Shown here: positions 1 through 64,000 of the stretch, piece after piece
Layout of the letters: each line of letters starts with the position of its first letter
Numbering within the stretch: the stretch's first letter is position 1
Source of the DNA: Candidatus Bruticola sp.
GTDB taxonomy: Bacteria; Vulcanimicrobiota; Xenobia; Xenobiales; Xenobiaceae
Length of the DNA stretch: 64,000 nucleotides
Assembly: GCA_051874735.1 (NCBI GenBank)
Contig: JBJEGD010000026.1
Span: 162,247 to 226,246, forward strand
Reading direction: 5' to 3'
Notes under the pieces: model-generated
Told to the model about the DNA's origin: nothing
Seen by the model: the letters and a program-made list of their open reading frames with translations, nothing else
Database searches by the model: none
Position numbers and translations under genes: made by a program

Positions 1-17
1 ATAATTTTTTTGATAAG

Positions 18-767
18 CTAGAAGCCGATAATAAAAGCGTTATCGGCAGCACTGGGAGTATCGTCAATCAGAGGAGATTGCAACGACTCTAAAACTGTAT
101 CAATAGTGTGAACGGTAGTCAGCACCAAATCGGGAGCACTGACGACTGTTTTTGATTCTAAGTGAGAACTGATCATTTGTCCGAGTTCGTAAGCAAAGGC
201 TACTCTGGCTGACACTTCTATAGACTGACTGATGCCGTCTTTTATGTTTGCTTTAGTTGGACCAGCATGGCTTACAATGATAGCGACGTCGTAATCTTGT
301 TCAGTTTCCAAGCTGACTAAGGTGTGAACATACTCTAAGTCGATGGTGACCGTCTGACCTTTTTCTCCCAAAGGAATCTCTAAGGGCTTATGTTCAGTCC
401 AGGTGGAACCTTTTTTCTGTAACCCGGAGGGGAAGATTGGTTGGTTAATATTGGCATTTACTGTAGAGCGGGTAATATTTCCGTTCTTTTCTACGGTCAT
501 TCCGATGGTTTGACCAATGGTCGGTAAGGGGAGACGCTGCTTATTGCGCTCAATAAAACCGTCCGTAACGTGTACATCGAGATCAAAAGTATTTCCGGAA
601 ACTTTGACTATCTTTTGATCGGTAGTCATTTCCATAGCTACGTTAGAACTGCTTATTTCCTCATTGTTTTCTTCAGTTCTCTGCTTAGAGTGCATCACCG
701 TTCTGTAAGACAGAACTTCTCCGGTAGCGGCCTTATACTCTAAAAATACGCCTTCACTGTTGAGCAT
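18..767 (-). CDS. hypothetical protein (249 aa), family not recognised
   Basis: Complete ORF. GAGAGGAA RBS-like motif lies ~9 nt upstream of the ATG on the minus strand. It starts 62 nt downstream of the M48 peptidase gene on the same strand. No signal peptide, TM segment or nameable motif. Confidence 0.55.
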   Translation of the reverse strand: MLNSEGVFLEYKAATGEVLSYRTVMHSKQRTEENNEEISSSNVAMEMTTDQKIVKVSGNTFDLDVHVTDGFIERNKQRLPLPTIGQTIGMTVEKNGNITRSTVNANINQPIFPSGLQKKGSTWTEHKPLEIPLGEKGQTVTIDLEYVHTLVSLETEQDYDVAIIVSHAGPTKANIKDGISQSIEVSARVAFAYELGQMISSHLESKTVVSAPDLVLTTVHTIDTVLESLQSPLIDDTPSAADNAFIIGF

Positions 768-829
768 TTAAATAATTTCCTCTCGCCTGGCCTGTGCAGC
801 CCGTGCCGTAAATTTTTATTCAGTGTAGA

Positions 830-2563
830 TTAAAATCCTTTGCTGCAGTCTAAAATATTCCAGTTTAGTTTGCTATAACTATGGTTAAGCTCATCAATTG
901 AGCTCTTGTTTTTTAGGTATAGTAAAGCGCTGCGGTGCAAAGCTTTTGCGTAGTTTTTATCTTTATTTTCCTGAGCGCAGAGAGCTGCTTTTTGTAAGGG
1001 CTCTATCTCCTGGCATAATTTGTTTATCTCTCCTATTCTTTGACCAAAATTTGGATGAGTACTGAACCAAGCAATCGATATTTTGCTTTGTCCCGATTCT
1101 TTTTGGTAAATTGATAGTTTCTCTAAAGTAGTACAGAATTCTTGAGGGTTAAATCCTGCTGCAAAAGTGAGCATCACCGCATCGCGGTCAGCTTCATATT
1201 CCTGTTCACGGGAAAATCCTTTATTAATCAAATTGGCGGCCTGCTTAGAACCAAAATAACTCCAATAATTAGTGGCGGTATAGCGCATTACCGTGCCAAA
1301 AATATTTGATATGTTGCGCCGTGTTTTTGAAGCACTGCTGTGATTACGGATAATATGAGAAAATTCATGGGCTAAGACTGAAACTAATTCATCGTCGCTT
1401 TCTAAGAGCTTAAGTAAGCCTGAAGTTATAAATATCGGTCCGCCGTGTACGGAAAGCGCCTGAGCTTCAGGAGAATTTAACACGACAAAATCACACTTTT
1501 CAGGAGGAAAGCCGTTGCCTTCCAGAAGTTTACGTCCTGCTTTCTGTACTCTCGATATGGCTTCCTGATCTTGGCTTAAAGCGTAACGGTTCTGTACTTG
1601 GGCCGTTCCTTCTCGGGAAAGTTCTCTATCCTGTTTATTCATACTGAGGTAAGCGTCTGTTTTAGGGAAACAAACTGGACAAGGTTCATAGCCCTTTCTC
1701 TGGGCAATTTTTTCATCGCGAAAAGCGTAGGGACGGCTATTTAAAGAAAGATGGCCAGCTCCTGGTTGGTGGTACTGCTTGCTTTCCATGTTTACCACTA
1801 CGCCTTGAGACTCTCCCCATTCTTGGAGTAGAGCCTGGCTGCATAAATGCTGCCATCTTTGATCGTCTGATAGAGGAATGCGAATCTCATGTTCCTCAAT
1901 CAGTTCTAAGTCGAAGAGGCGGCCGATTAAATTCTTTTTATCATGGGATACAACCATGACTTTGCGAGGTAGAAGAACTTTTTGAGTATAGTCTGACTGC
2001 ATAAAAAGGGAGAGGTCTTTTATAATAACGGCTTTATCTTGAACACTCAAATTCAAGACCGCCTTTTCGTTAAAAAGATCTTCCGGAGTGCAGACTATCT
2101 GCTCTTTTTGTTCAATTGAATCTGGCAGGATTACGCTGCTGAGCAGTCCTTGATCGTTAAAAGATATTAAAGCTAACTCCGGTCTTATTTCGGTGTCTTC
2201 TTCAGGATCTATTTCAATAGTATCGTTGTTTTCTGACTCTGTTTGGACCTTTGTTTGACTAGTAGGTACGGCTGTTCCCAAAGGATTATAGGAATTAACT
2301 GGAGCAGAGGGCGCAGATTGGGGATAAGCAGAGCTAGAATAATCTTCAGTTGCTTTGTTGGTGGTGTGGGGGATTCTCTTTTGCGGCGAAACATCGCTTT
2401 CATCTATATCAAGATCGCCGGGAAGTTCAAAATTGGATGCAGTATTACTTTCAGCAGGCGGCGTAACCATATGGGGCTGCTGGGCCGGAGCGGGCAGAGA
2501 AAAATTTATATATAACAAAGCCACCGTCAGGCTGCTCAGCCAAAATTTATAATATCTGTTCAC
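830..2563 (-). CDS. M48-family zinc metallopeptidase with N-terminal signal/anchor and a long non-catalytic N-terminal half
   Basis: Hydrophobic N-terminus LSSLTVALLYINFSLPAPAQ. C-terminal HEFSHIIRNH (HExxH) is followed by EYEADRDAV, as in M48 peptidases. The ~350-aa N-terminal region has no recognisable motif. Confidence 0.8.
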   Translation of the reverse strand: MNRYYKFWLSSLTVALLYINFSLPAPAQQPHMVTPPAESNTASNFELPGDLDIDESDVSPQKRIPHTTNKATEDYSSSAYPQSAPSAPVNSYNPLGTAVPTSQTKVQTESENNDTIEIDPEEDTEIRPELALISFNDQGLLSSVILPDSIEQKEQIVCTPEDLFNEKAVLNLSVQDKAVIIKDLSLFMQSDYTQKVLLPRKVMVVSHDKKNLIGRLFDLELIEEHEIRIPLSDDQRWQHLCSQALLQEWGESQGVVVNMESKQYHQPGAGHLSLNSRPYAFRDEKIAQRKGYEPCPVCFPKTDAYLSMNKQDRELSREGTAQVQNRYALSQDQEAISRVQKAGRKLLEGNGFPPEKCDFVVLNSPEAQALSVHGGPIFITSGLLKLLESDDELVSVLAHEFSHIIRNHSSASKTRRNISNIFGTVMRYTATNYWSYFGSKQAANLINKGFSREQEYEADRDAVMLTFAAGFNPQEFCTTLEKLSIYQKESGQSKISIAWFSTHPNFGQRIGEINKLCQEIEPLQKAALCAQENKDKNYAKALHRSALLYLKNKSSIDELNHSYSKLNWNILDCSKGF

Positions 2564-2611
2564 TACTATTCCGTTTCCTTTTGCAGCTTTCTAAAGCCAG
2601 AGATAAGTTAT

Positions 2612-2642
2612 TTGACTCCGCCGCTAGATGGAATTTTACAAT
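2612..2642 (+). promoter_or_regulatory. candidate sigma70-type promoter for the sigma-like gene
   Basis: TTGACT (2612-2617) and TACAAT (2637-2642). The spacer is 19 nt, which is longer than optimal, so this is weak. Confidence 0.25.
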
Positions 2643-2853
2643 ATTTTTGGCAGCCCTTCCGGTTGGCTGAGGGCTGATATCTCGATTTGGGAAAATTTTT
2701 GGTACAACATTTTAATTATGCGTTTGGCTGATCTAAAAACTAGAATGATTAGCCTTGTTTTTTTTGTTTTACGCTGAGCAGCCAAAAATAAGGAACGGGA
2801 ATAATCAGTGTCGAAACAGTCAGGGAGTATTTCCTTTATTCAGGTATGACAGA

Positions 2854-4098
2854 ATGAGCGATATCGATCTTTTTTACCATGTGCCAAAAAATGGCAATGT
2901 CGCTATTAATGAAGATGGCTTATCTGCGTCGGATAATAACGCTAAACGACTCGATGAAGAAGCTAAAATTAGAACTATTGAACTGCTGAAGCGGGAAGAT
3001 GTAATAACTACTTCTGACATAATCAGCCGTTTTCAAAATCATGATAAAGAGGCTGCCGAAATTTTAGTGCGCACTTTTTATCCCTATGTTGAAAGTTTAT
3101 TAATTGCTTTAGAAAAAAATGAGTTTCAGAAGCGCACTTCTGAGCGAATTGGTGTGGCTCCGGCTCTCACCAGCATCGGCAGTCATCGTAGTGAATTTCT
3201 AAACGAATTCTTTATAGACTTTGTCAATAATGCGGACAAAATCGATTTAAGCAAGGGTGTACGCCTTTATCTTTACAAAACTTGTGCGGAAGCTTTTAGA
3301 GAACATACTCAAGAACAGTCTGCTGTTTCATCAGCTTCAGATTTTGTTCAAAATACAAGAAAAAGTGAGTCACTTTTCTTCGACGATGATATCGATTCAG
3401 ATGCTGCTGAAGAGAGTCGTCGACAGTTATACGAAAATAGTGATGGTGCTACGACAAGCGTATTTTTTGATGACAACGCTACTAGGTTGTCTATGAGAAA
3501 AAAAATCTCTGGTACGCCTGTATGGCGTTATACAAATTCAGATTTGCCGGAAATAAAACGGCAGGAGTCTACGGGAATATCCGGAGGCGGCAGGCTTTTA
3601 CGCACTGCTGCTGATAGAGACAAGAATGTTTATACCCAAAGTAAATACGCTTTGTCGAAGCAAGCTTCAGATAGCGAGGCCGATATACTGAAGTCTAAGT
3701 CTGGAACCGTCGGTGGAGCTCGTCTTTTGCGCTCTGACAGTAGCAAATTAAGTCTGGCTAGCAGAATTTATTTGAGAAACGGTGCCCATTTAGCTCCTCC
3801 GTTAAGTAATGCGGATGAATCTATTGAAACAAAAGAAAACGATCATTCTTCTACATCAGTTCAATCATCGAGCCAGAAAACGGCCATTTCATCTACTGAG
3901 TTATCTCATCGAGCTAATAGTATTGTCAGAGGTTTAAAAAAATTAGCGGTCTCTGACATTGAAGCCTATCGAGCAGTCACCATGCGTTACTTTGCTAATT
4001 GCTCTTTCGCTGAGCTCTGCCATAAACTTGAGGTCACTTCCGCCAGCGAATTAGGATTGCGTTTATTGCGCGGTTTGTTGAGCATAAATACGGATTAG
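2854..4098 (+). CDS. ECF-like sigma-70 family protein with a long low-complexity linker between regions 2 and 4
   Basis: The N-terminal part (DKEAAEILVRTFYPYVESLL ... VRLYLYKTCAEAFREH) resembles sigma70 region 2. The C-terminal part (SDIEAYRAVTMRYFANCSFAELCHKLEVTSASELGLRLLRGL) resembles the region 4 HTH. A zf-HC2 anti-sigma gene follows. The ORF is open from TTG 2755, and I prefer ATG 2854. Start is uncertain because there is no strong RBS. Confidence 0.5.
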   Translation: MSDIDLFYHVPKNGNVAINEDGLSASDNNAKRLDEEAKIRTIELLKREDVITTSDIISRFQNHDKEAAEILVRTFYPYVESLLIALEKNEFQKRTSERIGVAPALTSIGSHRSEFLNEFFIDFVNNADKIDLSKGVRLYLYKTCAEAFREHTQEQSAVSSASDFVQNTRKSESLFFDDDIDSDAAEESRRQLYENSDGATTSVFFDDNATRLSMRKKISGTPVWRYTNSDLPEIKRQESTGISGGGRLLRTAADRDKNVYTQSKYALSKQASDSEADILKSKSGTVGGARLLRSDSSKLSLASRIYLRNGAHLAPPLSNADESIETKENDHSSTSVQSSSQKTAISSTELSHRANSIVRGLKKLAVSDIEAYRAVTMRYFANCSFAELCHKLEVTSASELGLRLLRGLLSINTD

Positions 4099-4135
4099 CC
4101 TTAATTAAATAATTAAAGCTGGATGGTACAATATT

Positions 4136-5713
4136 GTGAAACCTAGAAATCTTGGTGCAGAAACCTGCAACAATGAACATATTAAGGCGATGCTGGTGCC
4201 TTATGCTGAGCGATCTTTAGCCAAATCTAATCGCGAAGAAGTTGATGCTCATTTAGTTAACTGCGCTATCTGCCGCGATGAAGTTAAGCGTTTGCGGGAT
4301 ATGATGCGTCCTTTGAGCGAACTGGCTAAGAGCGGCTTTAAACCTGTTTATGATGCTCACCCCGATCATGAGCGTCTGTTTAAATATGCTTTCCGGGACC
4401 CTTCTCTAAGTCACAGTGAATATCGAGATATAGATTTACATGTTTTTATGTGTGAGGACTGTCGCCGGGAAATTTCTATAATTGAACAAGTTAGCGCTGA
4501 TTTCGATAGTTTAGTTCCGGCGGACAGCTATCGTTGGATTATGCCTCCCGTATTGCGCAATCTGTTCGCTCCTCCCAGCCGAACTTCTGCTATTGTCGAA
4601 AATGCTTTAGAAAAGCGCATCCCGAATCAGGAGCGCCTAAGAGCTATAATGCAGAAAATCAATCTGCGTTTAGTTGGTATTTTAACTGCCATTGTACTGC
4701 TAATTTTTATCTGTTTGTCTTTTATAACTTGTGGTGATGAGGAAGGTGAGGCTAGTGCCCAAAACGTTCCTTCGCCTAGCAAAGCTCCTGCGGTGGCAGT
4801 TAATAAAGTTAAGGCTGAAAACTGGACAGCTTTGCCCTTAAATAATTCTGATCCCGTAGAGGCCTGTGAGCTCCTAAGTGCCAAAAATATCAAGTATCGC
4901 AGTGTGCGTGGCCGTCTTGAAGTTTTGGTCGACGATTTAAGCAGAGCACAGGCTGCTTTGCAGCCGCCTGCTGATTCTGTATCTGCTGATGAAGCTTTGG
5001 CTTCAGCTGATTATGCATCTGAAGTTGCCAATGAAGCTGAAAGTGTTGGGACTAGCCAGGAAGAAGAGTATGGTTCAGCTCCATCTTCTGATTATACTGC
5101 TGAGGAAAGCGGTCCCGTTACTACTGCCAACGATGTCGAGGCTGACAAGGACTTTGTCGAACCGGAAGCTGCGCCTGCAAGTGATTTTAACTCAGCGGTC
5201 GCCTCCCCTCCAGAACCGTCGGCGCCTAAGCGTCAAGTTGTGCCTGTTAAACAATTCTCTCAGCCTCGAGTCGCTGCTCCTCAGCAGCGCACAGCCGTTC
5301 GTCCCGTGTACAGTGCGCAGCCTAGAGTTAAGGCCAAAGTCGCTTCCAGGCCAGTACGCACTTATGACGCCGCTTCCTATCAGCCTGCTCCTGCGCAGGC
5401 TGCCGCACCAGTACAAACAGTTCAAAAAACTAATTTAGGGGCAGATCCTACTCCCATTTCTGCCTCGTATCGTCACAAAGCTACTTCGGCCGATTCTGCT
5501 CGTCGTTCTTTAGTCGCTCCAACTCCCCAGACTATCCATCCAGATATTGATGTTACAGTTTCTTCATTGCCCCGGCGTAGTCATAAAACGGAAGATACTA
5601 GCTCAGAAATTACAGTTTCTTCTGCTGATTCTTCGCAGGGAGGCGATGTAATAATTAGTGGCAATACTTATGACGAAACTGATAGTGTAACGAGCCGGGA
5701 AGAGATAGAATAA
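4136..5713 (+). CDS. anti-sigma factor, zf-HC2 type, single-pass membrane protein with Ala/Pro/Ser-rich extracytoplasmic tail
   Basis: N-terminal H-x3-C-x2-C motif (HLVNCAICRDEV) and a second pair FMCEDCRRE. One TM segment, LRLVGILTAIVLLIFICLSFITCG. GTG start lies 37 nt after the sigma-like gene stop. Confidence 0.65.
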   Translation: MKPRNLGAETCNNEHIKAMLVPYAERSLAKSNREEVDAHLVNCAICRDEVKRLRDMMRPLSELAKSGFKPVYDAHPDHERLFKYAFRDPSLSHSEYRDIDLHVFMCEDCRREISIIEQVSADFDSLVPADSYRWIMPPVLRNLFAPPSRTSAIVENALEKRIPNQERLRAIMQKINLRLVGILTAIVLLIFICLSFITCGDEEGEASAQNVPSPSKAPAVAVNKVKAENWTALPLNNSDPVEACELLSAKNIKYRSVRGRLEVLVDDLSRAQAALQPPADSVSADEALASADYASEVANEAESVGTSQEEEYGSAPSSDYTAEESGPVTTANDVEADKDFVEPEAAPASDFNSAVASPPEPSAPKRQVVPVKQFSQPRVAAPQQRTAVRPVYSAQPRVKAKVASRPVRTYDAASYQPAPAQAAAPVQTVQKTNLGADPTPISASYRHKATSADSARRSLVAPTPQTIHPDIDVTVSSLPRRSHKTEDTSSEITVSSADSSQGGDVIISGNTYDETDSVTSREEIE

Positions 5714-5724
5714 TAGTATACTGT

Positions 5725-6639
5725 ATGGGCGTTCCTATTTTAGAGGTGAACAATCTTACACGATGGGGGAGAAGTATCGCTTTAAAGACGCCGATCTCTT
5801 TGGTGTTAGAAGCTGGCGATATTGGTGTAGTGATCAGCCAAAATTTGAGTAGTTCATCTCATTTGCTGCGTACTGCTGTTGGTCTGTGCCCTTCATTTAA
5901 AGGTTGTATTCGTTTATGCTCCCAGCCCATTGCTTCTTCAGCAGCTAAACATATGTTCGGTTTTGTTTCTGCTGATCCTGAGTTATATGACGATCTTACT
6001 GTTTGGGAACAACTAGCCCTTTTTGCTGATATCTATAGGGTTGATACGCATTACCGTCCCTACGCTATTTATGAAGCTTTAGAAACTGTTAAGATCACCC
6101 CATACAAGGATACGCAAATTTCTTCTATACATGACAGAAGTTTGCTGAAGCGCATAAGCTTAGCTCGCGCTTTAGTACACAGTCCTCGCCTTATAGTGAT
6201 AGAAAATTTGTTTCAGGGCAGTGATTTTCGCAATTGGCAGTTAGCTGCCGATATACTCAACGAAATTAGAAATACGGGCAAAGCGATTCTGCTGTCTGCT
6301 GATAGTCTTCAATATTTGCATAACTTATACAGCCAGCTTTTTTTAGTAGGAGAAGACGAACTGTTGCTTCAAGGAAGTTATCCGCAAATATTTCAGGATC
6401 TGTATCTTTACAGATTAGTTCAGCTGCAATTATGGGATACTGGTATCGATTTAGCTTTAAATTATTTAAATGCTGCAGAATCAGTTTTTGATCTTCTGCA
6501 GCAAGAAAATGATCCGGGAGTAGTGCGTTTTTTCTTCAAAGGAAGCGAAACGGAATTAAAAAAGTTAATGCACAGTTTGGAACAGCAAGGAGCTGCTATA
6601 GTATCTTGTTCTGTGCTTAACAATTTTTTTGGACGTTGA
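5725..6639 (+). CDS. ABC-transporter ATPase-like protein with degenerate catalytic motifs (probable pseudo-ATPase)
   Basis: Overall NBD layout is present (ILEVNNLTRWG..., LTVWEQL, ISLARALVHSPRLIVIEN). The Walker A position reads ISQNLSSSS with no Lys. The signature reads HDRSLLKR, not LSGGQ. Walker B reads LIVIEN, not hhhhDE. The H-loop reads LLSADS. ATG lies 11 nt after the anti-sigma stop. Confidence 0.6.
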   Translation: MGVPILEVNNLTRWGRSIALKTPISLVLEAGDIGVVISQNLSSSSHLLRTAVGLCPSFKGCIRLCSQPIASSAAKHMFGFVSADPELYDDLTVWEQLALFADIYRVDTHYRPYAIYEALETVKITPYKDTQISSIHDRSLLKRISLARALVHSPRLIVIENLFQGSDFRNWQLAADILNEIRNTGKAILLSADSLQYLHNLYSQLFLVGEDELLLQGSYPQIFQDLYLYRLVQLQLWDTGIDLALNYLNAAESVFDLLQQENDPGVVRFFFKGSETELKKLMHSLEQQGAAIVSCSVLNNFFGR

Positions 6640-6733
6640 AAGCTCCAACTGCTGGGAGGAGAACAGGGGAAGCTGTAGAACCGATCACGAAAGTTCGTTA
6701 CAAAACTGAACTAATTATGGCGGGCTGTCCTTC

Positions 6734-6773
6734 ACGAAACGTATCGGGGTTGTGTTCGGCAGTTTCGTTTTTG
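6734..6773 (+). terminator. possible intrinsic terminator or attenuator hairpin
   Basis: ACGAAAC (6734-6740) pairs with GTTTCGT (6762-6768) and is followed by a T-run. It sits in the relatively GC-rich leader between 6639 and 6845. Confidence 0.35.
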
Positions 6774-6844
6774 GGATTGTAAAATTGGTCCCATCAATAT
6801 TGAGATGGCCCGTGAGGGCCGAGAAAGCGAGTGGAGTAGGCTAA

Positions 6845-7381
6845 ATGCGCAAATTTACAGCCACACTCTTCCTGCTGGCCACTTTGTCGCTGGGCTGCCT
6901 AGCGGTAGGTGCTGCGCCGGCTATGGCGGATGAGAGCATGAAGACCGTAAACGTAGTAACCGAGTTCGGTCCTTACACTTACAGCCTTTATGAGTATCCT
7001 TCTTATAACACTAGTTTCTTCTTCTATCAGGACAGCTATGTTGAGTTCGATGTAGTAAACGGCACTTCCTGGAGAATCGAATCTCCCAAGGACAAGATCC
7101 ACAAAGAGCAAGCTGCCCCCAGCGAGTCTTTGTTAGGTACTGGCCGTACATACAATTCTCTTGAGAATTTCGATGTATACTTCTATGCTCCGGACGGCAC
7201 TCTTTTAGCCTGCCGCAAGAATGCCAGACTTAGTGACAACTATAGCTTCCCTAGCGATCGTTCTCATGACAAAGTGCGTGTTCGCATAGAGTCTAGAGCT
7301 ACCCAGAACTTAGACGCCAAGTTCATTGTTTGGGAACCGGTCAATCCTGTTGTGGCTAAACCCCTCAGCACAAAGAAGTAG
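6845..7381 (+). CDS. small secreted protein (178 aa), family not recognised
   Basis: Sec signal peptide MRKFTATLFLLATLSLGCLAVGAAPAMA-DE. GGAG RBS ~8 nt upstream. Aromatic/Asn-rich mature part. Codon usage by eye differs from neighbours: TTC, TAC, AAC, GAC and AAG are preferred. Confidence 0.7.
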   Translation: MRKFTATLFLLATLSLGCLAVGAAPAMADESMKTVNVVTEFGPYTYSLYEYPSYNTSFFFYQDSYVEFDVVNGTSWRIESPKDKIHKEQAAPSESLLGTGRTYNSLENFDVYFYAPDGTLLACRKNARLSDNYSFPSDRSHDKVRVRIESRATQNLDAKFIVWEPVNPVVAKPLSTKK

Positions 7382-7467
7382 TGTCATTTAATTTGTAAGT
7401 TGCGTTCCTTGTTCTTTCCTTCTTTTTTTTGTAAGGGGAAAGCTGCCTGGGGGCGCATATTTTTTTC

Positions 7468-7506
7468 GGGCCGTTTCAGCTAATCTGAAGGCTCGTTTTT
7501 ATTTTT
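7468..7506 (+). terminator. rho-independent terminator after the 178-aa secreted protein gene
   Basis: GC stem (gggccgtttcag / ctgaaggctc) with a small bulge, followed by tcgtttttattttt. Confidence 0.45.
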
Positions 7507-7679
7507 ATATTAAAAATACCCATAATTCTAACGTTAATAAAATATAGACTGTTTATAATAAAAAGAGGTTGAGCGGATTTTTTATCTTACGTTGAAAATT
7601 AGCGTTCGATCTGCTCGCTGCAGAGGGGGGAATACCTCTAATTTGTTTTATTTTATATTGTGTCTATGGAGTCTGTATC

Positions 7680-9617
7680 ATGGCTGTGCAAACTTACGAA
7701 TTTCAAGCTCAAGCTCGTCAGCTTTTAAATTTAGTTATAAACTCAATTTATTCCAATAAAGAAATCTTTTTGCGCGAGCTCCTTTCGAATGCTTCTGACG
7801 CAATGGACAAATTGCGCCTTGAGTCGCTGCAAAACTCCGATTTGAAAGCTGATATATCCGATTTACATATTACTATTGAGCGCGACAGCGAAAAGCGCAC
7901 TTTAAAAGTTATCGACAACGGCATTGGCATGAATGCTGAAGAACTGAAAAACTTAATTGGTACTATCGCTCGCTCTGGTACTGCTGAGTTTCTGAAGCAA
8001 GCTGCAGAAAATAAAACTGCTGCAGCTGAACTTATTGGTCAGTTTGGCGTTGGTTTCTACTCTGTTTTTATGGTCGCTGATAAAGCTGTCATCGAAACCC
8101 GTAAAATTGGTGAAGAAGAAGGTTACAGATGGGAGTCTGCTGGCGATGGTTCTTACACTATTGAAGAAGCTGGGAAACTTCCTCAGGGTACGGCCATTAC
8201 TTTATACTTAAAAGATACTGATGAAGAAAACGGTATCGATGACTACACCCAGGAATGGGTTATCCGCGACTTAGTCAAACGTTATTCCGATTTTATCTCT
8301 TATCCCATCAGAATGATGGTGACTAAGCGCGAAAGTGTGCCTGCTGAAAAGGAAGGCGATGAGCCTAAGACTGTAGAGAAGCAGGAAATGGAGACTTTAA
8401 ATTCTATGAAAGCGCTGTGGGCGCGATCTGAAAGCGAAGTCGACTCTAAAGAATATAACGATTTTTACCGCCTTATTGCCCACGATTGGCAAGATCCTTT
8501 GAAAGTTATCACCATGAAAGGTGAAGGAACTTTCGAGTTCCAGTCATTGCTCTTTATACCTGCCAAAGCTCCTTTCGACATGTATATGCCGGATAGCAAG
8601 AGGGGAATCCAGCTTTATGTAAAGCGTGTTTTTATTATGGATGACTGTGAAGAGCTCATCCCACCTTATCTGCGCTTCCTCCGCGGTGTGGTTGATTCGG
8701 CTGATCTGTCCCTCAATATATCTAGGGAAATTTTACAAAAAGATCGTCAAATTAAGGCTATAAACAAGAGTATTGTTCGTAAAGTACTGAGCACTCTCAA
8801 AAGTATGATGGATGAGGATCCTGAACAGTACCGCAAATTCTGGCGTGAGTTTGGCAAAGTTCTTAAAGAGGGACTTTATAATGATAGCGCTAACCGCGAG
8901 AAGATTTTAGAAGTTATGCTGGCCGATTCCACAAATTCTGCTGAGTTGACTTCTTTGAACGACTATATTTCTCGCATGAAAGAGGGCCAGGAAAATATTT
9001 ACTATATTGCCGGAGAAAACCGCGAACGTTTAGCCCAAGCTCCGCAAATGGAAGTTTTTAAAGCCAAAGGTATAGAGGTACTTATACTTAGCGATCCCAT
9101 TGACTCTGTTTGGGTGGAAATGGTTGGTGAGTATAAGGACAAGAAGTTTAAGTCTGTGTTGCGTGGAGCGGTTGAACTTGGTGATGAGGCCGAAAAGAAA
9201 GCTGCTGAAGAAAAATTGGAAGCTCAGCGCAAAGACTTAGCCTCTATGATTGCTTGGATGGGCAGCGGTTTAGATAGTAAAGTTAAAGAGGTTAGGGTAT
9301 CCAATCGTTTGACCGATTCTCCTGCCTGTTTAGTTTCTGATGAAAATGATCCTACTCCATCAATGGAAAAAATCATGAAGGCCATGGGGCAAAATTTCCC
9401 AACTATCAAGCGTATTTTAGAAATTAATCCGGAGCATCCCATCATTAAACGTCTGCACGAACTTTACACTCAAAATGGTGACAGTGAAGAACTTAAGTCT
9501 GTGACTAGTTTGATTTACGATCAGGCCATTTTAGCTGAAGGTGGCGAACTCGCTGATCCGGCTAGTTTTTCTGCCGCTTTAAGTAAAATTATTAGTAAGG
9601 CTCTGCAGCAGAACTAA
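7680..9617 (+). CDS. htpG: molecular chaperone HtpG (Hsp90 family)
   Basis: Canonical N-terminus YEFQAQARQLLNLVINSIYSNKEIFLRELLSNASDA, then IGQFGVGFYS, full length 645 aa. GGAG RBS 8 nt upstream. Confidence 0.97.
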   Translation: MAVQTYEFQAQARQLLNLVINSIYSNKEIFLRELLSNASDAMDKLRLESLQNSDLKADISDLHITIERDSEKRTLKVIDNGIGMNAEELKNLIGTIARSGTAEFLKQAAENKTAAAELIGQFGVGFYSVFMVADKAVIETRKIGEEEGYRWESAGDGSYTIEEAGKLPQGTAITLYLKDTDEENGIDDYTQEWVIRDLVKRYSDFISYPIRMMVTKRESVPAEKEGDEPKTVEKQEMETLNSMKALWARSESEVDSKEYNDFYRLIAHDWQDPLKVITMKGEGTFEFQSLLFIPAKAPFDMYMPDSKRGIQLYVKRVFIMDDCEELIPPYLRFLRGVVDSADLSLNISREILQKDRQIKAINKSIVRKVLSTLKSMMDEDPEQYRKFWREFGKVLKEGLYNDSANREKILEVMLADSTNSAELTSLNDYISRMKEGQENIYYIAGENRERLAQAPQMEVFKAKGIEVLILSDPIDSVWVEMVGEYKDKKFKSVLRGAVELGDEAEKKAAEEKLEAQRKDLASMIAWMGSGLDSKVKEVRVSNRLTDSPACLVSDENDPTPSMEKIMKAMGQNFPTIKRILEINPEHPIIKRLHELYTQNGDSEELKSVTSLIYDQAILAEGGELADPASFSAALSKIISKALQQN

Positions 9618-9643
9618 GCTGGCTGCTATCTATTGAATAATAG

Positions 9644-9696
9644 GGCTGATTAGATTTAGTTGTGTCTAAGTCTGGTTAGCCTTTCTTATTTTTTAT
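9644..9696 (+). terminator. rho-independent terminator of htpG
   Basis: 14-bp stem ggctgattagattt / aagtctggttagcc. All non-Watson-Crick positions are G-U pairs. Followed by tttcttatttttt. Confidence 0.6.
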
Positions 9697-9876
9697 TATT
9701 TATTTATATTTGAGGAAGGTAATTATCAATAAAAAAAGGTAGAATCAGAGTGTATGAATTAGTTCGATGATTCTTTCATTAAATTATCAGCTGTGTAGCA
9801 AAATTACAGAGCGTAAGACCAGGCTGGTTTAGCTCGTAGTTTTGCTTTTTTTTTTGTAAAGAGGTCTAATTTTTTT

Positions 9877-11073
9877 ATGGAACGCAGTAATTCCAGAGCT
9901 TTTTTGCTTGTGTTAATGGGGGTACTGACAGCATTTGGGCCGTTTGTTACCGATATGTATCTGCCCACTCTGCCAACTATGACTACATATTTTTCAGCCA
10001 CTATGTCGCAGGTTCAGTTAGGCTTAACTTTTTCTATGTTGGGGTTAGCCTTAGGTCAGCTTGGTTTTGGACCGCTCAGTGATAAAATCGGCCGTCGTTC
10101 TCCTTTATTAATTTCGATGCTGATTTTTGTTATTTCAACTTTGGCTTGTATTTTTTCACCTAACATTGAATTATTTTTAGCTATGCGTTTTTTTCAGGGA
10201 ATAGCTGGGGCAGGAGGTATAGTTATTGCCAGATCTATAGCTGTAGATAAGTTTTCTGGTCGTAATCTAGCTGAGGCTTTAGCTATTGCTGGTGCTATTA
10301 ACGGCATAGCTCCGGTAGCGGCTCCCATTATTGGGGGAATATGCAGTGATTCTATTGGTTGGCGCGGTATTTTCGTTATCTTGCTGGCTGTGGGGTTGGT
10401 AGTTACCGCCATGTGCATTGTCTATAAAGAGACATTAGAAGAATCTAGACGATCTTCCGAAAAATGGGCCGATATTATGCGCCTCTTTGGCAAAGTAATT
10501 AAAAGAAAGCGTTTTCTTGGATATATTTTGCAGATGGCATCAGCCCAAGGCATTCTCTTTGCTAATATAGCTTCTTCTCCGTTTATAATTCAAAATTTAC
10601 ATCATAAAAGTGCTTTGGTTTTTAGCGTATATTTTGCTATAAATTCTATAGCAATAGGTTTAGGGGCAGCTATGTCAGTTAAATTTGACAAGCAAGAAAA
10701 ATGTATAACTTACAGTTGCGCCGGTATGCTAATAGGAGCACTGGCCAGTACTTTAGCTCTAAATTTAGGTGCTTCTCTGATAGTTTATGAAATTATTATT
10801 ACTGCAACTTGCTTTGCTATGGGGATGACTTTTACTGCTGCCACCACATTAGCTATGGATGAAGTCCGCGATTATGCTGGAGCTGGTTCAGCTGTTTTAG
10901 GAGCTTCCTGCTATGTTATGGGAGGTTTGGTTTCTCCTTTAGTAGGATTAGGCAATATTCTCTATTCCGTGTCTATTATTTTTATTGCAGCAGCTGCTAT
11001 CTCTAGCTTATGTGCTTGCCTAGCTAACAGATGCCCTTCTACTAAAGTTGAGTCTATAGGGGCGGTAGCTTAA
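9877..11073 (+). CDS. MFS transporter, Bcr/CflA drug-resistance subfamily
   Basis: 12-TM layout. N-terminal FGPFVTDMYLPTLPTM and GPLSDKIGRR motifs are typical of Bcr/CflA. Confidence 0.9.
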   Translation: MERSNSRAFLLVLMGVLTAFGPFVTDMYLPTLPTMTTYFSATMSQVQLGLTFSMLGLALGQLGFGPLSDKIGRRSPLLISMLIFVISTLACIFSPNIELFLAMRFFQGIAGAGGIVIARSIAVDKFSGRNLAEALAIAGAINGIAPVAAPIIGGICSDSIGWRGIFVILLAVGLVVTAMCIVYKETLEESRRSSEKWADIMRLFGKVIKRKRFLGYILQMASAQGILFANIASSPFIIQNLHHKSALVFSVYFAINSIAIGLGAAMSVKFDKQEKCITYSCAGMLIGALASTLALNLGASLIVYEIIITATCFAMGMTFTAATTLAMDEVRDYAGAGSAVLGASCYVMGGLVSPLVGLGNILYSVSIIFIAAAAISSLCACLANRCPSTKVESIGAVA

Positions 11074-11107
11074 ACGATATTTCTTTAAATTGTCAATTGA
11101 CAATAAA

Positions 11108-11146
11108 TAAAAAAGATGGGGCTAGTTGACCCCATCTTTTTTATTT
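11108..11146. terminator. bidirectional rho-independent terminator between convergent genes
   Basis: aaaagatgggg (11111-11121) pairs with ccccatctttt (11130-11140). A-run and T-run flank the stem on both sides. Confidence 0.7.
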
Positions 11147-11161
11147 ATTGAAAACTATTTT

Positions 11162-12772
11162 TTAGGCTTTGCCGTGCATCCACTTTTTCAGCAGCGGAGT
11201 TAGAGCTAAAACTAAAATACCTGATCCAATAGACGAACAGATGAGGAAGAACCACATGTTTATGTTATACGAATGGAGTACGCTCTCAAGGATGCCAGCA
11301 AAGTAGTTGGCCATAGCTGAAGAGAGGAACCAAAATCCCATCATAATAGACATCAGGCGATTGGGAGACAATTTGGACACCATAGAAAGGCCAACAGGAG
11401 AGAGGCAAAGTTCGCCCATGGTATGTAGGAAGTAAACACTAACTAACCACATCGGACTAACTTTAGTGCCATCTGCAGCTAAGCTGCTGCCCATGAACAT
11501 AACGATAAAACCAAGACCTAAGATGATCATGCCCAAGCCCATTTTGGCTGGTACTGAAATGGCGTATTTGGAATTATCCCATTTGTACCACATTATTGAG
11601 AAAAGCGGAGCAAATGTGCAGATAATGAAGGGATTGATAGATTGGAACCAAGAAGCGGGGATGGTGAAAGCCTTACCCAGAAGATTTACGGCACGTTGAG
11701 TTTGTTCTTCCGCAAATAGGGTCATAGTGCCTCCGGCTTGTTCGAACCCCATCCAGAAGAAAGTGACAAAAACGGTGATAATCACAATTACGCAAAGGCG
11801 ATGTATTTCTTCCAGGGTGAGTTTATTGCTGCTTTTATCGGCGCCGCTGTTTTGATTATCACCCTGTTTGTGGGTGAACAGGTAGCTGATAACAAAAGTG
11901 AACAGCACGCTTAAACCGACAGCTACAGGAAGCGGGGAAGAAGTTAGGCTGAAAGAGGCGCTCTTAGTAATATTCCAGAGCCAGCAAGAAACGGCTGTAA
12001 TGCCTATTATGCCCAAAATCCAGTAGCATACTTCTAAGTAGTCCTTAGTATGGAGATGGGCATCTTCAATAGAACCTTTAAATTCAGGTGGCATGCCGGC
12101 GCCATTGAAACGGCTTTGGCCTAAATTGAAAATAATTTGACCGATGATCATACCTATACCGGCAGCAACAAAGCCCCAAGACCAGCCGAAGTTTTGGCCT
12201 AAACTTCCGCAGATAAGCGGGGAGAAGAAGGCGCCCAAGTTGATGCCCATGTAAAATATGGTAAAACCACCGTCGCGACGGGGATCGTTATCTTTGTAAA
12301 GGCCGCCTACAATATTAGAAATGTTAGGTTTAAAGAAACCGTTACCCAAAATAAGCAGGGCCAAAGCCGGATAAAGCATAGCTGGTTGAGACAGCAGCAG
12401 CTCGCCTAAAGCCATAGTACAGCCGCCTATAATAACTGCTTTGCGGGCGCCCAAAAAACGATCGGAAAGATAGCCGCCTATCAGGGGAGTTAAATAGACT
12501 AAGCCGGTGTAAATGCCGTAAAGGGCGAGGGCGTCTTTGCGTTCGTACTGCAGTTGGCTGACCAAGTACAGAACTAAAATGGCACGCATGCCGTAGTAAC
12601 TGAAGCGCTCCCAAGCCTCTGCTCCGAATAGCCAGTATAGACCTTGGGGCTGCTTTGAGTCAGCTGCTTCTAGCTTAGCTTTTGCGCTTTCTTCACCTAC
12701 TGATTGTTTTAGTGAATCATCGGATGAGGAGGCAGCTGGAGTGATTGATTTTTCTTCGGACAATAGATCCAC
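11162..12772 (-). CDS. POT/PTR2 family di-/tripeptide:proton symporter (DtpT-like)
   Basis: ERFSYYGMRAILVLYL and GGYLSDRFLGARK PTR2 signatures, polytopic membrane protein. Start is uncertain: GTG 12772 or TTG 12763. Confidence 0.9.
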   Translation of the reverse strand: MDLLSEEKSITPAASSSDDSLKQSVGEESAKAKLEAADSKQPQGLYWLFGAEAWERFSYYGMRAILVLYLVSQLQYERKDALALYGIYTGLVYLTPLIGGYLSDRFLGARKAVIIGGCTMALGELLLSQPAMLYPALALLILGNGFFKPNISNIVGGLYKDNDPRRDGGFTIFYMGINLGAFFSPLICGSLGQNFGWSWGFVAAGIGMIIGQIIFNLGQSRFNGAGMPPEFKGSIEDAHLHTKDYLEVCYWILGIIGITAVSCWLWNITKSASFSLTSSPLPVAVGLSVLFTFVISYLFTHKQGDNQNSGADKSSNKLTLEEIHRLCVIVIITVFVTFFWMGFEQAGGTMTLFAEEQTQRAVNLLGKAFTIPASWFQSINPFIICTFAPLFSIMWYKWDNSKYAISVPAKMGLGMIILGLGFIVMFMGSSLAADGTKVSPMWLVSVYFLHTMGELCLSPVGLSMVSKLSPNRLMSIMMGFWFLSSAMANYFAGILESVLHSYNINMWFFLICSSIGSGILVLALTPLLKKWMHGKA

Positions 12773-12991
12773 CTCTCTGCATATATAGTTATAAAATAGT
12801 TAGGGTTTTAGGCTAGGGGGCTGTATTTTACTTATTGGCTACACCCTGCTCGGAACTACTGGCCTTCGCACTTTTGTAACTTGAGCCCTGCTCCTTTACA
12901 AAGCTGCAGAGATTGAGGGATAATGCTCTGGGGTAAATTTAGGTTATGAGCCATAATTAAGTTGTTAAGGGTGGCATTAATTTAAATGATC

Positions 12992-13825
12992 TTATTTTGC
13001 TGTCCAGGTAAGCTGGTAAAGATCTGTACGCCTGTGCTTTAATAAGGGAAGTTGTTCGCGCACTTCCTTAACTAAATTGAGATCAATCTCGATTATTTGC
13101 ATTCCTTCTTCCTGTCCCATTTGTTTTATGACTTCTCCCCAGGGATCAACAGCTATAGTGTGCCCCCACGACTGATAGGTCGCTTTTTGACAGCGAGCTG
13201 GAGCGGTGCCTAAAGCGAAAAATTGGTTAAACATAGCTTGGCTTCGGAATATAAGCTCCCAATGAGCTGGTCCAGTAGTCATATTAAAAGCGGCAGGCAC
13301 CAAAACGATAGACGCTCCTTGCAGAGCCATTAGTCGTCCTAATTCTGGAAATCTGAAGTCATAACATATGCAAAGGCCGAAACGTCCAAACTCAGTGTCG
13401 AAGATGGTGGCGTGGTTGCCGGCACTTAGCGTCTCTGATTCCTGGAAATGTTGGCCATCTCTAATATTTATATCAAAAAGGTGCATTTTGCGGTGTTTAG
13501 CAATTATTTCACCGCTGGCATTAAACACGTAAGCTGTATTGAATATATGCCCGTTATAATCTTTTTCTGGCATAGAGCCGGCAGATAGATACAGTTTGTA
13601 AGTGTTGGCCATTTCAGCACAGATGTTGCAGATGGGCCCTCCTTCCTCTTCAGCATAGCGGCTGAAAAGAGCCGTTTCGTAGGGACAACAAAACATTTCT
13701 GGCAAAGTTATCATTTGCGCTTTTGCTGAGGCGGCGCTGCGACAGATTCGCTCTAATACTGCTCTGATTTCATTGAGCGAATAGACTGTTTTTATTTGAG
13801 CTTGTAAAAGGCGTATTTTATTCAT
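12992..13825 (-). CDS. carbon-nitrogen hydrolase (nitrilase superfamily, omega-amidase/Nit-like)
   Basis: Glu-Lys-Cys triad context: ITLPEMF, HRKMHLFD, GLCICYDFRFPE. I chose ATG 13825 (MNKIRLL) because the TTG extension to 13879 runs into the upstream terminator hairpin. Confidence 0.85.
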   Translation of the reverse strand: MNKIRLLQAQIKTVYSLNEIRAVLERICRSAASAKAQMITLPEMFCCPYETALFSRYAEEEGGPICNICAEMANTYKLYLSAGSMPEKDYNGHIFNTAYVFNASGEIIAKHRKMHLFDINIRDGQHFQESETLSAGNHATIFDTEFGRFGLCICYDFRFPELGRLMALQGASIVLVPAAFNMTTGPAHWELIFRSQAMFNQFFALGTAPARCQKATYQSWGHTIAVDPWGEVIKQMGQEEGMQIIEIDLNLVKEVREQLPLLKHRRTDLYQLTWTAK

Positions 13826-13850
13826 AAGTTTATTGAAGCAGACTGGAACA

Positions 13851-13889
13851 TAAAAACAAAGGCCGCTGCTTGGTACCAAGCAGCGGCCT
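13851..13889 (-). terminator. rho-independent terminator of pseudopilin-like paralog 1
   Basis: Perfect 14-bp stem aggccgctgcttgg / ccaagcagcggcct with a 2-nt loop, followed on the minus strand by ttgttttta. Confidence 0.8.
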
Positions 13890-13902
13890 CCCTTAACAGT
13901 TT

Positions 13903-16275
13903 TTAGTAGTTAGCAAACATGGTCACAGTCACCTTACGATGGGCAGAAGCAACTAAAAGTTTGTTTATGTAGGCAGGATCGAAAGTCATATCTACACTTT
14001 TAGCTTTATAATAAATATTGCCCGTTCCATCTGTCTTAGTGGCTTCTCCATCAGCTTGTGGGTCTTTTCCGTAGGCAACCATGGAGCCAGTTAAATTTAA
14101 GCGGCTATTTTTGCCTATATCGACATTTATGTTGCCGCAGGCGTAGATAACGCCGGCTATTTCCTGATCGGAGTAATTAAGACTCTGGTAGCGACTGAGC
14201 AAACCGGCCAGTTGCTGAGATTTGTAAGTTTCGTAGTTTGAACTTTGCTCCGCTGGAGGAACTAGCTTGTCAGTTAAGTCTACATTAGTAATGGAAGTCA
14301 TTTCCTGATTGCTTCCCCCGTCAGTGGTACTTTGAGAGGCTTCTCTACCCGCGTTATAAATTCTTCGCACATCTCGATAATATTCACAAGTCGTTGGATC
14401 ATGCTTAGTAACACGAGTACCATATTGGTAAGGGCAAGAGCAATAAACAATAGACAGATCAATTGTTTGGTAGTTGCTCAAAGTGTCCTCGCCCAACATA
14501 CCTTCGGAGTAAATTTGGGCTACCATAGCTCTTCCTTTTTCATTATTTATGAAGCCTGTTATGCCTGTTATTTCTTTTCCTAAACCTCTATTCGAACTAC
14601 AGTAGGCTCTATTATTATGTTTACATGATTCGCATCCATCTATAATGTTGATATTGGCGGCAGTTTCAATGTTTATATCATCAAGTTCTGTAGCAGTTAT
14701 TCCTTCGATGATTACAGGTTTTTCGTGAGCTACACCTGTAGTAGGATCTATAGCAATATTGTCATAAGGCTTGTTGGTATCTTTATTGGGAGTAGGGGAG
14801 ATCTCTTCCATATGGGCTGTAGTGTTGTAAATAGTTTCCAAATTTACGTCGCCTTTAGCGTAAATAGAGACACCTACACCGGGATCCGACTCTAAAATAC
14901 TAGGCCCCTGCATGCTTATATTGCCTTCGGCGGTAATGGCTCCGTTGCCAATAGTAGCTCCTGAAATGGTAATGTTGCCAGTGCCAGTTAAAATAGTAGT
15001 ATCAGTGTCTCCCTGATTCTGGCTGGCAAAACCCACAATTGGACGGGTGCCATATTCATTTATATCAGAACGAATTAACAGATCGCCGTCAACATACATG
15101 TTTTTGTCGAACATAATGGCTAAATTGTCACTGTCAACGGTCATATCTTTATTGGTATTGTTGATAACTTCATAACCGCTATCTGGAAGAGTTTGACCGT
15201 AGTAGTATATCTTACCGGGATAATGGTGCAGTTCATTTTTTCCGGAAGAATTTCTTACCCATACATAGGTACCAGCCGACAATTTTGTGTCCTTGGCTGT
15301 GGCTCGAGGAATATCTTCCCAAGAAAGGGCCGTAAAGTTTTTGCCGGAATTGCTTTGTTCACTTTTTACAGTTTTAGGATTTTTGCCATTTACTTTAAAT
15401 GAGTCTCCGTAATAGACGGTTGCTCCATTTTCAACTCTAAAGCTGTTGTCGTTTTTTTTGTTAACTTTCAAATCTACTTTACCCAAAGAGCGCATGTTGG
15501 GAGCGGCAGAACCATCTGAGGAAACTAAAGAAAATGACTCTACTTTGCCTGTAATATTGCCGGCAGCGCTGACTACAGAGTCAGAATTTAAAAAATCGGG
15601 ATCGAGAGATACGTAAAGTTCTAGTATTTGCTGAGCACAGCCGGATTTTTCGTTTATAGGCTCATTTAAGGTGGCTTCACGCACCGCTTCGCCACTGAAG
15701 CCCTCTACGATAAGGTTACAGGTGGCTTTGGGAATAGTGACTGCCTGTACATTGTTGTTGGGAGTAAAAACATTTTTGGTTCCGTCGTTTACATATTTGC
15801 CCATAACTACGCCGTTTTTATCAGCGGGATAGGCAAAGCGAGGAACCGTGTTAAAAAGGTTGTTGGTGGAAATGTAAGGGGAAGCAATTTTCTTAGAGCT
15901 ATTTTTCATACCGTCCAGGCCGTCATCTCCGTCTTCACAGTTAAATTTAATACGGAAGACTGATTTTTTGCCGTTAGTGCTGGTTAAAATGCCCCAGACG
16001 TTTCCTTCTGCTTCTTTTACTTCAAAATTGTTAGTTTTCAGCTCATAAGGGGAAGAGGGGTTTGCTTTCCAAAGAATATTGCTCTGCAGGCGGGTAATAG
16101 CATATTGAGCACCTGATTGAGCTGCTATCAGAGCATTTTCTTTATCGTAAAAATTATTAGTCAGCCTGAAACTGCCGAAGTTAGAGTAAACTACTGAGCT
16201 CAGGAGCATGATAACTAAAACAACTGCTAGCATTGTTGTTATTAATACAATGCCTTTTTTCCGTCCCTTCAGCAT
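13903..16275 (-). CDS. large PilX_N/GspK-like pseudopilin-domain protein, paralog 1 (790 aa)
   Basis: N-terminus MLKGRKKG-IVLITTMLAVVLVIMLLSSVVYSN...ENALIAAQSGAQYAITRLQ has the PilX/GspK layout with no Glu at +5. GGGAGG RBS 5 nt upstream. Paralogous to the next two genes. Confidence 0.7.
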   Translation of the reverse strand: MLKGRKKGIVLITTMLAVVLVIMLLSSVVYSNFGSFRLTNNFYDKENALIAAQSGAQYAITRLQSNILWKANPSSPYELKTNNFEVKEAEGNVWGILTSTNGKKSVFRIKFNCEDGDDGLDGMKNSSKKIASPYISTNNLFNTVPRFAYPADKNGVVMGKYVNDGTKNVFTPNNNVQAVTIPKATCNLIVEGFSGEAVREATLNEPINEKSGCAQQILELYVSLDPDFLNSDSVVSAAGNITGKVESFSLVSSDGSAAPNMRSLGKVDLKVNKKNDNSFRVENGATVYYGDSFKVNGKNPKTVKSEQSNSGKNFTALSWEDIPRATAKDTKLSAGTYVWVRNSSGKNELHHYPGKIYYYGQTLPDSGYEVINNTNKDMTVDSDNLAIMFDKNMYVDGDLLIRSDINEYGTRPIVGFASQNQGDTDTTILTGTGNITISGATIGNGAITAEGNISMQGPSILESDPGVGVSIYAKGDVNLETIYNTTAHMEEISPTPNKDTNKPYDNIAIDPTTGVAHEKPVIIEGITATELDDINIETAANINIIDGCESCKHNNRAYCSSNRGLGKEITGITGFINNEKGRAMVAQIYSEGMLGEDTLSNYQTIDLSIVYCSCPYQYGTRVTKHDPTTCEYYRDVRRIYNAGREASQSTTDGGSNQEMTSITNVDLTDKLVPPAEQSSNYETYKSQQLAGLLSRYQSLNYSDQEIAGVIYACGNINVDIGKNSRLNLTGSMVAYGKDPQADGEATKTDGTGNIYYKAKSVDMTFDPAYINKLLVASAHRKVTVTMFANY

Positions 16276-16511
16276 TTCTGCCTCCCAAAAATAATTATCA
16301 GAAATAAACTGTTAAAAAGAATGGCATAAATCCTCTTAATTATAGGTCTTATTAAAAAAATTATCAATTAAAAAGCATATTACGTATGTTCAAGAAATAA
16401 AAAAAACTTACTTTTCGATGTATGCCTAATAGATGTCTTTTTTACAAAAGATCGCTGCTTTCGTCGTTATTTCTGTTAAGATTGCTGGCCTTAGCTTTAA
16501 AGTTATTGTAA

Positions 16512-16546
16512 AGAAAAAAGCCCCGGATTTATATAAATCCGGGGCT
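16512..16546 (-). terminator. rho-independent terminator of pseudopilin-like paralog 2
   Basis: agccccggattt / aaatccggggct stem, followed on the minus strand by a T6 run (A-run 16514-16519 on plus). Confidence 0.75.
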
Positions 16547-16566
16547 GGATGGGCCTAGTTTGACCT

Positions 16567-19098
16567 TTAGAAGCTGGAGAACATAATCTGTTTAAGCTTT
16601 CTCCGAGCATTCAGCGAAATAAATGAACCCATGTAATCGGGGTCTAGAGTCATACCTACAGATTTGGCTTTTATATTTATTTGACCACCTTCGCCGTTGC
16701 CGGGAGTGCTGTTGCTAGGATCGCCTCCGTAGGCTATCATGGCGCCGGTTAAGTTGAGAGTACTATTAGAACCAAGGTCGGCATTAATATTGCCCCAAGC
16801 GTAGATAACTCCGGAAATATCTTGATCGGAATATTTTATTTCACCGTAGCGGGTCATCAAATCGCTGAGCTGACTCTGCTTTTTATCGCGGAAGTTCTTA
16901 CTGGCCAATTTGCTATCAACGTAGTTTTGCACGTTGCTCAAGTTATCGGGAGTAAACTCTGCATCGGATATTTCAATAGGAGTTACAGTACCATCGTCAT
17001 AGCCGTCATCGTCGTCATCGTCCCAGTTGTCATCATCAAACAGGTATTTTAATAACTTGTTAGTCTTGTTATAAAGATCTTGACGCGCTGTGGCTATTTC
17101 CCGAAACTTATCTTCAGATAAACAGAATTTATTTCGAGTGTTTGAATCTTGAGCCTGCAGATAAGCTGAGTCATCATCTTGTTTGCATTGAATGTTACAG
17201 AAATCTACAAGACAGGTACAGTATGCAAAATCATTATAATACTCTGATGAAGGTTGCCATCCTTGTATATGTTCATGTGAGCCAGCGGCTAGAGCGGCGC
17301 CCTCTTCATATCTGGACTGATAAAAATGGTCGAAGTATTTGTCAGTTTGTTGGGGACTAAAAAGATTGGAATCTATTTGACCATTTTCTCTGTAAGCAGC
17401 TAAGTATATTGACATGAGCGTCCTATATGCATTCAGAGCATCGTTTTTCATGTTTTGAGCTTCTGTAGGATGCTCAAGCCTAACTGTTTTGCCTTTGGGG
17501 TTATTTTTATTAGGTCCTTTTGATTTTCCAGGTTCGCTGGGTTTAACACTAATCGTTGGATCGCTTTCAGCCAACTGAAATTTTTTGGGTTCAGCTTTTT
17601 TTACCGTTTCAGTTACATCTTCAATGGGCAGCAGATTGACGTCGCCTTTAGCGTAAACTGAAACGCCAACGCCAGGATCCGATTCTAAAATGCTGGGCCC
17701 TTGCAAAGAGATGTTGCCAGCTGAAATTAGGGAGCCTCCTCCTAAGGCAGCTCCTTCAATGAAAATATTGTTGTCAGAAGTTATAATCGGATAATTGCCG
17801 GAACTGTCTTTCAGAAAAGCTACAATGGGACGGGAGGCTCCACCCTCTTTATCGTAGCGAATGATAAAAGAAGAGGTTTGGCCATTGGAAGCTACAGACA
17901 GATTATCAGAAATCGTCATAGTCTGACTGCTGAAATCTATTTCTATGCCGGGCATGTTAGCCGTTATTTTTGTTTTGGCTGTATCTGCCGGAATAGAAGT
18001 GCCAGGAGGGAAGTTGCCGTCGTAGCGAACTAATACGTTTGTTTTGCCGCTTTTGTCATCGGGATCTTTTTCCCAGCGATAAGTGCCGGCTGTAACTTTT
18101 ATAAAGGATTTATCCTTGCACTTTTCCTGTACCGATTCCCACGTAACTTGGGCGAAGTTACTGGTGTCTTTGCTGGTAAAAACGGTATAGCTCGATTGCT
18201 TAGGATCTGACAGTTTAATATCGCTGGCTGCAGCTGAGACGATCTGGCCGTCAGACATGTCGAGCAGGCCAGCATTGATGGAAGCACTACCTAAAGTTCG
18301 CATCTTGGGCGCATTGCTGCCTTTAGCATTGCTGGCTCTAATTACATTGGCCTTGATTGTCAAATTACTAGCGGCGCTAGCTACAGAGTCAGTAAATTGC
18401 TCTTCGGAATCTAAAGTTAAATAAGCTTCAGAGCGGACGGAAGTTTGGCCGGATAAGTCGGAGCTGCGCAAAGCGGCTAAATCGTCAAGTTCTAAATCGC
18501 GCAGTGAATTGCCAGCAAAACCTTCAGCTATTAAGTAGCAGCTGGCTTTGCCTAGCTCAAAACTGGGGGAATTCTCAGCTTCAACATATTTTGTACCGTA
18601 GGAGTCGCTACTTTCTTTCAGCCTAATAGTGCCGTCAGCGGAAGCTGTATAAACTTTAACGGGTGTGCTGTTGAATAAATTGTTTACTGAAACGTAAGGA
18701 GAAGCAATTTTGCCTGATAAGCTACTATTGTTGAGGCCATCTAAGCCGCCTGCGCCGTCTTCATAGTTGAATTTTAAACGGAAGAAAGATCTGCGGCCGT
18801 TAGATGTAGTAATACAGCCCAGTACGTTACCTTCTTTTTCAATAACTTCTAGGCCTTTGCTAGTTTCAGAAATATTTTTTGCTTCAGCTGCTCGCCAGGT
18901 AATATTGTCTTGTAGACGAGTAACGGCGTATTGTATACCTGATTGGGCCGCCATAAGGGCTTCTTCTCTTCCGTAAAAGTTAGAGGCCAGACGCATGCCG
19001 CCCAAATTGGAGTACACAACCGAACTTAGTAGCATGATTACTAACACAACGGTGAGCATTGTAGTTATCAACACAATGCCGCGTTTGTTTTTTAGCAT
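16567..19098 (-). CDS. large PilX_N/GspK-like pseudopilin-domain protein, paralog 2 (~843 aa)
   Basis: MLKNKRG-IVLITTMLTVVLVIMLLSSVVYSN... AAGGAGG RBS 9 nt upstream of ATG 19098. The TTG at 19107 abuts the RBS and is unlikely to be the start. Confidence 0.7.
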   Translation of the reverse strand: MLKNKRGIVLITTMLTVVLVIMLLSSVVYSNLGGMRLASNFYGREEALMAAQSGIQYAVTRLQDNITWRAAEAKNISETSKGLEVIEKEGNVLGCITTSNGRRSFFRLKFNYEDGAGGLDGLNNSSLSGKIASPYVSVNNLFNSTPVKVYTASADGTIRLKESSDSYGTKYVEAENSPSFELGKASCYLIAEGFAGNSLRDLELDDLAALRSSDLSGQTSVRSEAYLTLDSEEQFTDSVASAASNLTIKANVIRASNAKGSNAPKMRTLGSASINAGLLDMSDGQIVSAAASDIKLSDPKQSSYTVFTSKDTSNFAQVTWESVQEKCKDKSFIKVTAGTYRWEKDPDDKSGKTNVLVRYDGNFPPGTSIPADTAKTKITANMPGIEIDFSSQTMTISDNLSVASNGQTSSFIIRYDKEGGASRPIVAFLKDSSGNYPIITSDNNIFIEGAALGGGSLISAGNISLQGPSILESDPGVGVSVYAKGDVNLLPIEDVTETVKKAEPKKFQLAESDPTISVKPSEPGKSKGPNKNNPKGKTVRLEHPTEAQNMKNDALNAYRTLMSIYLAAYRENGQIDSNLFSPQQTDKYFDHFYQSRYEEGAALAAGSHEHIQGWQPSSEYYNDFAYCTCLVDFCNIQCKQDDDSAYLQAQDSNTRNKFCLSEDKFREIATARQDLYNKTNKLLKYLFDDDNWDDDDDDGYDDGTVTPIEISDAEFTPDNLSNVQNYVDSKLASKNFRDKKQSQLSDLMTRYGEIKYSDQDISGVIYAWGNINADLGSNSTLNLTGAMIAYGGDPSNSTPGNGEGGQINIKAKSVGMTLDPDYMGSFISLNARRKLKQIMFSSF

Positions 19099-19210
19099 AT
19101 CTGCCAACCTCCTTTACCTAAATTTTTATGCAGCTTTTAGGAGAGTTGTTGTAAAGCCGCTCGGTATTTTTCTTGTTTATGTTGTGTTTGAAGTTTGCTC
19201 CCATAAAAAG

Positions 19211-19278
19211 AGCCTAATCTAGGCTATTACACAATTAGAGCCCGCGTCCTTTATAAAAAATTAAGAAACGTGGGCTCT
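19211..19278 (-). terminator. hairpin region downstream of paralog 3 (weak terminator candidate)
   Basis: Short hairpin agcct/aggct followed on the minus strand by ctttttat. A longer imperfect hairpin agagcccgcg / cgtgggctct has no minus-strand U-tract. Confidence 0.3.
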
Positions 19279-19344
19279 AATTTATTTTTTGTTTAATTTA
19301 GGCTTGATGCTGCGATGCTGGATCGCACAGCATAGCGTAGCTAT

Positions 19345-21738
19345 TTAGAAGCTGGAGAACATAGTCTGTTTCAGCCTGCGTCTAGCATTGGCCGCTAAGA
19401 ATGAACCCATATAGTCAGGATCGAGAGTCATGCCAATACTGCCGGCATTTATAGTAATAGTTCCTTTCTTGTCTTTACCGGGAGTTTTTGTTTTAGGATC
19501 TGCTCCGTAGGCTACCATAGCTCCTGTAAGATTGAGCGTGCTGCTCGCACCTATATCGGCATTGATATTGCCCCACGCGTAAATAACGCCGGAAATATCT
19601 TGATCGGAGTATTTGAGTTGACCGTATCGAGTCATAAGGTCGGCCAACTGAGCTTCCTTATTGTCGCGGAAGTTGTCGCTAGCTAAATCTTTATCGATGC
19701 AGTTCTGCACATTGCTGATGTCGCTCGAGGAAAGCACCGTATCAACTTCAGTGGAACCGGCTACCTGCTCGGTTGGCTCCCAGTTATCTGGATTACGGAG
19801 ATATGTATCTAGCGCTGGCATCAGAGGTTGAGATTGATCTCCTTTATCTCCTCTATGTTTAGACATCGTTAAGGCGTAATACAGTTCCAACGCTTCGTCA
19901 AAGCTCATTTTATCTCCACCTATATAAGGAGTTATACTAAGAGACGATGTAACTTCTGGCTCACCATTTTGAAGCTTTGCACAGTTGCTTGCATACTCTG
20001 CACAGTAGGCTTCAAACATCAATGCGGCTGCTGCGTGGCTAGAGTCGCTGCTAAAGAAATTACTGCACTGTTTATGTTTTGTTGTGATATGACTGATAAT
20101 ATTGTTGAAAACATTAACTTTTAGAGCGTTATATTCGTCATTTTCTTTAAGAACATAAACTTTCTCTGTAGTGCTTCCCCCTGTTGAACCGCCGTTATTG
20201 TCGACTTCTGGAGGAGTGGTAGGCTTTATAGTGTCTTTGACGGTTGAGGTCAAGTCTTCAATGGGCAGCAGATTGACGTCTTTTTTAGAGTAGATGGAGA
20301 CGCCTACGCCGGGATCTGACTCCAAAATACTGGGCCCCTGCAAAGAGATATTGCCTTCAGAAGTAATAGAGCCGCCTCCCAAAGTGGCCGCCTGCAGAAA
20401 GATATCGCCTGAAGAACTGATAATGGGTGAAGTTTTTGTTTCAGGATTTTCTAAAAGAGCAACAATAGGACGGGAAGCACCGCTGTCCTTGTCATAGCGC
20501 ACAATAAAAGAGGCGTCTTTGCCGTCGGCTACTATCAGAAGGTTCTGCGATATTTTCATAGTTTGAGTATCAAAGTCTATGGTCATTCCTGGCAGACTCG
20601 ATACAACTGTCGATTTGGCGTCTGTGGGAATAGACTCGCCAGGAGGATAGATGCCTTGATAGCGTTTCAAAACATTCTTTTTGGTGTCAGGGTCAACGCT
20701 CCACACATAAGTTCCTGATTGCAACTCTGTGTACGTCTGGCCGGGAGAGTCTGCTTTGGTGACGTCATCCCAGATAATCTGAGCAAAATTGCCCGAATCG
20801 TTGCTACTTTTTGCCGTATAGTTAGCTTCTTTGTTAATGGATTGGCCGTTTATGCTGTAACTGCAGCCTTCCCCATAGTAAAATTGGCCGCTGGGAAAAT
20901 CTATGCTGTTGCTTTGTATAGTCAGATTCTTTAAGGTGCGGATTTTGGGGGCTGAACCGCCTTTAGCATTATTTACGCGAAAAATTGAAGAATTTGTTTT
21001 TAAATCGTTGGCTGCACAAGCTACAGAATCGGTAAACTGCTCATCTGCTGCTAAGTCCAGATAGCTTTCTACGGTTACACAGATGGCATTGCAGCGCTCT
21101 TTTGAAATTTTGAGCATATCTGTCAAGCTCATATCGCGCACTCCGTCGCCAGCGAAGCCTTCTACAACAAGATAGCAGCTCGATTTATCCAGCACAAAAT
21201 TGCTGGAATTTTCGGCTTCTTGGCGGTCTTTACCGTACTCATCTTTGTAAGTGTTCAGCTTGAGAGTGCCATCTTTTGATGCTGTATAGACTTTTGTCGA
21301 TATGCTGCTGGTAAGGTTATTAACAGAGACATAAGGAGAGGGAATTTTGGCTGAGTCTGAACTATCGTTCAGGCCATCAAAGCCATTTTCGCCGTCTTCA
21401 TAATTAAATTTTATGCGAAAGAAAGAGCGGCGTCCATTTTTGCTGTCGATCATGCCGACAACATTGCCGTTATTCTCAATGACGCTTAGACCTGTGCTGC
21501 TATCCGAAATAGTTTCGCTGTCGTCGCAGCCTTTCCAAGTGATGTTGTTCTGCAGCTTAGTTATGGCGTACTGTACGCCTGACTGGGCAGCCATGATGGC
21601 CTGTTCGCGTCCGTAAAAATTGGAAGCCAGTCTCATACTGCCTATATTTGAGTAAACTATTGAGCTAAGCAGCATAATTACCAACACTACCGTTAGCATG
21701 GTAGTGATTAGTACTATGCCTCGTTTGTTTTTCAACAT
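19345..21738 (-). CDS. large PilX_N/GspK-like pseudopilin-domain protein, paralog 3 (~797 aa)
   Basis: MLKNKRG-IVLITTMLTVVLVIMLLSSIVYSN... AAGGGGG RBS 5 nt upstream of ATG 21738. The ORF is open to ATG 21753. Confidence 0.7.
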   Translation of the reverse strand: MLKNKRGIVLITTMLTVVLVIMLLSSIVYSNIGSMRLASNFYGREQAIMAAQSGVQYAITKLQNNITWKGCDDSETISDSSTGLSVIENNGNVVGMIDSKNGRRSFFRIKFNYEDGENGFDGLNDSSDSAKIPSPYVSVNNLTSSISTKVYTASKDGTLKLNTYKDEYGKDRQEAENSSNFVLDKSSCYLVVEGFAGDGVRDMSLTDMLKISKERCNAICVTVESYLDLAADEQFTDSVACAANDLKTNSSIFRVNNAKGGSAPKIRTLKNLTIQSNSIDFPSGQFYYGEGCSYSINGQSINKEANYTAKSSNDSGNFAQIIWDDVTKADSPGQTYTELQSGTYVWSVDPDTKKNVLKRYQGIYPPGESIPTDAKSTVVSSLPGMTIDFDTQTMKISQNLLIVADGKDASFIVRYDKDSGASRPIVALLENPETKTSPIISSSGDIFLQAATLGGGSITSEGNISLQGPSILESDPGVGVSIYSKKDVNLLPIEDLTSTVKDTIKPTTPPEVDNNGGSTGGSTTEKVYVLKENDEYNALKVNVFNNIISHITTKHKQCSNFFSSDSSHAAAALMFEAYCAEYASNCAKLQNGEPEVTSSLSITPYIGGDKMSFDEALELYYALTMSKHRGDKGDQSQPLMPALDTYLRNPDNWEPTEQVAGSTEVDTVLSSSDISNVQNCIDKDLASDNFRDNKEAQLADLMTRYGQLKYSDQDISGVIYAWGNINADIGASSTLNLTGAMVAYGADPKTKTPGKDKKGTITINAGSIGMTLDPDYMGSFLAANARRRLKQTMFSSF

Positions 21739-22078
21739 ACTGACCCCCTTCATTGGATTATTTATAGGCTTAAATGTATACGAAATTTTATGTCAGATGT
21801 TAATGTTCTGGGTAAAGTGTGAAAACTAAAAAGGCTCATGGCCTATCCTGCTCTCATTCTACAATAGCTTGGTTATTATTGCCAACTTAATATTGTTAAT
21901 TTTCATCCCTTTATAAATGTTCTTAACTTTTTCTTTATGTTGAGAGGAGTTCAATTTTGAGCTTTTGAGATGTTGGCAAGCTGCTATATGTTACAAAGGA
22001 GTGAGATTTTTGCAAAAATAATAAAATAGATAAAAAATTGGCTTGTCTAAGCAGAAAAAAGTTTGTAAATTTAGGATA

Positions 22079-25000
22079 ATGAATAGTAGGACTTTTTTCG
22101 TCAGCTTAGCGATTTTCTCGATCCCACTGACTGGGTCGGGCTCTTCTTGGGCTGTCGGCGCAGATTCAGCTCGTCAAGAAGCTTCCGGGGCTGAACAAAG
22201 GCATGAGGCCTCTGAAGTCCTAAGGTTAAATGGTCTAGAAAAGACTTCTGTCGTCACCTATACAGAAAAGAGTGAGGAATCGATGAACATAAACGTAGAA
22301 CGTTCTTCCGACTTATTCCGCGCCAATTCCGTGGTGCAGAATAATGGCTCTGCCGAGTCTAAGCAGATGACTGCAAGTACCTCTGCTCCGGCCGTTCCTG
22401 TGGACAGTTTCTCTTTAAACAGTACCGAGAGCAAAGAAGCTGTTGCTGGTCTTCCTAAGCTTAATGCTGCTCAGGTAAAAGCTGAAAGTACCGCGGTACA
22501 GCCTGAAAACACCGATAAAAAACAGGTTATATTCCAGTTCGACAGTCGTGGCTGCTCCCAGACTGAGCTCAGCAACATCGGGCTCAAAGGCTCCTTCAAT
22601 AATGAGACTGGTCTTTACGATCAGCATTGGAATGGCGATAAAGTTATTCCTATGCACGACGACGGTCTCAACGGCGACGCCGTAGCTGGCGATGGAGTTT
22701 ATACTGCTGCTGTCGATTTAAAAACCGGACAGAATCAACAGTTTAGTTGGGGCGTGGTTGGAGATATTACTGGCAAAGACGGTAAAGTGCAGAACGCTCA
22801 GTGGTTAGTTATGAGCGAAACTAATCCTAATTTCAACTTGAACGATTCTCCGGTACAAACTTATGCGCCTATTCAGACTCATCTCTTTGGTGTGCACAAA
22901 GAGGGAGAAGATGGCGTCCGCTTCCAAACTTGGTCCCCTGAAGTTGGTAAAGGCGACTTAGGCAACTACAAGCTCTACGTAGAAGTAAGTAATCCTCAGA
23001 CTGGCGAGATCGAAGAGCGTCTGCCCATGGAGAAAAATGAGCAGAACGGAGTTTGGACTCTCACCCAGAACGATGGTTGGAGCAAACTTAAAGGTAAAAC
23101 TTATCAGTATGCAGCCCTTAACGATAAAGGCGAGGTACTTAAGAATAAATGGGGCGGAGAAGTACGCTATTCTGATCCGCATGCCCGTTATCTGCAGGGC
23201 GAGCAGCGTGGCTTAGAGAGAATCTTCGTCGATCCCGTAATGGGCTTCGAGGTCGGTTGGTATGATGACAGCGGTAAAGGCGGTCCCAACTACGCCGATA
23301 ATCCTCAGTGGGGACGTTTCACAGTCGATTCTCATCCTAACGCGGATAGCGTTCGCTTAGTGTTGCGCGATGAAAACGGTAAGCAGCTCAATAAGCAGGA
23401 ACTGTTGGATCGTCTCGGCAAACCTGAGCGCATTCCTTACGATCAGGCCTCTCCGGAAGATAAGCATGACGTCGATGTTTTGCGCAACTGGAAGCTCGAT
23501 CAAACTGAGCCGATCGATAAATATTCCTGGATTAACAGCGTCAACGAAGATGGTTCTATCGATATGAATCGCGTGGACAGCCCTGGAGCCGGCACTGCTT
23601 GGGTTACAGCTGTAAACAACTTCCCTAAACTGATCGGCATGCAATATGAATATCAGGTTGTAGAGGATGGCAAGTTAGTAGGCGACGTCAACGGAGATGG
23701 CAAACTCAGTAGCCAGGAGCGTATAGCTACTCCTTTCAACGATCCTTATACTAACGTAATTCAGCCTAAGCCCGGCTCTGCCCGCAAGTCTCTGATTCGC
23801 GAGTCTAGCTTCGAGTTCCGTTATGACAACGTACCCAGACGCCAAACTAATCAGAACAACTTTGTAATTTATGAAGCTCATGTCGGTTCATTCATGAGTT
23901 CTAAAGACAACGCTGTGCCGGCCACTTTTGAAGACATGATTAATAATCTCGATTATTTCGCTTCTTTAGGAGTAGATACTATCGAGTTAATGCCTACAAA
24001 CGAGTTCGGCGCCAAACGCGACTGGGGTTATACTCCCGATTTCTATTACGCCGGTGCGGCTAGTTACGGTTTTGAAATGGATCGCCAAGAGGCCATCGAT
24101 CGCAAGCTGATTACTGACGACGAACAGCCTGGAGCCAAGAGTGTCTGGATATCTGGTACAGATGCTATGAAGCTCTTCGTCGATGAGAGCCATAAACGCG
24201 GTTTCAACGTCATGGCCGATGTAGTTTACAACCACACTTCTGGCAAGCCCGATGCCGATGATCCTCTGGGGCGTATCGATGGCGATAAGCGCTCTTTCTT
24301 CAACTGGTGGCAGAAAGGTGAGTCTTACACTCCTTGGGGAGCTAAGCCCAATTTTGCTAATCAAAACGTAAAAGATTTCTATTCCGACAACGCGGTTCAG
24401 CAAGTTGCCGAATTCGGCTTCGATGGTATCCGCTTCGACTTTACGCAGGTTCTCCATTCTACAGGTAATTCTGCCGAGCAGATTGAAGGCATGAACACGT
24501 TGCGTCAGATTAACCGCTCTTTGCGTTTAATTAAGCCCGACGTTTACACTGTAGCTGAAGACTTTAGTGGCAGTTGGCTGGTTGCTGCTGATATGGATAA
24601 GTCTGAAACTCAGGGTTATGGTCCCGGCAGCTGGGAAAAGAAAGGCATGGGCTTCAGTGGCGTTTGGAATGACCGTTTCCACGATGATCTGTTGGAAATG
24701 GCTCAGGGACGCGGAAGTGCTGATCGCTTGATGGAAGCAATTACCTGTCACGTCGGCGTTACCGACTGGAGCAGAGCGGTAACTTACGCTCACAGTCACG
24801 ATGAAGTTGGTAATACTGGTAACTGGATGCACCGCGGCGCTGCAGCTTCCAAAGATGACGAAGCTGTCAAGCAGCCCTTCCCGCGTTCTATTGCCCGAAC
24901 TGCCTCTGCTATAACTTTGACAGGTCCTGGTGTGCCTATGCTCTTCCAGGGTGAAGAGTTCTTAGCTAATAATGACTTTAAACATGGTCTGACTTCTACC

Positions 25001-25546
25001 TGGGGCGCCGACATGGATTGGACTAAGTTCCCCGTCACTCCCGATAAGTTAGATAACTTTGCTAGAGTGGCTTCCATGGATATGTCCTCTCGTGAAGTCG
25101 AACGTTCTCGTATGAGTGCCGATGAGCAGAAGCTCTTCGATCGTTATTGTGAGATGAGTCCTGAGGAGAAGAATAAAGCTGAAGATATGGCCAACCAGGT
25201 CGGTCAGTTTATTCTCACTCGCGACTTAGTCGCTTTGCGCCGCACTTCTCCGGCTCTTAATGCGACCGGTAATATCAGCCGTGTTTACACCCATAACGAC
25301 GACAGAGTTTTGGCTTGGAAACGTGACGACGGTGGCTCCGATGAGTTCGTGGTTATTTCCAACTTCGCCAATACTGATCGTCCTGGCTACCGTATGGAGC
25401 TTCCTCCCGGTCAGTGGAAAGAAGTCTTCAATACTAACGCCCGCTGTTATGGCGGCAGCGGTACCGGTAACGGTGGCAACTCTGTAACTTCTTACGGTGG
25501 CGTATTCCTGCCTGCTGGCGGTACCATCGTTTTGAAGAAGCAGTAG
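22079..25546 (+). CDS. secreted GH13 (alpha-amylase family) alpha-glucan-active enzyme with CBM48/E-set-like modules
   Basis: Signal peptide MNSRTFFVSLAIFSIPLTGSGSSWA. CBM48-like segment LFGVHKEGEDGVRFQTWSP...GVWTL. GH13 regions: NFVIYEAHVGSF, GFDGIRFDF (nucleophile), VAEDFSG (acid/base), YAHSHDEVGN. The ORF is open from TTG 22043. Confidence 0.85.
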   Translation: MNSRTFFVSLAIFSIPLTGSGSSWAVGADSARQEASGAEQRHEASEVLRLNGLEKTSVVTYTEKSEESMNINVERSSDLFRANSVVQNNGSAESKQMTASTSAPAVPVDSFSLNSTESKEAVAGLPKLNAAQVKAESTAVQPENTDKKQVIFQFDSRGCSQTELSNIGLKGSFNNETGLYDQHWNGDKVIPMHDDGLNGDAVAGDGVYTAAVDLKTGQNQQFSWGVVGDITGKDGKVQNAQWLVMSETNPNFNLNDSPVQTYAPIQTHLFGVHKEGEDGVRFQTWSPEVGKGDLGNYKLYVEVSNPQTGEIEERLPMEKNEQNGVWTLTQNDGWSKLKGKTYQYAALNDKGEVLKNKWGGEVRYSDPHARYLQGEQRGLERIFVDPVMGFEVGWYDDSGKGGPNYADNPQWGRFTVDSHPNADSVRLVLRDENGKQLNKQELLDRLGKPERIPYDQASPEDKHDVDVLRNWKLDQTEPIDKYSWINSVNEDGSIDMNRVDSPGAGTAWVTAVNNFPKLIGMQYEYQVVEDGKLVGDVNGDGKLSSQERIATPFNDPYTNVIQPKPGSARKSLIRESSFEFRYDNVPRRQTNQNNFVIYEAHVGSFMSSKDNAVPATFEDMINNLDYFASLGVDTIELMPTNEFGAKRDWGYTPDFYYAGAASYGFEMDRQEAIDRKLITDDEQPGAKSVWISGTDAMKLFVDESHKRGFNVMADVVYNHTSGKPDADDPLGRIDGDKRSFFNWWQKGESYTPWGAKPNFANQNVKDFYSDNAVQQVAEFGFDGIRFDFTQVLHSTGNSAEQIEGMNTLRQINRSLRLIKPDVYTVAEDFSGSWLVAADMDKSETQGYGPGSWEKKGMGFSGVWNDRFHDDLLEMAQGRGSADRLMEAITCHVGVTDWSRAVTYAHSHDEVGNTGNWMHRGAAASKDDEAVKQPFPRSIARTASAITLTGPGVPMLFQGEEFLANNDFKHGLTSTWGADMDWTKFPVTPDKLDNFARVASMDMSSREVERSRMSADEQKLFDRYCEMSPEEKNKAEDMANQVGQFILTRDLVALRRTSPALNATGNISRVYTHNDDRVLAWKRDDGGSDEFVVISNFANTDRPGYRMELPPGQWKEVFNTNARCYGGSGTGNGGNSVTSYGGVFLPAGGTIVLKKQ

Positions 25547-25565
25547 CTTTAGACAAATATAAATG

Positions 25566-25627
25566 AAAACTGCTCCTTGCAGGTCTGGCTTTCAGTTGGC
25601 AGTCAGCAAGGAGCAGTTTTTTGTTTG
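25566..25627. terminator. rho-independent terminator between convergent GH13 and MBL genes
   Basis: aaaactgctccttgc / gcaaggagcagtttt stem followed by tttttg on plus. There is also a short T-run on the minus side. Confidence 0.75.
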
Positions 25628-25672
25628 TAGTTTAAGCTCTGGTTATGAACTTTACTGAATTTATTGACAAAG

Positions 25673-26299
25673 TCAGACTCTGACAAAGGGGTTATGGGTT
25701 TTTTCGTATCCTACACTGCTTTGGGAGCCATGCCCGGGGTAAAGTATAGTGCTATCAGGCAGAGCGTAAATCTTATTCTTGATAGAACTTATTAATTGGC
25801 TGTAATTGCCTCCGAAGAAGTCGGTGCGTCCGATAGAGGTGTGAAAAATAGTATCGCCGCAGAAAGCATGATTTTCGCAGACGATTGTTATGCCGCCTGG
25901 AGTATGGCCAGGAGTGTGGATGATTCTAAATTCCAACTTGCCGACCCTAAATATTTGCCCATCTTCAAGCGTTCCAGAAATTTTGGGAATTTCCTGACAT
26001 TTCAGCCCCAGCATTACCGCGTCGCTTTGGCATCTATTTAAAGAGCCAGTATCTTGGCTGTGAATATACAACGGCAGCTGCAGATCTTTCTCTAGTTGAG
26101 AAGCACCAATGAGGTGATCGCAATGGCCGTGAGTTAGCAATATGGCTTTAATATTTAGATGATGATTCGTGATAATCTGCTCTAGTTCGGCAGCATTATC
26201 TCCTGGATCGATAATAACTCCAGTATTATCGCTGTCATAGACTAGATAACAGTTGGTAGCGAAGCCTCCTACCTCTCTGGTAATAATGTTTACTGACAT
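25673..26299 (-). CDS. MBL-fold metallo-hydrolase (glyoxalase II/YcbL-like)
   Basis: LLTHGHCDH metal-binding motif, HTPGHTPG, ~208 aa. GGAG RBS. Confidence 0.85.
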   Translation of the reverse strand: MSVNIITREVGGFATNCYLVYDSDNTGVIIDPGDNAAELEQIITNHHLNIKAILLTHGHCDHLIGASQLEKDLQLPLYIHSQDTGSLNRCQSDAVMLGLKCQEIPKISGTLEDGQIFRVGKLEFRIIHTPGHTPGGITIVCENHAFCGDTIFHTSIGRTDFFGGNYSQLISSIKNKIYALPDSTILYPGHGSQSSVGYEKTHNPFVRV

Positions 26300-26318
26300 A
26301 TCTGGGGGCTCCTTAGAC

Positions 26319-27701
26319 TCAATTAAAGTTTAACTTGGGGAAAGGTACAGCCTCTTCAAAACGCTGAGCTACAGCCAGCAAGAGACGGTCGCTGCCTCGA
26401 GGTCCGATAATTTGCAGACCGATAGGCAAGCCTTCTGAACTTAAACCTGCAGGAATAGTTATAGCTGGCTGTCCTGTTAAGTTAAAAGGATAGGTGAATG
26501 GAGTCCAGCCGAATAAAGTAGAAATCTTTCTGCCGTTAATATTATCAGGGCGTTCTAAGTCGGCGGAGAAAGCGGTTAGGGGCATAGTGGGAGTAATAAG
26601 TAGATCAAAGCGCTCAAAGAATTGATCCATTGTATAGTAAAGTTTAGTGCGTTTGATAGAGTCTTGGCTGTAAATATAAGCTGGTAATTTAGTGCCTTCT
26701 TCTATAATATCAACCATCTCCGGGGTAAGCAGCTCTTTCATTTCTGCAGTTAAGGGAGCATAGCGGGAAGCGTATACTGTGTTCCAAATGTTGAGCTCCA
26801 AGGGCTCCGGATCTTCCTCTATGGGCGGATTTTCTTCCCTGACTATATAACCTAAGTCTGCAAGTTTATCTACAGCCAGTTTGACTTTTTCAGCTACCTC
26901 ATTTTCCACTGGTGCATAATTTAAATTAGGGCTGTAAGCTATATGGAGCTTGTCGTAAGCCGATTTGGGCCAATCGATCGGGTTCATGCTTAGATTGTCA
27001 TGAGAGCTGGATCCGGCTAAAACTTCAAATAGAAGAGCTGCCTCATCAACATGGCGGGCTATAGGGCCAGTGTGACTTAAAGTATAATAAAGGTCTGGAA
27101 TAGGATAGCGTGGAACCATAGCAAAGCTAGGCTTAAAGCCGACTACTCCGCAAAATGAGGCCGGAATTCGGATAGAACCTGCTCCGTCAGTTCCCTCAGC
27201 TAAAGGTACCAAACCTGCAGCTACGGCACTAGCTGAACCGCCGCTGGAGCCCCCGGCGTGGCGTTCAGTATTCCACGGATTAAAGGTTGTGCCGAAAAGT
27301 CTGTTGTTAGTTATGCCTTTATAACCGAATTCTGGGGTGTTGGTTTTTCCTAAAATAACAGCTCCAGCTTGGCGTATGCGAGTTACCGATATAGAGTCAA
27401 AATCGGGGATATTATCTTTTAAAGTTAGTGAACCGCAAGTAGTGCGCATCCCCTTGGTATAAGATAAATCTTTGATCGCTATAGGTACGCCGCGCAACGG
27501 GCCGCTGATTGCTGAATTTTCAGCTTGGCGGGCTTGCTCTAAAGCTCCCTCTGGATCGAGGGTAATAAAAGCGTTGATTTTGGGATTAAGTTTATCTATG
27601 CGCTCAAGGTAAGCCTGAGTGACTTCAACGGGTGATAATTTCTTCTCTCTAATTAGTTTTGCCAGTTCAGTGGCTCTTAAATCGCAAATATCCATAGGCA
27701 C
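26319..27701 (-). CDS. amidase (amidase-signature family)
   Basis: GGSSGGSASAVAAG signature plus the upstream KD...TT..S context. 460 aa. Start is GTG 27701 or ATG 27695. Confidence 0.9.
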   Translation of the reverse strand: MPMDICDLRATELAKLIREKKLSPVEVTQAYLERIDKLNPKINAFITLDPEGALEQARQAENSAISGPLRGVPIAIKDLSYTKGMRTTCGSLTLKDNIPDFDSISVTRIRQAGAVILGKTNTPEFGYKGITNNRLFGTTFNPWNTERHAGGSSGGSASAVAAGLVPLAEGTDGAGSIRIPASFCGVVGFKPSFAMVPRYPIPDLYYTLSHTGPIARHVDEAALLFEVLAGSSSHDNLSMNPIDWPKSAYDKLHIAYSPNLNYAPVENEVAEKVKLAVDKLADLGYIVREENPPIEEDPEPLELNIWNTVYASRYAPLTAEMKELLTPEMVDIIEEGTKLPAYIYSQDSIKRTKLYYTMDQFFERFDLLITPTMPLTAFSADLERPDNINGRKISTLFGWTPFTYPFNLTGQPAITIPAGLSSEGLPIGLQIIGPRGSDRLLLAVAQRFEEAVPFPKLNFN

Positions 27702-27770
27702 ATATTTGCCTTATCTGATCGCCTCTTCCTGCCTGCACTTTAATCATAAAATTTAACTGTTCGCTTGAAT

Positions 27771-28403
27771 TTATGCTTCTAGCTTATGTAGACAGGAGCA
27801 AATTGGACAATGCTGTGGATTGTGTTTGATTGCTTTGCAGTAGCGACGGCCGCACTCTATAAATTGAAGGTGACGGCGTCCCCATTCATCAGGGGGGAAA
27901 AGCTGCTTAAGATCGTACTCCACCTGGCTGGGAGTAGTACCTTGAGATAATCCCCAGCGTTTGGATAAGCGCAAAATGTGTGTATCTACAGGAAAGGCTG
28001 CCTGGTTGAAGGCTTGCACCATAACTACGGAAGCTGTTTTGTGACCTACTCCTGATAGACTTTCCAGATCGGCGAAGTTAGCAGGTACCTCTCCGTTAAA
28101 TTTATCTAAAAGCTGGCGGCACATACTTTTTAGGTACTTACTTTTGTTTTTGGCCAAACCTAATCCGCAGATGTGTTCAAAAATTTGTTCTTGGCTCAGC
28201 TTATCCATCTTTTCTGGTGTGTCAGCACAGGTAAAAAGGTTAGCTGTAGCCTTATTCACACGTTCATCAGTGCATTGGGCTGAAAGCATAACGGCAGTTA
28301 AAAGTGTAAAAGGACTGTAAAAATTGAGGCTAGGTTTAGGATTGGGAAAAAGCTGATCTAGCTGTCTCCCTATGACAGCTGTACGCTGAATTATAGAAAG
28401 CAT
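27771..28403 (-). CDS. nth: endonuclease III
   Basis: HhH-GPD motif LSGVGHKTASVVM...FPVDTH and a C-terminal 4Fe-4S Cys cluster (CGRRYCKAIKHNPQHCPICSC). Confidence 0.92.
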   Translation of the reverse strand: MLSIIQRTAVIGRQLDQLFPNPKPSLNFYSPFTLLTAVMLSAQCTDERVNKATANLFTCADTPEKMDKLSQEQIFEHICGLGLAKNKSKYLKSMCRQLLDKFNGEVPANFADLESLSGVGHKTASVVMVQAFNQAAFPVDTHILRLSKRWGLSQGTTPSQVEYDLKQLFPPDEWGRRHLQFIECGRRYCKAIKHNPQHCPICSCLHKLEA

Positions 28404-28420
28404 ATCAATAACGATTTTCT

Positions 28421-29461
28421 TTATTTTATATCAATAATTTTTATATCTTGATTAGATGTAGCAGTTGAGGAATCTTGTTCCGGTTGATCGTCGGAAATAA
28501 ACTCTGCATCAATAATTTTTCCCTGAGGAAAAGCAGAAGGCCGACGTGTTTGAGGGGTTACATTAATTATGTATTCCGGAGAGCTGCCGCCCTGATTTTG
28601 ATAAGAAGGTGGCGCGTAATTTTGCGTATTTAAGTTGGTATAATTACCTATATTAATCGTTCCCATATTAAAAATATGGCTCATAATATTACCCATATTG
28701 CCTAAGCCTAAACTCAATAAATCTCCTAATCCGGCTGTACCTTCACGAACGCGGCGCATCCGCTCTATCATAATGGCCTGATCTAATTCTTTACTACCGC
28801 TCCACCAAATAAATAAAGCTATTACAGCCAGCATATGATTGTAAGCTAAGCCGTAAATGCCCATAACTACAGCGCAGAGGCGTCCAATACTGACAGCTTT
28901 ATAAGTCGAAGTTAAAAAATCGTATTTGCGTGCGAACAAACCGCGCAGCACTCGCCCGCCGTCCATGGGAAAAGCGGGAATTAAATTAAAGAGCATAAGA
29001 GCTAAGTTGCTCCACATGAACCAGTAAAGAAACTTCAAGATCAGAACTTGAGCAATAGGTATCAAGAGAGGGAACAAGTACGGAATAAAAATGTAGTTTG
29101 TAAAACAAAAAGTTACAGCCGTCAGGAATAAATTTACAGCAGGACCAGCTAAGGCCAGCAGAATCTCCTGACGAGGAGTTTGAGTTTGGCCCTGTATAGT
29201 GGCTACCCCTCCAAAAGGCCAAAGCGTAATATCCCGAGTGGGAATACCGAAGCGTCTGGCAGTTAAAGCATGGCCGTATTCATGCAGAGTAACAGCCATG
29301 AAGGTAATCAAAGTAAGACCTAAGCTTAATAAACTGTAAGTCCAATTATTTTGAGCACCGTGTGTCAAAAATATCCAAAGAAGCAATATTATGAAGGTGT
29401 AATGTACATAAATGTCTATGCCCCATAATTTTGCCAGTTTAAACGACCAACGCATAAGCAA
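28421..29461 (-). CDS. site-2 protease family (M50) membrane metalloprotease with Asn/Gly/Gln-rich tail
   Basis: HEYGHAL (HExxH) in a TM segment and FNLIPAFPMDGGRV second motif. Polytopic. The C-terminus is low complexity rather than CBS domains. Confidence 0.85.
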   Translation of the reverse strand: MLMRWSFKLAKLWGIDIYVHYTFIILLLWIFLTHGAQNNWTYSLLSLGLTLITFMAVTLHEYGHALTARRFGIPTRDITLWPFGGVATIQGQTQTPRQEILLALAGPAVNLFLTAVTFCFTNYIFIPYLFPLLIPIAQVLILKFLYWFMWSNLALMLFNLIPAFPMDGGRVLRGLFARKYDFLTSTYKAVSIGRLCAVVMGIYGLAYNHMLAVIALFIWWSGSKELDQAIMIERMRRVREGTAGLGDLLSLGLGNMGNIMSHIFNMGTINIGNYTNLNTQNYAPPSYQNQGGSSPEYIINVTPQTRRPSAFPQGKIIDAEFISDDQPEQDSSTATSNQDIKIIDIK

Positions 29462-29678
29462 GTGTTATCCTATCTTCGGCTTGTCCGCACAATTTTTGTC
29501 AGGCTGAGGCTACTGCGGCTGCATTAATTGTAGCACATAAGTATTAGCAGTAAATCTGTGTAGTATTGGAATTAGAAAATAAAAAAGGCCCGCTTGAGGT
29601 GCAATCATAATTAATAGGTTTGATAGCGAATAGCGGGCACTTATTTTCTATATAATGCTGATATAATCTTTATTTAGA

Positions 29679-31586
29679 CTAATATAAGCTGTCTAGTTCC
29701 GCTTGTAGTTCACTGAGCTCCAGAGCTGCAGCTGAAGCTTGCTCTAAGCCATTATATAAATAGGCAATTTCTGCTTCTTGGGTAAAGTTTCGGCAAATTT
29801 CTAAGCCTTCAATATATGAGCTCATACTGACTTCAAAACGCTCGGCCACAGAAGGATCTAATTGTGACCTTTCCAAAGCTGGGCGCACTCGGTTTATGTA
29901 TAAATTGCGGTAAGAGTAAGCACTGCTGAGCAGCTGACCTACTTGATCGTCTACTTCTTGAGTGTAGGCTTCTCCACTTTCCACAGATCGCACCAGCTGT
30001 TCTAGTTTTAAAATGTTGCCTGGCAGAGGAGAATTGAAACTGTCGTCGCTCAATCCTGTTTCCAAATCGGTATATTCCACCGGAGGCGTCTGGACTAGCT
30101 GCATAAGCACAGCTGAACACTTTGAACAGTAGCGAGCTGAAGCCGGATTTAGCTGTCCGCAGCGCATACAAGTCTGCTTTTTCGCCGATTCTTCTCCCAA
30201 ACCTAAATTTTTTCTCATTTGGCTGTATATGCGTTTGAATGAGGGCAAAGCTGAAGCAATGCGCCGCCATCCAGTTTTAAGCAGTTCTTTGTCTCCGCTC
30301 TCGCACCAAGAATCTAGTTCTTGACATCCTTTCATTTGACAATCAAGACAGTGAGAAAGTAAATCGAGATCCTCAGCACTGAGTTTGCCAATAGCTCCGC
30401 TTAAATTATCCTGAGCTTCGGCAATTTTTTCTGCTGTTTCTTGCAAAATTATACGGAAGGCTTCTGGTTCTATTTTGCCGTCGATAGCCAGGCCAACGGT
30501 GACAAGAAGCTCTTCAAAGTTAGGAGCTCCGGCTGTTAAACGACATTCTATATTCAAATGGGCCAAATCGTTTCTGATCAAGCAGTCTAAATTAAAAATA
30601 AGCTTGTCAAATTCTTCTAAATTTAATTCATTAAGCCCCTTTTTTTGACCTTCGTTGACTAGATGCACAATACGGGATATTCCCGCTTTAAGGGTTTCGC
30701 GGTGGACTCCGCATAAAGTACCTAAGGGATGGTTTAGCAGAGTCTGAACTTGGGTTAACTCCAATTTTAGGGCGTGTTGTACCGCTTGCCATAGATAATT
30801 GAGTTCTTCACTGGATAGGTTAGCTTCTCTGGCTCTGTACAATTCTTCAGCTAAAGGATGGTGAGCATACTTCTTTTCAGCAGCTGCCCACTGTCCCATA
30901 TCTGCCATAATTGTATACATAGTGATAGAGGTAGAGGTTAAAAGCCGAATGGCATCGTTCAGTACGTTGGTCTCTTGGCTATGCAGATAACGGTCTACAG
31001 CTCCCATGCCACTTTCTAAATTTTTTATTACCTTTTGAGCACAGTCTGAAAGAGAAGATTGACCGTAAAATAAAGTGAAGCGTTTTATAGCATGATGGAG
31101 GCGGAGGGTAAAATCGGCAGCAGGAGCAAAAAAAACGGCTAAGATAGATGAATTTATATGGCCTTTAAGTATATTGTGAGCAGCTTTAAGCAGACGATCG
31201 TAAACTGGATAAGGGGAGATCACTGATTGATTGCCGGTTTCTTCGTTGAGCGAATCCCATAAGACAGACACTTCTTCGGCACTGTATTTTAAATCGCGTC
31301 CAGCCTTTTCCAGGGCAAATCCATCATTATCACCTATAGCATGTTCCAGATCTTGTAGAGCAGCTTCGTGGGCATCCAGTTCGGAGCGCAGTTTATCAGC
31401 AAGTTTTTTTATATTGTCAGTCCAAATTACGTCCCACATAAAGCGCTCTAAACTAGTGTGTTCAAAGGCCACAACTTGTCTAGCTTTTAAAAAAAGATCA
31501 TTTAAAGCACTGGGATCAGCTTTACCATCAGATATCTTTTCACAAACTTTGATTATTTGCTGTAAGGAGGCGGGAATTTCAGGCAA
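29679..31586 (-). CDS. hypothetical all-helical protein (635 aa) with embedded zinc-ribbon
   Basis: CMRCGQLNPASARYCSKCSAVL zinc-ribbon near residue 475. The rest is predicted helical by eye. TTG start with GGAGA RBS 6 nt upstream. No nameable family. Confidence 0.6.
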   Translation of the reverse strand: MPEIPASLQQIIKVCEKISDGKADPSALNDLFLKARQVVAFEHTSLERFMWDVIWTDNIKKLADKLRSELDAHEAALQDLEHAIGDNDGFALEKAGRDLKYSAEEVSVLWDSLNEETGNQSVISPYPVYDRLLKAAHNILKGHINSSILAVFFAPAADFTLRLHHAIKRFTLFYGQSSLSDCAQKVIKNLESGMGAVDRYLHSQETNVLNDAIRLLTSTSITMYTIMADMGQWAAAEKKYAHHPLAEELYRAREANLSSEELNYLWQAVQHALKLELTQVQTLLNHPLGTLCGVHRETLKAGISRIVHLVNEGQKKGLNELNLEEFDKLIFNLDCLIRNDLAHLNIECRLTAGAPNFEELLVTVGLAIDGKIEPEAFRIILQETAEKIAEAQDNLSGAIGKLSAEDLDLLSHCLDCQMKGCQELDSWCESGDKELLKTGWRRIASALPSFKRIYSQMRKNLGLGEESAKKQTCMRCGQLNPASARYCSKCSAVLMQLVQTPPVEYTDLETGLSDDSFNSPLPGNILKLEQLVRSVESGEAYTQEVDDQVGQLLSSAYSYRNLYINRVRPALERSQLDPSVAERFEVSMSSYIEGLEICRNFTQEAEIAYLYNGLEQASAAALELSELQAELDSLY

Positions 31587-31710
31587 TTTTTATCTCCGTA
31601 TTTCAATCTGCAGCCCAAAAAAGCTCAGGCAAATCTTCAGGCCTAAACATTAACTTCCCGGAAACTTCGTTAATGGCCCTGGTTCTACCTTTGAGGCTGT
31701 TATTTCTTTT

Positions 31711-31760
31711 AACAAACAAAAAAAGAAGACTTCCTGAGGAAGCCCTCTTTTTTTGTTTGT
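31711..31760 (-). terminator. hairpin terminator after the TPR gene
   Basis: Long imperfect inverted repeat acaaacaaaaaaagaagacttcc / ggaagccctctttttttgtttgt immediately downstream of the stop at 31782. Confidence 0.55.
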
Positions 31761-31781
31761 AGTTAGTCCTTGATAATAGTA

Positions 31782-33509
31782 TTATTGCCAATCTGGGGTT
31801 ATATTTACCCAAGAGGATGATTTAATTATATCTGCTGAAACGGCAGCAGTGCCACCTGTAATAGAATTGGGAACTAAAGTAGTACCATTCTCAGCAATAG
31901 AACCCTGAATTTGGAAGAGCATGGTTCCCGCTTCGCCAAGTTCTAAATTGGAGATTGTTTCCAGAGCACCGCTGAGCTGTTGTATAGCCTCCTCTTTATC
32001 AGGCCGTTTGCCTTTTTCCAGTCGGCGCATCTCCGCTTGGAGCTGCTGTCGGGCCCCGTTTTTGTAAGTGTCAAACTTGTCGCTCAAACTTTGACACTGG
32101 CTCGATACCGAGGCTGTGCGTCTCCAGGTCTGGAAAATGCACTCCATCGATTTGGCATATTGTTTGCGGGCCGCTTCCACTTCAGATAACGCACAAAAAG
32201 CACTGCGGTGAACGAAAAGAGAATCTGGGCCGGAGTAAAGCAGAGCATCGCGACAAGCTTTTTCTCTCATAGGAAGCTGATTCTCAGCATAAGCATTGTA
32301 AAGAAGAGCCATAGGACTACTAGAAGAGTTGAGCACCTGCAGATCTTCAGGGGTGACGCAGGCCAGAGCTTTTTTGCTGTCGCCGCGCTCAAAGTGAATT
32401 AAAGCCATGCACACTTTAGCTGAGGCTGCTTGAACTGGAGTAAAAGAAGCGGAAGAGGCAATAGCACTGTAAGCATTGAGAGCATCTGTCGTGCGTCCTG
32501 CTTCTTTAAGCAAACAGGCCATTTGATAGCAAGCTTTAAAATCGTTGGGATCTTGATTTATTTGATCTTTATAAGCGGCCAGGCCTTCGTCGACTTGATT
32601 GTCGCAAAGATAAAGCAGACGCAGAGCTACTGCTATGCGGTGATCGGACGGACGGAGATCTTGAGCTGTCATATACTCTTGTCGGGAGGCGGCAAAATCG
32701 CCCGTCAGTTTGTAAATATCACCTTTGTACAGATGAAGTACCGGATTGCGTCCGAAGAGCGATGACAATTCTGTAAGTTGACTCATAGCTCGGCTAGCCT
32801 CACCTACAGAAGCGTTGGCAAAGGCGTCCCAAAGCTGTAAATATTTATTCTCTTTGCGTATAGCTAAACCGTCGTCGAAGTATTTTTTAGCTAATGTATA
32901 ATTGCCACTAATAAAAGAATTTATACCGTTAACTAGCTGCTGAGTTGCCGAAGTGGGATCGAGTTCTCTAGTTTTTTCCCAGCTTTCCATAGCAATGCGG
33001 GAATCTTCCGGATCGTTACTGAGACACCAGCGCTCGAAGTAGGCAGTACCCTTGGCAAAGTAGCACCCTGCCTGAGCCACGCGGAACTCCATGATATTCC
33101 ATTTGGGCATAATTTCTACGCTGTGATTGGCTAAAGCAATGGCGTTGTCATTTTTGCCTTGGTTCAGGTGGTAAACTGCTTGCTGATTGATTCTAGCGTA
33201 AGCGGTGGCGGCATTATGATTTTTAGGAGCCAACTGCAACACGATTTCTAGACGCTGCAGGGCTTTAATGTAGTGGCCCATGCGGTATAAAATCATGGCT
33301 TTGGCATATTGGGCATTTGCATCTTTAGGATTTTTGGCTAGGTGCTGATCAATAAGCGTATTGGCTTTTGTGTAATTTTTGGTGTTAAAGTACTTTAAAG
33401 CTTCTCCAACTAATTTGTCGTCAGCTTTGGCAGGTGAAAAACTGGTGACAGACAGACCGGCAGCAAGAGTGCAAACAAGTAAAAACTTAGATAAATTCAC
33501 AGAAGCCAA
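31782..33509 (-). CDS. secreted TPR-repeat protein
   Basis: Signal peptide KFLLVCTLAAGLSVTSFSPAKA-DD. Multiple TPR-like repeats (A..Y...G.Y..A......A....P). Start may be GTG 33500, 9 nt after GAGAGGG. Confidence 0.8.
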   Translation of the reverse strand: MASVNLSKFLLVCTLAAGLSVTSFSPAKADDKLVGEALKYFNTKNYTKANTLIDQHLAKNPKDANAQYAKAMILYRMGHYIKALQRLEIVLQLAPKNHNAATAYARINQQAVYHLNQGKNDNAIALANHSVEIMPKWNIMEFRVAQAGCYFAKGTAYFERWCLSNDPEDSRIAMESWEKTRELDPTSATQQLVNGINSFISGNYTLAKKYFDDGLAIRKENKYLQLWDAFANASVGEASRAMSQLTELSSLFGRNPVLHLYKGDIYKLTGDFAASRQEYMTAQDLRPSDHRIAVALRLLYLCDNQVDEGLAAYKDQINQDPNDFKACYQMACLLKEAGRTTDALNAYSAIASSASFTPVQAASAKVCMALIHFERGDSKKALACVTPEDLQVLNSSSSPMALLYNAYAENQLPMREKACRDALLYSGPDSLFVHRSAFCALSEVEAARKQYAKSMECIFQTWRRTASVSSQCQSLSDKFDTYKNGARQQLQAEMRRLEKGKRPDKEEAIQQLSGALETISNLELGEAGTMLFQIQGSIAENGTTLVPNSITGGTAAVSADIIKSSSWVNITPDWQ

Positions 33510-33635
33510 CCCTCTCTATGATTATAAAAAGATCTACTAAACTCGGTTCACGTTCGCTTTTTTTAGCTTTTTTACCTGCGAACAAGGTTAATAATGGCTT
33601 TTAGTAATAACGAATACTGCTGATAAATGTGGCGT

Positions 33636-34967
33636 TTAGGCGTCTTTGGGAGCAGCCGTTGTATTGGCTTCGCTATTCTGTTGTTTTTGTATTTGCTGTA
33701 GCATTTTTGTCTCCAAAGCTGGATTGCAGTAATGAATAACTAAGATCTTGACAGCTGCTATAATAGGAGAAGAGAGAACTATTCCCCAAAATCCAAAAAC
33801 GTTGCCGAACACCATCATACCAATCATAAGGCTTAGAGGATGCAATCCTAGACTGTCTCCCATAATTTTGGGCACTAGCAAGTTGTTCTCAGCTTGCTGA
33901 ATGAGAATATATATGGCTGCTACTATCACGGCTAAAGTTACACCGCCTGTGTTAGGTAGTGCTAGAGCTAAAAAAATAGCTGGAAGTGCACCTAAAATAG
34001 GGCCAATAATGGGAATAGCTTCTGTTATTCCTGCTATTATTCCCAAAGCTATACAATATTTAGGCATAACCAGCGACATGAGTAAAGTAGTCAGACTGCC
34101 TACAGCGAAACAAAGCAGAACTTGGCCTTTTATGAAGCTTTTCATAGCTGTATGCATCTGAATTAAGATATTCTTAGTAGCTTGGCGATTTTTGGGAGGC
34201 AGTAGCTCTATCCAAAAATCTGTCAGCTCCTGACCTTCGCTCATTATGTAAAAAGAGATAAAGGGCACCATAACAGCGGCTGTAGCTACCCAAATTATGG
34301 CTGACGAAAAAGCTCCCGCGTATTGAATACCGCTGTTGATTAAATCACTGGCTACGCTGCCAATTTGATTAATCAGCCCCATAATTTGGTTCTGTAAATT
34401 GACAGGCAAGGCTTCTAAATGGTGATGTCTGAATTCTATAAGAATAGCAATCGATTTTTTAGTTATAGTTGGAAAACTTTCAGCTAGGTTTTTTATCTCG
34501 CTAAAAAGTGAAGGAGTTATTACGGCTAAGAAACTCATTAAAGCCGTAAGCAGTATAATATAAGTTACAATCAGAGATTTTGTATAAGAAAAGAGCTTGG
34601 CTCCTGGTAATTTCCTTATTTGAGCCATTAAAAATTCTACCAGAGGGTTAACAACATAAATAAAAATCAGCACTAGCAAGAGTAATGGAGTTATACTCAG
34701 AGCTTCTTCAACCGCTTGTTTAGTCCAAGGATGGAAGCAAGCTATGACCAGACTGAGAATTAAAAGCATGTTGCCCAAGGAATTTACGCCTTTTACCAAG
34801 CGCCGAGCTGTCTGTTCACTGATGAGTAGGGCAGACGTCTCCTTGGTTTCGTTTTTTTTAGGAATATTGGCCTCTGTTGTTGAGATATCCGTAACTGTTT
34901 GAGTTTCGGAAGAGCTCTCTGAAGTTTGAACTGGCAGCTGGCTCGGGACAGGATCTTGAATACTCAA
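33636..34967 (-). CDS. AI-2E family transporter (PerM/YhhT-like)
   Basis: Polytopic, with the typical C-terminal EAIPIIGPILGALP and LVPKIMG motifs. Polar N-terminal extension. Confidence 0.88.
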   Translation of the reverse strand: MSIQDPVPSQLPVQTSESSSETQTVTDISTTEANIPKKNETKETSALLISEQTARRLVKGVNSLGNMLLILSLVIACFHPWTKQAVEEALSITPLLLLVLIFIYVVNPLVEFLMAQIRKLPGAKLFSYTKSLIVTYIILLTALMSFLAVITPSLFSEIKNLAESFPTITKKSIAILIEFRHHHLEALPVNLQNQIMGLINQIGSVASDLINSGIQYAGAFSSAIIWVATAAVMVPFISFYIMSEGQELTDFWIELLPPKNRQATKNILIQMHTAMKSFIKGQVLLCFAVGSLTTLLMSLVMPKYCIALGIIAGITEAIPIIGPILGALPAIFLALALPNTGGVTLAVIVAAIYILIQQAENNLLVPKIMGDSLGLHPLSLMIGMMVFGNVFGFWGIVLSSPIIAAVKILVIHYCNPALETKMLQQIQKQQNSEANTTAAPKDA

Positions 34968-34996
34968 AGTGTAGTAAGGCTTCCTTTTCTAAAAAA

Positions 34997-36958
34997 TTAC
35001 GACATATAGGTATAACGAGCCAAGCTGCTTTCGAAATTATTGAGCAGCTTTTGAGACATCTCTAAAGTTAAAGCATTGTTGCTTAAAGCTTCTTCGCACT
35101 GCTGGCGCATGCGTTCCAAAAGATCGTCTGGATTGTATTGGAAGTAAGACAGTACTTTGCTCATGGTATCGCCCCTCACTATGTGTTCTAGTTTATAGCC
35201 TGAAGGAGTCAGCTTAACTTGAACAGCGTTGGTATCGCCGAAAAGGTTGTGCAGGTTGCCCATAGTTTCCTGATAAGCTCCAACTAAGAACATACCTAAG
35301 TAATAAGGCTCATGGCTAAGACGTTCGGCCGCTTGTCCATCTTCTTCCGTACCATACATATTTACTTCTTGGCCGAAGCGTAAAGAATGGACGTCGAGCA
35401 GGGGACTAACGTCTTCTTTTATATCGATAAATTTATCAATTTTTCCATCTGAATCGCAGGTAAGATCAGCTAAGGTAACTTTTTCATCTGGAGCAGTATC
35501 GAGACGGTGAATGGGGAGTATGGGGAAAAGCTGATCTAGCGCCCAAGAATCGGGGGCAGATTGGAAGACGGATAAATTTACGTAGTAAGTAGTTGAGAGT
35601 AATTTTTCCAAGGTGAAGAAGTCATCACTGGCGTTTCCAGATGAAGCGCGCAGAACTTCGTAGATGCGTCGGCAAGACTGCCAATAAAGTTTTTCTGCCA
35701 GAGTGCGCTGACGCAGAGAAAGTATGCCTAGTTGGAAAGCACTCATGGCTTCATCTTTGAATTGTACCGCATCATGGAAAGATTCTTGAGCATTTTCTAA
35801 GGTTATTCCTTCATAAATTTCTCTCAAAGTTTTTATAATATAATCTTCTTCACCATCAGGCGCAGGAATTTTAAAATTGCCCACTTTGCTCTGGCCGACT
35901 ACATCAAAAACTAAAACTGATTGGTGAGAAGCCAAAGCTCGGCCGCTCTCGCTGATAATAGTGGGCGGTTGAATAGAAGCTAAGCGGCAGGCATCATTGA
36001 TTTCTGCAACTACGTCGTTGGCATAACTTTGCATATTGTAGTTTTTGGAGGCATAGAAATCGCTTTTAGAGCCGTCATAGTCAACCGCGAGTCCGCCGCC
36101 GACGTCGAGGTAACCCATAGGCGCCCCTAATTTCACTAGTTCGGCATATATGCGCCCAGCTTCGCGTAAAGCCCCCTTGATAACACTAATGGCAGAAATT
36201 TGCGAACCTATGTGGAAATGGAGCAGTTTTAAAGTATCCAGCATATTATGGCTGATTAAGATTTGTACTGCTTGATAAATTTCATAGGCGGACATACCGA
36301 ACTTGGCTCTTTCGCCTACACTATTGCCCCAATGGCCTTGGCTTTTGCGGTTCAGCTTAACCCGAAATCCGAAAGAGGCGGGCAGGTTGAGCGCTTTGGC
36401 TGTACGTACAGCTAAGCAAACTTCATCGAGTTGCTCTAATATGATAATAACTTTTTTGCCTAATTTTGAAGCTAAGATTGCTGTTTCCAGATATTCACTA
36501 TCTTTATATCCGTTGCAAGTGATCAGGCATTCTTTTGAATCCATAGCCGAGAGAGCTATAAGTAGCTCTGGTTTAGAACCTGCTTCTAAACCGAATTTGT
36601 GCGGCTGTCCGCATTTGACCAATTCTTCAATAATGTGACGCTGTTGATTGACTTTGACGGGAAAAACTCCGCGATAAACACCTGCATAATTATATTTGGC
36701 TATGGCTCTGGAGAAGGCCGAACTCAAGCGTTCAATTCGATCTTGTAGAATGTCAGGAAAACGCAATAAGATGGGCAGGCCTAGTCCGCGTCCTTTTAGA
36801 GCTTCAATTAAACTGTACAGATCGATAGAACCGCCGCGTTCACCTTGAGGAGAAACGACTAGATGGCCGGTTGAATTTATCGAAAAATACGGAGCTCCCC
36901 AACGCTTTATAGAATAGAGTTCGTCACTTTTATCTATGTTCCAATCAGCAGAATACAT
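34997..36958 (-). CDS. speA: biosynthetic arginine decarboxylase
   Basis: N-terminus YSADWNIDKSDELYSIKRWGAPYFSINSTGHLVV and FPVKVNQQ (PLP Lys) typical of SpeA. ~653 aa. AAGGAA RBS 7 nt before ATG 36958. Confidence 0.93.
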   Translation of the reverse strand: MYSADWNIDKSDELYSIKRWGAPYFSINSTGHLVVSPQGERGGSIDLYSLIEALKGRGLGLPILLRFPDILQDRIERLSSAFSRAIAKYNYAGVYRGVFPVKVNQQRHIIEELVKCGQPHKFGLEAGSKPELLIALSAMDSKECLITCNGYKDSEYLETAILASKLGKKVIIILEQLDEVCLAVRTAKALNLPASFGFRVKLNRKSQGHWGNSVGERAKFGMSAYEIYQAVQILISHNMLDTLKLLHFHIGSQISAISVIKGALREAGRIYAELVKLGAPMGYLDVGGGLAVDYDGSKSDFYASKNYNMQSYANDVVAEINDACRLASIQPPTIISESGRALASHQSVLVFDVVGQSKVGNFKIPAPDGEEDYIIKTLREIYEGITLENAQESFHDAVQFKDEAMSAFQLGILSLRQRTLAEKLYWQSCRRIYEVLRASSGNASDDFFTLEKLLSTTYYVNLSVFQSAPDSWALDQLFPILPIHRLDTAPDEKVTLADLTCDSDGKIDKFIDIKEDVSPLLDVHSLRFGQEVNMYGTEEDGQAAERLSHEPYYLGMFLVGAYQETMGNLHNLFGDTNAVQVKLTPSGYKLEHIVRGDTMSKVLSYFQYNPDDLLERMRQQCEEALSNNALTLEMSQKLLNNFESSLARYTYMS

Positions 36959-36993
36959 ATGCAAGTTCCTTGATACATTGTGAAAGTTAAAGT

Positions 36994-37040
36994 AAAAAAA
37001 CGCAGACTGTGCTTTTACCAGCTACAAGCAAAGCACAGCC
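36994..37040 (-). terminator. rho-independent terminator of the inositol monophosphatase gene
   Basis: On the minus strand, ggctgtgcttt...aaagcacagtc stem followed by tgcgttttttt. Confidence 0.7.
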
Positions 37041-37085
37041 TTACTTTTTAGATGATAATTATCTATTTTACTTAGAGCAATTGCT

Positions 37086-37946
37086 TCAGCGTTTGTAAGT
37101 AGAGTGATCGATGCGTTCTCCTTCTTGAATCCAATAAGGAGAACGACGCAGTGCATCTGAATATTTTGAAGCTGCTTCTAAAAGCTTGGGGTGAATTTTG
37201 CCGTTGGAAGCCATCAAGTCGCGGAAGAGCATATTGTGTGGTTCACCTAAGAAGTCACTCATAGTTCCGCCTGCTTCACGGACAATTAAAGAACCAGCAG
37301 CAATATCCCAGGGAGAAAGGCCTAGCTCCCAATAACCGTCAAAGCGTCCGCAAGCAATGTAGCATAAGTCTAGAGCAGCGGAACCGTCGCGGCGTACCCC
37401 TCTAGCTTTTATAATTAGGTCATGAAACATGCCTAAATGAATGTCTGGAGAGCTGCTTATGTCGTAAGGAAAGCCTGTTACTAATAAAGCATCTTCCAAA
37501 GAGCTGTTGTCGCTGACGTGAATAGGTTGCCCATTTAAAAAGGCTCCTCCTCCCAACGAAGCATAGAAAGCTTCATCATGACAGGGATCGTAAACTACGC
37601 CTACTACTACCCGACCTTCAAGCTCAAAAGCGATCGAAATGGCGAAAAAGGGGTAACCCGAAGCAAAATTGGTGGTGCCATCTAATGGATCGACAATCCA
37701 GCGGCAGGTTGCGTTGCTGCCGGTAATTTCTCCCTGCTCTTCCCCTAAAATACTGTGGCTGGGAAAAGTATCTTTTATAAGTGAAAAAATCAGCTGCTCG
37801 CTGGCTTTATCAACTTCAGTAACTAAATCTATACGACCTTTTTTATCAATTTGGTGAGAGCTGCCGATAGATTTGCGGATCAGTTCTCCCGATTGACGGG
37901 CTGCTTTCAGAGCTAAATCGAGATAAGGCTGATAATTAGTGTTCAT
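37086..37946 (-). CDS. inositol monophosphatase family protein (SuhB-like)
   Basis: ILGEE, WIVDPLDGTTNF and AAGSLIVREAGG motifs. Confidence 0.9.
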   Translation of the reverse strand: MNTNYQPYLDLALKAARQSGELIRKSIGSSHQIDKKGRIDLVTEVDKASEQLIFSLIKDTFPSHSILGEEQGEITGSNATCRWIVDPLDGTTNFASGYPFFAISIAFELEGRVVVGVVYDPCHDEAFYASLGGGAFLNGQPIHVSDNSSLEDALLVTGFPYDISSSPDIHLGMFHDLIIKARGVRRDGSAALDLCYIACGRFDGYWELGLSPWDIAAGSLIVREAGGTMSDFLGEPHNMLFRDLMASNGKIHPKLLEAASKYSDALRRSPYWIQEGERIDHSTYKR

Positions 37947-38088
37947 AATTTCCTGCTATAATTTTTATTGACACAATGAAGGGCGCTCTTCAAAGATTTA
38001 ACTCTTTTAAGAGCGCCCTATTGAACTTATAGGTACTGAGTATGAAGCGTTGAAATCGGAATGATCCGACTCAGTTGGGATCAACTAC

Positions 38089-39540
38089 TTACTTTACTTC
38101 CTGTCCTTGATAATCGTATTTCATGGCGCCTTCGATATTGAGACGCGCTCCGCTGCCAACTTTTCCTTGAAGACTTTCCAGTTGATCCCCTCCCTTAGTG
38201 AGGCGGGTCATCAGCTCGTCGTTGCTCATGTTGGGATCCATAGCTAGAAGCAGACCGGCCGCGCCGGTAACATGGGGAGTGGCCATAGAAGTGCCGCTGT
38301 ATACCGCATAACCTCCGCCAGGAACGGTAGATAGGATGTCTTTACCGGGAGCGGCAATATCAACATTCTTTTCTCCGTAACAAGAGAAACCGGCCAGTTG
38401 ATCGTTGCGGTCTGTAGCTGCTACAGCCAAATTATTCGGCAGATTGTAGTCAGAAGGATAGTGAGGATGAATGTCATTATTCGTGCCGCTGTTGCCGGCA
38501 GACATCATGTGCAGGGCTTCAGAAGAGTTGCGGAAAGCCTCTTCGATAGCAGGGTTAGCCGGGCCGCCTCCCCAAGAATTGGAGGTCAAGCGAGCACCCA
38601 CAGAATTGGCGTAGTTAATACCGCGGATAATTGAAGCTGCATCAGCGCCGCCGTCGTCACTGAATATTTTAACGGGCAGTATTGAAGCTGACCAGTTGAT
38701 GCCACTGATACCCTCGCCATTGTTGCCTACAGCACCAATCGTACCGGCTACGTGAGAACCGTGACCTTGGCGATCCATGACGTCGCCATTTTGCAGGCAG
38801 GCGTTCCACCCGTGATAGTCGTCGATAAAGCCATTGCCGTCGTCGTCAATACCGTTTCCGGGAATTTCCCCCGTGTTGGTATAAATATTGGCGGCTAGAT
38901 CTGGGTGAGTAATATCGACTCCGGTATCAATAACTGCAATTAGCGGACCTTGGCCGTTGGGCATACCGGTAGTAATCTGCCAGGCTTCAGGAGCGTGAAT
39001 ATCGGCGCGAGCTGTACCATTTTTACTACCATCGTTATACATATCCCACTGTTGTTCGAATTTGGCATCGTTGGGGACCTTGCCTTCAGCCAGCTGCTCT
39101 CTAGTGAATTCCTGACCTTTAACTACATCTTCAGCGTGATAAATAGTGTTAGGAACAGCAAATTCGATGTTGGGATCTTGCTGCATTTGGGCTAAAGCTT
39201 CTTCTGTGGTCATGCCTTCCGGAAGCTGGAGTTGCATCATTTCGCCCATATCGGCAGCTTTAACGCGTCCGGGGATTTGGAAATTGTCTAAAACTTTAGC
39301 GCCGTATTTCTCGGCGACATTCTCTGTGTTGGCGCTGGCCAACAAGGAGCCTTTAGTTTTAATTATAACTTGGCCGGGAACAAATTCTCCTAAGGAACTT
39401 TTTTCGGAGCCTAAGCTGACAGAATCGGAGCCTACTTGCGGATTGGTATTCTCAGATTTAGCTTCAGGCTGACCGGCAACCTGAGGAGTGTAAGTGCTCT
39501 GCATCTGGTTGATGCTGTTGGAGCCAATATTAGAGATCAT
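38089..39540 (-). CDS. subtilisin-like serine protease (S8) with I9-like pro-domain, paralog A
   Basis: Asp VIDTGVD, His HGSHVAGTI, Ser GTSMATPHV. Pro-domain-like PGQVIIKTKG...AEKYGAKVL...EEALAQMQQDPNIEFAVPN. AGGAGG RBS 4 nt before the ATG. The N-terminus is polar with no Sec signal. Confidence 0.9.
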   Translation of the reverse strand: MISNIGSNSINQMQSTYTPQVAGQPEAKSENTNPQVGSDSVSLGSEKSSLGEFVPGQVIIKTKGSLLASANTENVAEKYGAKVLDNFQIPGRVKAADMGEMMQLQLPEGMTTEEALAQMQQDPNIEFAVPNTIYHAEDVVKGQEFTREQLAEGKVPNDAKFEQQWDMYNDGSKNGTARADIHAPEAWQITTGMPNGQGPLIAVIDTGVDITHPDLAANIYTNTGEIPGNGIDDDGNGFIDDYHGWNACLQNGDVMDRQGHGSHVAGTIGAVGNNGEGISGINWSASILPVKIFSDDGGADAASIIRGINYANSVGARLTSNSWGGGPANPAIEEAFRNSSEALHMMSAGNSGTNNDIHPHYPSDYNLPNNLAVAATDRNDQLAGFSCYGEKNVDIAAPGKDILSTVPGGGYAVYSGTSMATPHVTGAAGLLLAMDPNMSNDELMTRLTKGGDQLESLQGKVGSGARLNIEGAMKYDYQGQEVK

Positions 39541-39710
39541 GCTGCCTCCTCAATAATTTTTTTCTGTGCACATTCGACTTTTAGCCTTTTTTATTCTCTT
39601 GAAGCTCGTTTGTGCCTTCCTGCTCAGTAAAGGCCTCAAGATAAAAAAGTCGCATATCTTGCTGTTTGATGGCTATAGTCAGCAAATAATTATGTTGTTT
39701 ACAGACAACC

Positions 39711-41210
39711 TTACTGCTGAGCGATATGATACTCGTATTCCATGGCTTTATTGACATTCAGGCGGCCGCCGGAAGAAACTACGTTTTGTAGTCCGTCAAT
39801 CTTATCAGAACCTTCTAGAAGTCGAGTTTTGAGCTCATCGTTGCTCATGGTGGGATCCATAGCCAAAAGTAATCCGGCCGCACCGCTTACATGAGGAGTT
39901 GCCATAGAAGTTCCGCTCTTAGAGGCGTAACCTCCGCCTGGAACTGTGGAGTAAATGTCCTTGCCTGGAGCTGCTATATGGACTGATTCTTTGCCATAGC
40001 AGGAGAATTTGGCTAATTTATCGTTGCGATCGGTAGCTGCTACTGTAATTGAGTTATGTAAAGGATAACTGCCTGGATAGTGCGGCACTTGATCGTTATT
40101 GTCAGCAGAGTTGCCCGCTGCCATAATGTGCAAGGCCTTAGAGTGGGCGAAGGCGTCGCGTATGGCCAAGTTGGCCTCTCCACCTCCCCAGGAGTTGGAA
40201 GTTATGCGAGCACCGTTGTTGGAAGCGTAATTAATGCCGCGTATAATGGCAGCTGCATTAGTGCGTCCGTTGTCGTCAAAAATTTTAACGGGCATAACAG
40301 TTGCCTGCCAATTGACGCCGACAACTCCTTGACCGTTATTACCTTCTGCCGCAATGGTGCCGGCGCAGTGGGTGCCGTGAGAGTGGACATCCATGGGATC
40401 GCCGTTGTCGCTAAAGGCGTTGTAGCCGTGGACGTCGTCAACTACACCGTTGCCGTCGTCGTCTATGCCGTTGCCGGGGATTTCGCCGGGATTAGTCCAA
40501 ATATTATTAACTAAATCGGGATGGTTATAATCGACGCCGGTATCGATTACTGCAATAATTGGTCCTTGTCCGTTGGGAAGGCCAGTAGTTTTCTGCCAAG
40601 CTTGTGTCGCTCCGATATCGACGCCGGGAGTGCCGCCGTCCTGACCGTCGTTCTTTAACCCCCAAAGTTTTGAGTCAAGATCGTTAGGGACTTTACCTTC
40701 AGAGGTGGAGAGTTTAGCGCTAGTTGTTCCAGCTTCGGACGGTACCTCATCTTCTAAGGTATATATAGAGTTGGGGACGGCATATTCAATCTCAGGGTCT
40801 TCCTGCATAACGGCTAAGGCTTGAGCTGTAGTCATGCCTTCTGGTAGTTGCATATGGAGCATCTCACCCTGCATACCCTTGAAGATGCTGGCTTTGTTAT
40901 TAAACTTTTCTAGAACAACTGCACCGTATTTTTGGGCTATGTTGCTGGTACTCTGCATGAGAGTACCTTTTGTTTTGACAATAACTTGACCGGGTACGTG
41001 GGGCTCGAGATCCTGTTCTAATTGGGCCGCTTTAGTACTGGAAGCAGCTAAAGCTTTTTCCAGTTTAGTTTGAGGGCGAATGTCTACCTGATCGGCCTGT
41101 GAAGCCTGACAGTAAACGGTTTCCTCTTGGGGGGGCTGCGCTTTGGCTATAGTAGCAGTGCTGCCCGGCTGCAGATTGGATATGTAAGCAGAGCCAATAC
41201 TGTTGATCAT
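39711..41210 (-). CDS. subtilisin-like serine protease (S8) with I9-like pro-domain, paralog B
   Basis: VIDTGVD, HGTHCAGTI, GTSMATPHV. Start set at ATG 41210 (MINSIGS...) by a GGAGG RBS 4 nt upstream and by alignment with paralog A. The ORF is open to 41252. Confidence 0.88.
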   Translation of the reverse strand: MINSIGSAYISNLQPGSTATIAKAQPPQEETVYCQASQADQVDIRPQTKLEKALAASSTKAAQLEQDLEPHVPGQVIVKTKGTLMQSTSNIAQKYGAVVLEKFNNKASIFKGMQGEMLHMQLPEGMTTAQALAVMQEDPEIEYAVPNSIYTLEDEVPSEAGTTSAKLSTSEGKVPNDLDSKLWGLKNDGQDGGTPGVDIGATQAWQKTTGLPNGQGPIIAVIDTGVDYNHPDLVNNIWTNPGEIPGNGIDDDGNGVVDDVHGYNAFSDNGDPMDVHSHGTHCAGTIAAEGNNGQGVVGVNWQATVMPVKIFDDNGRTNAAAIIRGINYASNNGARITSNSWGGGEANLAIRDAFAHSKALHIMAAGNSADNNDQVPHYPGSYPLHNSITVAATDRNDKLAKFSCYGKESVHIAAPGKDIYSTVPGGGYASKSGTSMATPHVSGAAGLLLAMDPTMSNDELKTRLLEGSDKIDGLQNVVSSGGRLNVNKAMEYEYHIAQQ

Positions 41211-41335
41211 GGAACCTCCGTTGATACTGCAAATAGACTTTGCAGTGAACAAACAATTCTACATTCTTTAGTGTAGGCTAAAATCGTTTTCTACGTGTAA
41301 TCATGAAGTTAACGTTTCGCCGTTATAGTTGGCGG

Positions 41336-41380
41336 AAAAAAAAACAGCTTCGCTTTTCTGCAAGAGACTGAGCGAAGCCG
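41336..41380 (-). terminator. rho-independent terminator of add
   Basis: On the minus strand, gcttcgct...agcgaagc stem followed by a T9 run. Confidence 0.7.
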
Positions 41381-41414
41381 TCAGAAAATAAGATGTTAAG
41401 TAAGCAACCGGAAG

Positions 41415-42638
41415 CTATTCAGCTTTCTGCTGCTGGTTATACTTATCCATGATAGAGTCGTAGTAATTGAGTACTTGGCGTACATATTTGCGTCTCTCAA
41501 CGTAAGGACCTGAGAAGAAGCTGCGCTTGAAACCGTAGACGATCGTATCGCGCAGCTGTCTGGCTGTGAGATCGAAGTTGTTGAGGGCTTGCTCAACTTC
41601 ATCGGTAACGGTTGTGTGGCTGACTAAGCGGTTATCCGTGCATAAGGTGGCTGACAGGTTGTTAGCCAGCATTTTACCGAAGGCATGGTTCTTAACCGAG
41701 CCAATAGAGGGGTTTGTCTGCATATTGCTGGTAATGCACACTTCGATAGTGGTGCGACTGTCAGCAATGTGACGAATGAGGCGCTTTATGTATTGCTGAG
41801 GATCGGCAACATTAGGCCCACAGAGATCGGCAGAGAAGAGATGGTAGCCGTGACCTATGCGGTCGGCATGCAGATCGGTAATAGCTTGGAAAATACTTTC
41901 TGGTCCGTAAGCTTCGCCTGCATGTACAGTTTTATGCATGAAGTTTTTATGAACATAATGGTAAGCTGCCTCATGATCGCTGGCAGGATGGCCCGCTTCA
42001 GCGCCGGCTAAGTCGAAGCCTACAATGGGAATACCTTCCTCGTCGCGCATGCGAACAACAGCTCTGGCTAATTCTAAAGACGCCATTGAATAAATTTCTT
42101 TGGAGGGAGCCTCTCTAAAGACGTCCATCAACTTCGCATAATAAGGCGAACTAGCTGCTACAAAGAAGCGCATAGCACAGGTAATAAGGCCGTAGTGGAA
42201 AGGAGGTTCGCCTTTTTCTGCTACAGCAGGAGAGGAATTGTACTCGGCCTCTGCTTTGGCAAAACCTCTGTTAACGGCACGGATAATGCGTTCTAAAGTT
42301 AGGTTGTTGTTAATATGGAGTTGAGGAGCAAAGCGGGTTTCAATATAGCGCACGCCTTCGTTAATGTTGTCCCAGGCCAATTCGTAAGCACTGCGCTCTA
42401 AAGCTTCTTCATCGTTCAACACGGCGCAAGTGTAGTCGAAGCCCTGCAAATACTCTACCAAGCTGTTGTAATGCGAGCGGAATACTAATTCATTCATGCC
42501 TTCTTCCGTATAGGAAGGTAGCTCAACGTTGCGCTCTTTAGCTAATTCAATTAAGGTGCTTAGACGCAAAGAACCATCGAGGTGCAAGTGCAGGTCAGAT
42601 TTAGGAAGGGCACGGATAATCTCGCGGGGTAATATCAT
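41415..42638 (-). CDS. add: adenosine deaminase
   Basis: LPKSDLHLHLDGS metal-binding start, HAGE, and TDN/D motifs of the adenosine/AMP deaminase family. 407 aa. Confidence 0.9.
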   Translation of the reverse strand: MILPREIIRALPKSDLHLHLDGSLRLSTLIELAKERNVELPSYTEEGMNELVFRSHYNSLVEYLQGFDYTCAVLNDEEALERSAYELAWDNINEGVRYIETRFAPQLHINNNLTLERIIRAVNRGFAKAEAEYNSSPAVAEKGEPPFHYGLITCAMRFFVAASSPYYAKLMDVFREAPSKEIYSMASLELARAVVRMRDEEGIPIVGFDLAGAEAGHPASDHEAAYHYVHKNFMHKTVHAGEAYGPESIFQAITDLHADRIGHGYHLFSADLCGPNVADPQQYIKRLIRHIADSRTTIEVCITSNMQTNPSIGSVKNHAFGKMLANNLSATLCTDNRLVSHTTVTDEVEQALNNFDLTARQLRDTIVYGFKRSFFSGPYVERRKYVRQVLNYYDSIMDKYNQQQKAE

Positions 42639-43074
42639 ATATTCTGTCTTTATCCTCCGTTTTACCTCCTGACCTTCTATCGAATAATGATTTTTTCCTG
42701 CCTAAATAATCCTGTACTTTGTGGGGCATTGTAGAAAAAACGGCCGATAGCTCTGACGGTAGTACAATAAAACATTAGGCAGCCAGCACGATAAGTTTTA
42801 ATATTATTACTTGCATTTTGGGCTGCTTTACGGGTAAAGGAAAATCGTATTTGATTAGAAATAAATAGCCAGTTTACTGCAGTGCAGCTTCTTTAGGGAT
42901 ACCTATGGGTCGGAACATTCGCAGTTTATTGTTTGGTTCGCCAAAATAAAGCTTGTCAGCAACAATTTTTTTTGTTGGAGATAACTTAGTAGATATTATT
43001 GTACGCTTTTGATTGGAAAGTGAGGTTTTTAACCTGAAAGACATACTTTATGTATGGCTGCAGGGAATAACTTG

Positions 43075-43668
43075 ATGAAAAAAAATAGTGACGTAGATAG
43101 TTCTCTCTGTGCTGATCTTCGATCGCTGTCTAGGGCTATAACGCGTCTTTATAACACTTATATGCCCAAAATTTCGGTTAACCGCAAACGCAGTGGCAGT
43201 TTCGGAGGCAATTTCCGAGTACAGTTGCCGATCAGAGTCACTCAAGTGTCTGTTTTGGAAGCTCTTAACGACCTCAGCTGGTGCTGTTCCGATTGTTTGC
43301 CCGAGGATAAAGATGGAGTTTCTCAAGTTGATTTAGCCCAGCATTTGGGTATTGACACTGCTACTATGTGCCGCAACATGAGAGTTTTAGTGCATGAAAA
43401 TGCCTGGGCAGAGGAAAGGCTAAACAAAAAATCCGGACGCGGTAAGTTGCTAAACATTAGTGAGACTGGACGCATGGCACTTCAAGAAGCTCGTCCCAGA
43501 ATTACTCGCCTAGATGCTGAAATTAAGCGGAGAATTCGTGCTAAGGGAATCGATATAGAAAGACTGTCCCAAGATCTCTGTGTCGTTGGAGAAGTGCTAA
43601 AAGAAATGGAATCTATAGATAAAAACAGCGGCTTTTCTGAAGGTGGTTTTTCTCAAATATCTGAATAA
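43075..43668 (+). CDS. MarR-like winged-helix transcriptional regulator with Cys-rich insert
   Basis: VTQVSVLEAL...SQVDLAQHLGIDTATMCRNMRVLVHENAW...GRGKLLNISETGRMAL matches the MarR wHTH layout. AGGGA RBS 8 nt before ATG 43075. The ORF is open from 43054. Confidence 0.65.
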   Translation: MKKNSDVDSSLCADLRSLSRAITRLYNTYMPKISVNRKRSGSFGGNFRVQLPIRVTQVSVLEALNDLSWCCSDCLPEDKDGVSQVDLAQHLGIDTATMCRNMRVLVHENAWAEERLNKKSGRGKLLNISETGRMALQEARPRITRLDAEIKRRIRAKGIDIERLSQDLCVVGEVLKEMESIDKNSGFSEGGFSQISE

Positions 43669-43736
43669 CTAAAAACTTAATTTCTAGTTAGAAGATAGTT
43701 GATTCTTCCAAAACAAGGCAGCTGTTGAGGACGGCA

Positions 43737-43790
43737 AATAAAAACCGATCCTGTTTGGTGCACTATTGAGGCAACAGGATCGGTCTATTT
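43737..43790. terminator. bidirectional terminator between convergent genes
   Basis: aaccgatcctgtt / aacaggatcggt stem with an A-run upstream and a T-run downstream. Confidence 0.65.
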
Positions 43791-44453
43791 TTACTTAGTA
43801 GGCAAATTTTTGATATTGACTTTGGCAGTGGATTGAGCTGCCTGATTGTTTTTGCCTTTTTTATTCGTTTGATTTTGTGGATTAACTTTAACTACCGCTG
43901 AGCCTGGTTGAACTGGCCGAGGGTTGCTTGGAACTACTGCCTGAGGTTCTTGAGGCTTTACTGGAGCTGGAGACGAAGGTACCACTGCTTCCGGATCGCT
44001 AGGTTTTACTGGCGATGGAGCAGTGGGAACTCCTGGTTTAGGGGGAATTGGAATGCCCGCTCTAGGAGTTTGAGGAGGCTTAGAACCAGTTTCCCCTGAG
44101 GGCGGCTTGGTCATTTTTCCTGATACACTTGATGAATTGCCGTTTTCATCGTAAGCATTTTTAATCAGAGACGCCTCTACCTCTGGAGCAGGTTCCCCAG
44201 GCTGAAGTTCTGGATTACTATTGAATTGGACTAGTGTTTCCGCTGTTGCAGAAGAAGGATTCGAGCTGGGAACAGGAGTCGCCTCAATATATTTAGGCGT
44301 TGGGTTGGGAGGCTTGTTTGAAGCCTCCTGGGAAGTGATTACAGATGGATTTGTTCCTTCTGCTGGGGATGAATTCGGTGCAGCACAAGAAATGGCCCCC
44401 ATACTTAGTACCAGAGAACCGATTAGAAGCTTTACAATAGAATTATATCTCAT
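43791..44453 (-). CDS. proline-rich secreted protein, possible lipoprotein
   Basis: Signal peptide with SMGAISC (lipobox-like). The mature part is Pro/Ser/Val-rich with an imperfect tandem repeat P-x-PVKP-x-x-P-x-AVVPS. Confidence 0.6.
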   Translation of the reverse strand: MRYNSIVKLLIGSLVLSMGAISCAAPNSSPAEGTNPSVITSQEASNKPPNPTPKYIEATPVPSSNPSSATAETLVQFNSNPELQPGEPAPEVEASLIKNAYDENGNSSSVSGKMTKPPSGETGSKPPQTPRAGIPIPPKPGVPTAPSPVKPSDPEAVVPSSPAPVKPQEPQAVVPSNPRPVQPGSAVVKVNPQNQTNKKGKNNQAAQSTAKVNIKNLPTK

Positions 44454-44537
44454 ATTTTTATTTGCTTCCTAATTTTTTAAGATACAAACCTGCAGCTGTA
44501 TTCGCAGCTGAAGCCTGAGAAATTAAAGATTACTGAG

Positions 44538-46244
44538 TTATTTAAGAAAAAGCTTGGCAAAAGCCTTTGGACTTAAAGGCTCTCCAGTAGCTTCTTTGCA
44601 CATTTCTTGCCAGTTGGTACGATTGCCGACGGAAAATACCTTTTCACGCAAATAATTGCCCGCTTTAGGTTCGTTGTAGAAAGAAGTGTCTAAAGGATTT
44701 TCCTTGCCAATGATGTTCTTAGCCATATAATTGTACAACTGCGATGCGAAAAGGTCGCCCATCATGTAGTTGTGATAGTAAACTGGAGCACCAACTATAT
44801 GCATTTTAGCGCCGTAATCTTGGCCAGACATACTTATAGGCGGAGCTTGCAGCTGGTATTTAGCTTTCAAATCCCACCAAAGTTTATTCAGATCCTGATT
44901 GGGGTTGGCATACATTTCCTTCTCAAAGTGGAGCATAGTCTGAGTCCAGCGGCTGAAAATAAGGCGCTCGGAACGCAGCAGACGCCATGAAGCTTTTGAA
45001 TAGTTGTCTAGCTCTTGGCCGCTGAGTCCAACAACATTATGCAGAAAATCTGGAGTGCGTGTCATTTCACCCATAAACATAGCGAAACCTTCGGTGGTTA
45101 AAATGTGGGCTGGAGTTCGCAACAAATAAGGTTGGGCAGGATCAATATATTGATCGTAGAGGCCGTGTCCCAGTTCATGATTAATCGTATCCATCCAGGC
45201 GCCGTTGGGTTTTATGTTGCATAGCACGCGGATATCTTGTTCCCTGTCTATGCAAGTTTCGAAAGCATGAGGACTTTTGCCGTTGCGTTCATAAAGATCG
45301 CTGCGGGATATAATTTTGCTGGGATCCATACCTAAACTAACATAGTATTTAGTGGACAGGGCGACTGGGTCTTTATCTTTATAAATATCGTCAAGATTTA
45401 GTCCGTTTTCTTTAAGTTCCGGCGCTTCTTGGAAGAAGAGATCGCCTAAATGCCAAGGACGAACGGCTTCATTATCTTTAAGACCGAAACGTTTGCGCTG
45501 GTAAGTGTCAATCTCTTGTTTTAGTTCGGTAAATGGAGCTTTAGTTAGTTTGTCCAGTTCGTCAAAAGTGTCAAACAGCTCTTTCTCATCGAACTCTTGC
45601 ATATCAAGTTGCATGGCAAAGAAGTCGCGGTAGCCAAGCTGCCTAGCCATTTTATTGCGCAACTTAACTAAATCTTTTAGAGGCGCAGAAACTTTTTGGC
45701 CTACTTCCATATAGCCCAACCAAGCTTGACGCACTTTATCATTATTATCGCTCTCTGCAATAATTTTGCGCACATCATTTTCCGTTAACTTCTGGCCGTT
45801 GACTAAGCTACGGTGAGTATTAAAAATTTTATCAACTTCAGCTTCTCTAGAAATTATTTTAGAAGTAATGTCGGGATCAGCCTGATAAGGCAGATAAGCG
45901 TAGTATATTATGTCTAATTCTCTAGCTTCAGTAGGATCGGTAATCGCTTTAGATTGGCGCAGCTTTTGTAAGTCGGAGAAAGTTTTTTTATCTTGATGGA
46001 GAGCAGCCATGGCGTTATCTGCTTTTTCACGCCTGGCGTAAGCTTCATCTGAACCGGTGGTTGATGACTCCCACCAGGCCTCGTTAGCTTCTTTTTCTAA
46101 AGGTTTTATTTGGCTTATATATCGATCGCGTATAGCGGCAAACTGCTGTTGGGGAGTGGGGGGCACCGCTTGCACCATCGTTCCACCTAAAATTGCTGCT
46201 CCTAGTACGGCAGCTGCAGCAGCAAAGCGAAATTTTTTAGACAT
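44538..46244 (-). CDS. secreted gluzincin metallopeptidase (M2/ACE-like or M3-like)
   Basis: Signal peptide AAAAAVLGAAILGGTMVQA. HELGH zinc motif with a downstream Glu (TEGFAMFMGE). N-terminal ANEAWWESSTTGSDEAY resembles the ACE-family N-terminus. Exact family is uncertain. Confidence 0.72.
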   Translation of the reverse strand: MSKKFRFAAAAAVLGAAILGGTMVQAVPPTPQQQFAAIRDRYISQIKPLEKEANEAWWESSTTGSDEAYARREKADNAMAALHQDKKTFSDLQKLRQSKAITDPTEARELDIIYYAYLPYQADPDITSKIISREAEVDKIFNTHRSLVNGQKLTENDVRKIIAESDNNDKVRQAWLGYMEVGQKVSAPLKDLVKLRNKMARQLGYRDFFAMQLDMQEFDEKELFDTFDELDKLTKAPFTELKQEIDTYQRKRFGLKDNEAVRPWHLGDLFFQEAPELKENGLNLDDIYKDKDPVALSTKYYVSLGMDPSKIISRSDLYERNGKSPHAFETCIDREQDIRVLCNIKPNGAWMDTINHELGHGLYDQYIDPAQPYLLRTPAHILTTEGFAMFMGEMTRTPDFLHNVVGLSGQELDNYSKASWRLLRSERLIFSRWTQTMLHFEKEMYANPNQDLNKLWWDLKAKYQLQAPPISMSGQDYGAKMHIVGAPVYYHNYMMGDLFASQLYNYMAKNIIGKENPLDTSFYNEPKAGNYLREKVFSVGNRTNWQEMCKEATGEPLSPKAFAKLFLK

Positions 46245-46865
46245 ATATCTTCCTCTTTTATGACAATTTAGGCTAATAGTGTACCTTCAATTCTTTGGTA
46301 ATTTTTCTTTTTAAGTCAATTCCTTTTTTTTTGCATTAAGGTCAACCTAAGCGACTTAACCGATAACATGCAGTCAATCGCCTAATCACATAATAACCGT
46401 GTTTAATATGCAGTTTCCTGTTTGTTTTGCGCATATGATGTCAACAATATTTCTAAAATGATTTTTGTTTATAATTTTTTTAATAAAAATAAAAAAATGG
46501 TTACTTATTATGGTAGGCATGATTGGAGTGTTTAGTAGTCAAGTTCATTTGTATGTGTCCATGCAGATTGAGCTTCAATAAATAAGCATAAAGTTTATCT
46601 TGTAACAATTGATTGCAAAAATCAGTGTTAAACAGTTTTTGATTACGATTTGATCGTTTATTAGGCTTCTTGTATGCCTAAAAACTTTGTTCGGCTTAGT
46701 AAATTCAGTTGCAAAATAGATTGTAACTGAAACGATTTGATAATTGACGCATATTTCTCTTTGTCGGCTATGCACGCTGGGTAGTTAATGAATTTGTTTA
46801 CGGGTAGTTTGTCTGTATTTTCATAGAAAAGTATGAGTTTTTGTTGAGGAGGTAGCGTTGCTGTA

Positions 46866-49361
46866 ATGATTAATATGTCTTTTGAGGTAGAAGCTGCCAG
46901 TTATGAGCCTCTTCCAGTGAAATATTTAAAGGTTGAGCGGTTACCTGAGCACGATGAAAGAGTGAAATCGCTATCTAATTATCTGCCATCTAGCCAACAG
47001 CGTTTTTTTTTAGATAAGGTTTATCCATTTACTTATTATTTCCACTGTCAGCAGAAGCGTCACAGTGGAGAACCATATATTGTACATCCGATTTCTGTAG
47101 CCGAAATTTTGTCAAAATATCAGGTCGATTTGCCGACTTTGTCTGCTGCTCTTATGCACGACGTATATGAAGATCATAGCGATGAAATTTCTTTAAGTGA
47201 GATACGATGTTACTTCGGCTGCAATATTTGTAATATGGAGGATGGATTAACTAAAATAGGTATTGCTGCTTCCAAAAATCGCCGAGAAACGGCTGCCCTG
47301 AGAGAACAACTTCCCAAAGATCGTATAGATTCTATCGCCAATCAAAATATATACAATTCGATTTCCAAGCTTGGGGGGCAGCAAGAAGGGAGCTATTCCC
47401 AAACTTCTCCCGAAGAAGCGGCAGCTAGAGCAAAGCGTATAAAAATTGCCAACAAAAATGCTTCTTTAGCTAAATTACTTCTGGGGATAGCTTCAGACCC
47501 ACGCGTTATTTTGATTAAGCTGGCTGATAGACTCGATAATATGCGTACTTTGGACAGCTTGAGACCTGACAAACAGCAGAGAATAGCCAGAGAAACTTTA
47601 GAGTTCTTCTGTCCCATAGCCGATCGTTTCGGAGTTTGGGAAATAAAAAAAGAATTGGAAGATTTGTGTTTTCGTTATCTTTACAAAAATATATACAATA
47701 ATTTCAAAAAACAGGCAGAATTAGTTCGGGCCAAGAGACGAGGCAGTCTTGAAAAGACTGCTGAAAGAATTAGAAATCTACTAAACAGCAAATCTGTTGC
47801 TGCTGAAGTCCATATTAAAGACAGTAGTTTATATACCGTTTTCAGGCGGATGGAAAACCATGGACAAACTTCCATCGATGATGTTATAGGCTTGAGTTCT
47901 ATTGTCATAGTTGCCGATAGCGAATCTTCCTGTTATACCGTAGAAGGACTTATTAAGAGTAATCTTTCTTTCTGTGGCAGCAGTTTCTATAAAGATTACA
48001 TATCTTTGCCAAAGGCCAATAAATATAAGGCTATTCACATGGCTGTTTGGTCTGAAAGGCATATTACTAAAATACGTATATTCTCAGCTCAAGATCTTGA
48101 AATAAACAATATAGGCGTTTTTTCCGAGTTTAAAGGGTTGCCTTCAAGTTTGGAAGATAGCGATGTCAGCCGAATTATCAGTAAAAAATGGGCTACTTGG
48201 ATTCAATCTTTGAGAGCTTTGCACGACGTCGCCGCTGAAAATACCGATTTTCTTGATTGGGCTATGAGCGGTACGCTGACCCACTCAATTACTTGTTTTA
48301 CCTCCTGCGGTGACATGGTTAACCTGCCTATAGGGGCGACTCCGCTCGACTTCGCTTTTGCTCTTAATGTAGATTTGGGATTAAAGTGTGAAGGTGCGCT
48401 GGTAAACGATCAATCAGTATCTTGTTTAGATTATAAACTTAAGGATAACGATTTTGTCAAAATTATCAGTTCTGATTCGGTGATTATACAACGCAGTTGG
48501 TTCGATTGTTGTTGCACTCCGGAAGCTCGTTCTGCTCTTAGTACCTGGTATAAAAATAATTACAGCGCTGAGTCCAATCGTGCCTACGGGCAAAAATTGC
48601 TAACATCTGTTTTGATTAAAGCTAATCTTCCCGGTATGCAAAACAACGAAGAGTTTTTGAAACAATTAGCTCAAAAATGCACCTGTCCTTCCGTGCAGGA
48701 AATGTTGGAAATGATTGGCACTCGCCGCATTAGTCTAAAATTCGTTCGTGAACAGTTAAACGACTGTTTAAGTACTTATCGAAATGGCCGCGAAGACTGC
48801 GATCGGATGACAGAAAATAGCGATATCTCAGCTCTGGTGCACATACGTCGCTTTGATCGTTTCAAAGTTTGTGCTTGCAGTGAGTGTCTGCCTTTAATAG
48901 GCGACGATATTTTCGTTATGGGAGCGGCTCCTGGACAGCTGATTTTACATCGACGTGGCTGCGCGGATGCTGAAAAAAAATTACTCCTAGCTACTCAGAG
49001 TAGCGCTAGGCAAGATGCTACTCTTCCTGTTAAGAGCACCGAATTAAGGCGCGATCTGGAGCCGCTAGTCATTCATGAAAATGCCTCTTGGTTGGAAGAC
49101 AGTCATTCCAATGTGTCTGATCTCGGGCTGAGAGCTGAATTGACTGTAAAATCGGTCTACAGTTTTTCTTTAGCAGCAGAAATCATTGTGTGCTGTAACG
49201 ATCGCGATGAAAAAATTTATAACCTAAAATTAGACAATAATTTTGTTGGAGGAGCTTCTAGTTTGAGTATGCTTGTTGGAGTATCCAGCCTCAGCGAATT
49301 GGAAAGTCTGATTTCGTGTATAAAAAAGATAGATGGTGTCGTTGAAGTAACGCGTATTTAA
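46866..49361 (+). CDS. long RelA/SpoT homolog 1 (HD + degenerate synthetase + TGS + Zn-finger + ACT)
   Basis: HD motifs RHSGEPYIVHP, HDVYED, LADRLDNMRTL. TGS segment LPIGATPLDFAF. CxxC...HRRGC zinc-finger domain. The synthetase region lacks the EIQIRT...AAHW.YK motifs and reads KIRIFSAQDLEINNIGVFSEFKG. Confidence 0.85.
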   Translation: MINMSFEVEAASYEPLPVKYLKVERLPEHDERVKSLSNYLPSSQQRFFLDKVYPFTYYFHCQQKRHSGEPYIVHPISVAEILSKYQVDLPTLSAALMHDVYEDHSDEISLSEIRCYFGCNICNMEDGLTKIGIAASKNRRETAALREQLPKDRIDSIANQNIYNSISKLGGQQEGSYSQTSPEEAAARAKRIKIANKNASLAKLLLGIASDPRVILIKLADRLDNMRTLDSLRPDKQQRIARETLEFFCPIADRFGVWEIKKELEDLCFRYLYKNIYNNFKKQAELVRAKRRGSLEKTAERIRNLLNSKSVAAEVHIKDSSLYTVFRRMENHGQTSIDDVIGLSSIVIVADSESSCYTVEGLIKSNLSFCGSSFYKDYISLPKANKYKAIHMAVWSERHITKIRIFSAQDLEINNIGVFSEFKGLPSSLEDSDVSRIISKKWATWIQSLRALHDVAAENTDFLDWAMSGTLTHSITCFTSCGDMVNLPIGATPLDFAFALNVDLGLKCEGALVNDQSVSCLDYKLKDNDFVKIISSDSVIIQRSWFDCCCTPEARSALSTWYKNNYSAESNRAYGQKLLTSVLIKANLPGMQNNEEFLKQLAQKCTCPSVQEMLEMIGTRRISLKFVREQLNDCLSTYRNGREDCDRMTENSDISALVHIRRFDRFKVCACSECLPLIGDDIFVMGAAPGQLILHRRGCADAEKKLLLATQSSARQDATLPVKSTELRRDLEPLVIHENASWLEDSHSNVSDLGLRAELTVKSVYSFSLAAEIIVCCNDRDEKIYNLKLDNNFVGGASSLSMLVGVSSLSELESLISCIKKIDGVVEVTRI

Positions 49362-49445
49362 GCAGAAAGAATAGTCTTTTTTTATAGATATATCTCAACA
49401 ACTAAATCATATATCAATTTACAAAAAGAAAGGTTAGCTAGTTCT

Positions 49446-51842
49446 ATGACTTATATTCCTGAGGGCTGCAATCCGCAGGCAAAGTTTGACAAGCAAGGTC
49501 CCAATTATCCTGAGTTTGAGGATAGTGTAAGAAAAAGCTCCGCTCACCTTTCGCCAGAATGTCGCGATTTTATCGTTAATAAGGTTTATCCTTATGCTAA
49601 TTATTGGCATCAGTTTCAAAAGCCGCGCATTAACGGTAAGCCGTATATCTCTCATCCTGTAGCTGTAGTCGGCATTCTAGCTCCCTATAAACTTGATGTT
49701 TCCAGTGTGGCGGCAGCCCTGCTTCACGACGTCCATGAAGATAACGAAAATGATGTAAGTCTAGATGATATCAAGGAGCTATTTGGTACTGATATACGCA
49801 ATATTGTCGATGGTTTGACAAAAATAGGCAAGGCCAGTGCTAGACAGCGTCGCGAAGCGGTGCGAGCAGCTGTATGTGAAGCTTCTGCCGGTTTACTGAG
49901 TTCGTTACAGGCTTCTTTCGGACTTAATTTGGGAATAGAGAATAATTTAGCCGTTCCTTTAACTCCCGCTCAAATCAGAGAAAGAGCTCGCCAAGCTAAA
50001 CTAGATGATAAGGCAGCCAGTCTTACCAAGCTAGTTACAGAGATGGCCAGGGATATACGCATTATCATTGTTAAGTTGGCAGACCGCCTGCATAATATGT
50101 ATACTTTAGACGGGCTACGCCAAGATAAACAAATACGTATTGCTCAAGAGACTTTAAATTTTTTCGCTCCTTTAGCAACCCGTTTAGGTATGTGGCCTTT
50201 TAAGGTGGAGCTGGAAGACCTATGCTTCAAATATTTAGAACCTAGTCAGTATACTGAATTAAAAGAAAATTTAGCTGCTGAAAGGAGTCGTCGCTCAGAA
50301 TCTTTGGCGCAGACTTTAGAGTCAATACGCAAATCTTTAGTACAAGAAGGCATTTCGGCCAAGGCAGAGCTGCACACTAAATCACTTTATTCTGTGTTTG
50401 CTAAAATGCGACGTCAGCATAAAACTTTAGAGCAAATTTTCGATTTAGATCCTATATCTATAGTGGTTGATGATAAAAATACCTGTTATCAGGTACTGAG
50501 GGTCATTCATCAGCGTTTTGGATTTTTGCAGGGGAAATTCCGCGATTATATTGCTAATCCTAAAAGCAATAATTATCAAGCTTTGCACACTACAATTTCG
50601 GCTGACGGCCGACTGCCTGTGGAAATTCAAATCTGCACGTATGATGAAGAAGCTGAGAATAACTTGGGAGTGCTCAATGTTTTTGTCTCGGGAAGGTACA
50701 GCGCTGAAGCTAATAGCGGTGAAGTTAACAAACTATTTCGTCCTTTTGCTCCTTGGTTAGCCTCTTTAAGCCATATAAAAGAAGGTTGTAAAGAAGATCA
50801 AGACTTTTTAGATGTTCTCTGTCAGGATGAGCTTACTGTTGGAGTAGTCTGCACTACTCCGGACGGTCGCAGCATTGAATTGCCGCAAGGAGCAACACCT
50901 TTAGACTTCGCCTTTAAAATTCATACTCAGTTGGGATTGTGTTGTACTGGAGCTATTATAAATGATAGGGAAGTATCTCTGACTGGTTATGAACTGCGTG
51001 ATAACGATGTTGTGCAAATTCTGTCTTCTGATAAGGAGAATCCGTCCCGTAATTGGTACGCCCATTGTCGGACTAGGCAAGCGCGCTCAGTTATAAGTAA
51101 GTGGTTCTTTGTAAATCAGACGCCTGAGCCTAACCGCACTATAGGTTATAAAATGATTTGTGCGGAGCTGATTCGTCAGGGTGCCGCTGGAGCGCAGACT
51201 AATGCTGAAATTATGAAAGCTATGGTGAGTTCTCTCAATTTCAAGTCACTTGAAGAACTTTATATCGCTATAGGCAGCTTTCGTACTCCTATGTCAAATT
51301 TTTCTAAGTGCTTCAAAAATTACCGTGAGAATAATCCTCAGCAGTTTGACAATTTAGATTGCGATCCAATGCGTTTGCGCGATATCTCTCTGTCAGTAAG
51401 GATTGCAGAGCAGCCTAAGGCTCGTTGCTTTGCCTGTAGACAGTGTACTCCTGTTTTTGGAGATTCTATTAAGGCTGTGGGTGGCAAAAAGAATAAGGGA
51501 TATGTCATTCATCGCGGCAGTTGTTCTTTGATCGCTGAAGCCGCTGGGGCCGGAAGGCGAATTTATGAAGCAGAGTGGATCAGTGGCATCGATCCTAAAC
51601 TATTCATGCTGCGTGCCACCATTCAAATATGTGCTTTAGTGCGTCATGGATTGTCTAATTCCGTTATTAGTGTTTTTGACAGTAAAAATGTTCTAATATA
51701 CAACTACAAGTTCACTAATGATTACGCTAAAAATGTGACCAGTATAAAAATAGAAGTAGGTGCTGCTTCTATAGAAGAGCTGGAAATGCTGATGGATGAG
51801 CTGCGGTCTGTGGACAGTGTAGTTACAGTTGAAAGAGCCTAA
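49446..51842 (+). CDS. long RelA/SpoT homolog 2 (HD + degenerate synthetase + TGS + Zn-finger + ACT)
   Basis: RINGKPYISHP, HDVHED, LADRLHNMYTL. TGS segment LPQGATPLDFAF. The synthetase region reads LHTKSLYSV...DLDPISIVV...EIQICTYDEEAENNLGVLNVFVSG, so the key Arg and the HW.YK residues are replaced. Confidence 0.85.
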   Translation: MTYIPEGCNPQAKFDKQGPNYPEFEDSVRKSSAHLSPECRDFIVNKVYPYANYWHQFQKPRINGKPYISHPVAVVGILAPYKLDVSSVAAALLHDVHEDNENDVSLDDIKELFGTDIRNIVDGLTKIGKASARQRREAVRAAVCEASAGLLSSLQASFGLNLGIENNLAVPLTPAQIRERARQAKLDDKAASLTKLVTEMARDIRIIIVKLADRLHNMYTLDGLRQDKQIRIAQETLNFFAPLATRLGMWPFKVELEDLCFKYLEPSQYTELKENLAAERSRRSESLAQTLESIRKSLVQEGISAKAELHTKSLYSVFAKMRRQHKTLEQIFDLDPISIVVDDKNTCYQVLRVIHQRFGFLQGKFRDYIANPKSNNYQALHTTISADGRLPVEIQICTYDEEAENNLGVLNVFVSGRYSAEANSGEVNKLFRPFAPWLASLSHIKEGCKEDQDFLDVLCQDELTVGVVCTTPDGRSIELPQGATPLDFAFKIHTQLGLCCTGAIINDREVSLTGYELRDNDVVQILSSDKENPSRNWYAHCRTRQARSVISKWFFVNQTPEPNRTIGYKMICAELIRQGAAGAQTNAEIMKAMVSSLNFKSLEELYIAIGSFRTPMSNFSKCFKNYRENNPQQFDNLDCDPMRLRDISLSVRIAEQPKARCFACRQCTPVFGDSIKAVGGKKNKGYVIHRGSCSLIAEAAGAGRRIYEAEWISGIDPKLFMLRATIQICALVRHGLSNSVISVFDSKNVLIYNYKFTNDYAKNVTSIKIEVGAASIEELEMLMDELRSVDSVVTVERA

Positions 51843-51876
51843 AAAATACAGCATTGTCATTTGAGGTTTATAAAAA

Positions 51877-54213
51877 ATGGGAGAAGAAAAGAAGTTATTG
51901 GAAAAAAAAGCTGAGGTTGCTTTAAATGGAAAAAAGATAGATTTAAATAAAGAGCTGCCTGCATTTAAGCAGCAGTTAGAAGACAAATATTGGTCGAAAT
52001 TGGCTCAATGCGCTTCTTATCTTGATGAAGAACGGCTGAAAAAATTGAGAAAAGCTCTCGATTTAGCTTTTCGAGCCCATGATGGGCAGTTCCGATTTTC
52101 TAATGATCCTTATGTCGATCATCTTGTTGAAGTAACCAAAATTTTAGCTTCTTACCATTTGGATTCCACTACTTTGTGTACTGGGATGTTGCACGATTTA
52201 ATCGAGGAAGAAACTGGTGTTAGTCTTGACTATGTGACTGAGCAGTTTGGTAAAGAACTTAGTAATTTAATTAACGATGTCACCAATCTTACTAAGCGTT
52301 TTGCCAGCGAAACTGAAAATTTAGAAAATAAAGATCGACGCCAATCGAAAGAATTTACTCGCTTGGGAGGCAAAGAGGCTGCCGACGAAAATTTGCGCAA
52401 AATCTTTTTGGTCATTGCTCGTGATTTGCGTGCCATTTTAGTTAAATTTGCCGATCGCTTACACAATCTTCGTACTTTAGAATTTTGCAAAGTTGATTTG
52501 CAGAAAAAGATTGCGCAGGAAACTTTAGATATTTTCGCTCCGCTAGCTTCGCGTTTAGGGGTTTGGGAGTTTAAAGCTGAATTAGAAAATTTATCTTTTC
52601 GGTATGCACTACCGGAAGAGTATCTGGCACTCAATCGCGATTTAGAAGAAGTGCGCCCTGCTTTTGTCGCTGTCATGGACAAAATCGTAGCAACTTTAAA
52701 AGAAAATCTGCGAGAATTAAATGTAGAAAACGAGTTAGAGTATCGTTTTAAACATCTTTACAGTATTTATCGTAAAAAGGTGCGTTCTCATAAAAGTTTA
52801 TCCGAAATTTACGATCTAGCGGCCATACGCGTTTTAGTGCCTACAGTAGAAGATTGCTATATGATTTTCGGTTTAGTGCACTCTTTATGGTCTCCCATGC
52901 AAGGACGCATTAAAGATTATATAGCTCATCCTAAGCCTAATAATTACCGTTGCCTGCATACTACGGTTATAGGACCTGATGATGTGCCAGTAGAGATCCA
53001 GATTCGTACTTTTGAAATGCATAAAGTTAACGAAGTTGGCGTGGCCGCTCACTGGGCTTACAAAGAAGGCAAAGTGAGCGCCGATAAGAGTCGGCGTGAT
53101 ATCTTCGCTGAATTGTATCCGTGGATTAGAGCTCTCTTTGATTGTAGTCATGAAGATGAAAGCGATGTCGGTGAACATGCCAAGTTTAGTGTACCTTCTA
53201 ATGAAGTTTTTGCCTTCACTCCCTTAGGCGATGTTGTCAATTTGCCCATGGGAGCAACACCTATTGATTTTGCTTACCGAGTACATAGCGAAGTAGGTAA
53301 CCGCTGTGTGGGAGCCTTAGTCAATGGGCGTATAGTACCGCTTACTTATAAGTTATCTACTGGCGATCAAGTAGAGATAAAAACGGCCAAAAATGGTACT
53401 CCTTCGCGCGATTGGTTGCGTATTTGTACGAGTCATCAAGCTTTAAGTAAAATCCGCGGTTGGTTTAAACGAGAGCGCCGGGAAGAAAATATCATCTGCG
53501 GACGGGAAGCGGTGAAGGCTGAACTGAAGCGCCTTCGTTTAGAAGACCTTCTCAACAATGAAGAAATTATGCTCAAAGCTGCTCAACAGCTAAGCTTTGT
53601 CAGCGGTGATGACTTATTGGCCAGTATAGGTTATGGTGAAACTTCTGTTTTGCAAGCTGTCAGCCGTCTGCAGAATGCTCTGCCTAAAACTGAAGTTGCG
53701 CCCGAAATCCCTCTGCCGGAAAATTCGCAGGCTGCCGCTAAGCGTTCAGGATCTGGACGAGAAGTTATTGTTGAAAATATTGATACCCTTTTAACTAAGA
53801 TGGCCCGCTGCTGCATGCCCGTGCCCGGAGATGATATCATTGGATATATTACGGTCGGCAGTGGAGTCTCTGTACATAGGGCTGATTGCGTTAATTTCGC
53901 CCATCTGTCCAAAGTGCATCCTGAGCGCGTTGTTCAATGTGCCTGGAATACTTCTTCTGTGCAGGCTAGTAAAACTTACTGGGTTCATATTGTCATTGAA
54001 GCGTGGGATCGCTCTGGATTAGTTGGTGAAGTGTTGGCGTGTCTTAGCGATATACGGATAAGTGTAAAATCTTGTCAGGCGCTTACAGTTGGCGATAAAG
54101 CCAAGATAAAGCTTTCTGTTGAAGTTACTGGCAACAAGCAGCTGGAAGAAGCCCTTAAAAGATTAGGGGGAGTAAAGAGTGTATTTTCGGCAGTTCGTTC
54201 TAAAAACAGATAA
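51877..54213 (+). CDS. rel: bifunctional-type (p)ppGpp synthetase/hydrolase, canonical long RSH (Rel)
   Basis: Complete synthetase signature: [66 protein letters not shown] domain ([18 protein letters not shown]), [16 protein letters not shown] Zn-finger and ACT are present. dtd follows, as in many genomes. Confidence 0.92.
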
Positions 54214-54272
54214 ATTTCTACTGCACTGAAGAAGGGCAGGGTTGCTCTAGTTTCAACAGAAAGTATAGCAGT

Positions 54273-54725
54273 ATGCGTGCAGTTGTTCAAAGAGTCTTAG
54301 GCTCTAGCGTGGAAGTAGATAATCAGGTTGTTGGCCAAATAGGGCAGGGACTTTTAGTTTTAGTAGCTGTTCATTGTGATGATACTGAGAAAGAAGCTGA
54401 CTGGCTAGCTCATAAAATAACTCATCTGCGTATCTTTTCCGATGAAAATGATAAGATGAATTTGAGCGTTTCCGATATCGGCGGGCAAGTATTAGTCGTT
54501 TCTCAGTTTACCCTTTACGGCGATTGTCGCAAAGGTTTGCGTCCTAGCTACAGTCATTCAGCGGCGCCTCAAGAAGCTTCGCGCCTCTATTCCTATTTCG
54601 TAGAAAAAATCAAATCTTGTGGTTTAGAAGTTCAGGAGGGAGTCTTTCAGGCTCACATGCTGGTTAGTTTAGTTAATGACGGTCCAGTTACCATTATAAT
54701 CGATACCCCTAGCATAACTAAGTGA
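54273..54725 (+). CDS. dtd: D-aminoacyl-tRNA deacylase
   Basis: MRAVVQRV..., [33 protein letters not shown]. Canonical DTD, 150 aa. Confidence 0.93.
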
Positions 54726-54737
54726 GGTTAGTTTACC

Positions 54738-55130
54738 GTGGCTTATAAAGTTTTTGTAGTTGACGATTCCAAGTTTATGCGCATGATGCTGGGAGAAGTT
54801 ATTACTTCTATGGGATGTGAAGTCATCGAAATAGACAGCGGGCGGCGCGCTGTAACCATGTATGAGCATTATAAGCCTGATTTGGTGACTTTAGACATTC
54901 TGATGCCTGAACAGGATGGTATTGAAACGCTTAAGCAGCTTTTTGATACCGATCCTAACGCTAAGGTTGTTATGGTGACGGCATTGGGTATGGAAGATTA
55001 CATTAAGCAGGCGATGGAGCTAGGGGCCTGTGGTTTTATTGTGAAGCCTTTTTCCGCTGAGCAAGTAGAAACAGTACTTTCGGAAGTCTTAGGCGATCCT
55101 TCTTTGCACATTTCGGCTGATGAATTTTAA
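54738..55130 (+). CDS. single-domain CheY-like response regulator receiver
   Basis: VFVVDDS, phospho-acceptor context LVTLDILMP, VVMVTA, KPF. GTG start 12 nt after the dtd stop. Confidence 0.88.
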   Translation: MAYKVFVVDDSKFMRMMLGEVITSMGCEVIEIDSGRRAVTMYEHYKPDLVTLDILMPEQDGIETLKQLFDTDPNAKVVMVTALGMEDYIKQAMELGACGFIVKPFSAEQVETVLSEVLGDPSLHISADEF

Positions 55131-55160
55131 CAGTTCATTGGCAGGCTGGTAGCTCAAAGC

Positions 55161-55841
55161 TCAAATTATAGGGGCGCTCAGTACCGCTATAACTCTGCCT
55201 TTGTGGCATTTCAATTGAGCTTGTTCGGCCGTTATTACATTAGAAAGTCCTCTAGTAGAAGAACGTTGCAGCAGACTGTGTTCAAGGGGCCATTTAGTTC
55301 CTGTTACGCTTATTTCTACTTTGCTGTCTAGGGCAATGAGCGAAAGAATCCACCCTTGGAAACCTCTCCAAGAGCGGTTTTTTTGTTGCAGTTGGCAAAC
55401 TTGGCAGCCTGGCTCTACTAGAACAGTGTCTAGGCCTAATTCATCGGCTAATTGAAGTAAGCTGATAACATTAAATAAACAATGATCTAAACGGCCCCCG
55501 AGGGCGGCGGCTATGACAGCTTGATAAAAACCTAATCTGTGAGCGGCGCGCAGGGCCAGTTCCAGATCGCTGTAATTTTTGTCACAAGGAAAAGTTAAGA
55601 CTTGCTGACAACTTTTCTGCATGTCAGCTAGAACATTTTGAGGCAAAGAATCGAAATCGCCCAGCATTATATCTGGATGCAGTCCGCTTTTCTGTAGATA
55701 GAGCGCTCCGCGGTCGGCAGCAATAATACAGTCGCCGATTCTATACAATTTATATAGCCAGTCTGGGGGGGGAGGGGAGCCGCCGCCTACAATAAAAGCC
55801 CGATTAAAAGCAGAAAAATGGCTACTTTCTAGAGTGTCCAT
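55161..55841 (-). CDS. thiN: thiamine pyrophosphokinase
   Basis: IVGGG...IAADRGA...PD.MLGDFDS motifs. Overlaps the 3-prime end of thiT by 20 nt. Confidence 0.82.
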   Translation of the reverse strand: MDTLESSHFSAFNRAFIVGGGSPPPPDWLYKLYRIGDCIIAADRGALYLQKSGLHPDIMLGDFDSLPQNVLADMQKSCQQVLTFPCDKNYSDLELALRAAHRLGFYQAVIAAALGGRLDHCLFNVISLLQLADELGLDTVLVEPGCQVCQLQQKNRSWRGFQGWILSLIALDSKVEISVTGTKWPLEHSLLQRSSTRGLSNVITAEQAQLKCHKGRVIAVLSAPII

Positions 55842-56373
55842 AGGCCTCCATAGCTTTTTTGAGAGTAGGAACTAACAGATACAACACTAAAGCAGAAGGC
55901 AGAAGAAAAGTGCAATTATAACTCAAAGACCACAACCAGGGTGAAGTTGGCAGCTGATCTGATGAGAGAAATAGCTTGATAAAGATAACTCCCGAAAGAG
56001 TATGACAAAATAATCGCACCGATACTGCAGCCAGAACGGAAAGCCAAGAGCGATTTTTAAAAACAGGCAACCCGGCTACAGCTAAAGAAGCATAAGCCAA
56101 AGGATAATCGAGAAAAAACTGCAGAGGATGGAATATCACTGGCTCTTGTAAAGCGTGCAAGCTGCCATAAATAAGGCCAGCCGCTGCTGCTTTAAAGCTT
56201 CCCTTGCTCACAGCTAACAGGAGCAGAGGTAGCATATCCAGAGATATCTGTCCCCCGTTAGGCATAACTGGTAAATTAAAAAAGGCCAATAAAAGCGACA
56301 GGGCGACGGCAGCGCCAACCTCGGCTATGCCTCGCCCTGACTCACGCAGCGGCCTGGCTAAATATTCAGCCAT
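55822..56373 (-). CDS. thiT: thiamine transporter ThiT-like (ECF S-component type) membrane protein
   Basis: ~6 TM. Layout ISLDMLPLLLLAVSKG...GLIYGSLH...HPLQFFLDYPLAYASLAVAG resembles ThiT. GGAAGG RBS. Genomic link to thiN. Confidence 0.7.
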   Translation of the reverse strand: MAEYLARPLRESGRGIAEVGAAVALSLLLAFFNLPVMPNGGQISLDMLPLLLLAVSKGSFKAAAAGLIYGSLHALQEPVIFHPLQFFLDYPLAYASLAVAGLPVFKNRSWLSVLAAVSVRLFCHTLSGVIFIKLFLSSDQLPTSPWLWSLSYNCTFLLPSALVLYLLVPTLKKAMEAYGHSRK

Positions 56374-56408
56374 AACGCTGACCTTCCAAAAATAACGAGA
56401 TTGTCAGC

Positions 56409-56600
56409 TTACTCAGCCTGACTATTTTTCCAAGAACGCAGGCAGCGAGTGCATACTCTGATCGCTTTGGGAGAACCTTTTACCATAACAACAATCTTCT
56501 GCAGGTTGGGCAGCCAACGGCGGCGAGTACGACGATTAGAGTGGCTGACCATATTGCCAGTGGAAGGGCCTTTACCGCAATGAGCGCAAACTCTGGACAT
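56409..56600 (-). CDS. rpmB: 50S ribosomal protein L28
   Basis: [35 protein letters not shown] matches the L28 N-terminus. GGAGG RBS 9 nt before ATG 56600. The ORF extension to 56642 is unlikely to be translated. Confidence 0.93.
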
Positions 56601-56722
56601 GTTTTTTGTTCCTCCTGTATGTCCGTGCTCTTCTGTGCGCACGGTTCCGGGGAGCCGGACGAACGAGAAAGACTTCTTGACAAGCTATTGAAAAAAATAG
56701 AAAGATGTACAATAGCGGGGGT

Positions 56723-56751
56723 ATTCTACCACAACTGCATTTTCTTGTCCA
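56723..56751 (-). promoter_or_regulatory. candidate sigma70 promoter for rpmB-thiT-thiN
   Basis: On the minus strand: TGGACA, 17-nt spacer ending in TG, then TAGAAT (extended -10 like). It lies ~115 nt upstream of the rpmB ATG. Confidence 0.35.
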
Positions 56752-56948
56752 GATCGAAACTCTGAGGCCTGCTTTTTTTTAAGGCTTAAAGCTAGTACGT
56801 CAGTCTAAAAACGTTCTGTTGCTAACTACTAACATGTGGCAAAATTAGAACTAAACATATTTTGCCTCTCTTTTAATTGATACATATATGCTATTATGCA
56901 TCTATTAATTTTTACGGCGTTTAATATTTCCAAAGAAGGGGCTATTCT

Positions 56949-57677
56949 ATGGATTACACTGAACATGTTGGCTGGTTTTTTAAAAGACGCAATTTTTGGA
57001 GCTGTTTAGCTAAAATGGGACTCTTGTTTTTTACAATTTTTGGTCCTTTGTGCTACAGCGCAGAGATAACTAGAGAGACTGTTAAAAAAGGGTCCGCTGA
57101 AGCTGAAATGCCTCTGTTCACTTTTGATAATTGCTGCTCACGCAGTATTATGCTTTGGCTTTGCTGGATCAGCATGTCATTTATACCTGCGTTGTTGGGT
57201 GTCGTGCTTATTCTGCTCGATTACACGCCAGCGGCTAAATTCTTTACTGGGATTTCTACCTTTTTATCGCTTGTTTACCTACCTGCTTTCCTAATATGCG
57301 CAGCTTCCGGAGATGATAGCTCTTCAGTATATGGCAAATTCTTTAGTCTCCCCTGGGTGGGATTGCCCAAATATTATGGATTAGTTTTTATTTACGCTAT
57401 TTGGACAGGAGTGGTCAGTGCGGTTATGATTCTGCCCATTTCCTTCGTTATGCTCGGCATTGTTGCTATAGGATTAGAAAAATTTGCTTTAGCAATTATT
57501 ATGCTGCTGCCAGCAATTTTTTTGGCTTTAATGATTAGTTTTGCCGCTCATGCTTATGCTTTCGCTTCTGTGGCTTCTCTAATTGGTACTTACATGCGCA
57601 CATATAAAGAACTGCTTTTAGCTAAAAATATTGTCCGTCCTGAAGCTTTTTTATTGGAAGGAAGTTTTGAAGAGTAG
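56949..57677 (+). CDS. polytopic membrane protein (DUF4013-like topology)
   Basis: 5-6 hydrophobic segments. GAAGGGG RBS 7 nt upstream. Architecture is similar to the next gene. Confidence 0.6.
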   Translation: MDYTEHVGWFFKRRNFWSCLAKMGLLFFTIFGPLCYSAEITRETVKKGSAEAEMPLFTFDNCCSRSIMLWLCWISMSFIPALLGVVLILLDYTPAAKFFTGISTFLSLVYLPAFLICAASGDDSSSVYGKFFSLPWVGLPKYYGLVFIYAIWTGVVSAVMILPISFVMLGIVAIGLEKFALAIIMLLPAIFLALMISFAAHAYAFASVASLIGTYMRTYKELLLAKNIVRPEAFLLEGSFEE

Positions 57678-57829
57678 ACGACCAATGCCCTAATCGTTTT
57701 TTTAGGAAAAAATCAGCTATTCTTGAACTACTTGTACTTCTATACGTGTATACGATAAAGGAATAGTGTATATAACTAGTAAATAAGAGAGAGTTAAATT
57801 TTGGTTAAATTCAGCTAAGGAGAGACTGT

Positions 57830-58510
57830 ATGCAGTTTTTAAAGCCAATTAATTATATAATGGATGCCCCTCAAATTGTCAAAAAAATTTTTATTTTATT
57901 GATATTCACCATCTTCATCATAACTATTCCGGCTGTTGGTGGCTATACCGTAAAAATTATTAAAAATATACGCAGCGGTAAATTGGAGCTTCCTGATCTT
58001 GAATTCGGAGATTTCTCCGAGCTTTTCAGCGAAGGATGCCGTGTATTTCTGCAAATGTTCCTGCTTATGCTTCCTGCGGTTATTTTCATAGGCATAGGCA
58101 TGGCGATTATGTTTACGCAAGACAGCCCTATGCTGGGCATAGTCTTTATTATTATTGGACTGGTGGGAGTTTTTATAGCTAGTTACTTGTCATCGGCAAT
58201 TTTTTGTTTGGCTGCCAAAGACTCTGACTGGATGTTGATTAAGTTCGACAAAATTCATAGTATTATGTACAGCGAAAACGCTTCTTACCTGAAACTGTTC
58301 GCCTTCATTTTCGTTTGGAATATAATATTTAATGCTGTGAGTATGGTACCGATTGTTGGTATCGTGATCCCCATGCTGCTGGTTTTTGTGCAGGGCGTTT
58401 TGTGTGGAGAGTACATGAGATTAGTCGATCCTGAAGACAATGCTACTGAAGCTTATGATATTGGTTCAGGTTCTGATAAGATAAAGTCCGATTCTGCATA
58501 CTTCAGCTAA
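57830..58510 (+). CDS. DUF4013-like membrane protein
   Basis: N-terminal layout (IVKKIFILLIF...AVGGYTVKIIKNIRSGKLELPDLEFGDFSELFSEG) resembles DUF4013. AAGGAGAG RBS 5 nt upstream. Confidence 0.62.
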   Translation: MQFLKPINYIMDAPQIVKKIFILLIFTIFIITIPAVGGYTVKIIKNIRSGKLELPDLEFGDFSELFSEGCRVFLQMFLLMLPAVIFIGIGMAIMFTQDSPMLGIVFIIIGLVGVFIASYLSSAIFCLAAKDSDWMLIKFDKIHSIMYSENASYLKLFAFIFVWNIIFNAVSMVPIVGIVIPMLLVFVQGVLCGEYMRLVDPEDNATEAYDIGSGSDKIKSDSAYFS

Positions 58511-58598
58511 AAAAAACATAATTTGGAGCAGATGTGGCGAAAAATTAAACATCTGCCCCACTGGGGTATATTTTACCGTAAGTATCTGTAACGTTAAA

Positions 58599-58632
58599 AG
58601 CTGCTGGAAATAAGTTTCAGCAGTTTTTTTTA
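58599..58632 (+). terminator. rho-independent terminator
   Basis: gctgctggaaa / tttcagcag stem with a one-base bulge, followed by a T8 run. Confidence 0.55.
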
Positions 58633-58866
58633 TATCGATAATTTATTGAAGAGGAGCCAAACTTAGTTAAGTTTAATACTTCATTCTGTATGAAGTGCTG
58701 GTCCCCGTACTGATCGTATTCTTTGCATATAAAGTTGTGCAGATAAAAAAGCTGTATCTAGAACAGAACTGCGGCCTCTCGTCTGCAGATTGTATAAGTT
58801 ATATGATGACAATGCTTAGTTAACGTCAATGATAGAGGGCCAAATTTTTTTTAATTGGTAAGATGG

Positions 58867-60525
58867 ATGAATAATAAGCGAGTTCTTGCGCTTGGACTAT
58901 CTTTAGCTCTATTTTTGGGCGGGCTGGCTCAAGCTGACACAGGAGAAGGCGGTGCCTCTGGTTGTGGATCTGGGCGCATTGAGGCTGCTGATGGCCGGAA
59001 TTCTGCCGTAAAAGCCCCTTCATCTGAATATAAGTTGGAAGCAGATCAAGCATCTTTAGATCTTGAGCATCCAGCTGATCATTATGTCTCGACGCGCAGT
59101 GAGGCAGAAAAATCGAAAACTGCTTCAAAAGATTTAGAAGGCTTTGAACAGAAGAGTCTGTTAGAAATGCAGATTATAGACGGTTCCGGAGCGGTGCGCC
59201 AAATGGAACGTTCTGTAACTGGAAGCGATAAGTTCGATCTTAACAGTGCTATAGGGGCCTATACTTTAGAGAACAGTATAAGTAAAGCTATGCGTCAGAA
59301 CTCTAAAGTCAGAGTGGCCGATGAACGAATTGTCCAAGCTAACGCTCAGTACGGACAAAACAAAACTCAGAAGAATTTAAAATTTATTGTTAACGATAAA
59401 ACTACTTGGCAAAACAGACAAGTTAGCGGTAATAGAACAACATTAGAGGCTCTAACTAACCAGCTTGATGCTTCCCTGCAGCTTTTGCTCACCACTTTCG
59501 GTCAAATTGAGAAGCAGATTGCTGCTTCTTATTTGCAGATAGGAGTGGCTGCTCTCGACGCCGCTTCTGTACGTCACGATCTAGCTTATGCGGTTAAGCG
59601 CGATTTCTTTAACTGCCTTAAAGCTGAAGCTCAGGTCGATGTAGCTAAGCTCAATCTTCAAGTTTGTGAAAAGAACCTTTCCGACTCAAAAAGGCTATAT
59701 CGCCGAGGTGTTATGGCCCTTTATGATGTTATTCAGGCTGATCTTCAGGTGACTGAAGCTCATGAACAGTTGGAACGCAGCTACAGCGGGGTTCAATCTG
59801 CTAATGCAGCATTTTTAAGCGATTTAGAGGAGCGTGTGGCCGGTGAAGCTAGCACTGCTCCTTTATATTTTCAGCCTCCTAAGCCTATAGAAGTCGATCC
59901 TTTATGTCGTCTTTCCGATCTGCAGGAACTGGCCATGCGCCGTCGGTTTGAAATTCTCAGTCTTGATCGGAGTATAGAAGTTGCTGAAAAGGTTAGAGAA
60001 GCTGAAAAATGCAGCAATCTCCCTCAATTGCTCTTAGCTGCAGATTATATCTTCTCGCCGGGATATCGCACTTATCCCTGCAGTATGTATCAGCTTAGTT
60101 TGAATGTTAATTGGTCAGTTTGGGACGGAGGTCTTAAAAAACAGAAGCTGATAGAGCTTGACTCACAAATCCGCTCCTTAGAGGCCTCCCGCGATCAGCT
60201 TTGCAATAGTATACGCTTAGAAGTGGAGCAAGCTTGGATCGACTTTAATCTTTCTGCTGTTGTATTGAAGACCGCCCGTCAGCGTGTGGAAGCTGCTTGG
60301 GTTTACAGCGATATGGCCAGACAGCGTTTTTTAAACGGTTTGGGAACTTCTTTGGAAGTACAGAACAGTTTGAAGAGCTTGAACGATGCCCGTGTGGCTT
60401 ACGTAGTGGCCTCTTACGATCGTGATTTAGCTTTTGCCACTATAGAACACAGCGTGGGGTGTGATTTCCCTAACCGCCGACTAGAAGTTTTACCCGAGTT
60501 GTTAGAAGCTCCAGAACAGCCTTAA
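58867..60525 (+). CDS. TolC-like outer membrane efflux protein (OMF)
   Basis: Signal peptide MNNKRVLALGLSLALFLGGLAQA. Two OEP-type coiled repeats. ~120-aa low-complexity N-terminal extension. The ORF is open from TTG 58855. Confidence 0.85.
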   Translation: MNNKRVLALGLSLALFLGGLAQADTGEGGASGCGSGRIEAADGRNSAVKAPSSEYKLEADQASLDLEHPADHYVSTRSEAEKSKTASKDLEGFEQKSLLEMQIIDGSGAVRQMERSVTGSDKFDLNSAIGAYTLENSISKAMRQNSKVRVADERIVQANAQYGQNKTQKNLKFIVNDKTTWQNRQVSGNRTTLEALTNQLDASLQLLLTTFGQIEKQIAASYLQIGVAALDAASVRHDLAYAVKRDFFNCLKAEAQVDVAKLNLQVCEKNLSDSKRLYRRGVMALYDVIQADLQVTEAHEQLERSYSGVQSANAAFLSDLEERVAGEASTAPLYFQPPKPIEVDPLCRLSDLQELAMRRRFEILSLDRSIEVAEKVREAEKCSNLPQLLLAADYIFSPGYRTYPCSMYQLSLNVNWSVWDGGLKKQKLIELDSQIRSLEASRDQLCNSIRLEVEQAWIDFNLSAVVLKTARQRVEAAWVYSDMARQRFLNGLGTSLEVQNSLKSLNDARVAYVVASYDRDLAFATIEHSVGCDFPNRRLEVLPELLEAPEQP

Positions 60526-60561
60526 TTAACTAAAGCTATCGATTTCTATCAGGAGATATAT

Positions 60562-61944
60562 ATGAACTTTTCCCGCAAGTTTACTTTTTATGTAACGGCT
60601 GCGGCTTTGGGCCTAAGCCTAATAACGTCCGGCTGTTCCGGTGATACTGCTAAAGAGCAGGGCGGCAGTTCTGCGCAAACAGAGTCTTCCAGCAGTTCCT
60701 CTACTGACAAAAGTAGTAAAAACGGTAAAGAGGCCGCTACTACGACTGCTGCGGCTCCTGCTCCGGCCGTAAATGCCGTGAAGATCGGTACTGTAGAACA
60801 GAAATTTACTCGCGAATGGCCGGCAGAACTTAAATATTCCAGTACGGTAGACGTCAAAGCCCGCGTCGTTGGCACTTTACAGGACTTTTCTTTTAAAGAG
60901 GGTTTTAAAGTAAACGCCGGGCAAGTCATTTTCCGCATAGACGACGCTCCTTATGTGGCAGCTCTTCAAGGAGCTCAGGCACAAGTCTCTCAATGTCAAG
61001 CTGATCTAGATTATGCTAAGGCTCAGGTCGATGTGCGCCGCGCAGAAGCCGATCTGAGCTCGGCAAAAGCCGATTTAATACGAGCTCAGCAAGACGTCGA
61101 CCGTTACAAACCGCTGGCTGTCAACGGTGTTATTCCTACCCAGACTTTGGATAACGCTGTAGCTCAGCGCGATGTAGCTCAAGCTCGCGTCGATTCAGCT
61201 CAGGCAACTCTGCACAATACTGAACTTTCGTCCAGGGCCCAAATAGAAGTAGCTAAGGCTAATTTAGAAGCAGCCCAAGCGCAAGTAACTCAGGCTAAGC
61301 TCAATATCGGTTACTGCACTATTACTTCACCTATTACAGGTGTTATAGGTGAAATTAATGTTTATCCTGGTAACTTAGTAGGACAAGCCGGCAGTCAACA
61401 GGTTTTAGTAACTATATCTTCGCTCGATCCAATTTACTGTAATTTTAGTTTGAGCGAAAAAGAGTACTTGTACATGATGGAACACCGCGGTTCTGGCGAG
61501 GTAGATTTCAATTTGGTACTCTCTGACGGTTCTGTTTACAAACACAACGGAAGTTTCAGCATGATTTCCCGTTCTCTCGATGCTAAGAGCGGTACAATTG
61601 CAGTGCGTATAGCTTTCCCCAATCCTGAAAGGCTACTGCGTGAAGGACAATTTGGACGCTTGCGTGTGACGAGCCGCGCTTCGGAAAAGGTTTTAGTTGT
61701 GCCTCAGAAGGCTGTTTCGACAGTACAATCGGATCACGCTGTATATGTAGTTGGAGCTAACAATATTGTCGAATCAAGAAATATCACTATAGGCAACGCC
61801 GTAGGCACCGACTTTATTGTCAAATCTGGACTTAAACCTGGCGAAATTGTCATTGTAGACGGACTTACTAAAGTACAGGCTGGGGCTGCCTGTGATCCTA
61901 CCATTACTTCCGCTAATGCGGATGATTCTTCCGCCCAGGGTTAG
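60562..61944 (+). CDS. efflux RND periplasmic adaptor (MFP) lipoprotein
   Basis: Lipobox LITSGC. Biotinyl-lipoyl/hairpin/beta-barrel layout: VIFRIDDAPY, coiled hairpin, CTITSPITGVIG, VVPQKAV. GGAG RBS. Confidence 0.92.
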   Translation: MNFSRKFTFYVTAAALGLSLITSGCSGDTAKEQGGSSAQTESSSSSSTDKSSKNGKEAATTTAAAPAPAVNAVKIGTVEQKFTREWPAELKYSSTVDVKARVVGTLQDFSFKEGFKVNAGQVIFRIDDAPYVAALQGAQAQVSQCQADLDYAKAQVDVRRAEADLSSAKADLIRAQQDVDRYKPLAVNGVIPTQTLDNAVAQRDVAQARVDSAQATLHNTELSSRAQIEVAKANLEAAQAQVTQAKLNIGYCTITSPITGVIGEINVYPGNLVGQAGSQQVLVTISSLDPIYCNFSLSEKEYLYMMEHRGSGEVDFNLVLSDGSVYKHNGSFSMISRSLDAKSGTIAVRIAFPNPERLLREGQFGRLRVTSRASEKVLVVPQKAVSTVQSDHAVYVVGANNIVESRNITIGNAVGTDFIVKSGLKPGEIVIVDGLTKVQAGAACDPTITSANADDSSAQG

Positions 61945-61955
61945 GAGGGAGAACT

Positions 61956-64000
61956 GTGGCAAAATTCTTTATTCATCGACCGGTTTTAGCTATAGTGATC
62001 TCTTTGGTTATTTTGCTGGCCGGTTTGGTATGCATTTACAGTTTACCAGTAGCCCAATATCCGGAAATTACGCCTCCGGTTATTCAAATAGACGCCGATT
62101 ATACTGGAGCTAATGCGCAAGTACTGGAAGAAACGGTCGCTTCCTGTATTGAACAGCAAATCAACGGTGCAGAAGGCATGCTTTACATGCGTTCAATCTG
62201 CGCTAATTCTGGTCACTATACTTTGCAGATCACTTTTGATCTATCGCGTGATCAAGATATGGCCATGGTTGACGTGCAGAACCGTCTGTCAAAAGCTACG
62301 TCGCTGCTCCCTTCTGAAGTTAACCAATCTGGTGTTAGCGTTAAGAAGCAGTCTACTCAGCAGTTGATGTATCTGAACTTTTATTCAAAGGACGGTTCTC
62401 GCGACGACCTGTTCGTTAGTAACTACTGTGTTATTAATATTATTGATCAGCTGGCGCGCTTGAATGGTGTAGGCTCGGTGGCCATTATGGTAGGTCAACG
62501 TGATTACTCTATGCGTCTTTGGATAAAACCTGACATCTTATCTAAGCTGGGTGTGACTGTTGACGATATCGTCAACGCTATTCAGTCGCAAAACGTTCAG
62601 GCTGCTGCCGGCTCAATAGGTGATCCTCCTCAGGAAACTGGAATACAGTTCCAGTATCCAGTCAATGTTAAAGGACGCTTAGTTACACCTGAAGAGTTCG
62701 GCAATGTTATTATTCGGACTCAGTCTAACGGCGCTTATTTGCGAGTTCGTGACGTTGCCCGTGTTGAATTGGGAGCTAATACTTATTCTAGTGAAGGTCA
62801 GTTTAACGGAGGCAGTTCAGTATTGGTGGCTATTTATCAGCAGCCCAGTGCCAATGCTGTAGCTTTAGCCAAAGACGTCAGGGCTAAGCTTGTAGAATTG
62901 TCCAGTTCTTTCCCCGCCGGCCTAGATTATAAGGTAACTTATGATGCCACTATTTTTGTAGTGAAATCTATCGAAGAAGTGGTGCAGACTCTATTCGAAG
63001 CTATTGTTTTAGTTTTGATAGTAGTTTTTGTGTTTTTAGGTAATTTTAGGGCTACTTTAGTGCCGATTTTAGCGGTGCCTGTGTCCTTGGTCGGTACCTT
63101 TGCTGGTTTTGCTGCTCTAGGTTTCTCCATCAACTTGCTGACTATGTTCGGTATGGTGTTGGCTGTAGGTATTGTTGTAGACGACGCTATTGTAGTAGTA
63201 GAGGCCGTAGAACTTCACATTGAACATGGTCTGTCGCCGATGGAAGCTACAGAAAAGGCTATGGATGAAGTCTCTGGTCCTGTAGTGGCCATTGCTTTAG
63301 TGCTCTGCTCCGTATTTGTGCCTGTAGCCTTTATGGGCGGTATGACCGGCGTCATGTACGAACAGTTCGCCGTTACTCTGGCTGTTTCAGTATTGCTGTC
63401 AGCTTTGGTGGCTCTTACTATGACGCCGGCTTTATGCTCCATGCTGTTGCGTCCTCGATCTGAAAAAGGTGTAATCGACTTCTTGTTTGGCTGGTTCTTT
63501 AAACTGTTCGATATGGTTTTTGGCTGGCTGACCAAAATGTATACTTCCATAGTGCGGTTTTTGGTGACTAATTTGATTGTCAGTTTTGTGATAATCGGTG
63601 CTGTTTACTATGGAGCGTACTATTTAATGTCGACGACTCCTACGGGCTTTATTCCTATTGAAGACCAAGGTACGATTATAGTCAGCTGCACGCTGCCTTC
63701 AGGCGCTTCTTTAGAGCGCACTAAGGCGGTCGTAAAAAAACTGAACGATATTATGATGAAGCACAGTGATGCCGTAGAGAATACTATAGGCTTAATCGGC
63801 TACAATATTATGCAGGGCAATATGTCCAGCAACTCTGGCGCTTCTATTGCTATTTTGAAGGACTGGGATCTGCGTAAAACTCCTGAAACTCAGCTGCGCG
63901 GTTTGATGGCCGCTTTGACTAAAGAAACAGCTGAAATAAAGGAAGCTTCCACTGTTGTATTCTGTCCTCCGCCTGTCCCCGGTTTGGGTATGTCGTCGTC
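61956..64000 (+). CDS. RND efflux permease (AcrB/HAE1 family), 5-prime partial (continues past window end)
   Basis: GTG start with GGAGGG RBS. VAKFFIHRPVLAIVISLVILLAG...LPVAQYPEITPPVIQI is the canonical AcrB N-terminus. The frame stays open to the end of the window. It is absent from the ORF track because it is truncated. Confidence 0.95.
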   Translation, partial: MAKFFIHRPVLAIVISLVILLAGLVCIYSLPVAQYPEITPPVIQIDADYTGANAQVLEETVASCIEQQINGAEGMLYMRSICANSGHYTLQITFDLSRDQDMAMVDVQNRLSKATSLLPSEVNQSGVSVKKQSTQQLMYLNFYSKDGSRDDLFVSNYCVINIIDQLARLNGVGSVAIMVGQRDYSMRLWIKPDILSKLGVTVDDIVNAIQSQNVQAAAGSIGDPPQETGIQFQYPVNVKGRLVTPEEFGNVIIRTQSNGAYLRVRDVARVELGANTYSSEGQFNGGSSVLVAIYQQPSANAVALAKDVRAKLVELSSSFPAGLDYKVTYDATIFVVKSIEEVVQTLFEAIVLVLIVVFVFLGNFRATLVPILAVPVSLVGTFAGFAALGFSINLLTMFGMVLAVGIVVDDAIVVVEAVELHIEHGLSPMEATEKAMDEVSGPVVAIALVLCSVFVPVAFMGGMTGVMYEQFAVTLAVSVLLSALVALTMTPALCSMLLRPRSEKGVIDFLFGWFFKLFDMVFGWLTKMYTSIVRFLVTNLIVSFVIIGAVYYGAYYLMSTTPTGFIPIEDQGTIIVSCTLPSGASLERTKAVVKKLNDIMMKHSDAVENTIGLIGYNIMQGNMSSNSGASIAILKDWDLRKTPETQLRGLMAALTKETAEIKEASTVVFCPPPVPGLGMSS

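What the first reader, a model, noticed from the sequence alone, without database searches (positions are those of the whole stretch)
13903..21753. Tandem array of three ~800-aa paralogs with a PilX/GspK-type pseudopilin N-terminus and no assembly machinery nearby
All three proteins begin M-L-K-(G/N)-(R/K)-K-(K/R)-G followed by IVLITTML(A/T)VVLVIMLLSS(V/I)VYSN. Next comes NFY..E.A(L/I)(I/M)AAQSG.QYA(I/V)T(R/K)LQ. That is a short basic leader, a Gly, a ~20-residue hydrophobic helix and a helical cap, which is the layout of PilX_N/GspK minor pseudopilins. As in GspK, there is no Glu at +5 after the Gly. They are about four times larger than PilX or GspK. Each gene has its own strong RBS. Paralogs 1 and 2 also have their own strong intrinsic terminators (13851-13889, 16512-16546), so these look like separate transcription units rather than one operon. 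No ATPase, platform, secretin or prepilin peptidase gene occurs in the 64 kb. The only precedent I know for a large domain carried by a PilX-like minor pilin is Thermus ComZ, a tip-located DNA receptor. These could therefore be alternative filament-tip modules. I cannot place the body of the proteins in any named family.
Basis: partly seen in the sequence, partly recalled or inferred. Interest (0 to 1): 0.8.

Follow-up and report, generated by a model that had tools for sequence, protein, structure and literature searches.

The report
Tandem giant pilus-tip (PilX/ComZ-like) paralogs
Three neighbouring genes in a gut-associated Xenobia (Eremiobacterota) bacterium encode very large, fast-diverging versions of the protein that caps type IV pilus-like filaments, probably giving the cell alternative filament tips, although the filament machinery itself could not be located for this organism.

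Summary
Three intact minus-strand paralogs of 790, 843 and 797 aa have a near-identical PilX_N-type N-terminus with no Glu at +5. Each has its own RBS. Two have strong terminators. No type IV filament machinery gene lies in the 64 kb.

- Pfam PilX_N passes its threshold for two of the three.
- An AlphaFold2 model (pLDDT 86) has only one significant PDB match, Thermus ComZ, the beta-solenoid tip pilin.
- The family is restricted to Ca. Xenobia (Vulcanimicrobiota/Eremiobacterota).
- In high-GC environmental relatives the large gene almost always sits in a triad with a about 157-aa GspI-like prepilin and a about 262-aa GspJ/PulJ-like prepilin, both with Glu5. There are several triads per genome, and some have a T2SSF platform gene attached.
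- In low-GC lineages (Ca. Bruticola is host-associated), including this window, the partners are not adjacent. The large gene is instead amplified into syntenic tandem arrays of 3-7 copies, with pseudogenes and a hypervariable helical insert.

Best reading: these are alternative GspK/PilX-class filament caps or adhesins. Partner pilins, prepilin peptidase and ATPase were not found for this lineage, so that step remains inferred. This is a new variant of a known kind, of moderate interest.

The parts
13903..16275 (-). Paralog 1 (790 aa), a large PilX/GspK-class minor pilin. Positional ortholog of Bruticola P0060 (79% identity).
16567..19098 (-). Paralog 2 (843 aa from the ATG at 19098). Ortholog of Bruticola P0030/P0031 (68% identity).
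19345..21738 (-). Paralog 3 (797 aa from the ATG at 21738). Ortholog of Bruticola P0002/P0003 (73-74% identity). This is the protein that was modelled.
16111..16257 (-). P1 N-terminal pilin helix (Pfam PilX_N match, aa 7-55, 20.5 bits, below threshold).
18934..19083 (-). P2 N-terminal pilin helix (Pfam PilX_N match, 27.5 bits, above the gathering score).
21574..21723 (-). P3 N-terminal pilin helix (Pfam PilX_N match aa 6-55, 29.5 bits; NCBIfam GspK N-terminal match E 1.4e-5).
19744..20274 (-). P3 hypervariable insert (aa about 489-665). It is mostly alpha-helical in the model, 11-31% identical between paralogs over most of it (57% between P2 and P3 at its start), and has many indels.
16966..17637 (-). 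P2 hypervariable insert (aa about 487-710).
14302..14844 (-). P1 hypervariable insert (aa about 478-658).
13858..13891 (-). Intrinsic-terminator-like hairpin after P1 (15-bp stem followed by a T-run).
16519..16546 (-). Intrinsic-terminator-like hairpin after P2 (12-bp stem followed by TTTTTTCTTT).
16339..16367 (-). Sigma-70-like promoter upstream of P1 (TTGATA-17-TATAAT, 11 of 12 matches).
21856..21885 (-). Sigma-70-like promoter upstream of P3 (TTGGCA-18-TAGAAT, 10 of 12 matches).

Best explanation
The three genes encode giant members of the GspK/PilX class of minor (pseudo)pilins. This is the Glu5-less subunit that sits at the very tip of a type IV filament and primes its assembly.

Predicted architecture. 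Each protein has a long N-terminal pilin helix and a small pilin beta-sheet. A large ComZ-like beta-rich (beta-solenoid-type) body follows, and this body carries a hypervariable helical insert.

Ancestral arrangement. In environmental Xenobia the large subunit is made together with a GspI-like and a GspJ-like prepilin as a three-gene tip module. There are several modules per genome, and some have their own platform protein.

Arrangement in this lineage. In the low-GC lineage that includes this window (Ca. Bruticola is host-associated), the cap gene has been uncoupled from its partners. It has been amplified into a tandem array of separately expressed, anciently diverged paralogs.

Most likely function. 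Each paralog is inserted in the membrane by its N-terminal helix and is probably cut after the Gly by a prepilin peptidase. It then nucleates a filament and ends up as its cap. The variable insert would provide a different binding specificity per paralog, giving alternative adhesive or receptor tips.

Shown versus inferred.
- Shown: homology, fold, gene neighbourhoods in relatives, and the pattern of conservation.
- Inferred: cleavage, incorporation at a filament tip in this organism, and the ligand.
For: N-terminus.
- Pfam PilX_N is above threshold for P2 and P3.
- The N-terminal 60 aa match NCBIfam GspK.
- There is no Glu5.

Fold.
- The AF2 model, built with an 86-sequence alignment, has pLDDT 85.9 and pTM 0.74. 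It shows a 63-residue N-terminal helix, a 4-stranded sheet, a large beta body, a helical insert and C-terminal beta strands.
- The only significant PDB fold matches are the two chains of ComZ entry 6qvi (E 1.2e-5 and 3.2e-5). The next, non-significant hits are an ice-binding beta-solenoid and a tapirin. The ComZ paper reports the same ice-binding relationship for ComZ's own solenoid (PMC6561018).

Gene neighbourhoods in relatives.
- All 44 loci seeded with the 262-aa prepilin also carry a big-family gene and a 157-aa prepilin next to it.
- When the search was seeded instead with the big family, 13 of the 16 high-GC loci longer than about 5 kb again show the partners.
- Both partners carry G|F(S/T)LxE prepilin motifs.
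- The 157-aa protein matches XpsI/GspI full length (E 1.8e-5).
- JGI names several 262-aa members PulJ, and their profile hits the Thermus type IV-like pilin TTHA1219 (5g23), E 1e-4.
- T2SSF genes lie inside or beside triads in L017 and L044, and within 10 kb in L033, L034 and L054.

Conservation.
- The N-terminal helix is 73-90% identical between paralogs, while fourfold-degenerate sites there are only 26-41% identical. This indicates purifying selection rather than gene conversion.
- The same helix is nearly invariant across the low-GC (Bruticola-type) homologs.

Other.
- The three paralog classes keep their order and position in Ca. Bruticola.
- The phylum makes type IV pili (PMC9758169). 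Another Vulcanimicrobiota MAG has T2SSF, T2SSE and PilM at one locus.
Against: - No partner prepilin, prepilin peptidase, ATPase, platform or secretin was found for this lineage. None occurs in the 64-kb window or in 285 kb of low-GC loci around such arrays. None could be traced to it by profile searches of the big protein collections. Those searches are limited by the word index and by missing names, so this is absence of evidence only.
- P1 is below the Pfam threshold. The GspK model is matched only over the N-terminal helix, at 18-25 bits against a cutoff of 130.
- The ComZ match has low global TM scores (0.15-0.20). I could not inspect coordinates to verify that the insertion point is the same.
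- There is no sequence-level match to ComZ.
- An 800-aa cap may be too bulky to pass a secretin. The window's TolC/HlyD/AcrB genes suggest an outer membrane.
Confidence: 0.6

Rival explanations
1. Exapted surface proteins. In the low-GC (Bruticola-type) lineage the PilX-type helix now serves only as an uncleaved signal anchor. The proteins would act as cell-surface or periplasmic adhesins or enzymes, independent of any filament.
For: In the low-GC lineage the partner pilin genes and platform genes that accompany the family elsewhere are absent from every array neighbourhood examined. No machinery was found for this lineage.
Against: A plain membrane anchor needs only hydrophobicity. Here the whole helix, including its amphipathic AAQSG.QYA part, is kept nearly invariant across anciently diverged paralogs and across species. 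That fits specific helix-helix packing. All three paralog classes stay intact and in position between species.
Confidence: 0.2
2. ComZ-like competence-pilus DNA receptors. The proteins would cap a DNA-uptake pilus and bind extracellular DNA.
For: ComZ is the only significant structural match. ComZ binds DNA and pairs with a GspI-like pilin (PMC6561018). In cyanobacteria one of the two beta-solenoid PilX subfamilies is linked to competence.
Against: There is no sequence similarity to ComZ. A repertoire of 3-7 paralogs with a hypervariable insert, and up to 6 or more triads per genome, is not what a single conserved ligand such as DNA predicts. No competence genes lie nearby.
Confidence: 0.08
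3. Tips of a periplasmic type II secretion pseudopilus (true GspK analogues). The alternative caps would select different secreted substrates rather than acting as surface adhesins.
For: The N-terminus matches the GspK model. The partners match GspI/XpsI and are named PulJ by JGI. The size of the cap argues against passage through a secretin. The window organism appears to be diderm, since it carries TolC, HlyD and AcrB genes.
Against: Scores against the GspK, GspI and GspJ equivalog models are far below their cutoffs. No GspC, D, L or M genes were seen near any triad. The cultured member of the phylum has type IV pili and pilM/D/T/C genes. Another MAG has MshEN-T2SSE and PilM_2, which are T4P-type.
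Confidence: 0.12

Closest known systems
ComZ of Thermus thermophilus (PDB 6qvi), the tip-located competence pilin
   Same: Both have a large non-Glu5 pilin with a GspK-like pilin domain and a big beta-rich (solenoid-type) body. ComZ is the only significant Foldseek PDB hit. Both are partnered with a GspI-like small pilin (ComZ with PilA2; this family with the 157-aa prepilin in relatives).
   Different: There is no detectable sequence similarity. This family is about 250-300 aa longer and has a hypervariable helical insert. It is multi-copy. DNA binding is unknown. The global TM score is low, so domain arrangement differs or is uncertain.
Cyanobacterial beta-solenoid PilX proteins (PilX-Com, and PilX-EPS/HpsA), bioRxiv 10.64898/2026.02.12.705559
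   Same: The terminal Glu5-less PilX has a bulky solenoid proposed to act as the tip plug in place of PilY1. There are several minor-pilin sets per genome, and PilX co-occurs with a specific PilV partner.
   Different: The phylum differs and no sequence relationship was tested. Here the cap gene alone is amplified in tandem without partners. Such an arrangement did not come up in the parts of that preprint that I read.
GspK-GspI-GspJ tip trimer of type II secretion (and PilX-PilV-PilW of type IVa pili)
   Same: There are three subunits of increasing size. Only the largest lacks Glu5. They are encoded together in the environmental triads. The N-terminal helix matches the GspK and PilX_N models, and the small partner matches GspI/XpsI.
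   Different: The large subunit is 2-2.5 times longer than GspK and carries a beta body instead of GspK's alpha-helical insert. Equivalog cutoffs are not reached. No GspH/FimU-like fourth subunit was noticed. The triads are dispersed and multi-copy rather than part of one gsp or pil operon.
Verru_Chthon cassette (TIGR02596/02598/02599/02600) of Verrucomicrobia. The description of the cassette is from my own knowledge of the TIGRFAMs annotation.
   Same: It is a multi-copy cassette of prepilin-type small proteins plus a very large protein. The 157-aa partner hits TIGR02598 (protein B) at E 4.6e-5 over most of its length.
   Different: That score is below the cutoff (23.6 against 51.4 bits). The large protein and the 262-aa partner give no NCBIfam hit to cassette proteins D or C. 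The cassette here has three genes, not four.

Membership tests
PilX_N-containing minor pilins (Pfam PF14341) | Match to the PF14341 profile at or above the gathering score (25.5 bits) | tested here: met
   P3 scores 29.5 bits and P2 27.5 bits, so both pass. P1 scores 20.5 bits and falls below the threshold, but its N-terminus is 73-75% identical to the others.
GspK/PilX-class tip (pseudo)pilins | Class III signal-like N-terminus: a short basic leader, a Gly, a hydrophobic helix of about 20 residues, and no Glu at +5 | tested here: met
   The sequence MLKNKRG|IVLIT(+5)TML is read directly from the sequence.
GspK/PilX-class tip (pseudopilins) | Encoded together with GspI/PilV-like and GspJ/PilW-like Glu5 prepilins | tested here: inconclusive
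   This is met for environmental homologs: 44 of 44 loci seeded with the 262-aa prepilin, and 13 of the 16 high-GC loci longer than about 5 kb that were seeded with the big family. It is not met in the window or in any low-GC array locus. Partners elsewhere in the genome could not be checked.
GspK/PilX-class tip (pseudo)pilins | Cleavage and N-methylation by a prepilin peptidase, and a filament machinery present in the same genome | not testable with these tools
   Only 64 kb of a 230-kb contig is available. Profile searches for platform proteins and partner pilins returned no hit attributable to Ca. Bruticola.
T2SS GspK (NCBIfam NF037980 equivalog) | Full-length match at or above 130 bits | tested here: not met
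   Scores are 18-25 bits, and only model positions 2-61 (the N-terminal helix) are matched.
ComZ-like / beta-solenoid PilX | Pilin fold carrying a large beta-solenoid body | tested here: inconclusive
   Foldseek gives 6qvi_A at E 1.2e-5 and probability 0.99 over 581 columns, but TM scores are only 0.15-0.20. The model is beta-rich between residues 139-500 and 713-796. I could not inspect coordinates to confirm solenoid geometry or the insertion point.
ComZ-like / beta-solenoid PilX | Sequence homology to ComZ | tested here: not met
   The family profile against all PDB sequences gives no ComZ hit up to E = 10.
Verru_Chthon cassette | Matches to TIGR02598 (B), TIGR02599 (C) and TIGR02600 (D) above their cutoffs | tested here: not met
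   Only the 157-aa partner hits protein B, at 23.6 bits against a cutoff of 51.4. There are no hits for the large protein or for the 262-aa partner.
PilY1/PilC tip adhesins | PilY1/Neisseria_PilC beta-propeller domain | tested here: not met
   No such Pfam hit appears at E <= 1, and no PilY1 structure is among the Foldseek hits.

The most novel reading that the evidence does not exclude
Low-GC Xenobia of the Bruticola type (Ca. Bruticola is host-associated) run one type IV filament machine with a repertoire of interchangeable, separately transcribed giant caps. The tandem array would be a birth-and-death 'tip-adhesin library'. Its hypervariable helical insert would set what each filament binds (host glycans, mucus, other microbes or prey). 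The I/J partners would be shared from elsewhere or dispensed with altogether. Environmental relatives would go further, carrying 4-6 or more complete tip modules, some with their own platform protein.
Probability: 0.3. Interest if true: 0.65.

Novelty: new variant of a known kind. Interest (0 to 1): 0.5.

Why it matters
Minor-pilin tip complexes decide when a type IV filament is built and what it binds. Almost all that is known about them comes from Proteobacteria, Thermus and, recently, cyanobacteria.

This family shows a third, phylum-specific elaboration of the ComZ or beta-solenoid-PilX idea. It also shows a clear evolutionary switch:
- In free-living Xenobia there are multi-copy three-gene tip modules, sometimes with a dedicated platform protein.
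- In the low-GC lineage, which includes the host-associated Ca. Bruticola, there are cap-only tandem arrays with a hypervariable insert.

If the caps really are interchangeable, they would be the main surface-specificity determinants of an uncultured gut phylum. They would also offer a simple system for asking how one filament machine chooses among alternative priming complexes.

The result also gives annotators a name for about 120 large proteins, most of them unnamed or called 'hypothetical', for about 100 clusters of the 262-aa partner, and for their 157-aa companions.

Tried and rejected
- A single-sequence AlphaFold run was useless (pLDDT 34). The run with an alignment was used instead.
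- HMM searches of the family profile against PDB sequences gave only a chance-level Aip56 hit.
- I looked for partner pilins of the gut lineage in several ways, all negative or untraceable:
  - a pattern scan of GTDB genomes with the 262-aa pilin returned only high-GC Xenobia;
  - a word-indexed profile search gave no Bruticola hit;
  - a full HMMER search of 1.84 billion representatives gave 156 strong clusters, but the low-GC-looking ones carry no names and could not be placed;
  - local HMM searches of 285 kb of low-GC loci found nothing.
- I looked for machinery:
  - the GspE Walker A motif was absent from the first 54 loci;
  - a T2SSF profile search gave no hit attributable to Bruticola;
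  - looking up the window's left-end protein brought in about 5 kb beyond it on a related contig, showing only an ECF sigma/anti-sigma pair and one large protein.
- Gene conversion as the cause of the identical N-termini was rejected. Synonymous sites there are saturated.
- PilY1, a vWA-type tip adhesin and membership of the Verru_Chthon cassette were rejected, because no domain or model hits reached threshold.
- Rfam and tRNA scans of the window found nothing.
Full report
**Observation**

The window carries three consecutive minus-strand genes:
- 13903-16275 (P1, 790 aa);
- 16567-19098 (P2, 843 aa from the ATG that follows an AAGGAGG site);
- 19345-21738 (P3, 797 aa from the ATG that follows AAGGGGG).

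Start sites were read. The proteins align end to end. P1 is 39% identical to P2 and to P3, and P2 is 53% identical to P3.

All three begin with a short basic leader, a Gly, and the nearly identical helix IVLITTML(A/T)VVLVIMLLSS(V/I)VYSN...AAQSG.QYA. The residue at +5 is Thr, not Glu.

The scan finds strong hairpin-plus-T-run terminators after P1 (13891-13858) and after P2 (16546-16519), and only a weak one after P3. Good -35/-10 matches lie upstream of P1 and P3. The factual part of the finding is therefore correct.

**Surroundings in the window**

Pfam was run on 43 of the larger ORFs, the three paralogs and the ORF cut by the window's right end included. Apart from the paralogs it shows housekeeping and transport genes:
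- an M48 peptidase, Hsp90, an MFS and a POT transporter, and a C-N hydrolase;
- a 1167-aa amylase-like protein, an amidase, arginine decarboxylase and two subtilases;
- three RelA/SpoT paralogs;
- a TolC-HlyD-AcrB efflux set.

Regex scans found no other prepilin-type N-terminus, no GspE-type Walker A motif, no T2SSF motif and no A24 peptidase motif. 'No machinery nearby' is therefore confirmed for these 64 kb. The TolC-type protein suggests a diderm envelope.

**Family membership of the N-terminus**

- Pfam PilX_N (PF14341) matches residues about 5-55. P3 scores 29.5 bits and P2 scores 27.5 bits, against a gathering score of 25.5. P1 scores 20.5 bits.
- NCBIfam's GspK model matches the same 60 residues, with E values from 1e-5 to 1e-3. 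This is far below its full-length cutoff.

The N-domain is of the PilX/GspK kind, but the proteins are not GspK orthologs.

**Taxon and distribution**

A search of 5.8 billion proteins returns 119 relatives. All named ones come from Ca. Bruticola, UBP9, Ca. Xenobia, Eremiobacterota or unclassified 'bacterium' MAGs. NCBI already calls the closest ones 'PilX N-terminal domain-containing pilus assembly protein'. Bruticola belongs to Vulcanimicrobiota (Eremiobacterota), class Xenobia.

The window is syntenic with contig JBJEGC010000007.1 of Ca. Bruticola sp. GCA_051874695.1. In both, the same amylase gene lies on one side, and the C-N hydrolase, POT, MFS and Hsp90 genes lie on the other. The Bruticola array holds five intact members of the family and one frameshifted copy (208 + 590 aa).

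Orthology follows position:
- P1 matches the last Bruticola gene (79%);
- P2 matches a duplicated pair (68%);
- P3 matches another duplicated pair (73-74%).

Flanking genes are 71-99% identical, with amylase, Hsp90 and POT at 94-95%. The paralogs therefore evolve faster than most of their neighbours.

Other low-GC relatives show the same habit:
- four to seven tandem copies in L056, L060 and L061;
- fragments in L010;
- a singleton in L055.

**The key context evidence**

In distant, high-GC Xenobia the large gene is immediately followed, or preceded, by two small genes of about 157 and about 262 aa. Their N-termini are canonical prepilin motifs with Glu5, for example RSG|FSLAEVLL and RQG|FTLLEVIV.

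I seeded a scan of GTDB genomes with the 262-aa protein. It returned 44 loci, and every one carries the full triad. Several triads occur per genome. For example, there are six on five contigs of Ca. Xenobia AMX-MBFR-33, and four each in three other MAGs.

I then seeded a metagenome scan with the large family instead. It gave the same dichotomy:
- 13 of the 16 high-GC loci longer than about 5 kb show the partners;
- every low-GC locus (GC 0.41-0.49) shows arrays or single copies without partners.

The small partners have these affinities:
- The 157-aa protein matches XpsI/GspI over its full length (E 1.8e-5). It also matches the 'Verru_Chthon cassette protein B' model (E 4.6e-5). Both are below the cutoffs.
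- JGI annotates several 262-aa members as PulJ. Their profile's best PDB hit is the Thermus type IV-like pilin TTHA1219.

In five loci a T2SSF (PilC/GspF) platform gene lies within 10 kb. In L017 an FHA-FHA-T2SSF fusion sits between the large gene and the small ones. In L044 a T2SSF gene directly follows the triad.

This is the gene-neighbourhood signature of a GspK/I/J-type or PilX/V/W-type tip or priming complex. It links the family to type IV filament machinery by more than the N-terminal motif.

**Fold**

A single-sequence prediction failed. With an 86-sequence alignment, AlphaFold2 gives pLDDT 85.9 and pTM 0.74. The model has these parts:
- a helix spanning residues 2-64;
- a four-stranded sheet (residues 76-110);
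- a long beta-rich region up to about residue 500;
- a mostly helical region (about 500-705);
- long beta hairpins and a final strand (713-796).

Foldseek against the PDB returns only two significant hits, both chains of ComZ from Thermus thermophilus (6qvi; E 1.2e-5 and 3.2e-5). An ice-binding beta-solenoid and a tapirin follow at non-significant scores. The ComZ paper describes exactly this combination: a GspK-like pilin domain with an inserted solenoid whose nearest relative is an ice-binding protein, a tip location, and binding to a GspI-like partner (PMC6561018).

A 2026 preprint shows that all cyanobacterial PilX proteins carry such a solenoid. It proposes that the solenoid replaces PilY1 as the tip plug. 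It also shows that different minor-pilin sets prime different filaments on one machine (10.64898/2026.02.12.705559).

Two caveats apply. The global TM scores are low (0.15-0.20), and I could not open the coordinates to check the insertion topology. There is also no sequence-level similarity to ComZ.

**Pattern of constraint**

Identity between the paralogs varies by region:
- 73-90% in the first 50 residues;
- 68-72% in a GNIS.QGPSILESDPGVGVS block;
- 60-79% near the C-terminus;
- only 11-31%, with many indels, over most of the helical region.

Fourfold-degenerate third positions are 26-41% identical even within the N-terminal 70 codons. The duplications are therefore old, and the helix is held by selection on the protein rather than by gene conversion.

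The same helix is almost invariant across the low-GC (Bruticola-type) species and paralogs. A mere membrane anchor would not need this. A helix that must pack into a filament core and dock on the assembly platform would.

**What remains open**

I could not show that this organism has partner pilins, a prepilin peptidase or an assembly ATPase.
- Word-indexed profile searches with the 262-aa pilin and with Xenobia T2SSF proteins returned no hit attributable to Bruticola.
- The exhaustive HMMER search found 156 strong clusters of the 262-aa family, but it carries no names.
- Local HMM searches of 285 kb of low-GC loci were negative.

At phylum level the machinery exists. Cultured Vulcanimicrobium alpinus is piliated and has pilM/D/T/C (PMC9758169). 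Another MAG has T2SSF, an MshEN-T2SSE ATPase and PilM_2 at one locus.

**Conclusion**

The three genes are best explained as GspK/PilX-class, ComZ-like giant cap subunits of a type IV filament. In this low-GC lineage (Ca. Bruticola is host-associated) they have been uncoupled from their ancestral three-gene module and expanded into a birth-and-death array. The variable helical insert probably provides alternative binding specificities (confidence about 0.6).

The rivals are:
- exaptation as filament-independent anchored surface proteins (about 0.2);
- type II secretion pseudopilus tips (about 0.12);
- ComZ-type DNA receptors (about 0.08).

This is a new variant of a known kind. The class (beta-solenoid PilX/ComZ) and the N-domain annotation already exist. 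I did not find a description of the Xenobia-specific family, its conserved triad, its multi-copy nature or the cap-only tandem arrays. Literature searches on Eremiobacterota, Xenobia, UBP9 and Bruticola found none.

Noticed in passing
window 46866-54213 (+): Three tandem long RelA/SpoT homologs (831, 798 and 778 aa), each with HD, RelA_SpoT, TGS and ACT domains. The synthetase-domain score falls from the third copy (137 bits) to the second (88) to the first (35). This suggests sub-functionalised or degenerate copies.
   Followed up: partly
window 38089-41252 (-): Two tandem subtilases (483 and 513 aa), each with a fervidolysin-like N-terminal prodomain.
   Followed up: no
window 58855-64000 (+): A TolC-like OEP gene, a HlyD-family adaptor and an AcrB-family pump (the pump is cut by the window end). 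This is a tripartite efflux system, which implies an outer membrane in this Xenobia lineage.
   Followed up: partly
L006 7349-9729 (Ca. Bruticola sp. GCA_051874695.1); L010 4973-6404: Broken family members lie inside the arrays. In L006 a 208-aa N-terminal piece is followed by a 590-aa remainder in another frame. In L010 there are 310-aa and 152-aa fragments. This indicates gene birth and death within the arrays.
   Followed up: partly
L017 7846-9531: A platform protein with two N-terminal FHA domains fused to T2SSF. It sits between the large cap gene and the two small prepilin genes of a triad. This is an unusual architecture that suggests phospho-threonine-dependent control of that module.
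   Followed up: no
loci L012, L015, L019, L021, L025, L028, L030, L031, L037, L038, L043, L044, L050-L053: MAGs titled 'uncultured Burkholderiales' or 'Selenomonadaceae' carry Xenobia-type triads. These record titles are probably taxonomic misassignments.
   Followed up: no
window 22043-25546 (+): A 1167-aa amylase-family protein with an N-terminal extension of about 600 aa that has no Pfam match. It is 95% identical to its Bruticola ortholog and is transcribed divergently from the array.
   Followed up: no
window 43791-44453 (-): A 220-aa Pro/Ser-rich protein with a signal-peptide-like N-terminus and no Pfam match.
   Followed up: no
L004 12330-15782: In one environmental locus, a 1150-aa VIT-vWA protein lies immediately downstream of the large cap gene, convergently oriented. 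vWA proteins are common pilus-tip adhesins, so the link may be functional.
   Followed up: no

Follow-up and report, generated by a model that had tools for sequence, protein, structure and literature searches.

Three consecutive genes on the minus strand of the 64-kb window (the whole stretch of DNA that we analysed) encode paralogous proteins, P1, P2 and P3, which are alike at both ends and unlike in the centre. In strains of a sister species this central cassette has been replaced within otherwise near-identical DNA. We propose, with a probability of roughly 0.6, that P1-P3 are giant minor pilins with a variable cassette, diversified by fast change together with recombination between strains.

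The array and its mosaic genes

The three ORFs lie in tandem and code for 790 aa (P1, 13903..16275), 846 aa (P2, 16567..19107) and 802 aa (P3, 19345..21753); the database proteins start at 19098 for P2 (843 aa) and at 21738 for P3 (797 aa). These and all further coordinates within the array are on the minus strand. Each gene has a terminator-like hairpin of its own: a 15-bp stem with a T run 3' of P1 (13858..13891, inverted repeat I3), a 12-bp stem with a T run 3' of P2 (16519..16546, I6), and a hairpin or terminator-like region 3' of P3 (19211..19304, I1). Putative promoters, called by consensus match alone, were found 5' of P1 (16339..16367, TTGATA-17-TATAAT, 11/12) and 5' of P3 (21856..21885, TTGGCA-18-TAGAAT). 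The latter falls in the divergent intergenic region common to P3 and a GH13/CBM48 alpha-amylase-like gene (Pfam; 1167 aa, 22043..25546, plus strand). P3, which adjoins this gene in divergent orientation, is the positional orthologue of gene 1 of the sister species. The amylase gene is a conserved divergent neighbour of the array, found beside it in 20 related loci, down to the basal relatives, with 62-95% amino acid identity. The protein family itself is apparently restricted to metagenome-assembled genomes of the class Xenobia from gut, rumen and digester (UBP9; Vulcanimicrobiota/Eremiobacterota), where it forms tandem arrays of 3-6 genes; a search of the literature for surface proteins of Xenobia, UBP9 or Bruticola returned nothing relevant.

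Every pair of paralogs was broken by BLASTP into two aligned segments, the middle being left unaligned. The N-terminal segment (residues 1 to ~505-520) shows 41% identity between P1 and P2, 40% between P1 and P3 and 56% between P2 and P3; the C-terminal segment, the last 114-132 residues, is 49-69% identical between paralogs (49-74% for the final ~115 residues), P1 having 49-52% identity to P2 and P3. In 30-residue sliding windows along a MAFFT alignment, identity is 0.7-0.9 at the two anchors, whereas columns ~510-765 are rich in gaps and give 0.00-0.27. Both analyses confirm the three-paralog mosaic of alike flanks and unlike centre that the preliminary description had noticed by eye, and show divergence to be far greater in the centres than in the flanks. 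Its claim that the first ~480-500 residues are homologous stands overall, but the likeness is uneven, identity falling to 0.07-0.3 in columns ~270-330. The peptide strings that it quoted were all found in the translations, and its cassette limits (14230-14845, 16946-17600 and 19723-20235) lie close to ours (14251-14802, 16909-17595 and 19687-20232).

We set these limits between two near-invariant motifs, GPSILESDPGVG on the left, present in 78 of 81 homologues, and YSDQ[DE]I[SA]GVIYA on the right; the intervening 182-229 residues of P1-P3 cannot be aligned. In P1 the N-terminal scaffold (14803..16275) consists of the alpha1 helix (~16081-16263 in the AF2 model) and a beta-rich body, and ends past the left anchor motif (14872..14907). 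It is followed by the Cys-rich cassette (14251..14802, 184 aa) and by the conserved C-terminal scaffold of ~115 aa (13903..14250, stop codon included), which forms beta strands at residues 704-789 and contains the right anchor motif YSDQEIAGVIYA (14140..14175, from the translation and the homologue alignment). The anchors of the other two genes, read from their translations, are GPSILESDPGVG at 17665..17700 and YSDQDISGVIYA at 16798..16833 in P2, around a cassette of 229 aa (16909..17595), and GPSILESDPGVG at 20302..20337 and YSDQDISGVIYA at 19576..19611 in P3, around a cassette of 182 aa (19687..20232). The segments that BLASTP left unaligned between these two proteins are 16966-17598 in P2 and 19744-20235 in P3.

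In profile comparison, P1-type cassettes showed no detectable homology to those of P2 or P3 type (probability <1%), and P2-type and P3-type cassettes are homologous only over their final ~43 columns, which form the edge of the C-terminal flank. Across the family the cassettes measure 148-237 aa and differ in indels and length. In the AF2 models the P1 cassette is a mixture of short strands and helices, with a 6-Cys pattern (CxxC-x7-C...CxC...C) that P1-type cassettes retain across homologues, and the P2 cassette is helical, with four long helices (pLDDT 80-90), three low-confidence linkers between them and an acidic run, DDDNWDDDDDDGYDDG. Low confidence affects ~20-30% of each modelled cassette (pLDDT below 50 in three segments of P2, 66 of 229 residues, and in five short segments of P1), which is compatible with partial disorder. 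The cassettes, and the scaffold beyond its N-terminal helix, matched nothing in Pfam, NCBIfam or PHROGs. A profile search of PDB sequences gave no match, nor did a viral structure library at E <= 0.001, and a phmmer search of 1.84 billion representative proteins with the P1 cassette returned a single match, a member of the family.

Replacement of the cassette between strains of a sister species

Between orthologues in Ca. Bruticola sp., identities of the N-terminal scaffold, cassette and C-terminal scaffold were 84/30/80, 85/37/93 and 87/53/88%. Three loci of a sister species from the human gut (L002, L005 and L006) are 98-100% identical across 22 kb apart from the cassettes of genes 1 and 3. 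Identity of gene 1 drops to 42-57% at nucleotides ~1560-2040 in all three comparisons; that of gene 3 drops to about 56% (core window, nucleotides ~1560-1980) when L002 is compared with L005 or L006, and gene 3 is unchanged between the latter two. The replaced blocks of both genes have sharp edges. Flank dS is 0.05-0.16, against a saturated cassette pS of 0.72-0.85, a value inflated in part by poor alignment; at conserved residues, identity of 4-fold sites is 65-83% in cassettes and 93-96% in flanks.

The cassette is also uncoupled from the scaffold among the homologues. Protein P0022 joins the scaffold of P0007 (1 residue different in 520 columns) to the cassette of P0017 (1 residue different over the cassette block), and scaffold types and cassette types form a checkerboard, in which cassette types M0 and M4 are each found on two scaffold lineages, across species. 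P2-like and P3-like cassettes, cleanly separated by HMMs of the cassette body, are alleles on one scaffold; P1-type cassettes never occur on P2- or P3-type scaffolds among the homologues. The sister species thus presents the pattern of allelic cassette replacement, with near-identical flanks, a diverged block, and that block on different backbones.

The locus is therefore not invariant across strains, its cassettes having been exchanged in the sister species, and the earlier suggestion of a swappable module on a constant scaffold is borne out by the strain-level replacement, by the mosaics and by the P2- and P3-like classes on one scaffold. It holds as evolutionary history; the specificity or antigenic role that was attached to it we infer. 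Because the searches yielded no further strain of the species that the window comes from, we infer exchange in that lineage from its relatives. In tandem duplicates of Bruticola, identity of 4-fold sites is alike in the cassette (63%) and the flanks (69-74%), and fast amino-acid change may there outweigh cassette import.

Pilin-like features and alternative explanations

The scores of P2 and P3 against the PilX_N profile (27.5 and 29.5 bits) lie above the Pfam cutoff of 25.5 bits, and that of P1 (20.5 bits) below it; the N-terminus also bears a weak likeness to GspK. The N-terminus reads MLKNKRG followed by IVLITTMLTVVLVIMLLSS (KRG/IVLIT, with Thr at +5 and no Glu5), and a class III-like signal is predicted, namely a short, basic leader with a final Gly and a hydrophobic alpha1N of ~20 residues, with no Glu at +5. 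The AF2 models of P1 and P2 (mean pLDDT 80 each) consist of an N-terminal helix of ~60 residues (3-64) and then a beta-rich body. The sole significant PDB match of both in Foldseek was ComZ (6QVI), at E 5e-6 and probability 1.0 for P2 and E 8.4e-4 and probability 0.44 for P1, with low TM-scores (0.11-0.23). ComZ of Thermus is a beta-solenoid tip pilin, a pilin fold with a large beta-solenoid, and ice-binding solenoids appear among our weak Foldseek matches as they do in the ComZ study (PMC6561018). These features suggest that P1-P3 would be tip minor pilins of the PilX/GspK type, similar to ComZ, with a possible role as adhesin or antigen at the tip.

It has to be asked whether the central divergence calls for exchange at all. 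The middle could be a weakly constrained and partly disordered linker that diverged by neutral drift and confers no specificity, as the low-pLDDT segments of the P1 and P2 cassettes, the low-complexity runs (the acidic run and GGSTGGS) and the lack of a Pfam, PHROG or PDB family for the cassettes might indicate. However, the cassette of gene 2, which is inherited vertically between species, matches its flanks in dS and has a dN/dS of 0.13 (0.01-0.03 in the flanks), and in gene 4 dN/dS is 0.27 in the cassette and 0.04 in the flanks; with dN/dS of 0.13-0.27 under vertical inheritance, the cassettes are therefore under purifying selection. The retained 6-Cys pattern, the confidently predicted long helices and the persistence of M0 and M4 across species on two scaffold lineages also speak against drift, which cannot yield sharp-edged, synonymously saturated blocks within 99%-identical DNA, and we regard it as distinctly unlikely. 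Variation could otherwise be programmed within one genome, by gene conversion from tandem or silent copies in the manner of Neisseria pilE/pilS, and the tandem copies with common anchor motifs would lend themselves to this. The longest exact nucleotide matches between P2 and P3 are 26, 20 and 19 nt, the first two of them just outside the cassette, one on either side. Flank identity of these two genes had been judged high by eye and permissive for recombination between copies; it is 76% for 16567-16660 against 19345-19440 and 60-83% elsewhere, and synonymous identity at the anchors of the window paralogs is not raised (Fisher p = 0.1-0.9). Gene conversion among these paralogs was rejected, the anchors showing no surplus of identical codons. 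A tblastn search of the window with 75 cassettes recovered the three genes only, with no silent copy; the copies are full-length throughout, each with its terminator-like hairpin, and P1-type cassettes keep off P2/P3-type scaffolds. Given the 60-83% flanks, the 26-nt longest match, the lack of synonymous excess and the lack of silent copies, we do not read recombination into the window's own copies, and programmed variation appears very improbable. Targeted hypermutation by a diversity-generating retroelement, or site-specific shuffling by a shufflon or inverton, has the localised variability in its favour and nothing further: the repeat search gave no template/variable repeat pair, no inverted repeats flank the cassettes (those of the window are short, chance-level ones and terminator hairpins), a scan of 39 ORFs of the window, each 150 aa or longer, revealed no reverse transcriptase or invertase, and the cassettes differ by indels and length (148-237 aa), not by adenine-specific substitutions. 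With no such signatures, these systems were rejected and can practically be dismissed.

A separate question is whether P1-P3 belong to a surface pilus. They might be GspK-like tip pseudopilins of a T2SS-like system tied to the amylase, or surface beta-solenoid proteins anchored by their helix. The pairing with the amylase gene, maintained in 20 loci including those of basal relatives, recalls Klebsiella, in which pulA adjoins the pul secretion genes. No pilin, pseudopilin or pilus-machinery gene was found in the 64-kb window or inside related arrays, a lone prepilin gene being present ~4 kb off in the loci of basal relatives only, and no processing of ComZ itself by PilD is predicted (PMC6561018). 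Yet T2SS genes are absent nearby as well, the weak similarity to T2SS GspK is limited to the N-terminal helix (18-25 bits against a cutoff of 130), and strain-level hypervariability has no obvious reason in a periplasmic pseudopilus tip. We therefore consider such a nature of the proteins unlikely.

A candidate mechanism and its relation to known systems

If P1-P3 are paralogous large minor pilins of the PilX/GspK/ComZ type, with a hydrophobic alpha1 helix devoid of Glu5 and a beta-rich body, they would belong to subunits that presumably cap type IV filaments at the tip. The chain would depart from the scaffold between the two near-invariant motifs to form an accessory module of 150-240 residues, the cassette, and would rejoin it for the last ~115 residues, completing the scaffold. 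The flanks would be constrained because both build one fold, and the cassette, as an excursion, would be free to vary. It may do so by two routes, amino-acid change several-fold faster than that of the scaffold, and homologous recombination through the conserved flanks, which would swap whole cassettes between strains; because recombination replaces whole cassettes, old cassette lineages would circulate on near-identical scaffolds. Tandem duplication would add independently transcribed copies, and one cell could therefore make filaments with alternative tips. The cassettes would then probably be exposed at the surface, at the filament tip, and may determine specificity for ligand or antigen, with diversifying or frequency-dependent selection acting on them.

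One might speculate further, and tentatively, that gut Xenobia possess an undescribed system of type IV filament tip variation, in which a few ancient cassette lineages are reassorted on a constant ComZ-like scaffold and kept across species by balancing selection, with several alternative tips per cell. Host IgA, phages that use the tip and strain-specific partner recognition are candidate balancing forces. In such a system, the ancient divergent pairing with a large secreted amylase would point to tips that attach to starch or glycan particles or to glycans of the host, the cassette type setting the specificity.

Gut Xenobia (Vulcanimicrobiota/Eremiobacterota) are uncultured, and the array is the fastest-evolving feature of an otherwise conserved region, and between strains it behaves as classical antigen or specificity loci do. 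If its products are pilus tips, it offers a set of module swaps made by nature on a single ComZ/PilX scaffold, helpful for decoding tip recognition by type IV filaments, and would mean that a minor tip pilin, and not the major pilin alone, can be the target of diversifying selection. The invariant anchor motifs provide a simple handle for strain typing and for counting cassette repertoires in metagenomes.

Eremiobacterota have been placed in Bacillati, as have Deinococcota and Cyanobacteria. ComZ of Thermus thermophilus and the cyanobacterial PilX resemble P1-P3 in the N-terminal helix without Glu5 and in the large beta-rich body, and the cyanobacterial PilX tip pilins with a solenoid likewise occur in more than one paralog per genome, some of which have additional domains without an assigned function (bioRxiv 10.64898/2026.02.12.705559). 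In contrast to ComZ, to which they have 9-11% identity in the structural alignment and no detectable sequence similarity, P1-P3 are 250-350 residues longer and have a module, enclosed by two invariant motifs, that is hypervariable; moreover, comZ adjoins pilA2, whereas the 3-6 genes of a Xenobia array have no partner pilins next to them. Neisseria pilE/pilS also combines a constant N-terminal part with a variable part replaced by recombination, but the window has neither silent partial copies nor high-identity donors, the variable part of P1-P3 is internal, and the exchange observed in the sister species is between strains, not within a clone. In flagellin FliC, the structural core is made by the conserved termini, and strains exchange the exposed hypervariable centre by recombining across the conserved flanks. 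The likeness to P1-P3 in this conserved-variable-conserved layout and its logic is one of analogy, not of membership, as fold and filament system are unrelated. In Pseudomonas aeruginosa, the pilA groups and the minor-pilin operon exist as deeply diverged alleles exchanged at a fixed site by homologous recombination. The fixed-site exchange of such alleles is common to both systems, but in P. aeruginosa whole genes or operons move with accessory genes, whereas in the P1-P3 family exchange concerns a module inside a single gene.

A variable cassette between conserved segments

The three tandem paralogs are encoded on the reverse strand at 13903-16275 (P1, 790 aa), 16567-19107 (P2, 846 aa) and 19345-21753 (P3, 802 aa), with gaps of 237-291 bp between them. 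A terminator-like hairpin lies 3' of each gene, those after P1 and P2 being strong (15-bp and 12-bp stems respectively, then T runs), and promoter-like sites were found 5' of P1 and of P3; the three genes are probably separate transcription units.

BLASTP of every paralog pair returned two segments and left the middle unaligned. The N-terminal segment (residues 1 to ~505-520) is 41% (P1-P2), 40% (P1-P3) or 56% (P2-P3) identical, and the C-terminal segment (the last 114-132 residues) 49-69%. In 30-residue windows of the three-way alignment, identity is 0.7-0.9 in two anchor regions and 0.00-0.27 over the gap-rich columns ~510-765. The motifs GPSILESDPGVG and YSDQ[DE]I[SA]GVIYA, both carried by nearly all of the 81 homologues, bracket this variable part and were used as landmarks to set the cassette limits, all on the reverse strand: 14251-14802 in P1 (184 aa), 16909-17595 in P2 (229 aa) and 19687-20232 in P3 (182 aa). 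Profile-profile comparison of the cassette alignments found no homology between P1-type and P2- or P3-type cassettes (probability <1%), and the match between the P2 and P3 types was limited to the last ~43 columns. The conserved-hypervariable-conserved mosaic of the preliminary description is thus real, its cassette coordinates were close to ours, and all the peptides quoted there are present. The N-terminal part, taken there as conserved, is so at the level of 40-56% identity, although conservation is not uniform along it.

P1-type cassettes keep a six-cysteine pattern (CxxC-x7-C...CxC...C) with the sequence between the cysteines changing; the pattern is shared by the homologues P0055, P0056, P0060, P0054, P0050, P0068, P0071 and P0072, and could serve in zinc binding or form disulfides. 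Cassettes of the P2 and P3 types have 0-5 cysteines, without a fixed pattern.

Replacement of cassettes among strains and scaffolds

Between the window and its Bruticola sp. orthologues, the identities of N scaffold, cassette and C scaffold are 84, 30 and 80% for P2, 85, 37 and 93% for P3, and 87, 53 and 88% for P1; between recent tandem duplicates in Bruticola sp. they are 94, 38 and 94% in one pair and 85, 28 and 92% in another. Three loci of a single human-gut sister species, from different human samples (L002, L005 and L006), are 98-100% identical over 22 kb in 300-nt windows, except in the cassettes of genes 1 and 3. Identity drops to 42-57% among the three at nt ~1560-2040 of gene 1, and to ~56% in the core window at nt ~1560-1980 of gene 3 when L002 is compared with L005 and L006. 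In genes 2 (781 aa) and 4 (790 aa) the cassette shows the same degree of conservation as the flanks on either side of it. As it is only in genes 1 and 3 that the cassettes were replaced, hypervariability is limited to certain genes of the array. In the strain allele pairs, flank dS is 0.05-0.16 whereas cassette-core pS is 0.72-0.85 and saturated; when only 4-fold sites at conserved residues are compared, a more conservative approach, identity is 65-83% in cassettes and 93-96% in flanks. These silent-site values indicate that the cassette blocks are much older than the surrounding DNA, which speaks for recombinational import, or for alleles kept over a long time while their flanks were homogenised, and against recent point mutation.

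The cassettes are also uncoupled from their scaffolds. Over 520 scaffold columns the homologous protein P0022 has a single residue difference from P0007, and over the cassette block a single one from P0017; in that block ~135 positions separate P0007 from P0017. When scaffolds are tabulated against cassette types, the result is a checkerboard, with types M0 and M4 each found on scaffold lineages N0 and N1. HMMs built from cassette bodies only (of the P2 and P3 groups of the window and Bruticola) cleanly divide the human-gut gene 1 alleles into P2-like (P0004-7, P0009) and P3-like (P0010-16, P0018-21, P0024, P0026, P0028), P0004 being the sole allele that weakly matches both. The two kinds occur on one scaffold (99% identity in N and C between P0005 and P0010, for example), which is nearer P3 (62-64% N, ~81% C) than P2 (57-58%, ~73%), and gene 1 is in P3's position, adjoining the amylase gene. 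That one P3-nearer scaffold bears both kinds indicates that the cassette lineages predate the scaffolds.

Modular exchange, as proposed in the preliminary description, is therefore upheld as evolutionary history by strain-level replacement, protein mosaics and cassette types shared between scaffolds. Recombination between the window's own copies, also proposed there, is wrong or unproven: the P2/P3 flank nucleotide identity described as high is 76% in the stretch named and 60-83% overall, and among P1-P3 we found no excess of identical codons at identical residues at the anchors relative to elsewhere (p = 0.1-0.9). The longest exact P2/P3 nucleotide matches are 26, 20 and 19 nt, and a P1-type cassette was never seen on a P2 or P3 scaffold. 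Because the searched collections yielded no further strain of the window's species, we infer exchange in its lineage from the relatives.

Distribution and neighbourhood of the array

The named homologues are all from MAGs ('Candidatus Bruticola sp.', UBP9 bacteria, unclassified bacteria), Bruticola being placed in class Xenobia of the Vulcanimicrobiota (Eremiobacterota), and when each GTDB species was scanned through one genome, the family was confined to such MAGs, sampled from human gut, rumen and digesters. The array is syntenic, with an amylase gene on one side and a CN-hydrolase gene on the other. In Ca. Bruticola sp. (L001) it comprises genes of 799, 810, 825 and 833 aa, a split member (208 + 582 aa) and a 798-aa gene, in the human-gut species four genes (~800-814, 781, ~787-793 and 790 aa), and in other genomes five, or six or more. 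The split member, a 208-aa ORF with a GspK-like N-terminus (L001 15531-16157) directly followed by a 582-aa ORF with both anchor motifs (16163-17911), looks like the product of a frameshift (pseudogene or assembly error). Basal relatives in digester-type MAGs (L026-L029, L037; some labelled Burkholderiales, probably a mislabel) have a single copy, with a motif-to-motif distance of 124-153 residues versus 200-300 in gut arrays, which makes the cassette look like a loop that was already present and became larger. A canonical prepilin gene (RG/FTIVEVL, 146-152 aa) lies ~4 kb from the basal member in L027 (15043-15501), L029 (14480-14938) and L037 (15953-16393); the intervening genes, for an aldehyde dehydrogenase, cation efflux and an aminotransferase, are unrelated.

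The array's neighbours in the window are unremarkable genes of metabolism and transport: those for a CN-hydrolase, POT and MFS transporters and HSP90 on one side, and on the other a divergent GH13/CBM48 amylase-like gene (22043-25546, forward strand, 1167 aa). The divergent amylase gene adjoins the first gene of the array in 20 related loci, basal single-copy ones included (L001, L002-L006, L008, L010, L011, L013, L015, L020, L022-L024, L027-L029, L037), and is unusually conserved between the window and Bruticola sp. (95% amino-acid identity, versus 73% for the CN-hydrolase across the array). This old pairing might reflect starch or glycan binding by P1-P3, or a link to secretion. Elsewhere in the window, three long tandem RelA/SpoT-type (RSH) genes (46866-49361, 49446-51842 and 51877-54213, forward strand) form an unusual run; each has HD, synthetase, TGS and ACT domains, the synthetase match of the first being weak and partial, and their mutual identity is just 30-35%. 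Two tandem S8 subtilases with fervidolysin-like N-terminal prodomains (38089-39540 and 39711-41252, reverse strand) are 57% identical, and a 635-aa protein (29679-31586, reverse strand), without a family apart from a weak zinc-ribbon match, is conserved in position in related loci.

Probable relation to tip pilins

The sole family match of P1-P3 is the PilX N-terminal domain (P2 and P3 above the Pfam cutoff, P1 below); the N-terminal helix also gives a weak match to the N-terminus of GspK, a pseudopilin of type II secretion. The N-terminus (MLKNKRG/IVLITTML...) has a short basic leader, a Gly and a long hydrophobic helix, in which residue +5 is Thr in place of Glu. AlphaFold2 models of P2 and P1 (from alignments of 69 and 59 homologues; mean pLDDT 80 for both) consist of an N-terminal helix of ~60 residues, a beta-rich body to ~490, the cassette and conserved C-terminal strands; the cassette is modelled as four long helices with three low-confidence linkers between them in P2, and as short strands mixed with helices in P1. 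ComZ of Thermus thermophilus (6QVI) is the only significant PDB match for both (P2, E 5e-6, probability 1.0; P1, E 8.4e-4, probability 0.44), and the weak matches include ice-binding beta-solenoids. Because the TM-scores are low (0.11-0.23 to ComZ), this fold assignment is moderate rather than firm; low TM-scores can arise with multi-domain proteins.

Judging from the succession of helices and strands and from the topology of ComZ/PilX, the N and C flanks would fold together into one scaffold, which would be why both are constrained, and the cassette would be an excursion of the chain between two invariant motifs. These anchors and the surrounding scaffold could supply the homology for replacement of the cassette by DNA of other strains, fast amino-acid change may be a further source of variation, and tandem duplication would make more tips available to one cell. 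Candidate selective agents are ligand specificity, host antibody, tip-using phages and partner recognition.

That the cassette is a neutral linker is unlikely. Where it is vertically inherited, as in gene 2 across species, cassette dS equals flank dS (1.3-1.45) and its dN/dS is 0.13, versus 0.01-0.03 in the flanks; in gene 4 the ratios are 0.27 and 0.04. With these signs of purifying selection, and with the six-cysteine pattern kept by the P1 type, the cassettes are constrained modules of the protein rather than junk. Programmed variation of the Neisseria type, and DGR or shufflon mechanisms, are also unlikely sources of the variation: we have no evidence for exchange among P1, P2 and P3, and neither further cassette copies nor a DGR, inverton or shufflon signature was found in the 64-kb window. 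A less likely role outside a pilus, either as the GspK-like tip of a pseudopilus connected with the amylase or anchored at the cell surface, would be in line with the GspK match and the amylase pairing. No pilus, secretion, recombinase or reverse-transcriptase genes were found among the window ORFs scanned. The PilX and ComZ matches argue for a pilin at the tip of a pilus, the reading that we prefer.

In ComZ a beta-solenoid of ~380 residues interrupts a GspK-like pilin fold ahead of its last strand, and the protein was placed at the pilus tip by a steric argument (PMC6561018). A 2026 preprint describes the ComZ-type architecture in all cyanobacterial PilX homologues, with several paralogs per genome, some of which carry additional domains of unknown function, and a PilX without Glu5 that caps the filament (bioRxiv 10.64898/2026.02.12.705559). 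P1-P3 fit this class, with the cassette as an additional module, and are best filed as probable ComZ/PilX-like solenoid tip pilins with a hypervariable, recombining internal module, carried in tandem arrays by gut Xenobia.

Follow-up and report, generated by a model that had tools for sequence, protein, structure and literature searches.

Bacteria of the E. coli type (Beta- and Gammaproteobacteria) carry two long RelA/SpoT homologs (RSHs), RelA[hS] and SpoT[HS], which are paralogues derived from Rel and allow separate control of synthesis and hydrolysis. On the E. coli chromosome, relA and spoT lie at distant sites. In plant chloroplasts, synthetase and hydrolase functions are partitioned among the paralogues RSH1, RSH2/3 and CRSH, products of unlinked nuclear genes with other C-terminal domains; multiple long RSHs in plants are noted in Atkinson 2011. 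In the Moraxellaceae (Acinetobacter baumannii), a bifunctional Rel was duplicated and its functions were completely partitioned between RelA[hS] and SpoT[Hs] (Atkinson 2011; Tamman 2022). One paralogue synthesises, and its hydrolase site has degenerated; the other hydrolyses and has a pseudo-SYNTH domain without the nucleotide-coordinating arginines, and every C-terminal regulatory domain is retained. The pseudo-SYNTH of SpoT[Hs] is kept as a regulatory domain, and the alpha6-alpha7 loop of this protein is unusually short (Tamman 2022).

Divergent additional long RSHs (RshA-D) lie in or near the Rel of the host lineage and are ascribed to duplication or transfer; each is presented as a lone second copy with the label [HS], and RshB shows an asymmetric divergence of the HD domain (Atkinson 2011). 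The initial annotation of the locus presented here took one long RSH, or two unlinked ones, as the bacterial norm; this is too simple, since such lineage-specific second long RSHs (RshA-D, RelA/SpoT) are known from that paper. A synthetase beside a counteracting hydrolase in one operon is found in the toxSAS-antitoxin operons (FaRel with a small alarmone hydrolase antitoxin; Jimmy 2020), but these encode single-domain toxin-antitoxin proteins at mobile or defence loci.

The stretch of DNA analysed (the window, 64,000 nt) contains three full-length, housekeeping-type long RSH genes at the ancestral rel-dtd locus (Table 1). The array probably represents an independent, operon-linked split of the RelA/SpoT type, with one synthetase and two hydrolases; from the sequences, this reading is given a probability of about 0.65. 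The duplication, the complete partition, the retained pseudo-SYNTH domain and the full set of C-terminal domains described for the Moraxellaceae pair would apply to the array as well, which however has an independent origin in another phylum and consists of three genes instead of two, adjacent and probably co-transcribed. It likewise differs from the E. coli type in gene linkage and copy number. With plants it shares the presence of several long RSHs in one organism, but the plant event is eukaryotic and unrelated. With RshA-D it shares the divergent extra copies, including the HD-domain asymmetry of RshB; the available part of Atkinson 2011 makes no mention of a tandem array, a third copy, or a preserved series from one to two to three genes.

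Table 1. Features of the long-RSH array and its flanking genes (positions in the window).
Feature	Position	Strand	Evidence
AT-rich stretch, 620 nt, 5′ of copy 1; presumed promoter and leader	46245..46865	+	sequence
Copy 1 long RSH, 831 aa	46866..49361	+	ORF list
Copy 1 enlarged alpha6-alpha7 “H-loop” of HD domain, aa 132–217	47259..47516	+	alignment columns
Copy 1 degenerate synthetase motifs	47811..48137	+	motif tables
Copy 1 TGS motif LPIGATPLDFAFALN	48324..48368	+	alignment
Copy 1/copy 2 spacer, 84 nt, AT-rich	49362..49445	+	sequence
Copy 2 long RSH, 798 aa	49446..51842	+	ORF list
Copy 2 enlarged alpha6-alpha7 H-loop, aa 128–209	49827..50072	+	alignment columns
Copy 2 altered synthetase motifs, incl. 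LHTKSLYSVFAKM	50370..50699	+	motif tables
Copy 2/copy 3 spacer, 34 nt	51843..51876	+	sequence
Copy 3 long RSH, 778 aa	51877..54213	+	ORF list
Copy 3 variant hydrolase motif HDLIEE	52192..52209	+	alignment, motif tables
Copy 3 canonical synthetase motifs, all kept	52741..53070	+	motif tables; RelA_SpoT 137 bits
dtd (D-aminoacyl-tRNA deacylase)	54273..54725	+	Pfam Tyr_Deacylase E=1e-60
Stand-alone receiver-domain (CheY-like) gene	54738..55130	+	Pfam Response_reg E=7e-29

A Pfam search matched HD_4, RelA_SpoT, TGS and ACT_4 in all three proteins. The RelA_SpoT scores are 35.1, 87.8 and 137 bits for copies 1, 2 and 3 (cutoff 27); copy 1 gives 114 bits for HD_4, and its ACT_4 match (25.2 bits) is slightly below the cutoff of 27. 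The E-values for TIGR00691 (spoT_relA) are 7e-122, 4e-154 and 4e-191, which excludes a chance match, with scores of 408 bits for copy 1 (below the cutoff of 499), 515 for copy 2 (above it) and 637 for copy 3. Copy 3 can be aligned end to end with the mycobacterial Rel 8fr8 (E = 4e-154). The scores of the proteins stay below the equivalog cutoffs for RelA and SpoT, and in the tree copy 3 groups with Eremiobacterota Rel. Copy 1 has 37% identity to copy 2 and 28% to copy 3. The initial annotation is thus borne out exactly in the sizes, strand and spacing of the open reading frames, in the dtd gene that follows, in the motifs that it quotes, every one of which was found, and in the identity of all three proteins as long RSHs, which it had left open to refutation for copies 1 and 2. 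Its “complete long-RSH architecture” holds for the fold but not for the chemistry, because important catalytic or substrate residues are missing from the synthetase-like domain of copy 1 and from that of copy 2.

Each gene has a ribosome-binding site: GAGGAGG at 46846–46852, 13 nt before the ATG of copy 1; AAGG about 12 nt before that of copy 2; and GAGG 12 nt before that of copy 3, the last two within the spacers. The dtd gene starts 59 nt 3′ of copy 3 and belongs to a conserved gene string. The receiver-domain gene follows after 12 nt and is probably the final gene of the operon, because the next gene is convergent to it. The terminator scan was at chance level overall and gave no terminator in any spacer of the array; the copy 1/copy 2 spacer has no G+C-rich terminator. 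The spacing suggests that the three copies, dtd and the receiver gene are co-transcribed as one operon. Promoter-like matches 5′ of copy 1 do not exceed chance expectation, so the position of the promoter was not located. No Rfam family was matched across the whole window.

Ten further locus groups from MAGs or metagenomes have orthologous copies arranged in the same order. The triplet is found in every related locus from gut or rumen that includes sufficient flanking sequence; the MAGs bear the labels Ca. Bruticola, UBP9 UBA4705, Hadza gut, goat rumen and “Eremiobacteraeota”. The array is thus conserved as a trait of the Xenobia of gut and rumen (Eremiobacterota, formerly UBP9). The initial annotation had asked if such arrays are both common and already characterised in the lineage. 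They are common, but a paper describing the tandem array of this lineage was not found in the literature search, and the two therefore do not hold together. Since the source is uncultured and known solely from metagenome assemblies, and one upstream gene of a two-gene locus (L029) is split by a frameshift, an assembly artefact or a set of functionless, decaying duplicates was considered. Collapsed repeats are impossible because the copies are just 28%–37% identical, the identical three-gene order has been assembled independently in many samples and studies, and the open reading frames are intact with dN/dS of 0.07 or less for all copies. Independent assemblies, orthologue conservation and dN/dS effectively refute this reading.

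The syntenic site is defined by dtd and the receiver gene, plus TPK, a thiamine transporter and L28 on the opposite strand. A single canonical Rel occupies it in Ca. Xenobium (L025) and in another relative (L028), two RSH genes in the four intermediate lineages L026, L027, L029 and L030, and three in the gut clade. In all related loci whose sequence continues downstream, L030 excepted, dtd comes after the final RSH gene or after the sole one. Of the two-gene loci, L027 and L029 have the receiver gene after dtd, as do the one-gene and three-gene loci; L026 and L030 lack it.

In a neighbor-joining tree (707 columns, 100 bootstraps; distance-based, with long branches), the upstream genes form one clade (100), in which L026_up branches first, L027_up second, and the copy-1 (96) and copy-2 (100) clades are sisters (100). 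The downstream genes and copy 3 form another clade (100), sister to the single-copy Eremiobacterota Rel (100). Where the upstream clade attaches is weakly resolved (bootstrap 68 in the full-length tree, 40 in an HD-only neighbor-joining tree), so that synteny is the main argument for duplication within the lineage. Copies 1 and 2 are closest relatives of each other with a bootstrap of 100, in agreement with the initial annotation; its proposal of duplication followed by specialisation is backed by the tree, by the one-, two- and three-gene series at the syntenic site, and by a reciprocal loss of motifs.

In the single-copy Rels every motif is canonical, and the HD domain is at least as conserved as SYNTH (0.74 vs 0.70). 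The downstream genes and copy 3 have all synthetase motifs but display HL and HDxxEE. In the upstream genes and copies 1 and 2, HP, HDxxED, TK and K.ADRL.N are intact, but AAHWxYK and the residues corresponding to R269 and R327 are missing; copy 1 additionally lacks the equivalents of R241, K243, D264 and E323. E. coli SpoT, in contrast to these upstream copies without key synthetase residues, synthesises weakly. Compared with the Ca. Xenobium Rel, copies 1 and 2 show a conservation of 0.51–0.53 in HD and 0.23–0.37 in SYNTH. For the least saturated pair, dN/dS of copies 1, 2 and 3 is 0.055, 0.013 and 0.018 (ranges 0.047–0.069, 0.013–0.025 and 0.018–0.033). All are under strong purifying selection, and thus none is a pseudogene.

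In the present reading, copy 3 descends from the ancestral Rel; it is predicted to synthesise (p)ppGpp in a ribosome-dependent manner, its hydrolase being weakened or inactive ([hS], possibly [HS]). The initial annotation regarded it as the only canonical copy, which is correct for the synthetase half but not for the hydrolase half, where HDxxED has turned into HDxxEE with an extra residue behind it, and HP is replaced by HL. An alternative is that copy 3 has remained a complete bifunctional Rel[HS], with copies 1 and 2 as added hydrolases that reinforce degradation and no division of labour. Copy 3 does retain R..G.PY..H, HD, K.ADRL.N and ET...APLA.RLG; the sole active-site change is a conservative replacement of Asp by Glu within the acidic pair; and NCBI annotates the copy-3 orthologues as bifunctional. 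All four metal ligands (H, HD, and D of K.ADR) are kept, and copy 3 may therefore still hydrolyse. This alternative is nevertheless rather unlikely, as HDxxEE and the HP-to-HL change arise exactly with the upstream paralogue and are fixed in every descendant. HDxxEE is found in each copy-3 and downstream-gene orthologue and in none of the single-copy Rels. Among 238 homologues, HDxxEE is confined to this clade (P0121-P0137 and P0139, with P0121-P0123 assigned from the alignment where the regular expression matched an earlier HD), and ED is kept in all 215 others with an identifiable motif. The HD domain is now the least conserved catalytic domain of copy 3 (0.58–0.59, vs 0.75–0.79 for SYNTH), the opposite of single-copy Rels. 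The H-loop is lengthened to 46–74 residues from 42, as in the synthetase-specialised RelA of the E. coli type. The hydrolase site is minimally altered (ED to EE), while RelA lacks HDxxED altogether.

Copy 2 is predicted to be a hydrolase with a conserved, non-canonical pseudo-synthetase domain ([Hs]). Its HD motifs are intact in 8/8 orthologues. Copies 1 and 2 share an insertion of about 50 aa in the regulatory alpha6-alpha7 loop; the distance from TK to K.ADR is 83 residues in copy 2 (81–84 across all orthologues) and 87 in copy 1, compared with 33 in an ordinary Rel, and the Pfam HD_4 match of copy 1 is split at profile position 84/85. The AlphaFold model of copy 2 (pLDDT 86.5) fits the solved Rel catalytic fragments in its N-terminal half with a TM-score of 0.85–0.91 (target-length normalised). 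The H-loop is modelled as helices at 128–158 and 174–202 with a pLDDT of just 51–75 and may form a helical hairpin. On loop length the analogy with SpoT[Hs] fails, because the loops of copies 1 and 2 are greatly lengthened and that of SpoT[Hs] is shortened.

In the synthetase domain of copy 2, IFDLDPIS lacks the R269 equivalent, VEIQICT has Cys for R327, and GVLNVFVSGRY replaces AAHWxYKEG, the last two invariant among orthologues. The R241 equivalent is variable; those of D264, E323, Q325, K243, K251, Y308 and H312 are kept. Given these retained residues and invariant motifs, the domain may still bind nucleotides or catalyse a reaction. A new catalytic or ligand-binding role (another pyrophosphate acceptor, (pp)pApp metabolism, or allosteric alarmone sensing) would accord with this, with the presence of EIQICT and LNVFVSGRY unchanged in orthologues down to 50% identity, and with a SYNTH domain almost as conserved as HD. 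Such neofunctionalisation is improbable, however: a purely regulatory domain would also be strongly conserved, and R327 is missing along with the two arginines between which the ATP adenine is held (R269 lost, R241 variable), a loss of adenine- and guanine-coordinating arginines that parallels the inactive pseudo-SYNTH of A. baumannii SpoT (Tamman 2022).

Copy 1 is predicted to be hydrolase-competent and synthetase-dead ([Hs]). The HD motifs are intact (RHSGEPYIVHP, HDVYED, TK and KLADRLDN). The motif HIKDSSLYTVFRRM lacks the R241 and K243 equivalents and VIGLSSIV those of D264 and R269; TKIRIFS replaces EIQIRT and GVFSEFKG replaces AAHWxYK. These positions also vary between copy-1 orthologues, and SYNTH is the least conserved catalytic domain of copy 1. 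The TGS motif LPIGATPLDFAFALN has Asn at the position equivalent to H420 of B. subtilis Rel, which is the sensor of the tRNA CCA end. Copy-1 orthologues have N,N,R,H,H,D,D,N at this position, and H is found there in all copy-2 and copy-3 proteins, all upstream and downstream genes and all reference Rels.

Copy 1 is the fastest-evolving paralogue, at 3–4 times the rate of the other copies (orthologue identity of 26%–58% where copy 2 shows 50%–79%). This rate, the loss of the TGS histidine in most orthologues, the truncation in L016 and L017, and the erosion of HD motifs in L004 (LY, HL) would be in line with copy 1, and perhaps copy 2, being a catalytically inert pseudoenzyme that regulates copy 3 by heteromeric interaction or competes for the ribosome. 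That is quite improbable, since copies 1 and 2, here and in the majority of orthologues, have all the HD motifs for metal binding and catalysis, an HD domain among their best conserved, and dN/dS far below 1.

The paralogy, order, conservation, purifying selection and motif states of the array can be accounted for by two successive tandem duplications of a single bifunctional Eremiobacterota rel at its original site upstream of dtd, the enzymatic activities of copies 1–3 and the signals to which each hydrolase responds being presumptive. The first duplication would have divided the ancestral functions between two copies. In the downstream gene (copy 3), (p)ppGpp synthesis and the C-terminal domains that sense ribosome and tRNA would have been preserved and the hydrolase site would have drifted; the upstream gene would have kept the (p)ppGpp hydrolase site, with its synthetase domain decaying into a non-catalytic regulatory module. 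The second duplication, of the upstream gene, would have given copies 1 and 2, and the single operon would then co-express one alarmone synthetase with two differently regulated alarmone hydrolases. The sequences suggest that, of the three proteins for the (p)ppGpp starvation alarm, one makes it and two only destroy it. If the proposed split is correct, alarmone synthesis and degradation could be tuned independently, as with RelA and SpoT.

Three long-RSH (RelA/SpoT homolog) genes, termed copies 1, 2 and 3 in 5′ to 3′ order, are followed by dtd and by a stand-alone receiver-domain gene. The open reading frame list matches the initial annotation exactly, i.e. three long-RSH open reading frames on the same strand with gaps of 84 and 34 nt; the two spacers further along the string are 59 nt (copy 3 to dtd) and 12 nt (dtd to the receiver gene). 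A purine-rich ribosome-binding site is found 12–13 nt 5′ of each of copies 1–3, and that of dtd is weak. The terminator scan yielded no G+C-rich terminator between genes of the array, and the open reading frame list shows the gene beyond the receiver gene to converge on the array. Copy 1, copy 2, copy 3, dtd and the receiver gene are likely co-transcribed. It should be noted that the counts of the promoter and terminator scans are at the level of shuffled sequences, so these scans neither locate a promoter nor show internal terminators. The stretch that separates copy 1 from the divergent M2/M3-type peptidase gene is non-coding, AT-rich and unusually long, and could hold regulatory elements of the array. 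The Rfam scan for a leader RNA (T-box, ppGpp riboswitch) gives no match anywhere in the window, and tblastn detects no further RSH genes within it, small alarmone synthetases/hydrolases included.

Coordinates of the RSH array, of other features of the window, and of features in related loci from other MAGs or metagenomes (L handles)
Sequence	Feature	Positions	Strand	Size	Source
Window	Copy 1	46866-49361	+	831 aa	ORF list
Window	Copy 2	49446-51842	+	798 aa	ORF list
Window	Copy 3	51877-54213	+	778 aa	ORF list
Window	dtd, after copy 3	54273-54725			Pfam
Window	Stand-alone receiver-domain gene, after dtd	54738-55130			Pfam
Window	Non-coding stretch 5′ of copy 1	46245-46865		620 nt	
Window	Three consecutive large open reading frames	13903-21753	-	790, 846, 802 aa	
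Window	Pro/Ser-rich open reading frame	43791-44453	-	220 aa	
Window	Membrane-protein gene	56949-57677	+		
Window	Membrane-protein gene, DUF4013	57830-58510	+		
L004	Copy-1 orthologue	2588-5422		944 aa	
L016	Copy-1 orthologue	5669-7687		672 aa	
L017	Copy-1 orthologue	5159-7147		662 aa	
L019	Copy-1 orthologue	6438-9104			
L029	Split upstream RSH	6445-8900		188 aa + 604 aa	

All three copies match the Pfam models HD_4 (114, 116 and 132 bits for copies 1, 2 and 3; cutoff 27.2), RelA_SpoT PF04607 (35.1, 87.8 and 137 bits; cutoff 27) and TGS PF02824 (40.3, 57.1 and 76.5 bits; cutoff 22.2). ACT_4 is matched by copy 2 (38.6 bits) and copy 3 (45.1 bits), and copy 1 lies just under the cutoff of 27 with 25.2 bits. 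With TIGR00691, copy 3 (636.8 bits) and copy 2 (514.8 bits) are above the curated cutoff of 499.2; copy 1 is under it at 407.9 bits, yet has an E-value of 7e-122 (the range over the three copies is 7e-122 to 4e-191). Solved Rel and RelA proteins align with copy 3 over its full length. They also align with copy 2, where an insertion interrupts the HD match. Copies 1 and 2 display 37% identity to each other versus 28% for copies 1 and 3, which bears out the closer resemblance of the first two proposed in the initial annotation.

Public annotation of these proteins reads simply “RelA/SpoT family protein” or “bifunctional”. With the proteobacterial RelA equivalog model NF008124 copy 3 scores 494.5 bits (cutoff 728), and the SpoT equivalog NF008303 gives 299.8 bits for copy 1 and 358.5 for copy 2 (cutoff 947). 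Copy 3 may work like RelA but is not a member of the RelA family; the relationship of copies 1 and 2 to SpoT would be one of functional analogy only.

Ca. Bruticola is placed in the class Xenobia of the phylum Vulcanimicrobiota (Eremiobacterota). A database search using copy 2 shows a very small family: eight clusters at 50%–100% identity, of which one bears the name “Candidatus Bruticola sp.”, plus a further cluster at 39%, which is a copy-1 orthologue. Beyond the family there is an abrupt fall to ordinary Rel proteins at about 32%. In a scan of one genome per species the family is present in 11 MAGs, including UBP9 UBA4705, from human (Hadza) gut, goat and cattle rumen and similar sources. 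Wherever the contig reaches far enough, three long RSHs are found in the same order, followed by dtd and the receiver gene, with thiamine pyrophosphokinase (TPK), a thiamine transporter and rpmB on the opposite strand beyond. A BLAST comparison of every open reading frame with the three proteins of the window shows each array position to be one-to-one orthologous across loci. The array is a conserved trait of the lineage, and the presence of the same ordered, orthologous array in related MAGs rules out an assembly artefact. Identities to copies 1, 2 and 3 of the window are 58%, 79% and 80% in L015, 50%, 67% and 64% in L014, and 26%, 50% and 63% in L004. Copy 1, with the lowest identity in each, is thus always the fastest-evolving. 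The genome scan also gave L020–L024, from Patescibacteria, Myxococcales and one unclassified MAG; these are unrelated short RSHs that share the LLHDVHED pattern by chance and were discarded.

Several other features of the window were observed. There is another run of three consecutive large open reading frames on the same strand; two start with a PilX_N pseudopilin-like N-terminus and the remainder of each has no Pfam match. They could be three paralogues in tandem, associated with a pilus or with secretion. Two membrane-protein genes of similar size are adjacent, the first of which matches nothing, and two or three tandem DUF4013 genes are found at the same place in relatives (L004, L026). 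The Pro/Ser-rich open reading frame has no Pfam match and is predicted to be secreted or lipoprotein-like; a similarly sized open reading frame, likewise unmatched in Pfam, is conserved beside the peptidase gene in L001–L003.

Relatives of copy 3 form an identity gradient that extends down to Ca. Xenobium at 49%. The corresponding syntenic site holds only one Rel, of 736–738 aa, in Ca. Xenobium (L025) and in GCA_037975395.1 (L028), where it precedes dtd, the receiver gene, TPK, the thiamine transporter and L28 (the rpmB product). Four loci (L026, L027, L029 and L030) have two tandem long RSHs at this site, here termed the upstream and downstream genes, and the gut/rumen clade has three. In L029 the upstream RSH is split into two open reading frames by a frameshift exactly inside the insertion in the alpha6-alpha7 loop of the HD domain (the H-loop); this could be a sequencing error or a genuine break at a tolerant loop.

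In a bootstrapped neighbor-joining tree of full-length sequences (707 columns) the upstream genes and copies 1 and 2 form one clade (100%), with the branching order (L026 upstream, (L027 upstream, (copy-1 clade 96%, copy-2 clade 100%) 100%)). A second clade (100%) unites the downstream genes with copy 3, and its sister group is the single-copy Eremiobacterota Rels (100%). From this topology, a first duplication gave the upstream paralogue, and re-duplication of the latter gave copies 1 and 2.

Whether the upstream clade arose by tandem duplication in the lineage or was acquired horizontally is a separate matter. This clade is long-branched and attaches weakly, with 68% support, just outside the Eremiobacterota Rels in the full-length tree. 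A tree of the HD domain only, built to decide between duplication and horizontal transfer, places it beside Eremiobacterota Rel with a bootstrap of 40; this is consistent with duplication in the lineage and is not decisive. The HD domain of the upstream clade is marginally most similar to that of the Ca. Xenobium Rel (0.52–0.60), a similarity that is tied with Rels of other phyla for the L026 upstream gene and for copy 2 of the window. Tandem duplication in the lineage is therefore supported mainly by position, and horizontal acquisition stands as a formal alternative.

The motifs of the two active sites differ among the one-, two- and three-gene loci (residue numbers are those of S. equisimilis Rel; the residue roles follow the Rel literature). 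The single-copy Eremiobacterota Rels have a complete hydrolase set (R..G.PY..HP, HDxxED, TK, K.ADRL.N, ET...APLA.RLG) and a complete synthetase set (R.K..YS...K, D..A.R, KDYIA.PK.N.Y..LHT, EIQIRT, AAHW.YKEG). In the downstream genes and all copy-3 orthologues the synthetase set is untouched, HP is changed to HL or HV, and HDxxED is changed to HDxxEE plus one extra residue. Copy 3 of the window has HDLIEE: it keeps HD and the first acidic residue, the only change being D to E, and HDxxED is absent from every orthologue. Among 238 retrieved homologues HDxxEE is confined to the downstream/copy-3 clade, and 215 others have ED (the motif state of P0121–P0123 was assigned from an alignment, and P0236 shows HD..ED when aligned).

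The hydrolase motifs of copies 1 and 2 are intact (HDVYED and HDVHED), and the upstream genes likewise keep HP and HDxxED; residues of the synthetase are lost in the upstream genes as well as in copies 1 and 2. Within the array the complete synthetase set (R.K..YS...K, D..(G/A).R, EIQIRT, AAHW.YK) is found in copy 3 only. Copy 2 has EIQICT, in which R327 is invariably replaced by Cys; R269 is lost, R241 is variable and LNVFVSGRY replaces AAHW.YKEG, while D264, E323, Q325, K243 and K251 are retained. Copy 1 additionally lacks R241, K243, D264 and E323 (KIRIFS), positions that vary among its orthologues. These motifs are compatible with (p)ppGpp hydrolysis without synthesis in copies 1 and 2. 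None of the copies has both motif sets intact, as a bifunctional Rel[HS] would (capitals denote active and lower case inactive hydrolase, H, and synthetase, S). The initial annotation took the third copy alone to be canonical; this holds for its synthetase motifs and fails for its hydrolase motifs (HDxxEE, and HL or HV for HP). The proposed duplication followed by specialisation agrees with the syntenic series of one, two and three genes, with the neighbor-joining tree and with the reciprocal loss of motifs.

Variation in copy 1 was observed in several orthologues. That of L004 has a 57-residue Lys/Ala-rich insertion right after HDxxED and partly eroded hydrolase motifs (PY to LY, HP to HL, R.G lost); copy 1 of this lineage may have lost hydrolysis. 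In the L019 (RUG807) orthologue the degenerate Syn2 motif is interrupted midway by 28 inserted residues, which consist of short DL(D/N)S(V/I)E-like repeats. The short orthologues of L016 and L017, both from goat rumen, lack the zinc-finger region, which points to C-terminal truncation of the most labile paralogue.

Conservation at the domain level mirrors the reciprocal decay of motifs. In single-copy Rel pairs the HD domain is at least as conserved as SYNTH (e.g. 0.74 versus 0.70). For copy 3 the values are 0.58–0.59 for HD versus 0.75–0.79 for SYNTH, and in comparisons of copies 1 and 2 with the Ca. Xenobium Rel they are 0.51–0.53 for HD and 0.23–0.37 for SYNTH. The dN/dS values (Nei-Gojobori, close genomes; pairs beyond about 80% protein identity are synonymous-saturated and were left out) for copies 1, 2 and 3 are 0.055, 0.013 and 0.018 in the least saturated pair (L011 and L015, dS about 0.7). 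In five other close pairs with all three copies they are 0.047–0.069, 0.017–0.025 and 0.023–0.033. These values are far below 1; thus none of the copies is a pseudogene.

The H-loop was measured on alignment columns as the residues between the TK and K.ADR motifs. It has 33 residues in ordinary Rel, 42 in single-copy Eremiobacterota Rels, 46–74 in the downstream genes and copy 3, 52–72 in the upstream genes of two-gene loci, 81–84 in copy 2 and 62–130 in copy 1 (130 in L004). The AlphaFold model of copy 2 (72-sequence alignment) has a mean pLDDT of 86.5 and shows the insertion as a helical hairpin (helices 128–158 and 174–202), where pLDDT is only 51–75. The N-terminal half gives TM-scores (target-length normalised) of 0.85–0.91 with solved Rel catalytic fragments, and the whole model gives only 0.36–0.41 with full-length RelA, SpoT and Rel. 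In the fold search the global arrangement of copy 2 (compact tau versus extended) matched no single solved state.

The zinc finger of copy 3 is canonical (CC.P.PGD...HR..C), and that of copies 1 and 2 is C..C.P..GD...HR..C. Like copy 3, ordinary Rel and the upstream genes of two-gene loci have CC as their first cysteines; the C..C spacing is conserved in orthologues of copies 1 and 2. The TGS histidine equivalent to B. subtilis Rel H420, a residue that reads the tRNA CCA end, is kept everywhere but in copy 1 (N, N, R, H, H, D, D and N across orthologues). Of the two putative hydrolases copy 1 is the more derived, and its link to tRNA sensing has probably been lost.

The best-supported reading of these sequences is that the array represents an independent subfunctionalisation of the RelA/SpoT type. 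Copy 3 would be the stringent-factor synthetase, its hydrolase weakened or silent ([hS], although it may still be [HS]). The (p)ppGpp hydrolases [Hs] would be copies 1 and 2, whose synthetase domains would have turned into regulatory pseudo-domains. The array is an analogue and not a member of RelA/SpoT: its proteins fall below the equivalog cutoffs and group with Eremiobacterota Rel in the tree.

Among characterised systems the RelA[hS]/SpoT[Hs] pair of Moraxellaceae is the nearest analogue; there, SpoT is hydrolase-only, and the pseudo-SYNTH domain that it keeps is regulatory and lacks the equivalent arginines (Tamman 2022; Atkinson 2011). Proteobacterial RelA lacks the whole HDxxED motif, whereas copy 3 has only the D to E change. 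The alpha6-alpha7 loop of hydrolase-specialised SpoT[Hs] is shortened, whereas copies 1 and 2, as putative hydrolases, have the longest loops of all; the array, so read, contradicts the reported trend of loop shortening in hydrolase-specialised long RSHs. Second long RSHs specific to certain lineages (RshA-D) are already known, as are RelA/SpoT and multiple plant RSHs (Atkinson 2011), and 13 long-RSH subfamilies have been catalogued (Jimmy 2020). In the part of the journal literature searched, no description of a tandem or triple long-RSH array was found, in line with the initial annotation, nor any publication on this Eremiobacterota family or on the stringent response in the phylum. The fold, the domains and the evolutionary principle are familiar; the copy number, the linkage, the preserved intermediates and the loop expansion are unusual.

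It is a tentative proposal, and on balance one less likely than not, that the array is the first three-enzyme stringent-response module, with a dedicated synthetase and two non-redundant hydrolases co-expressed from one operon. In such a module the helical hairpin of about 50 residues in the alpha6-alpha7 loop would be a new input device, e.g. an arm that binds a partner or a ligand, or a site that contacts copy 3, and the remodelled, invariant pocket of copy 2 would be a new allosteric or catalytic site.

RelA and SpoT are the textbook case of the split of a bifunctional enzyme with opposing activities after duplication. That split is ancient and its intermediates are lost. The array would represent an independent split in another phylum, with the one-, two- and three-gene stages extant at one chromosomal site and only minimal early changes to the active sites (HDxxED to HDxxEE; two or three arginines lost). 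It can therefore be tested which substitutions inactivate hydrolysis and synthesis, whether the domain that fell silent turned regulatory and of what use a second hydrolase is. Because relatives preserve these stages at the same locus, a stepwise experimental reconstruction of the split of a bifunctional enzyme could be made. No cultured representative of the class Xenobia is known to us, and the sole isolate of the phylum found in searches belongs to a different class. The array offers a first look at stress signalling among gut-associated Eremiobacterota, whose members are found in non-industrialised human, primate and ruminant guts.
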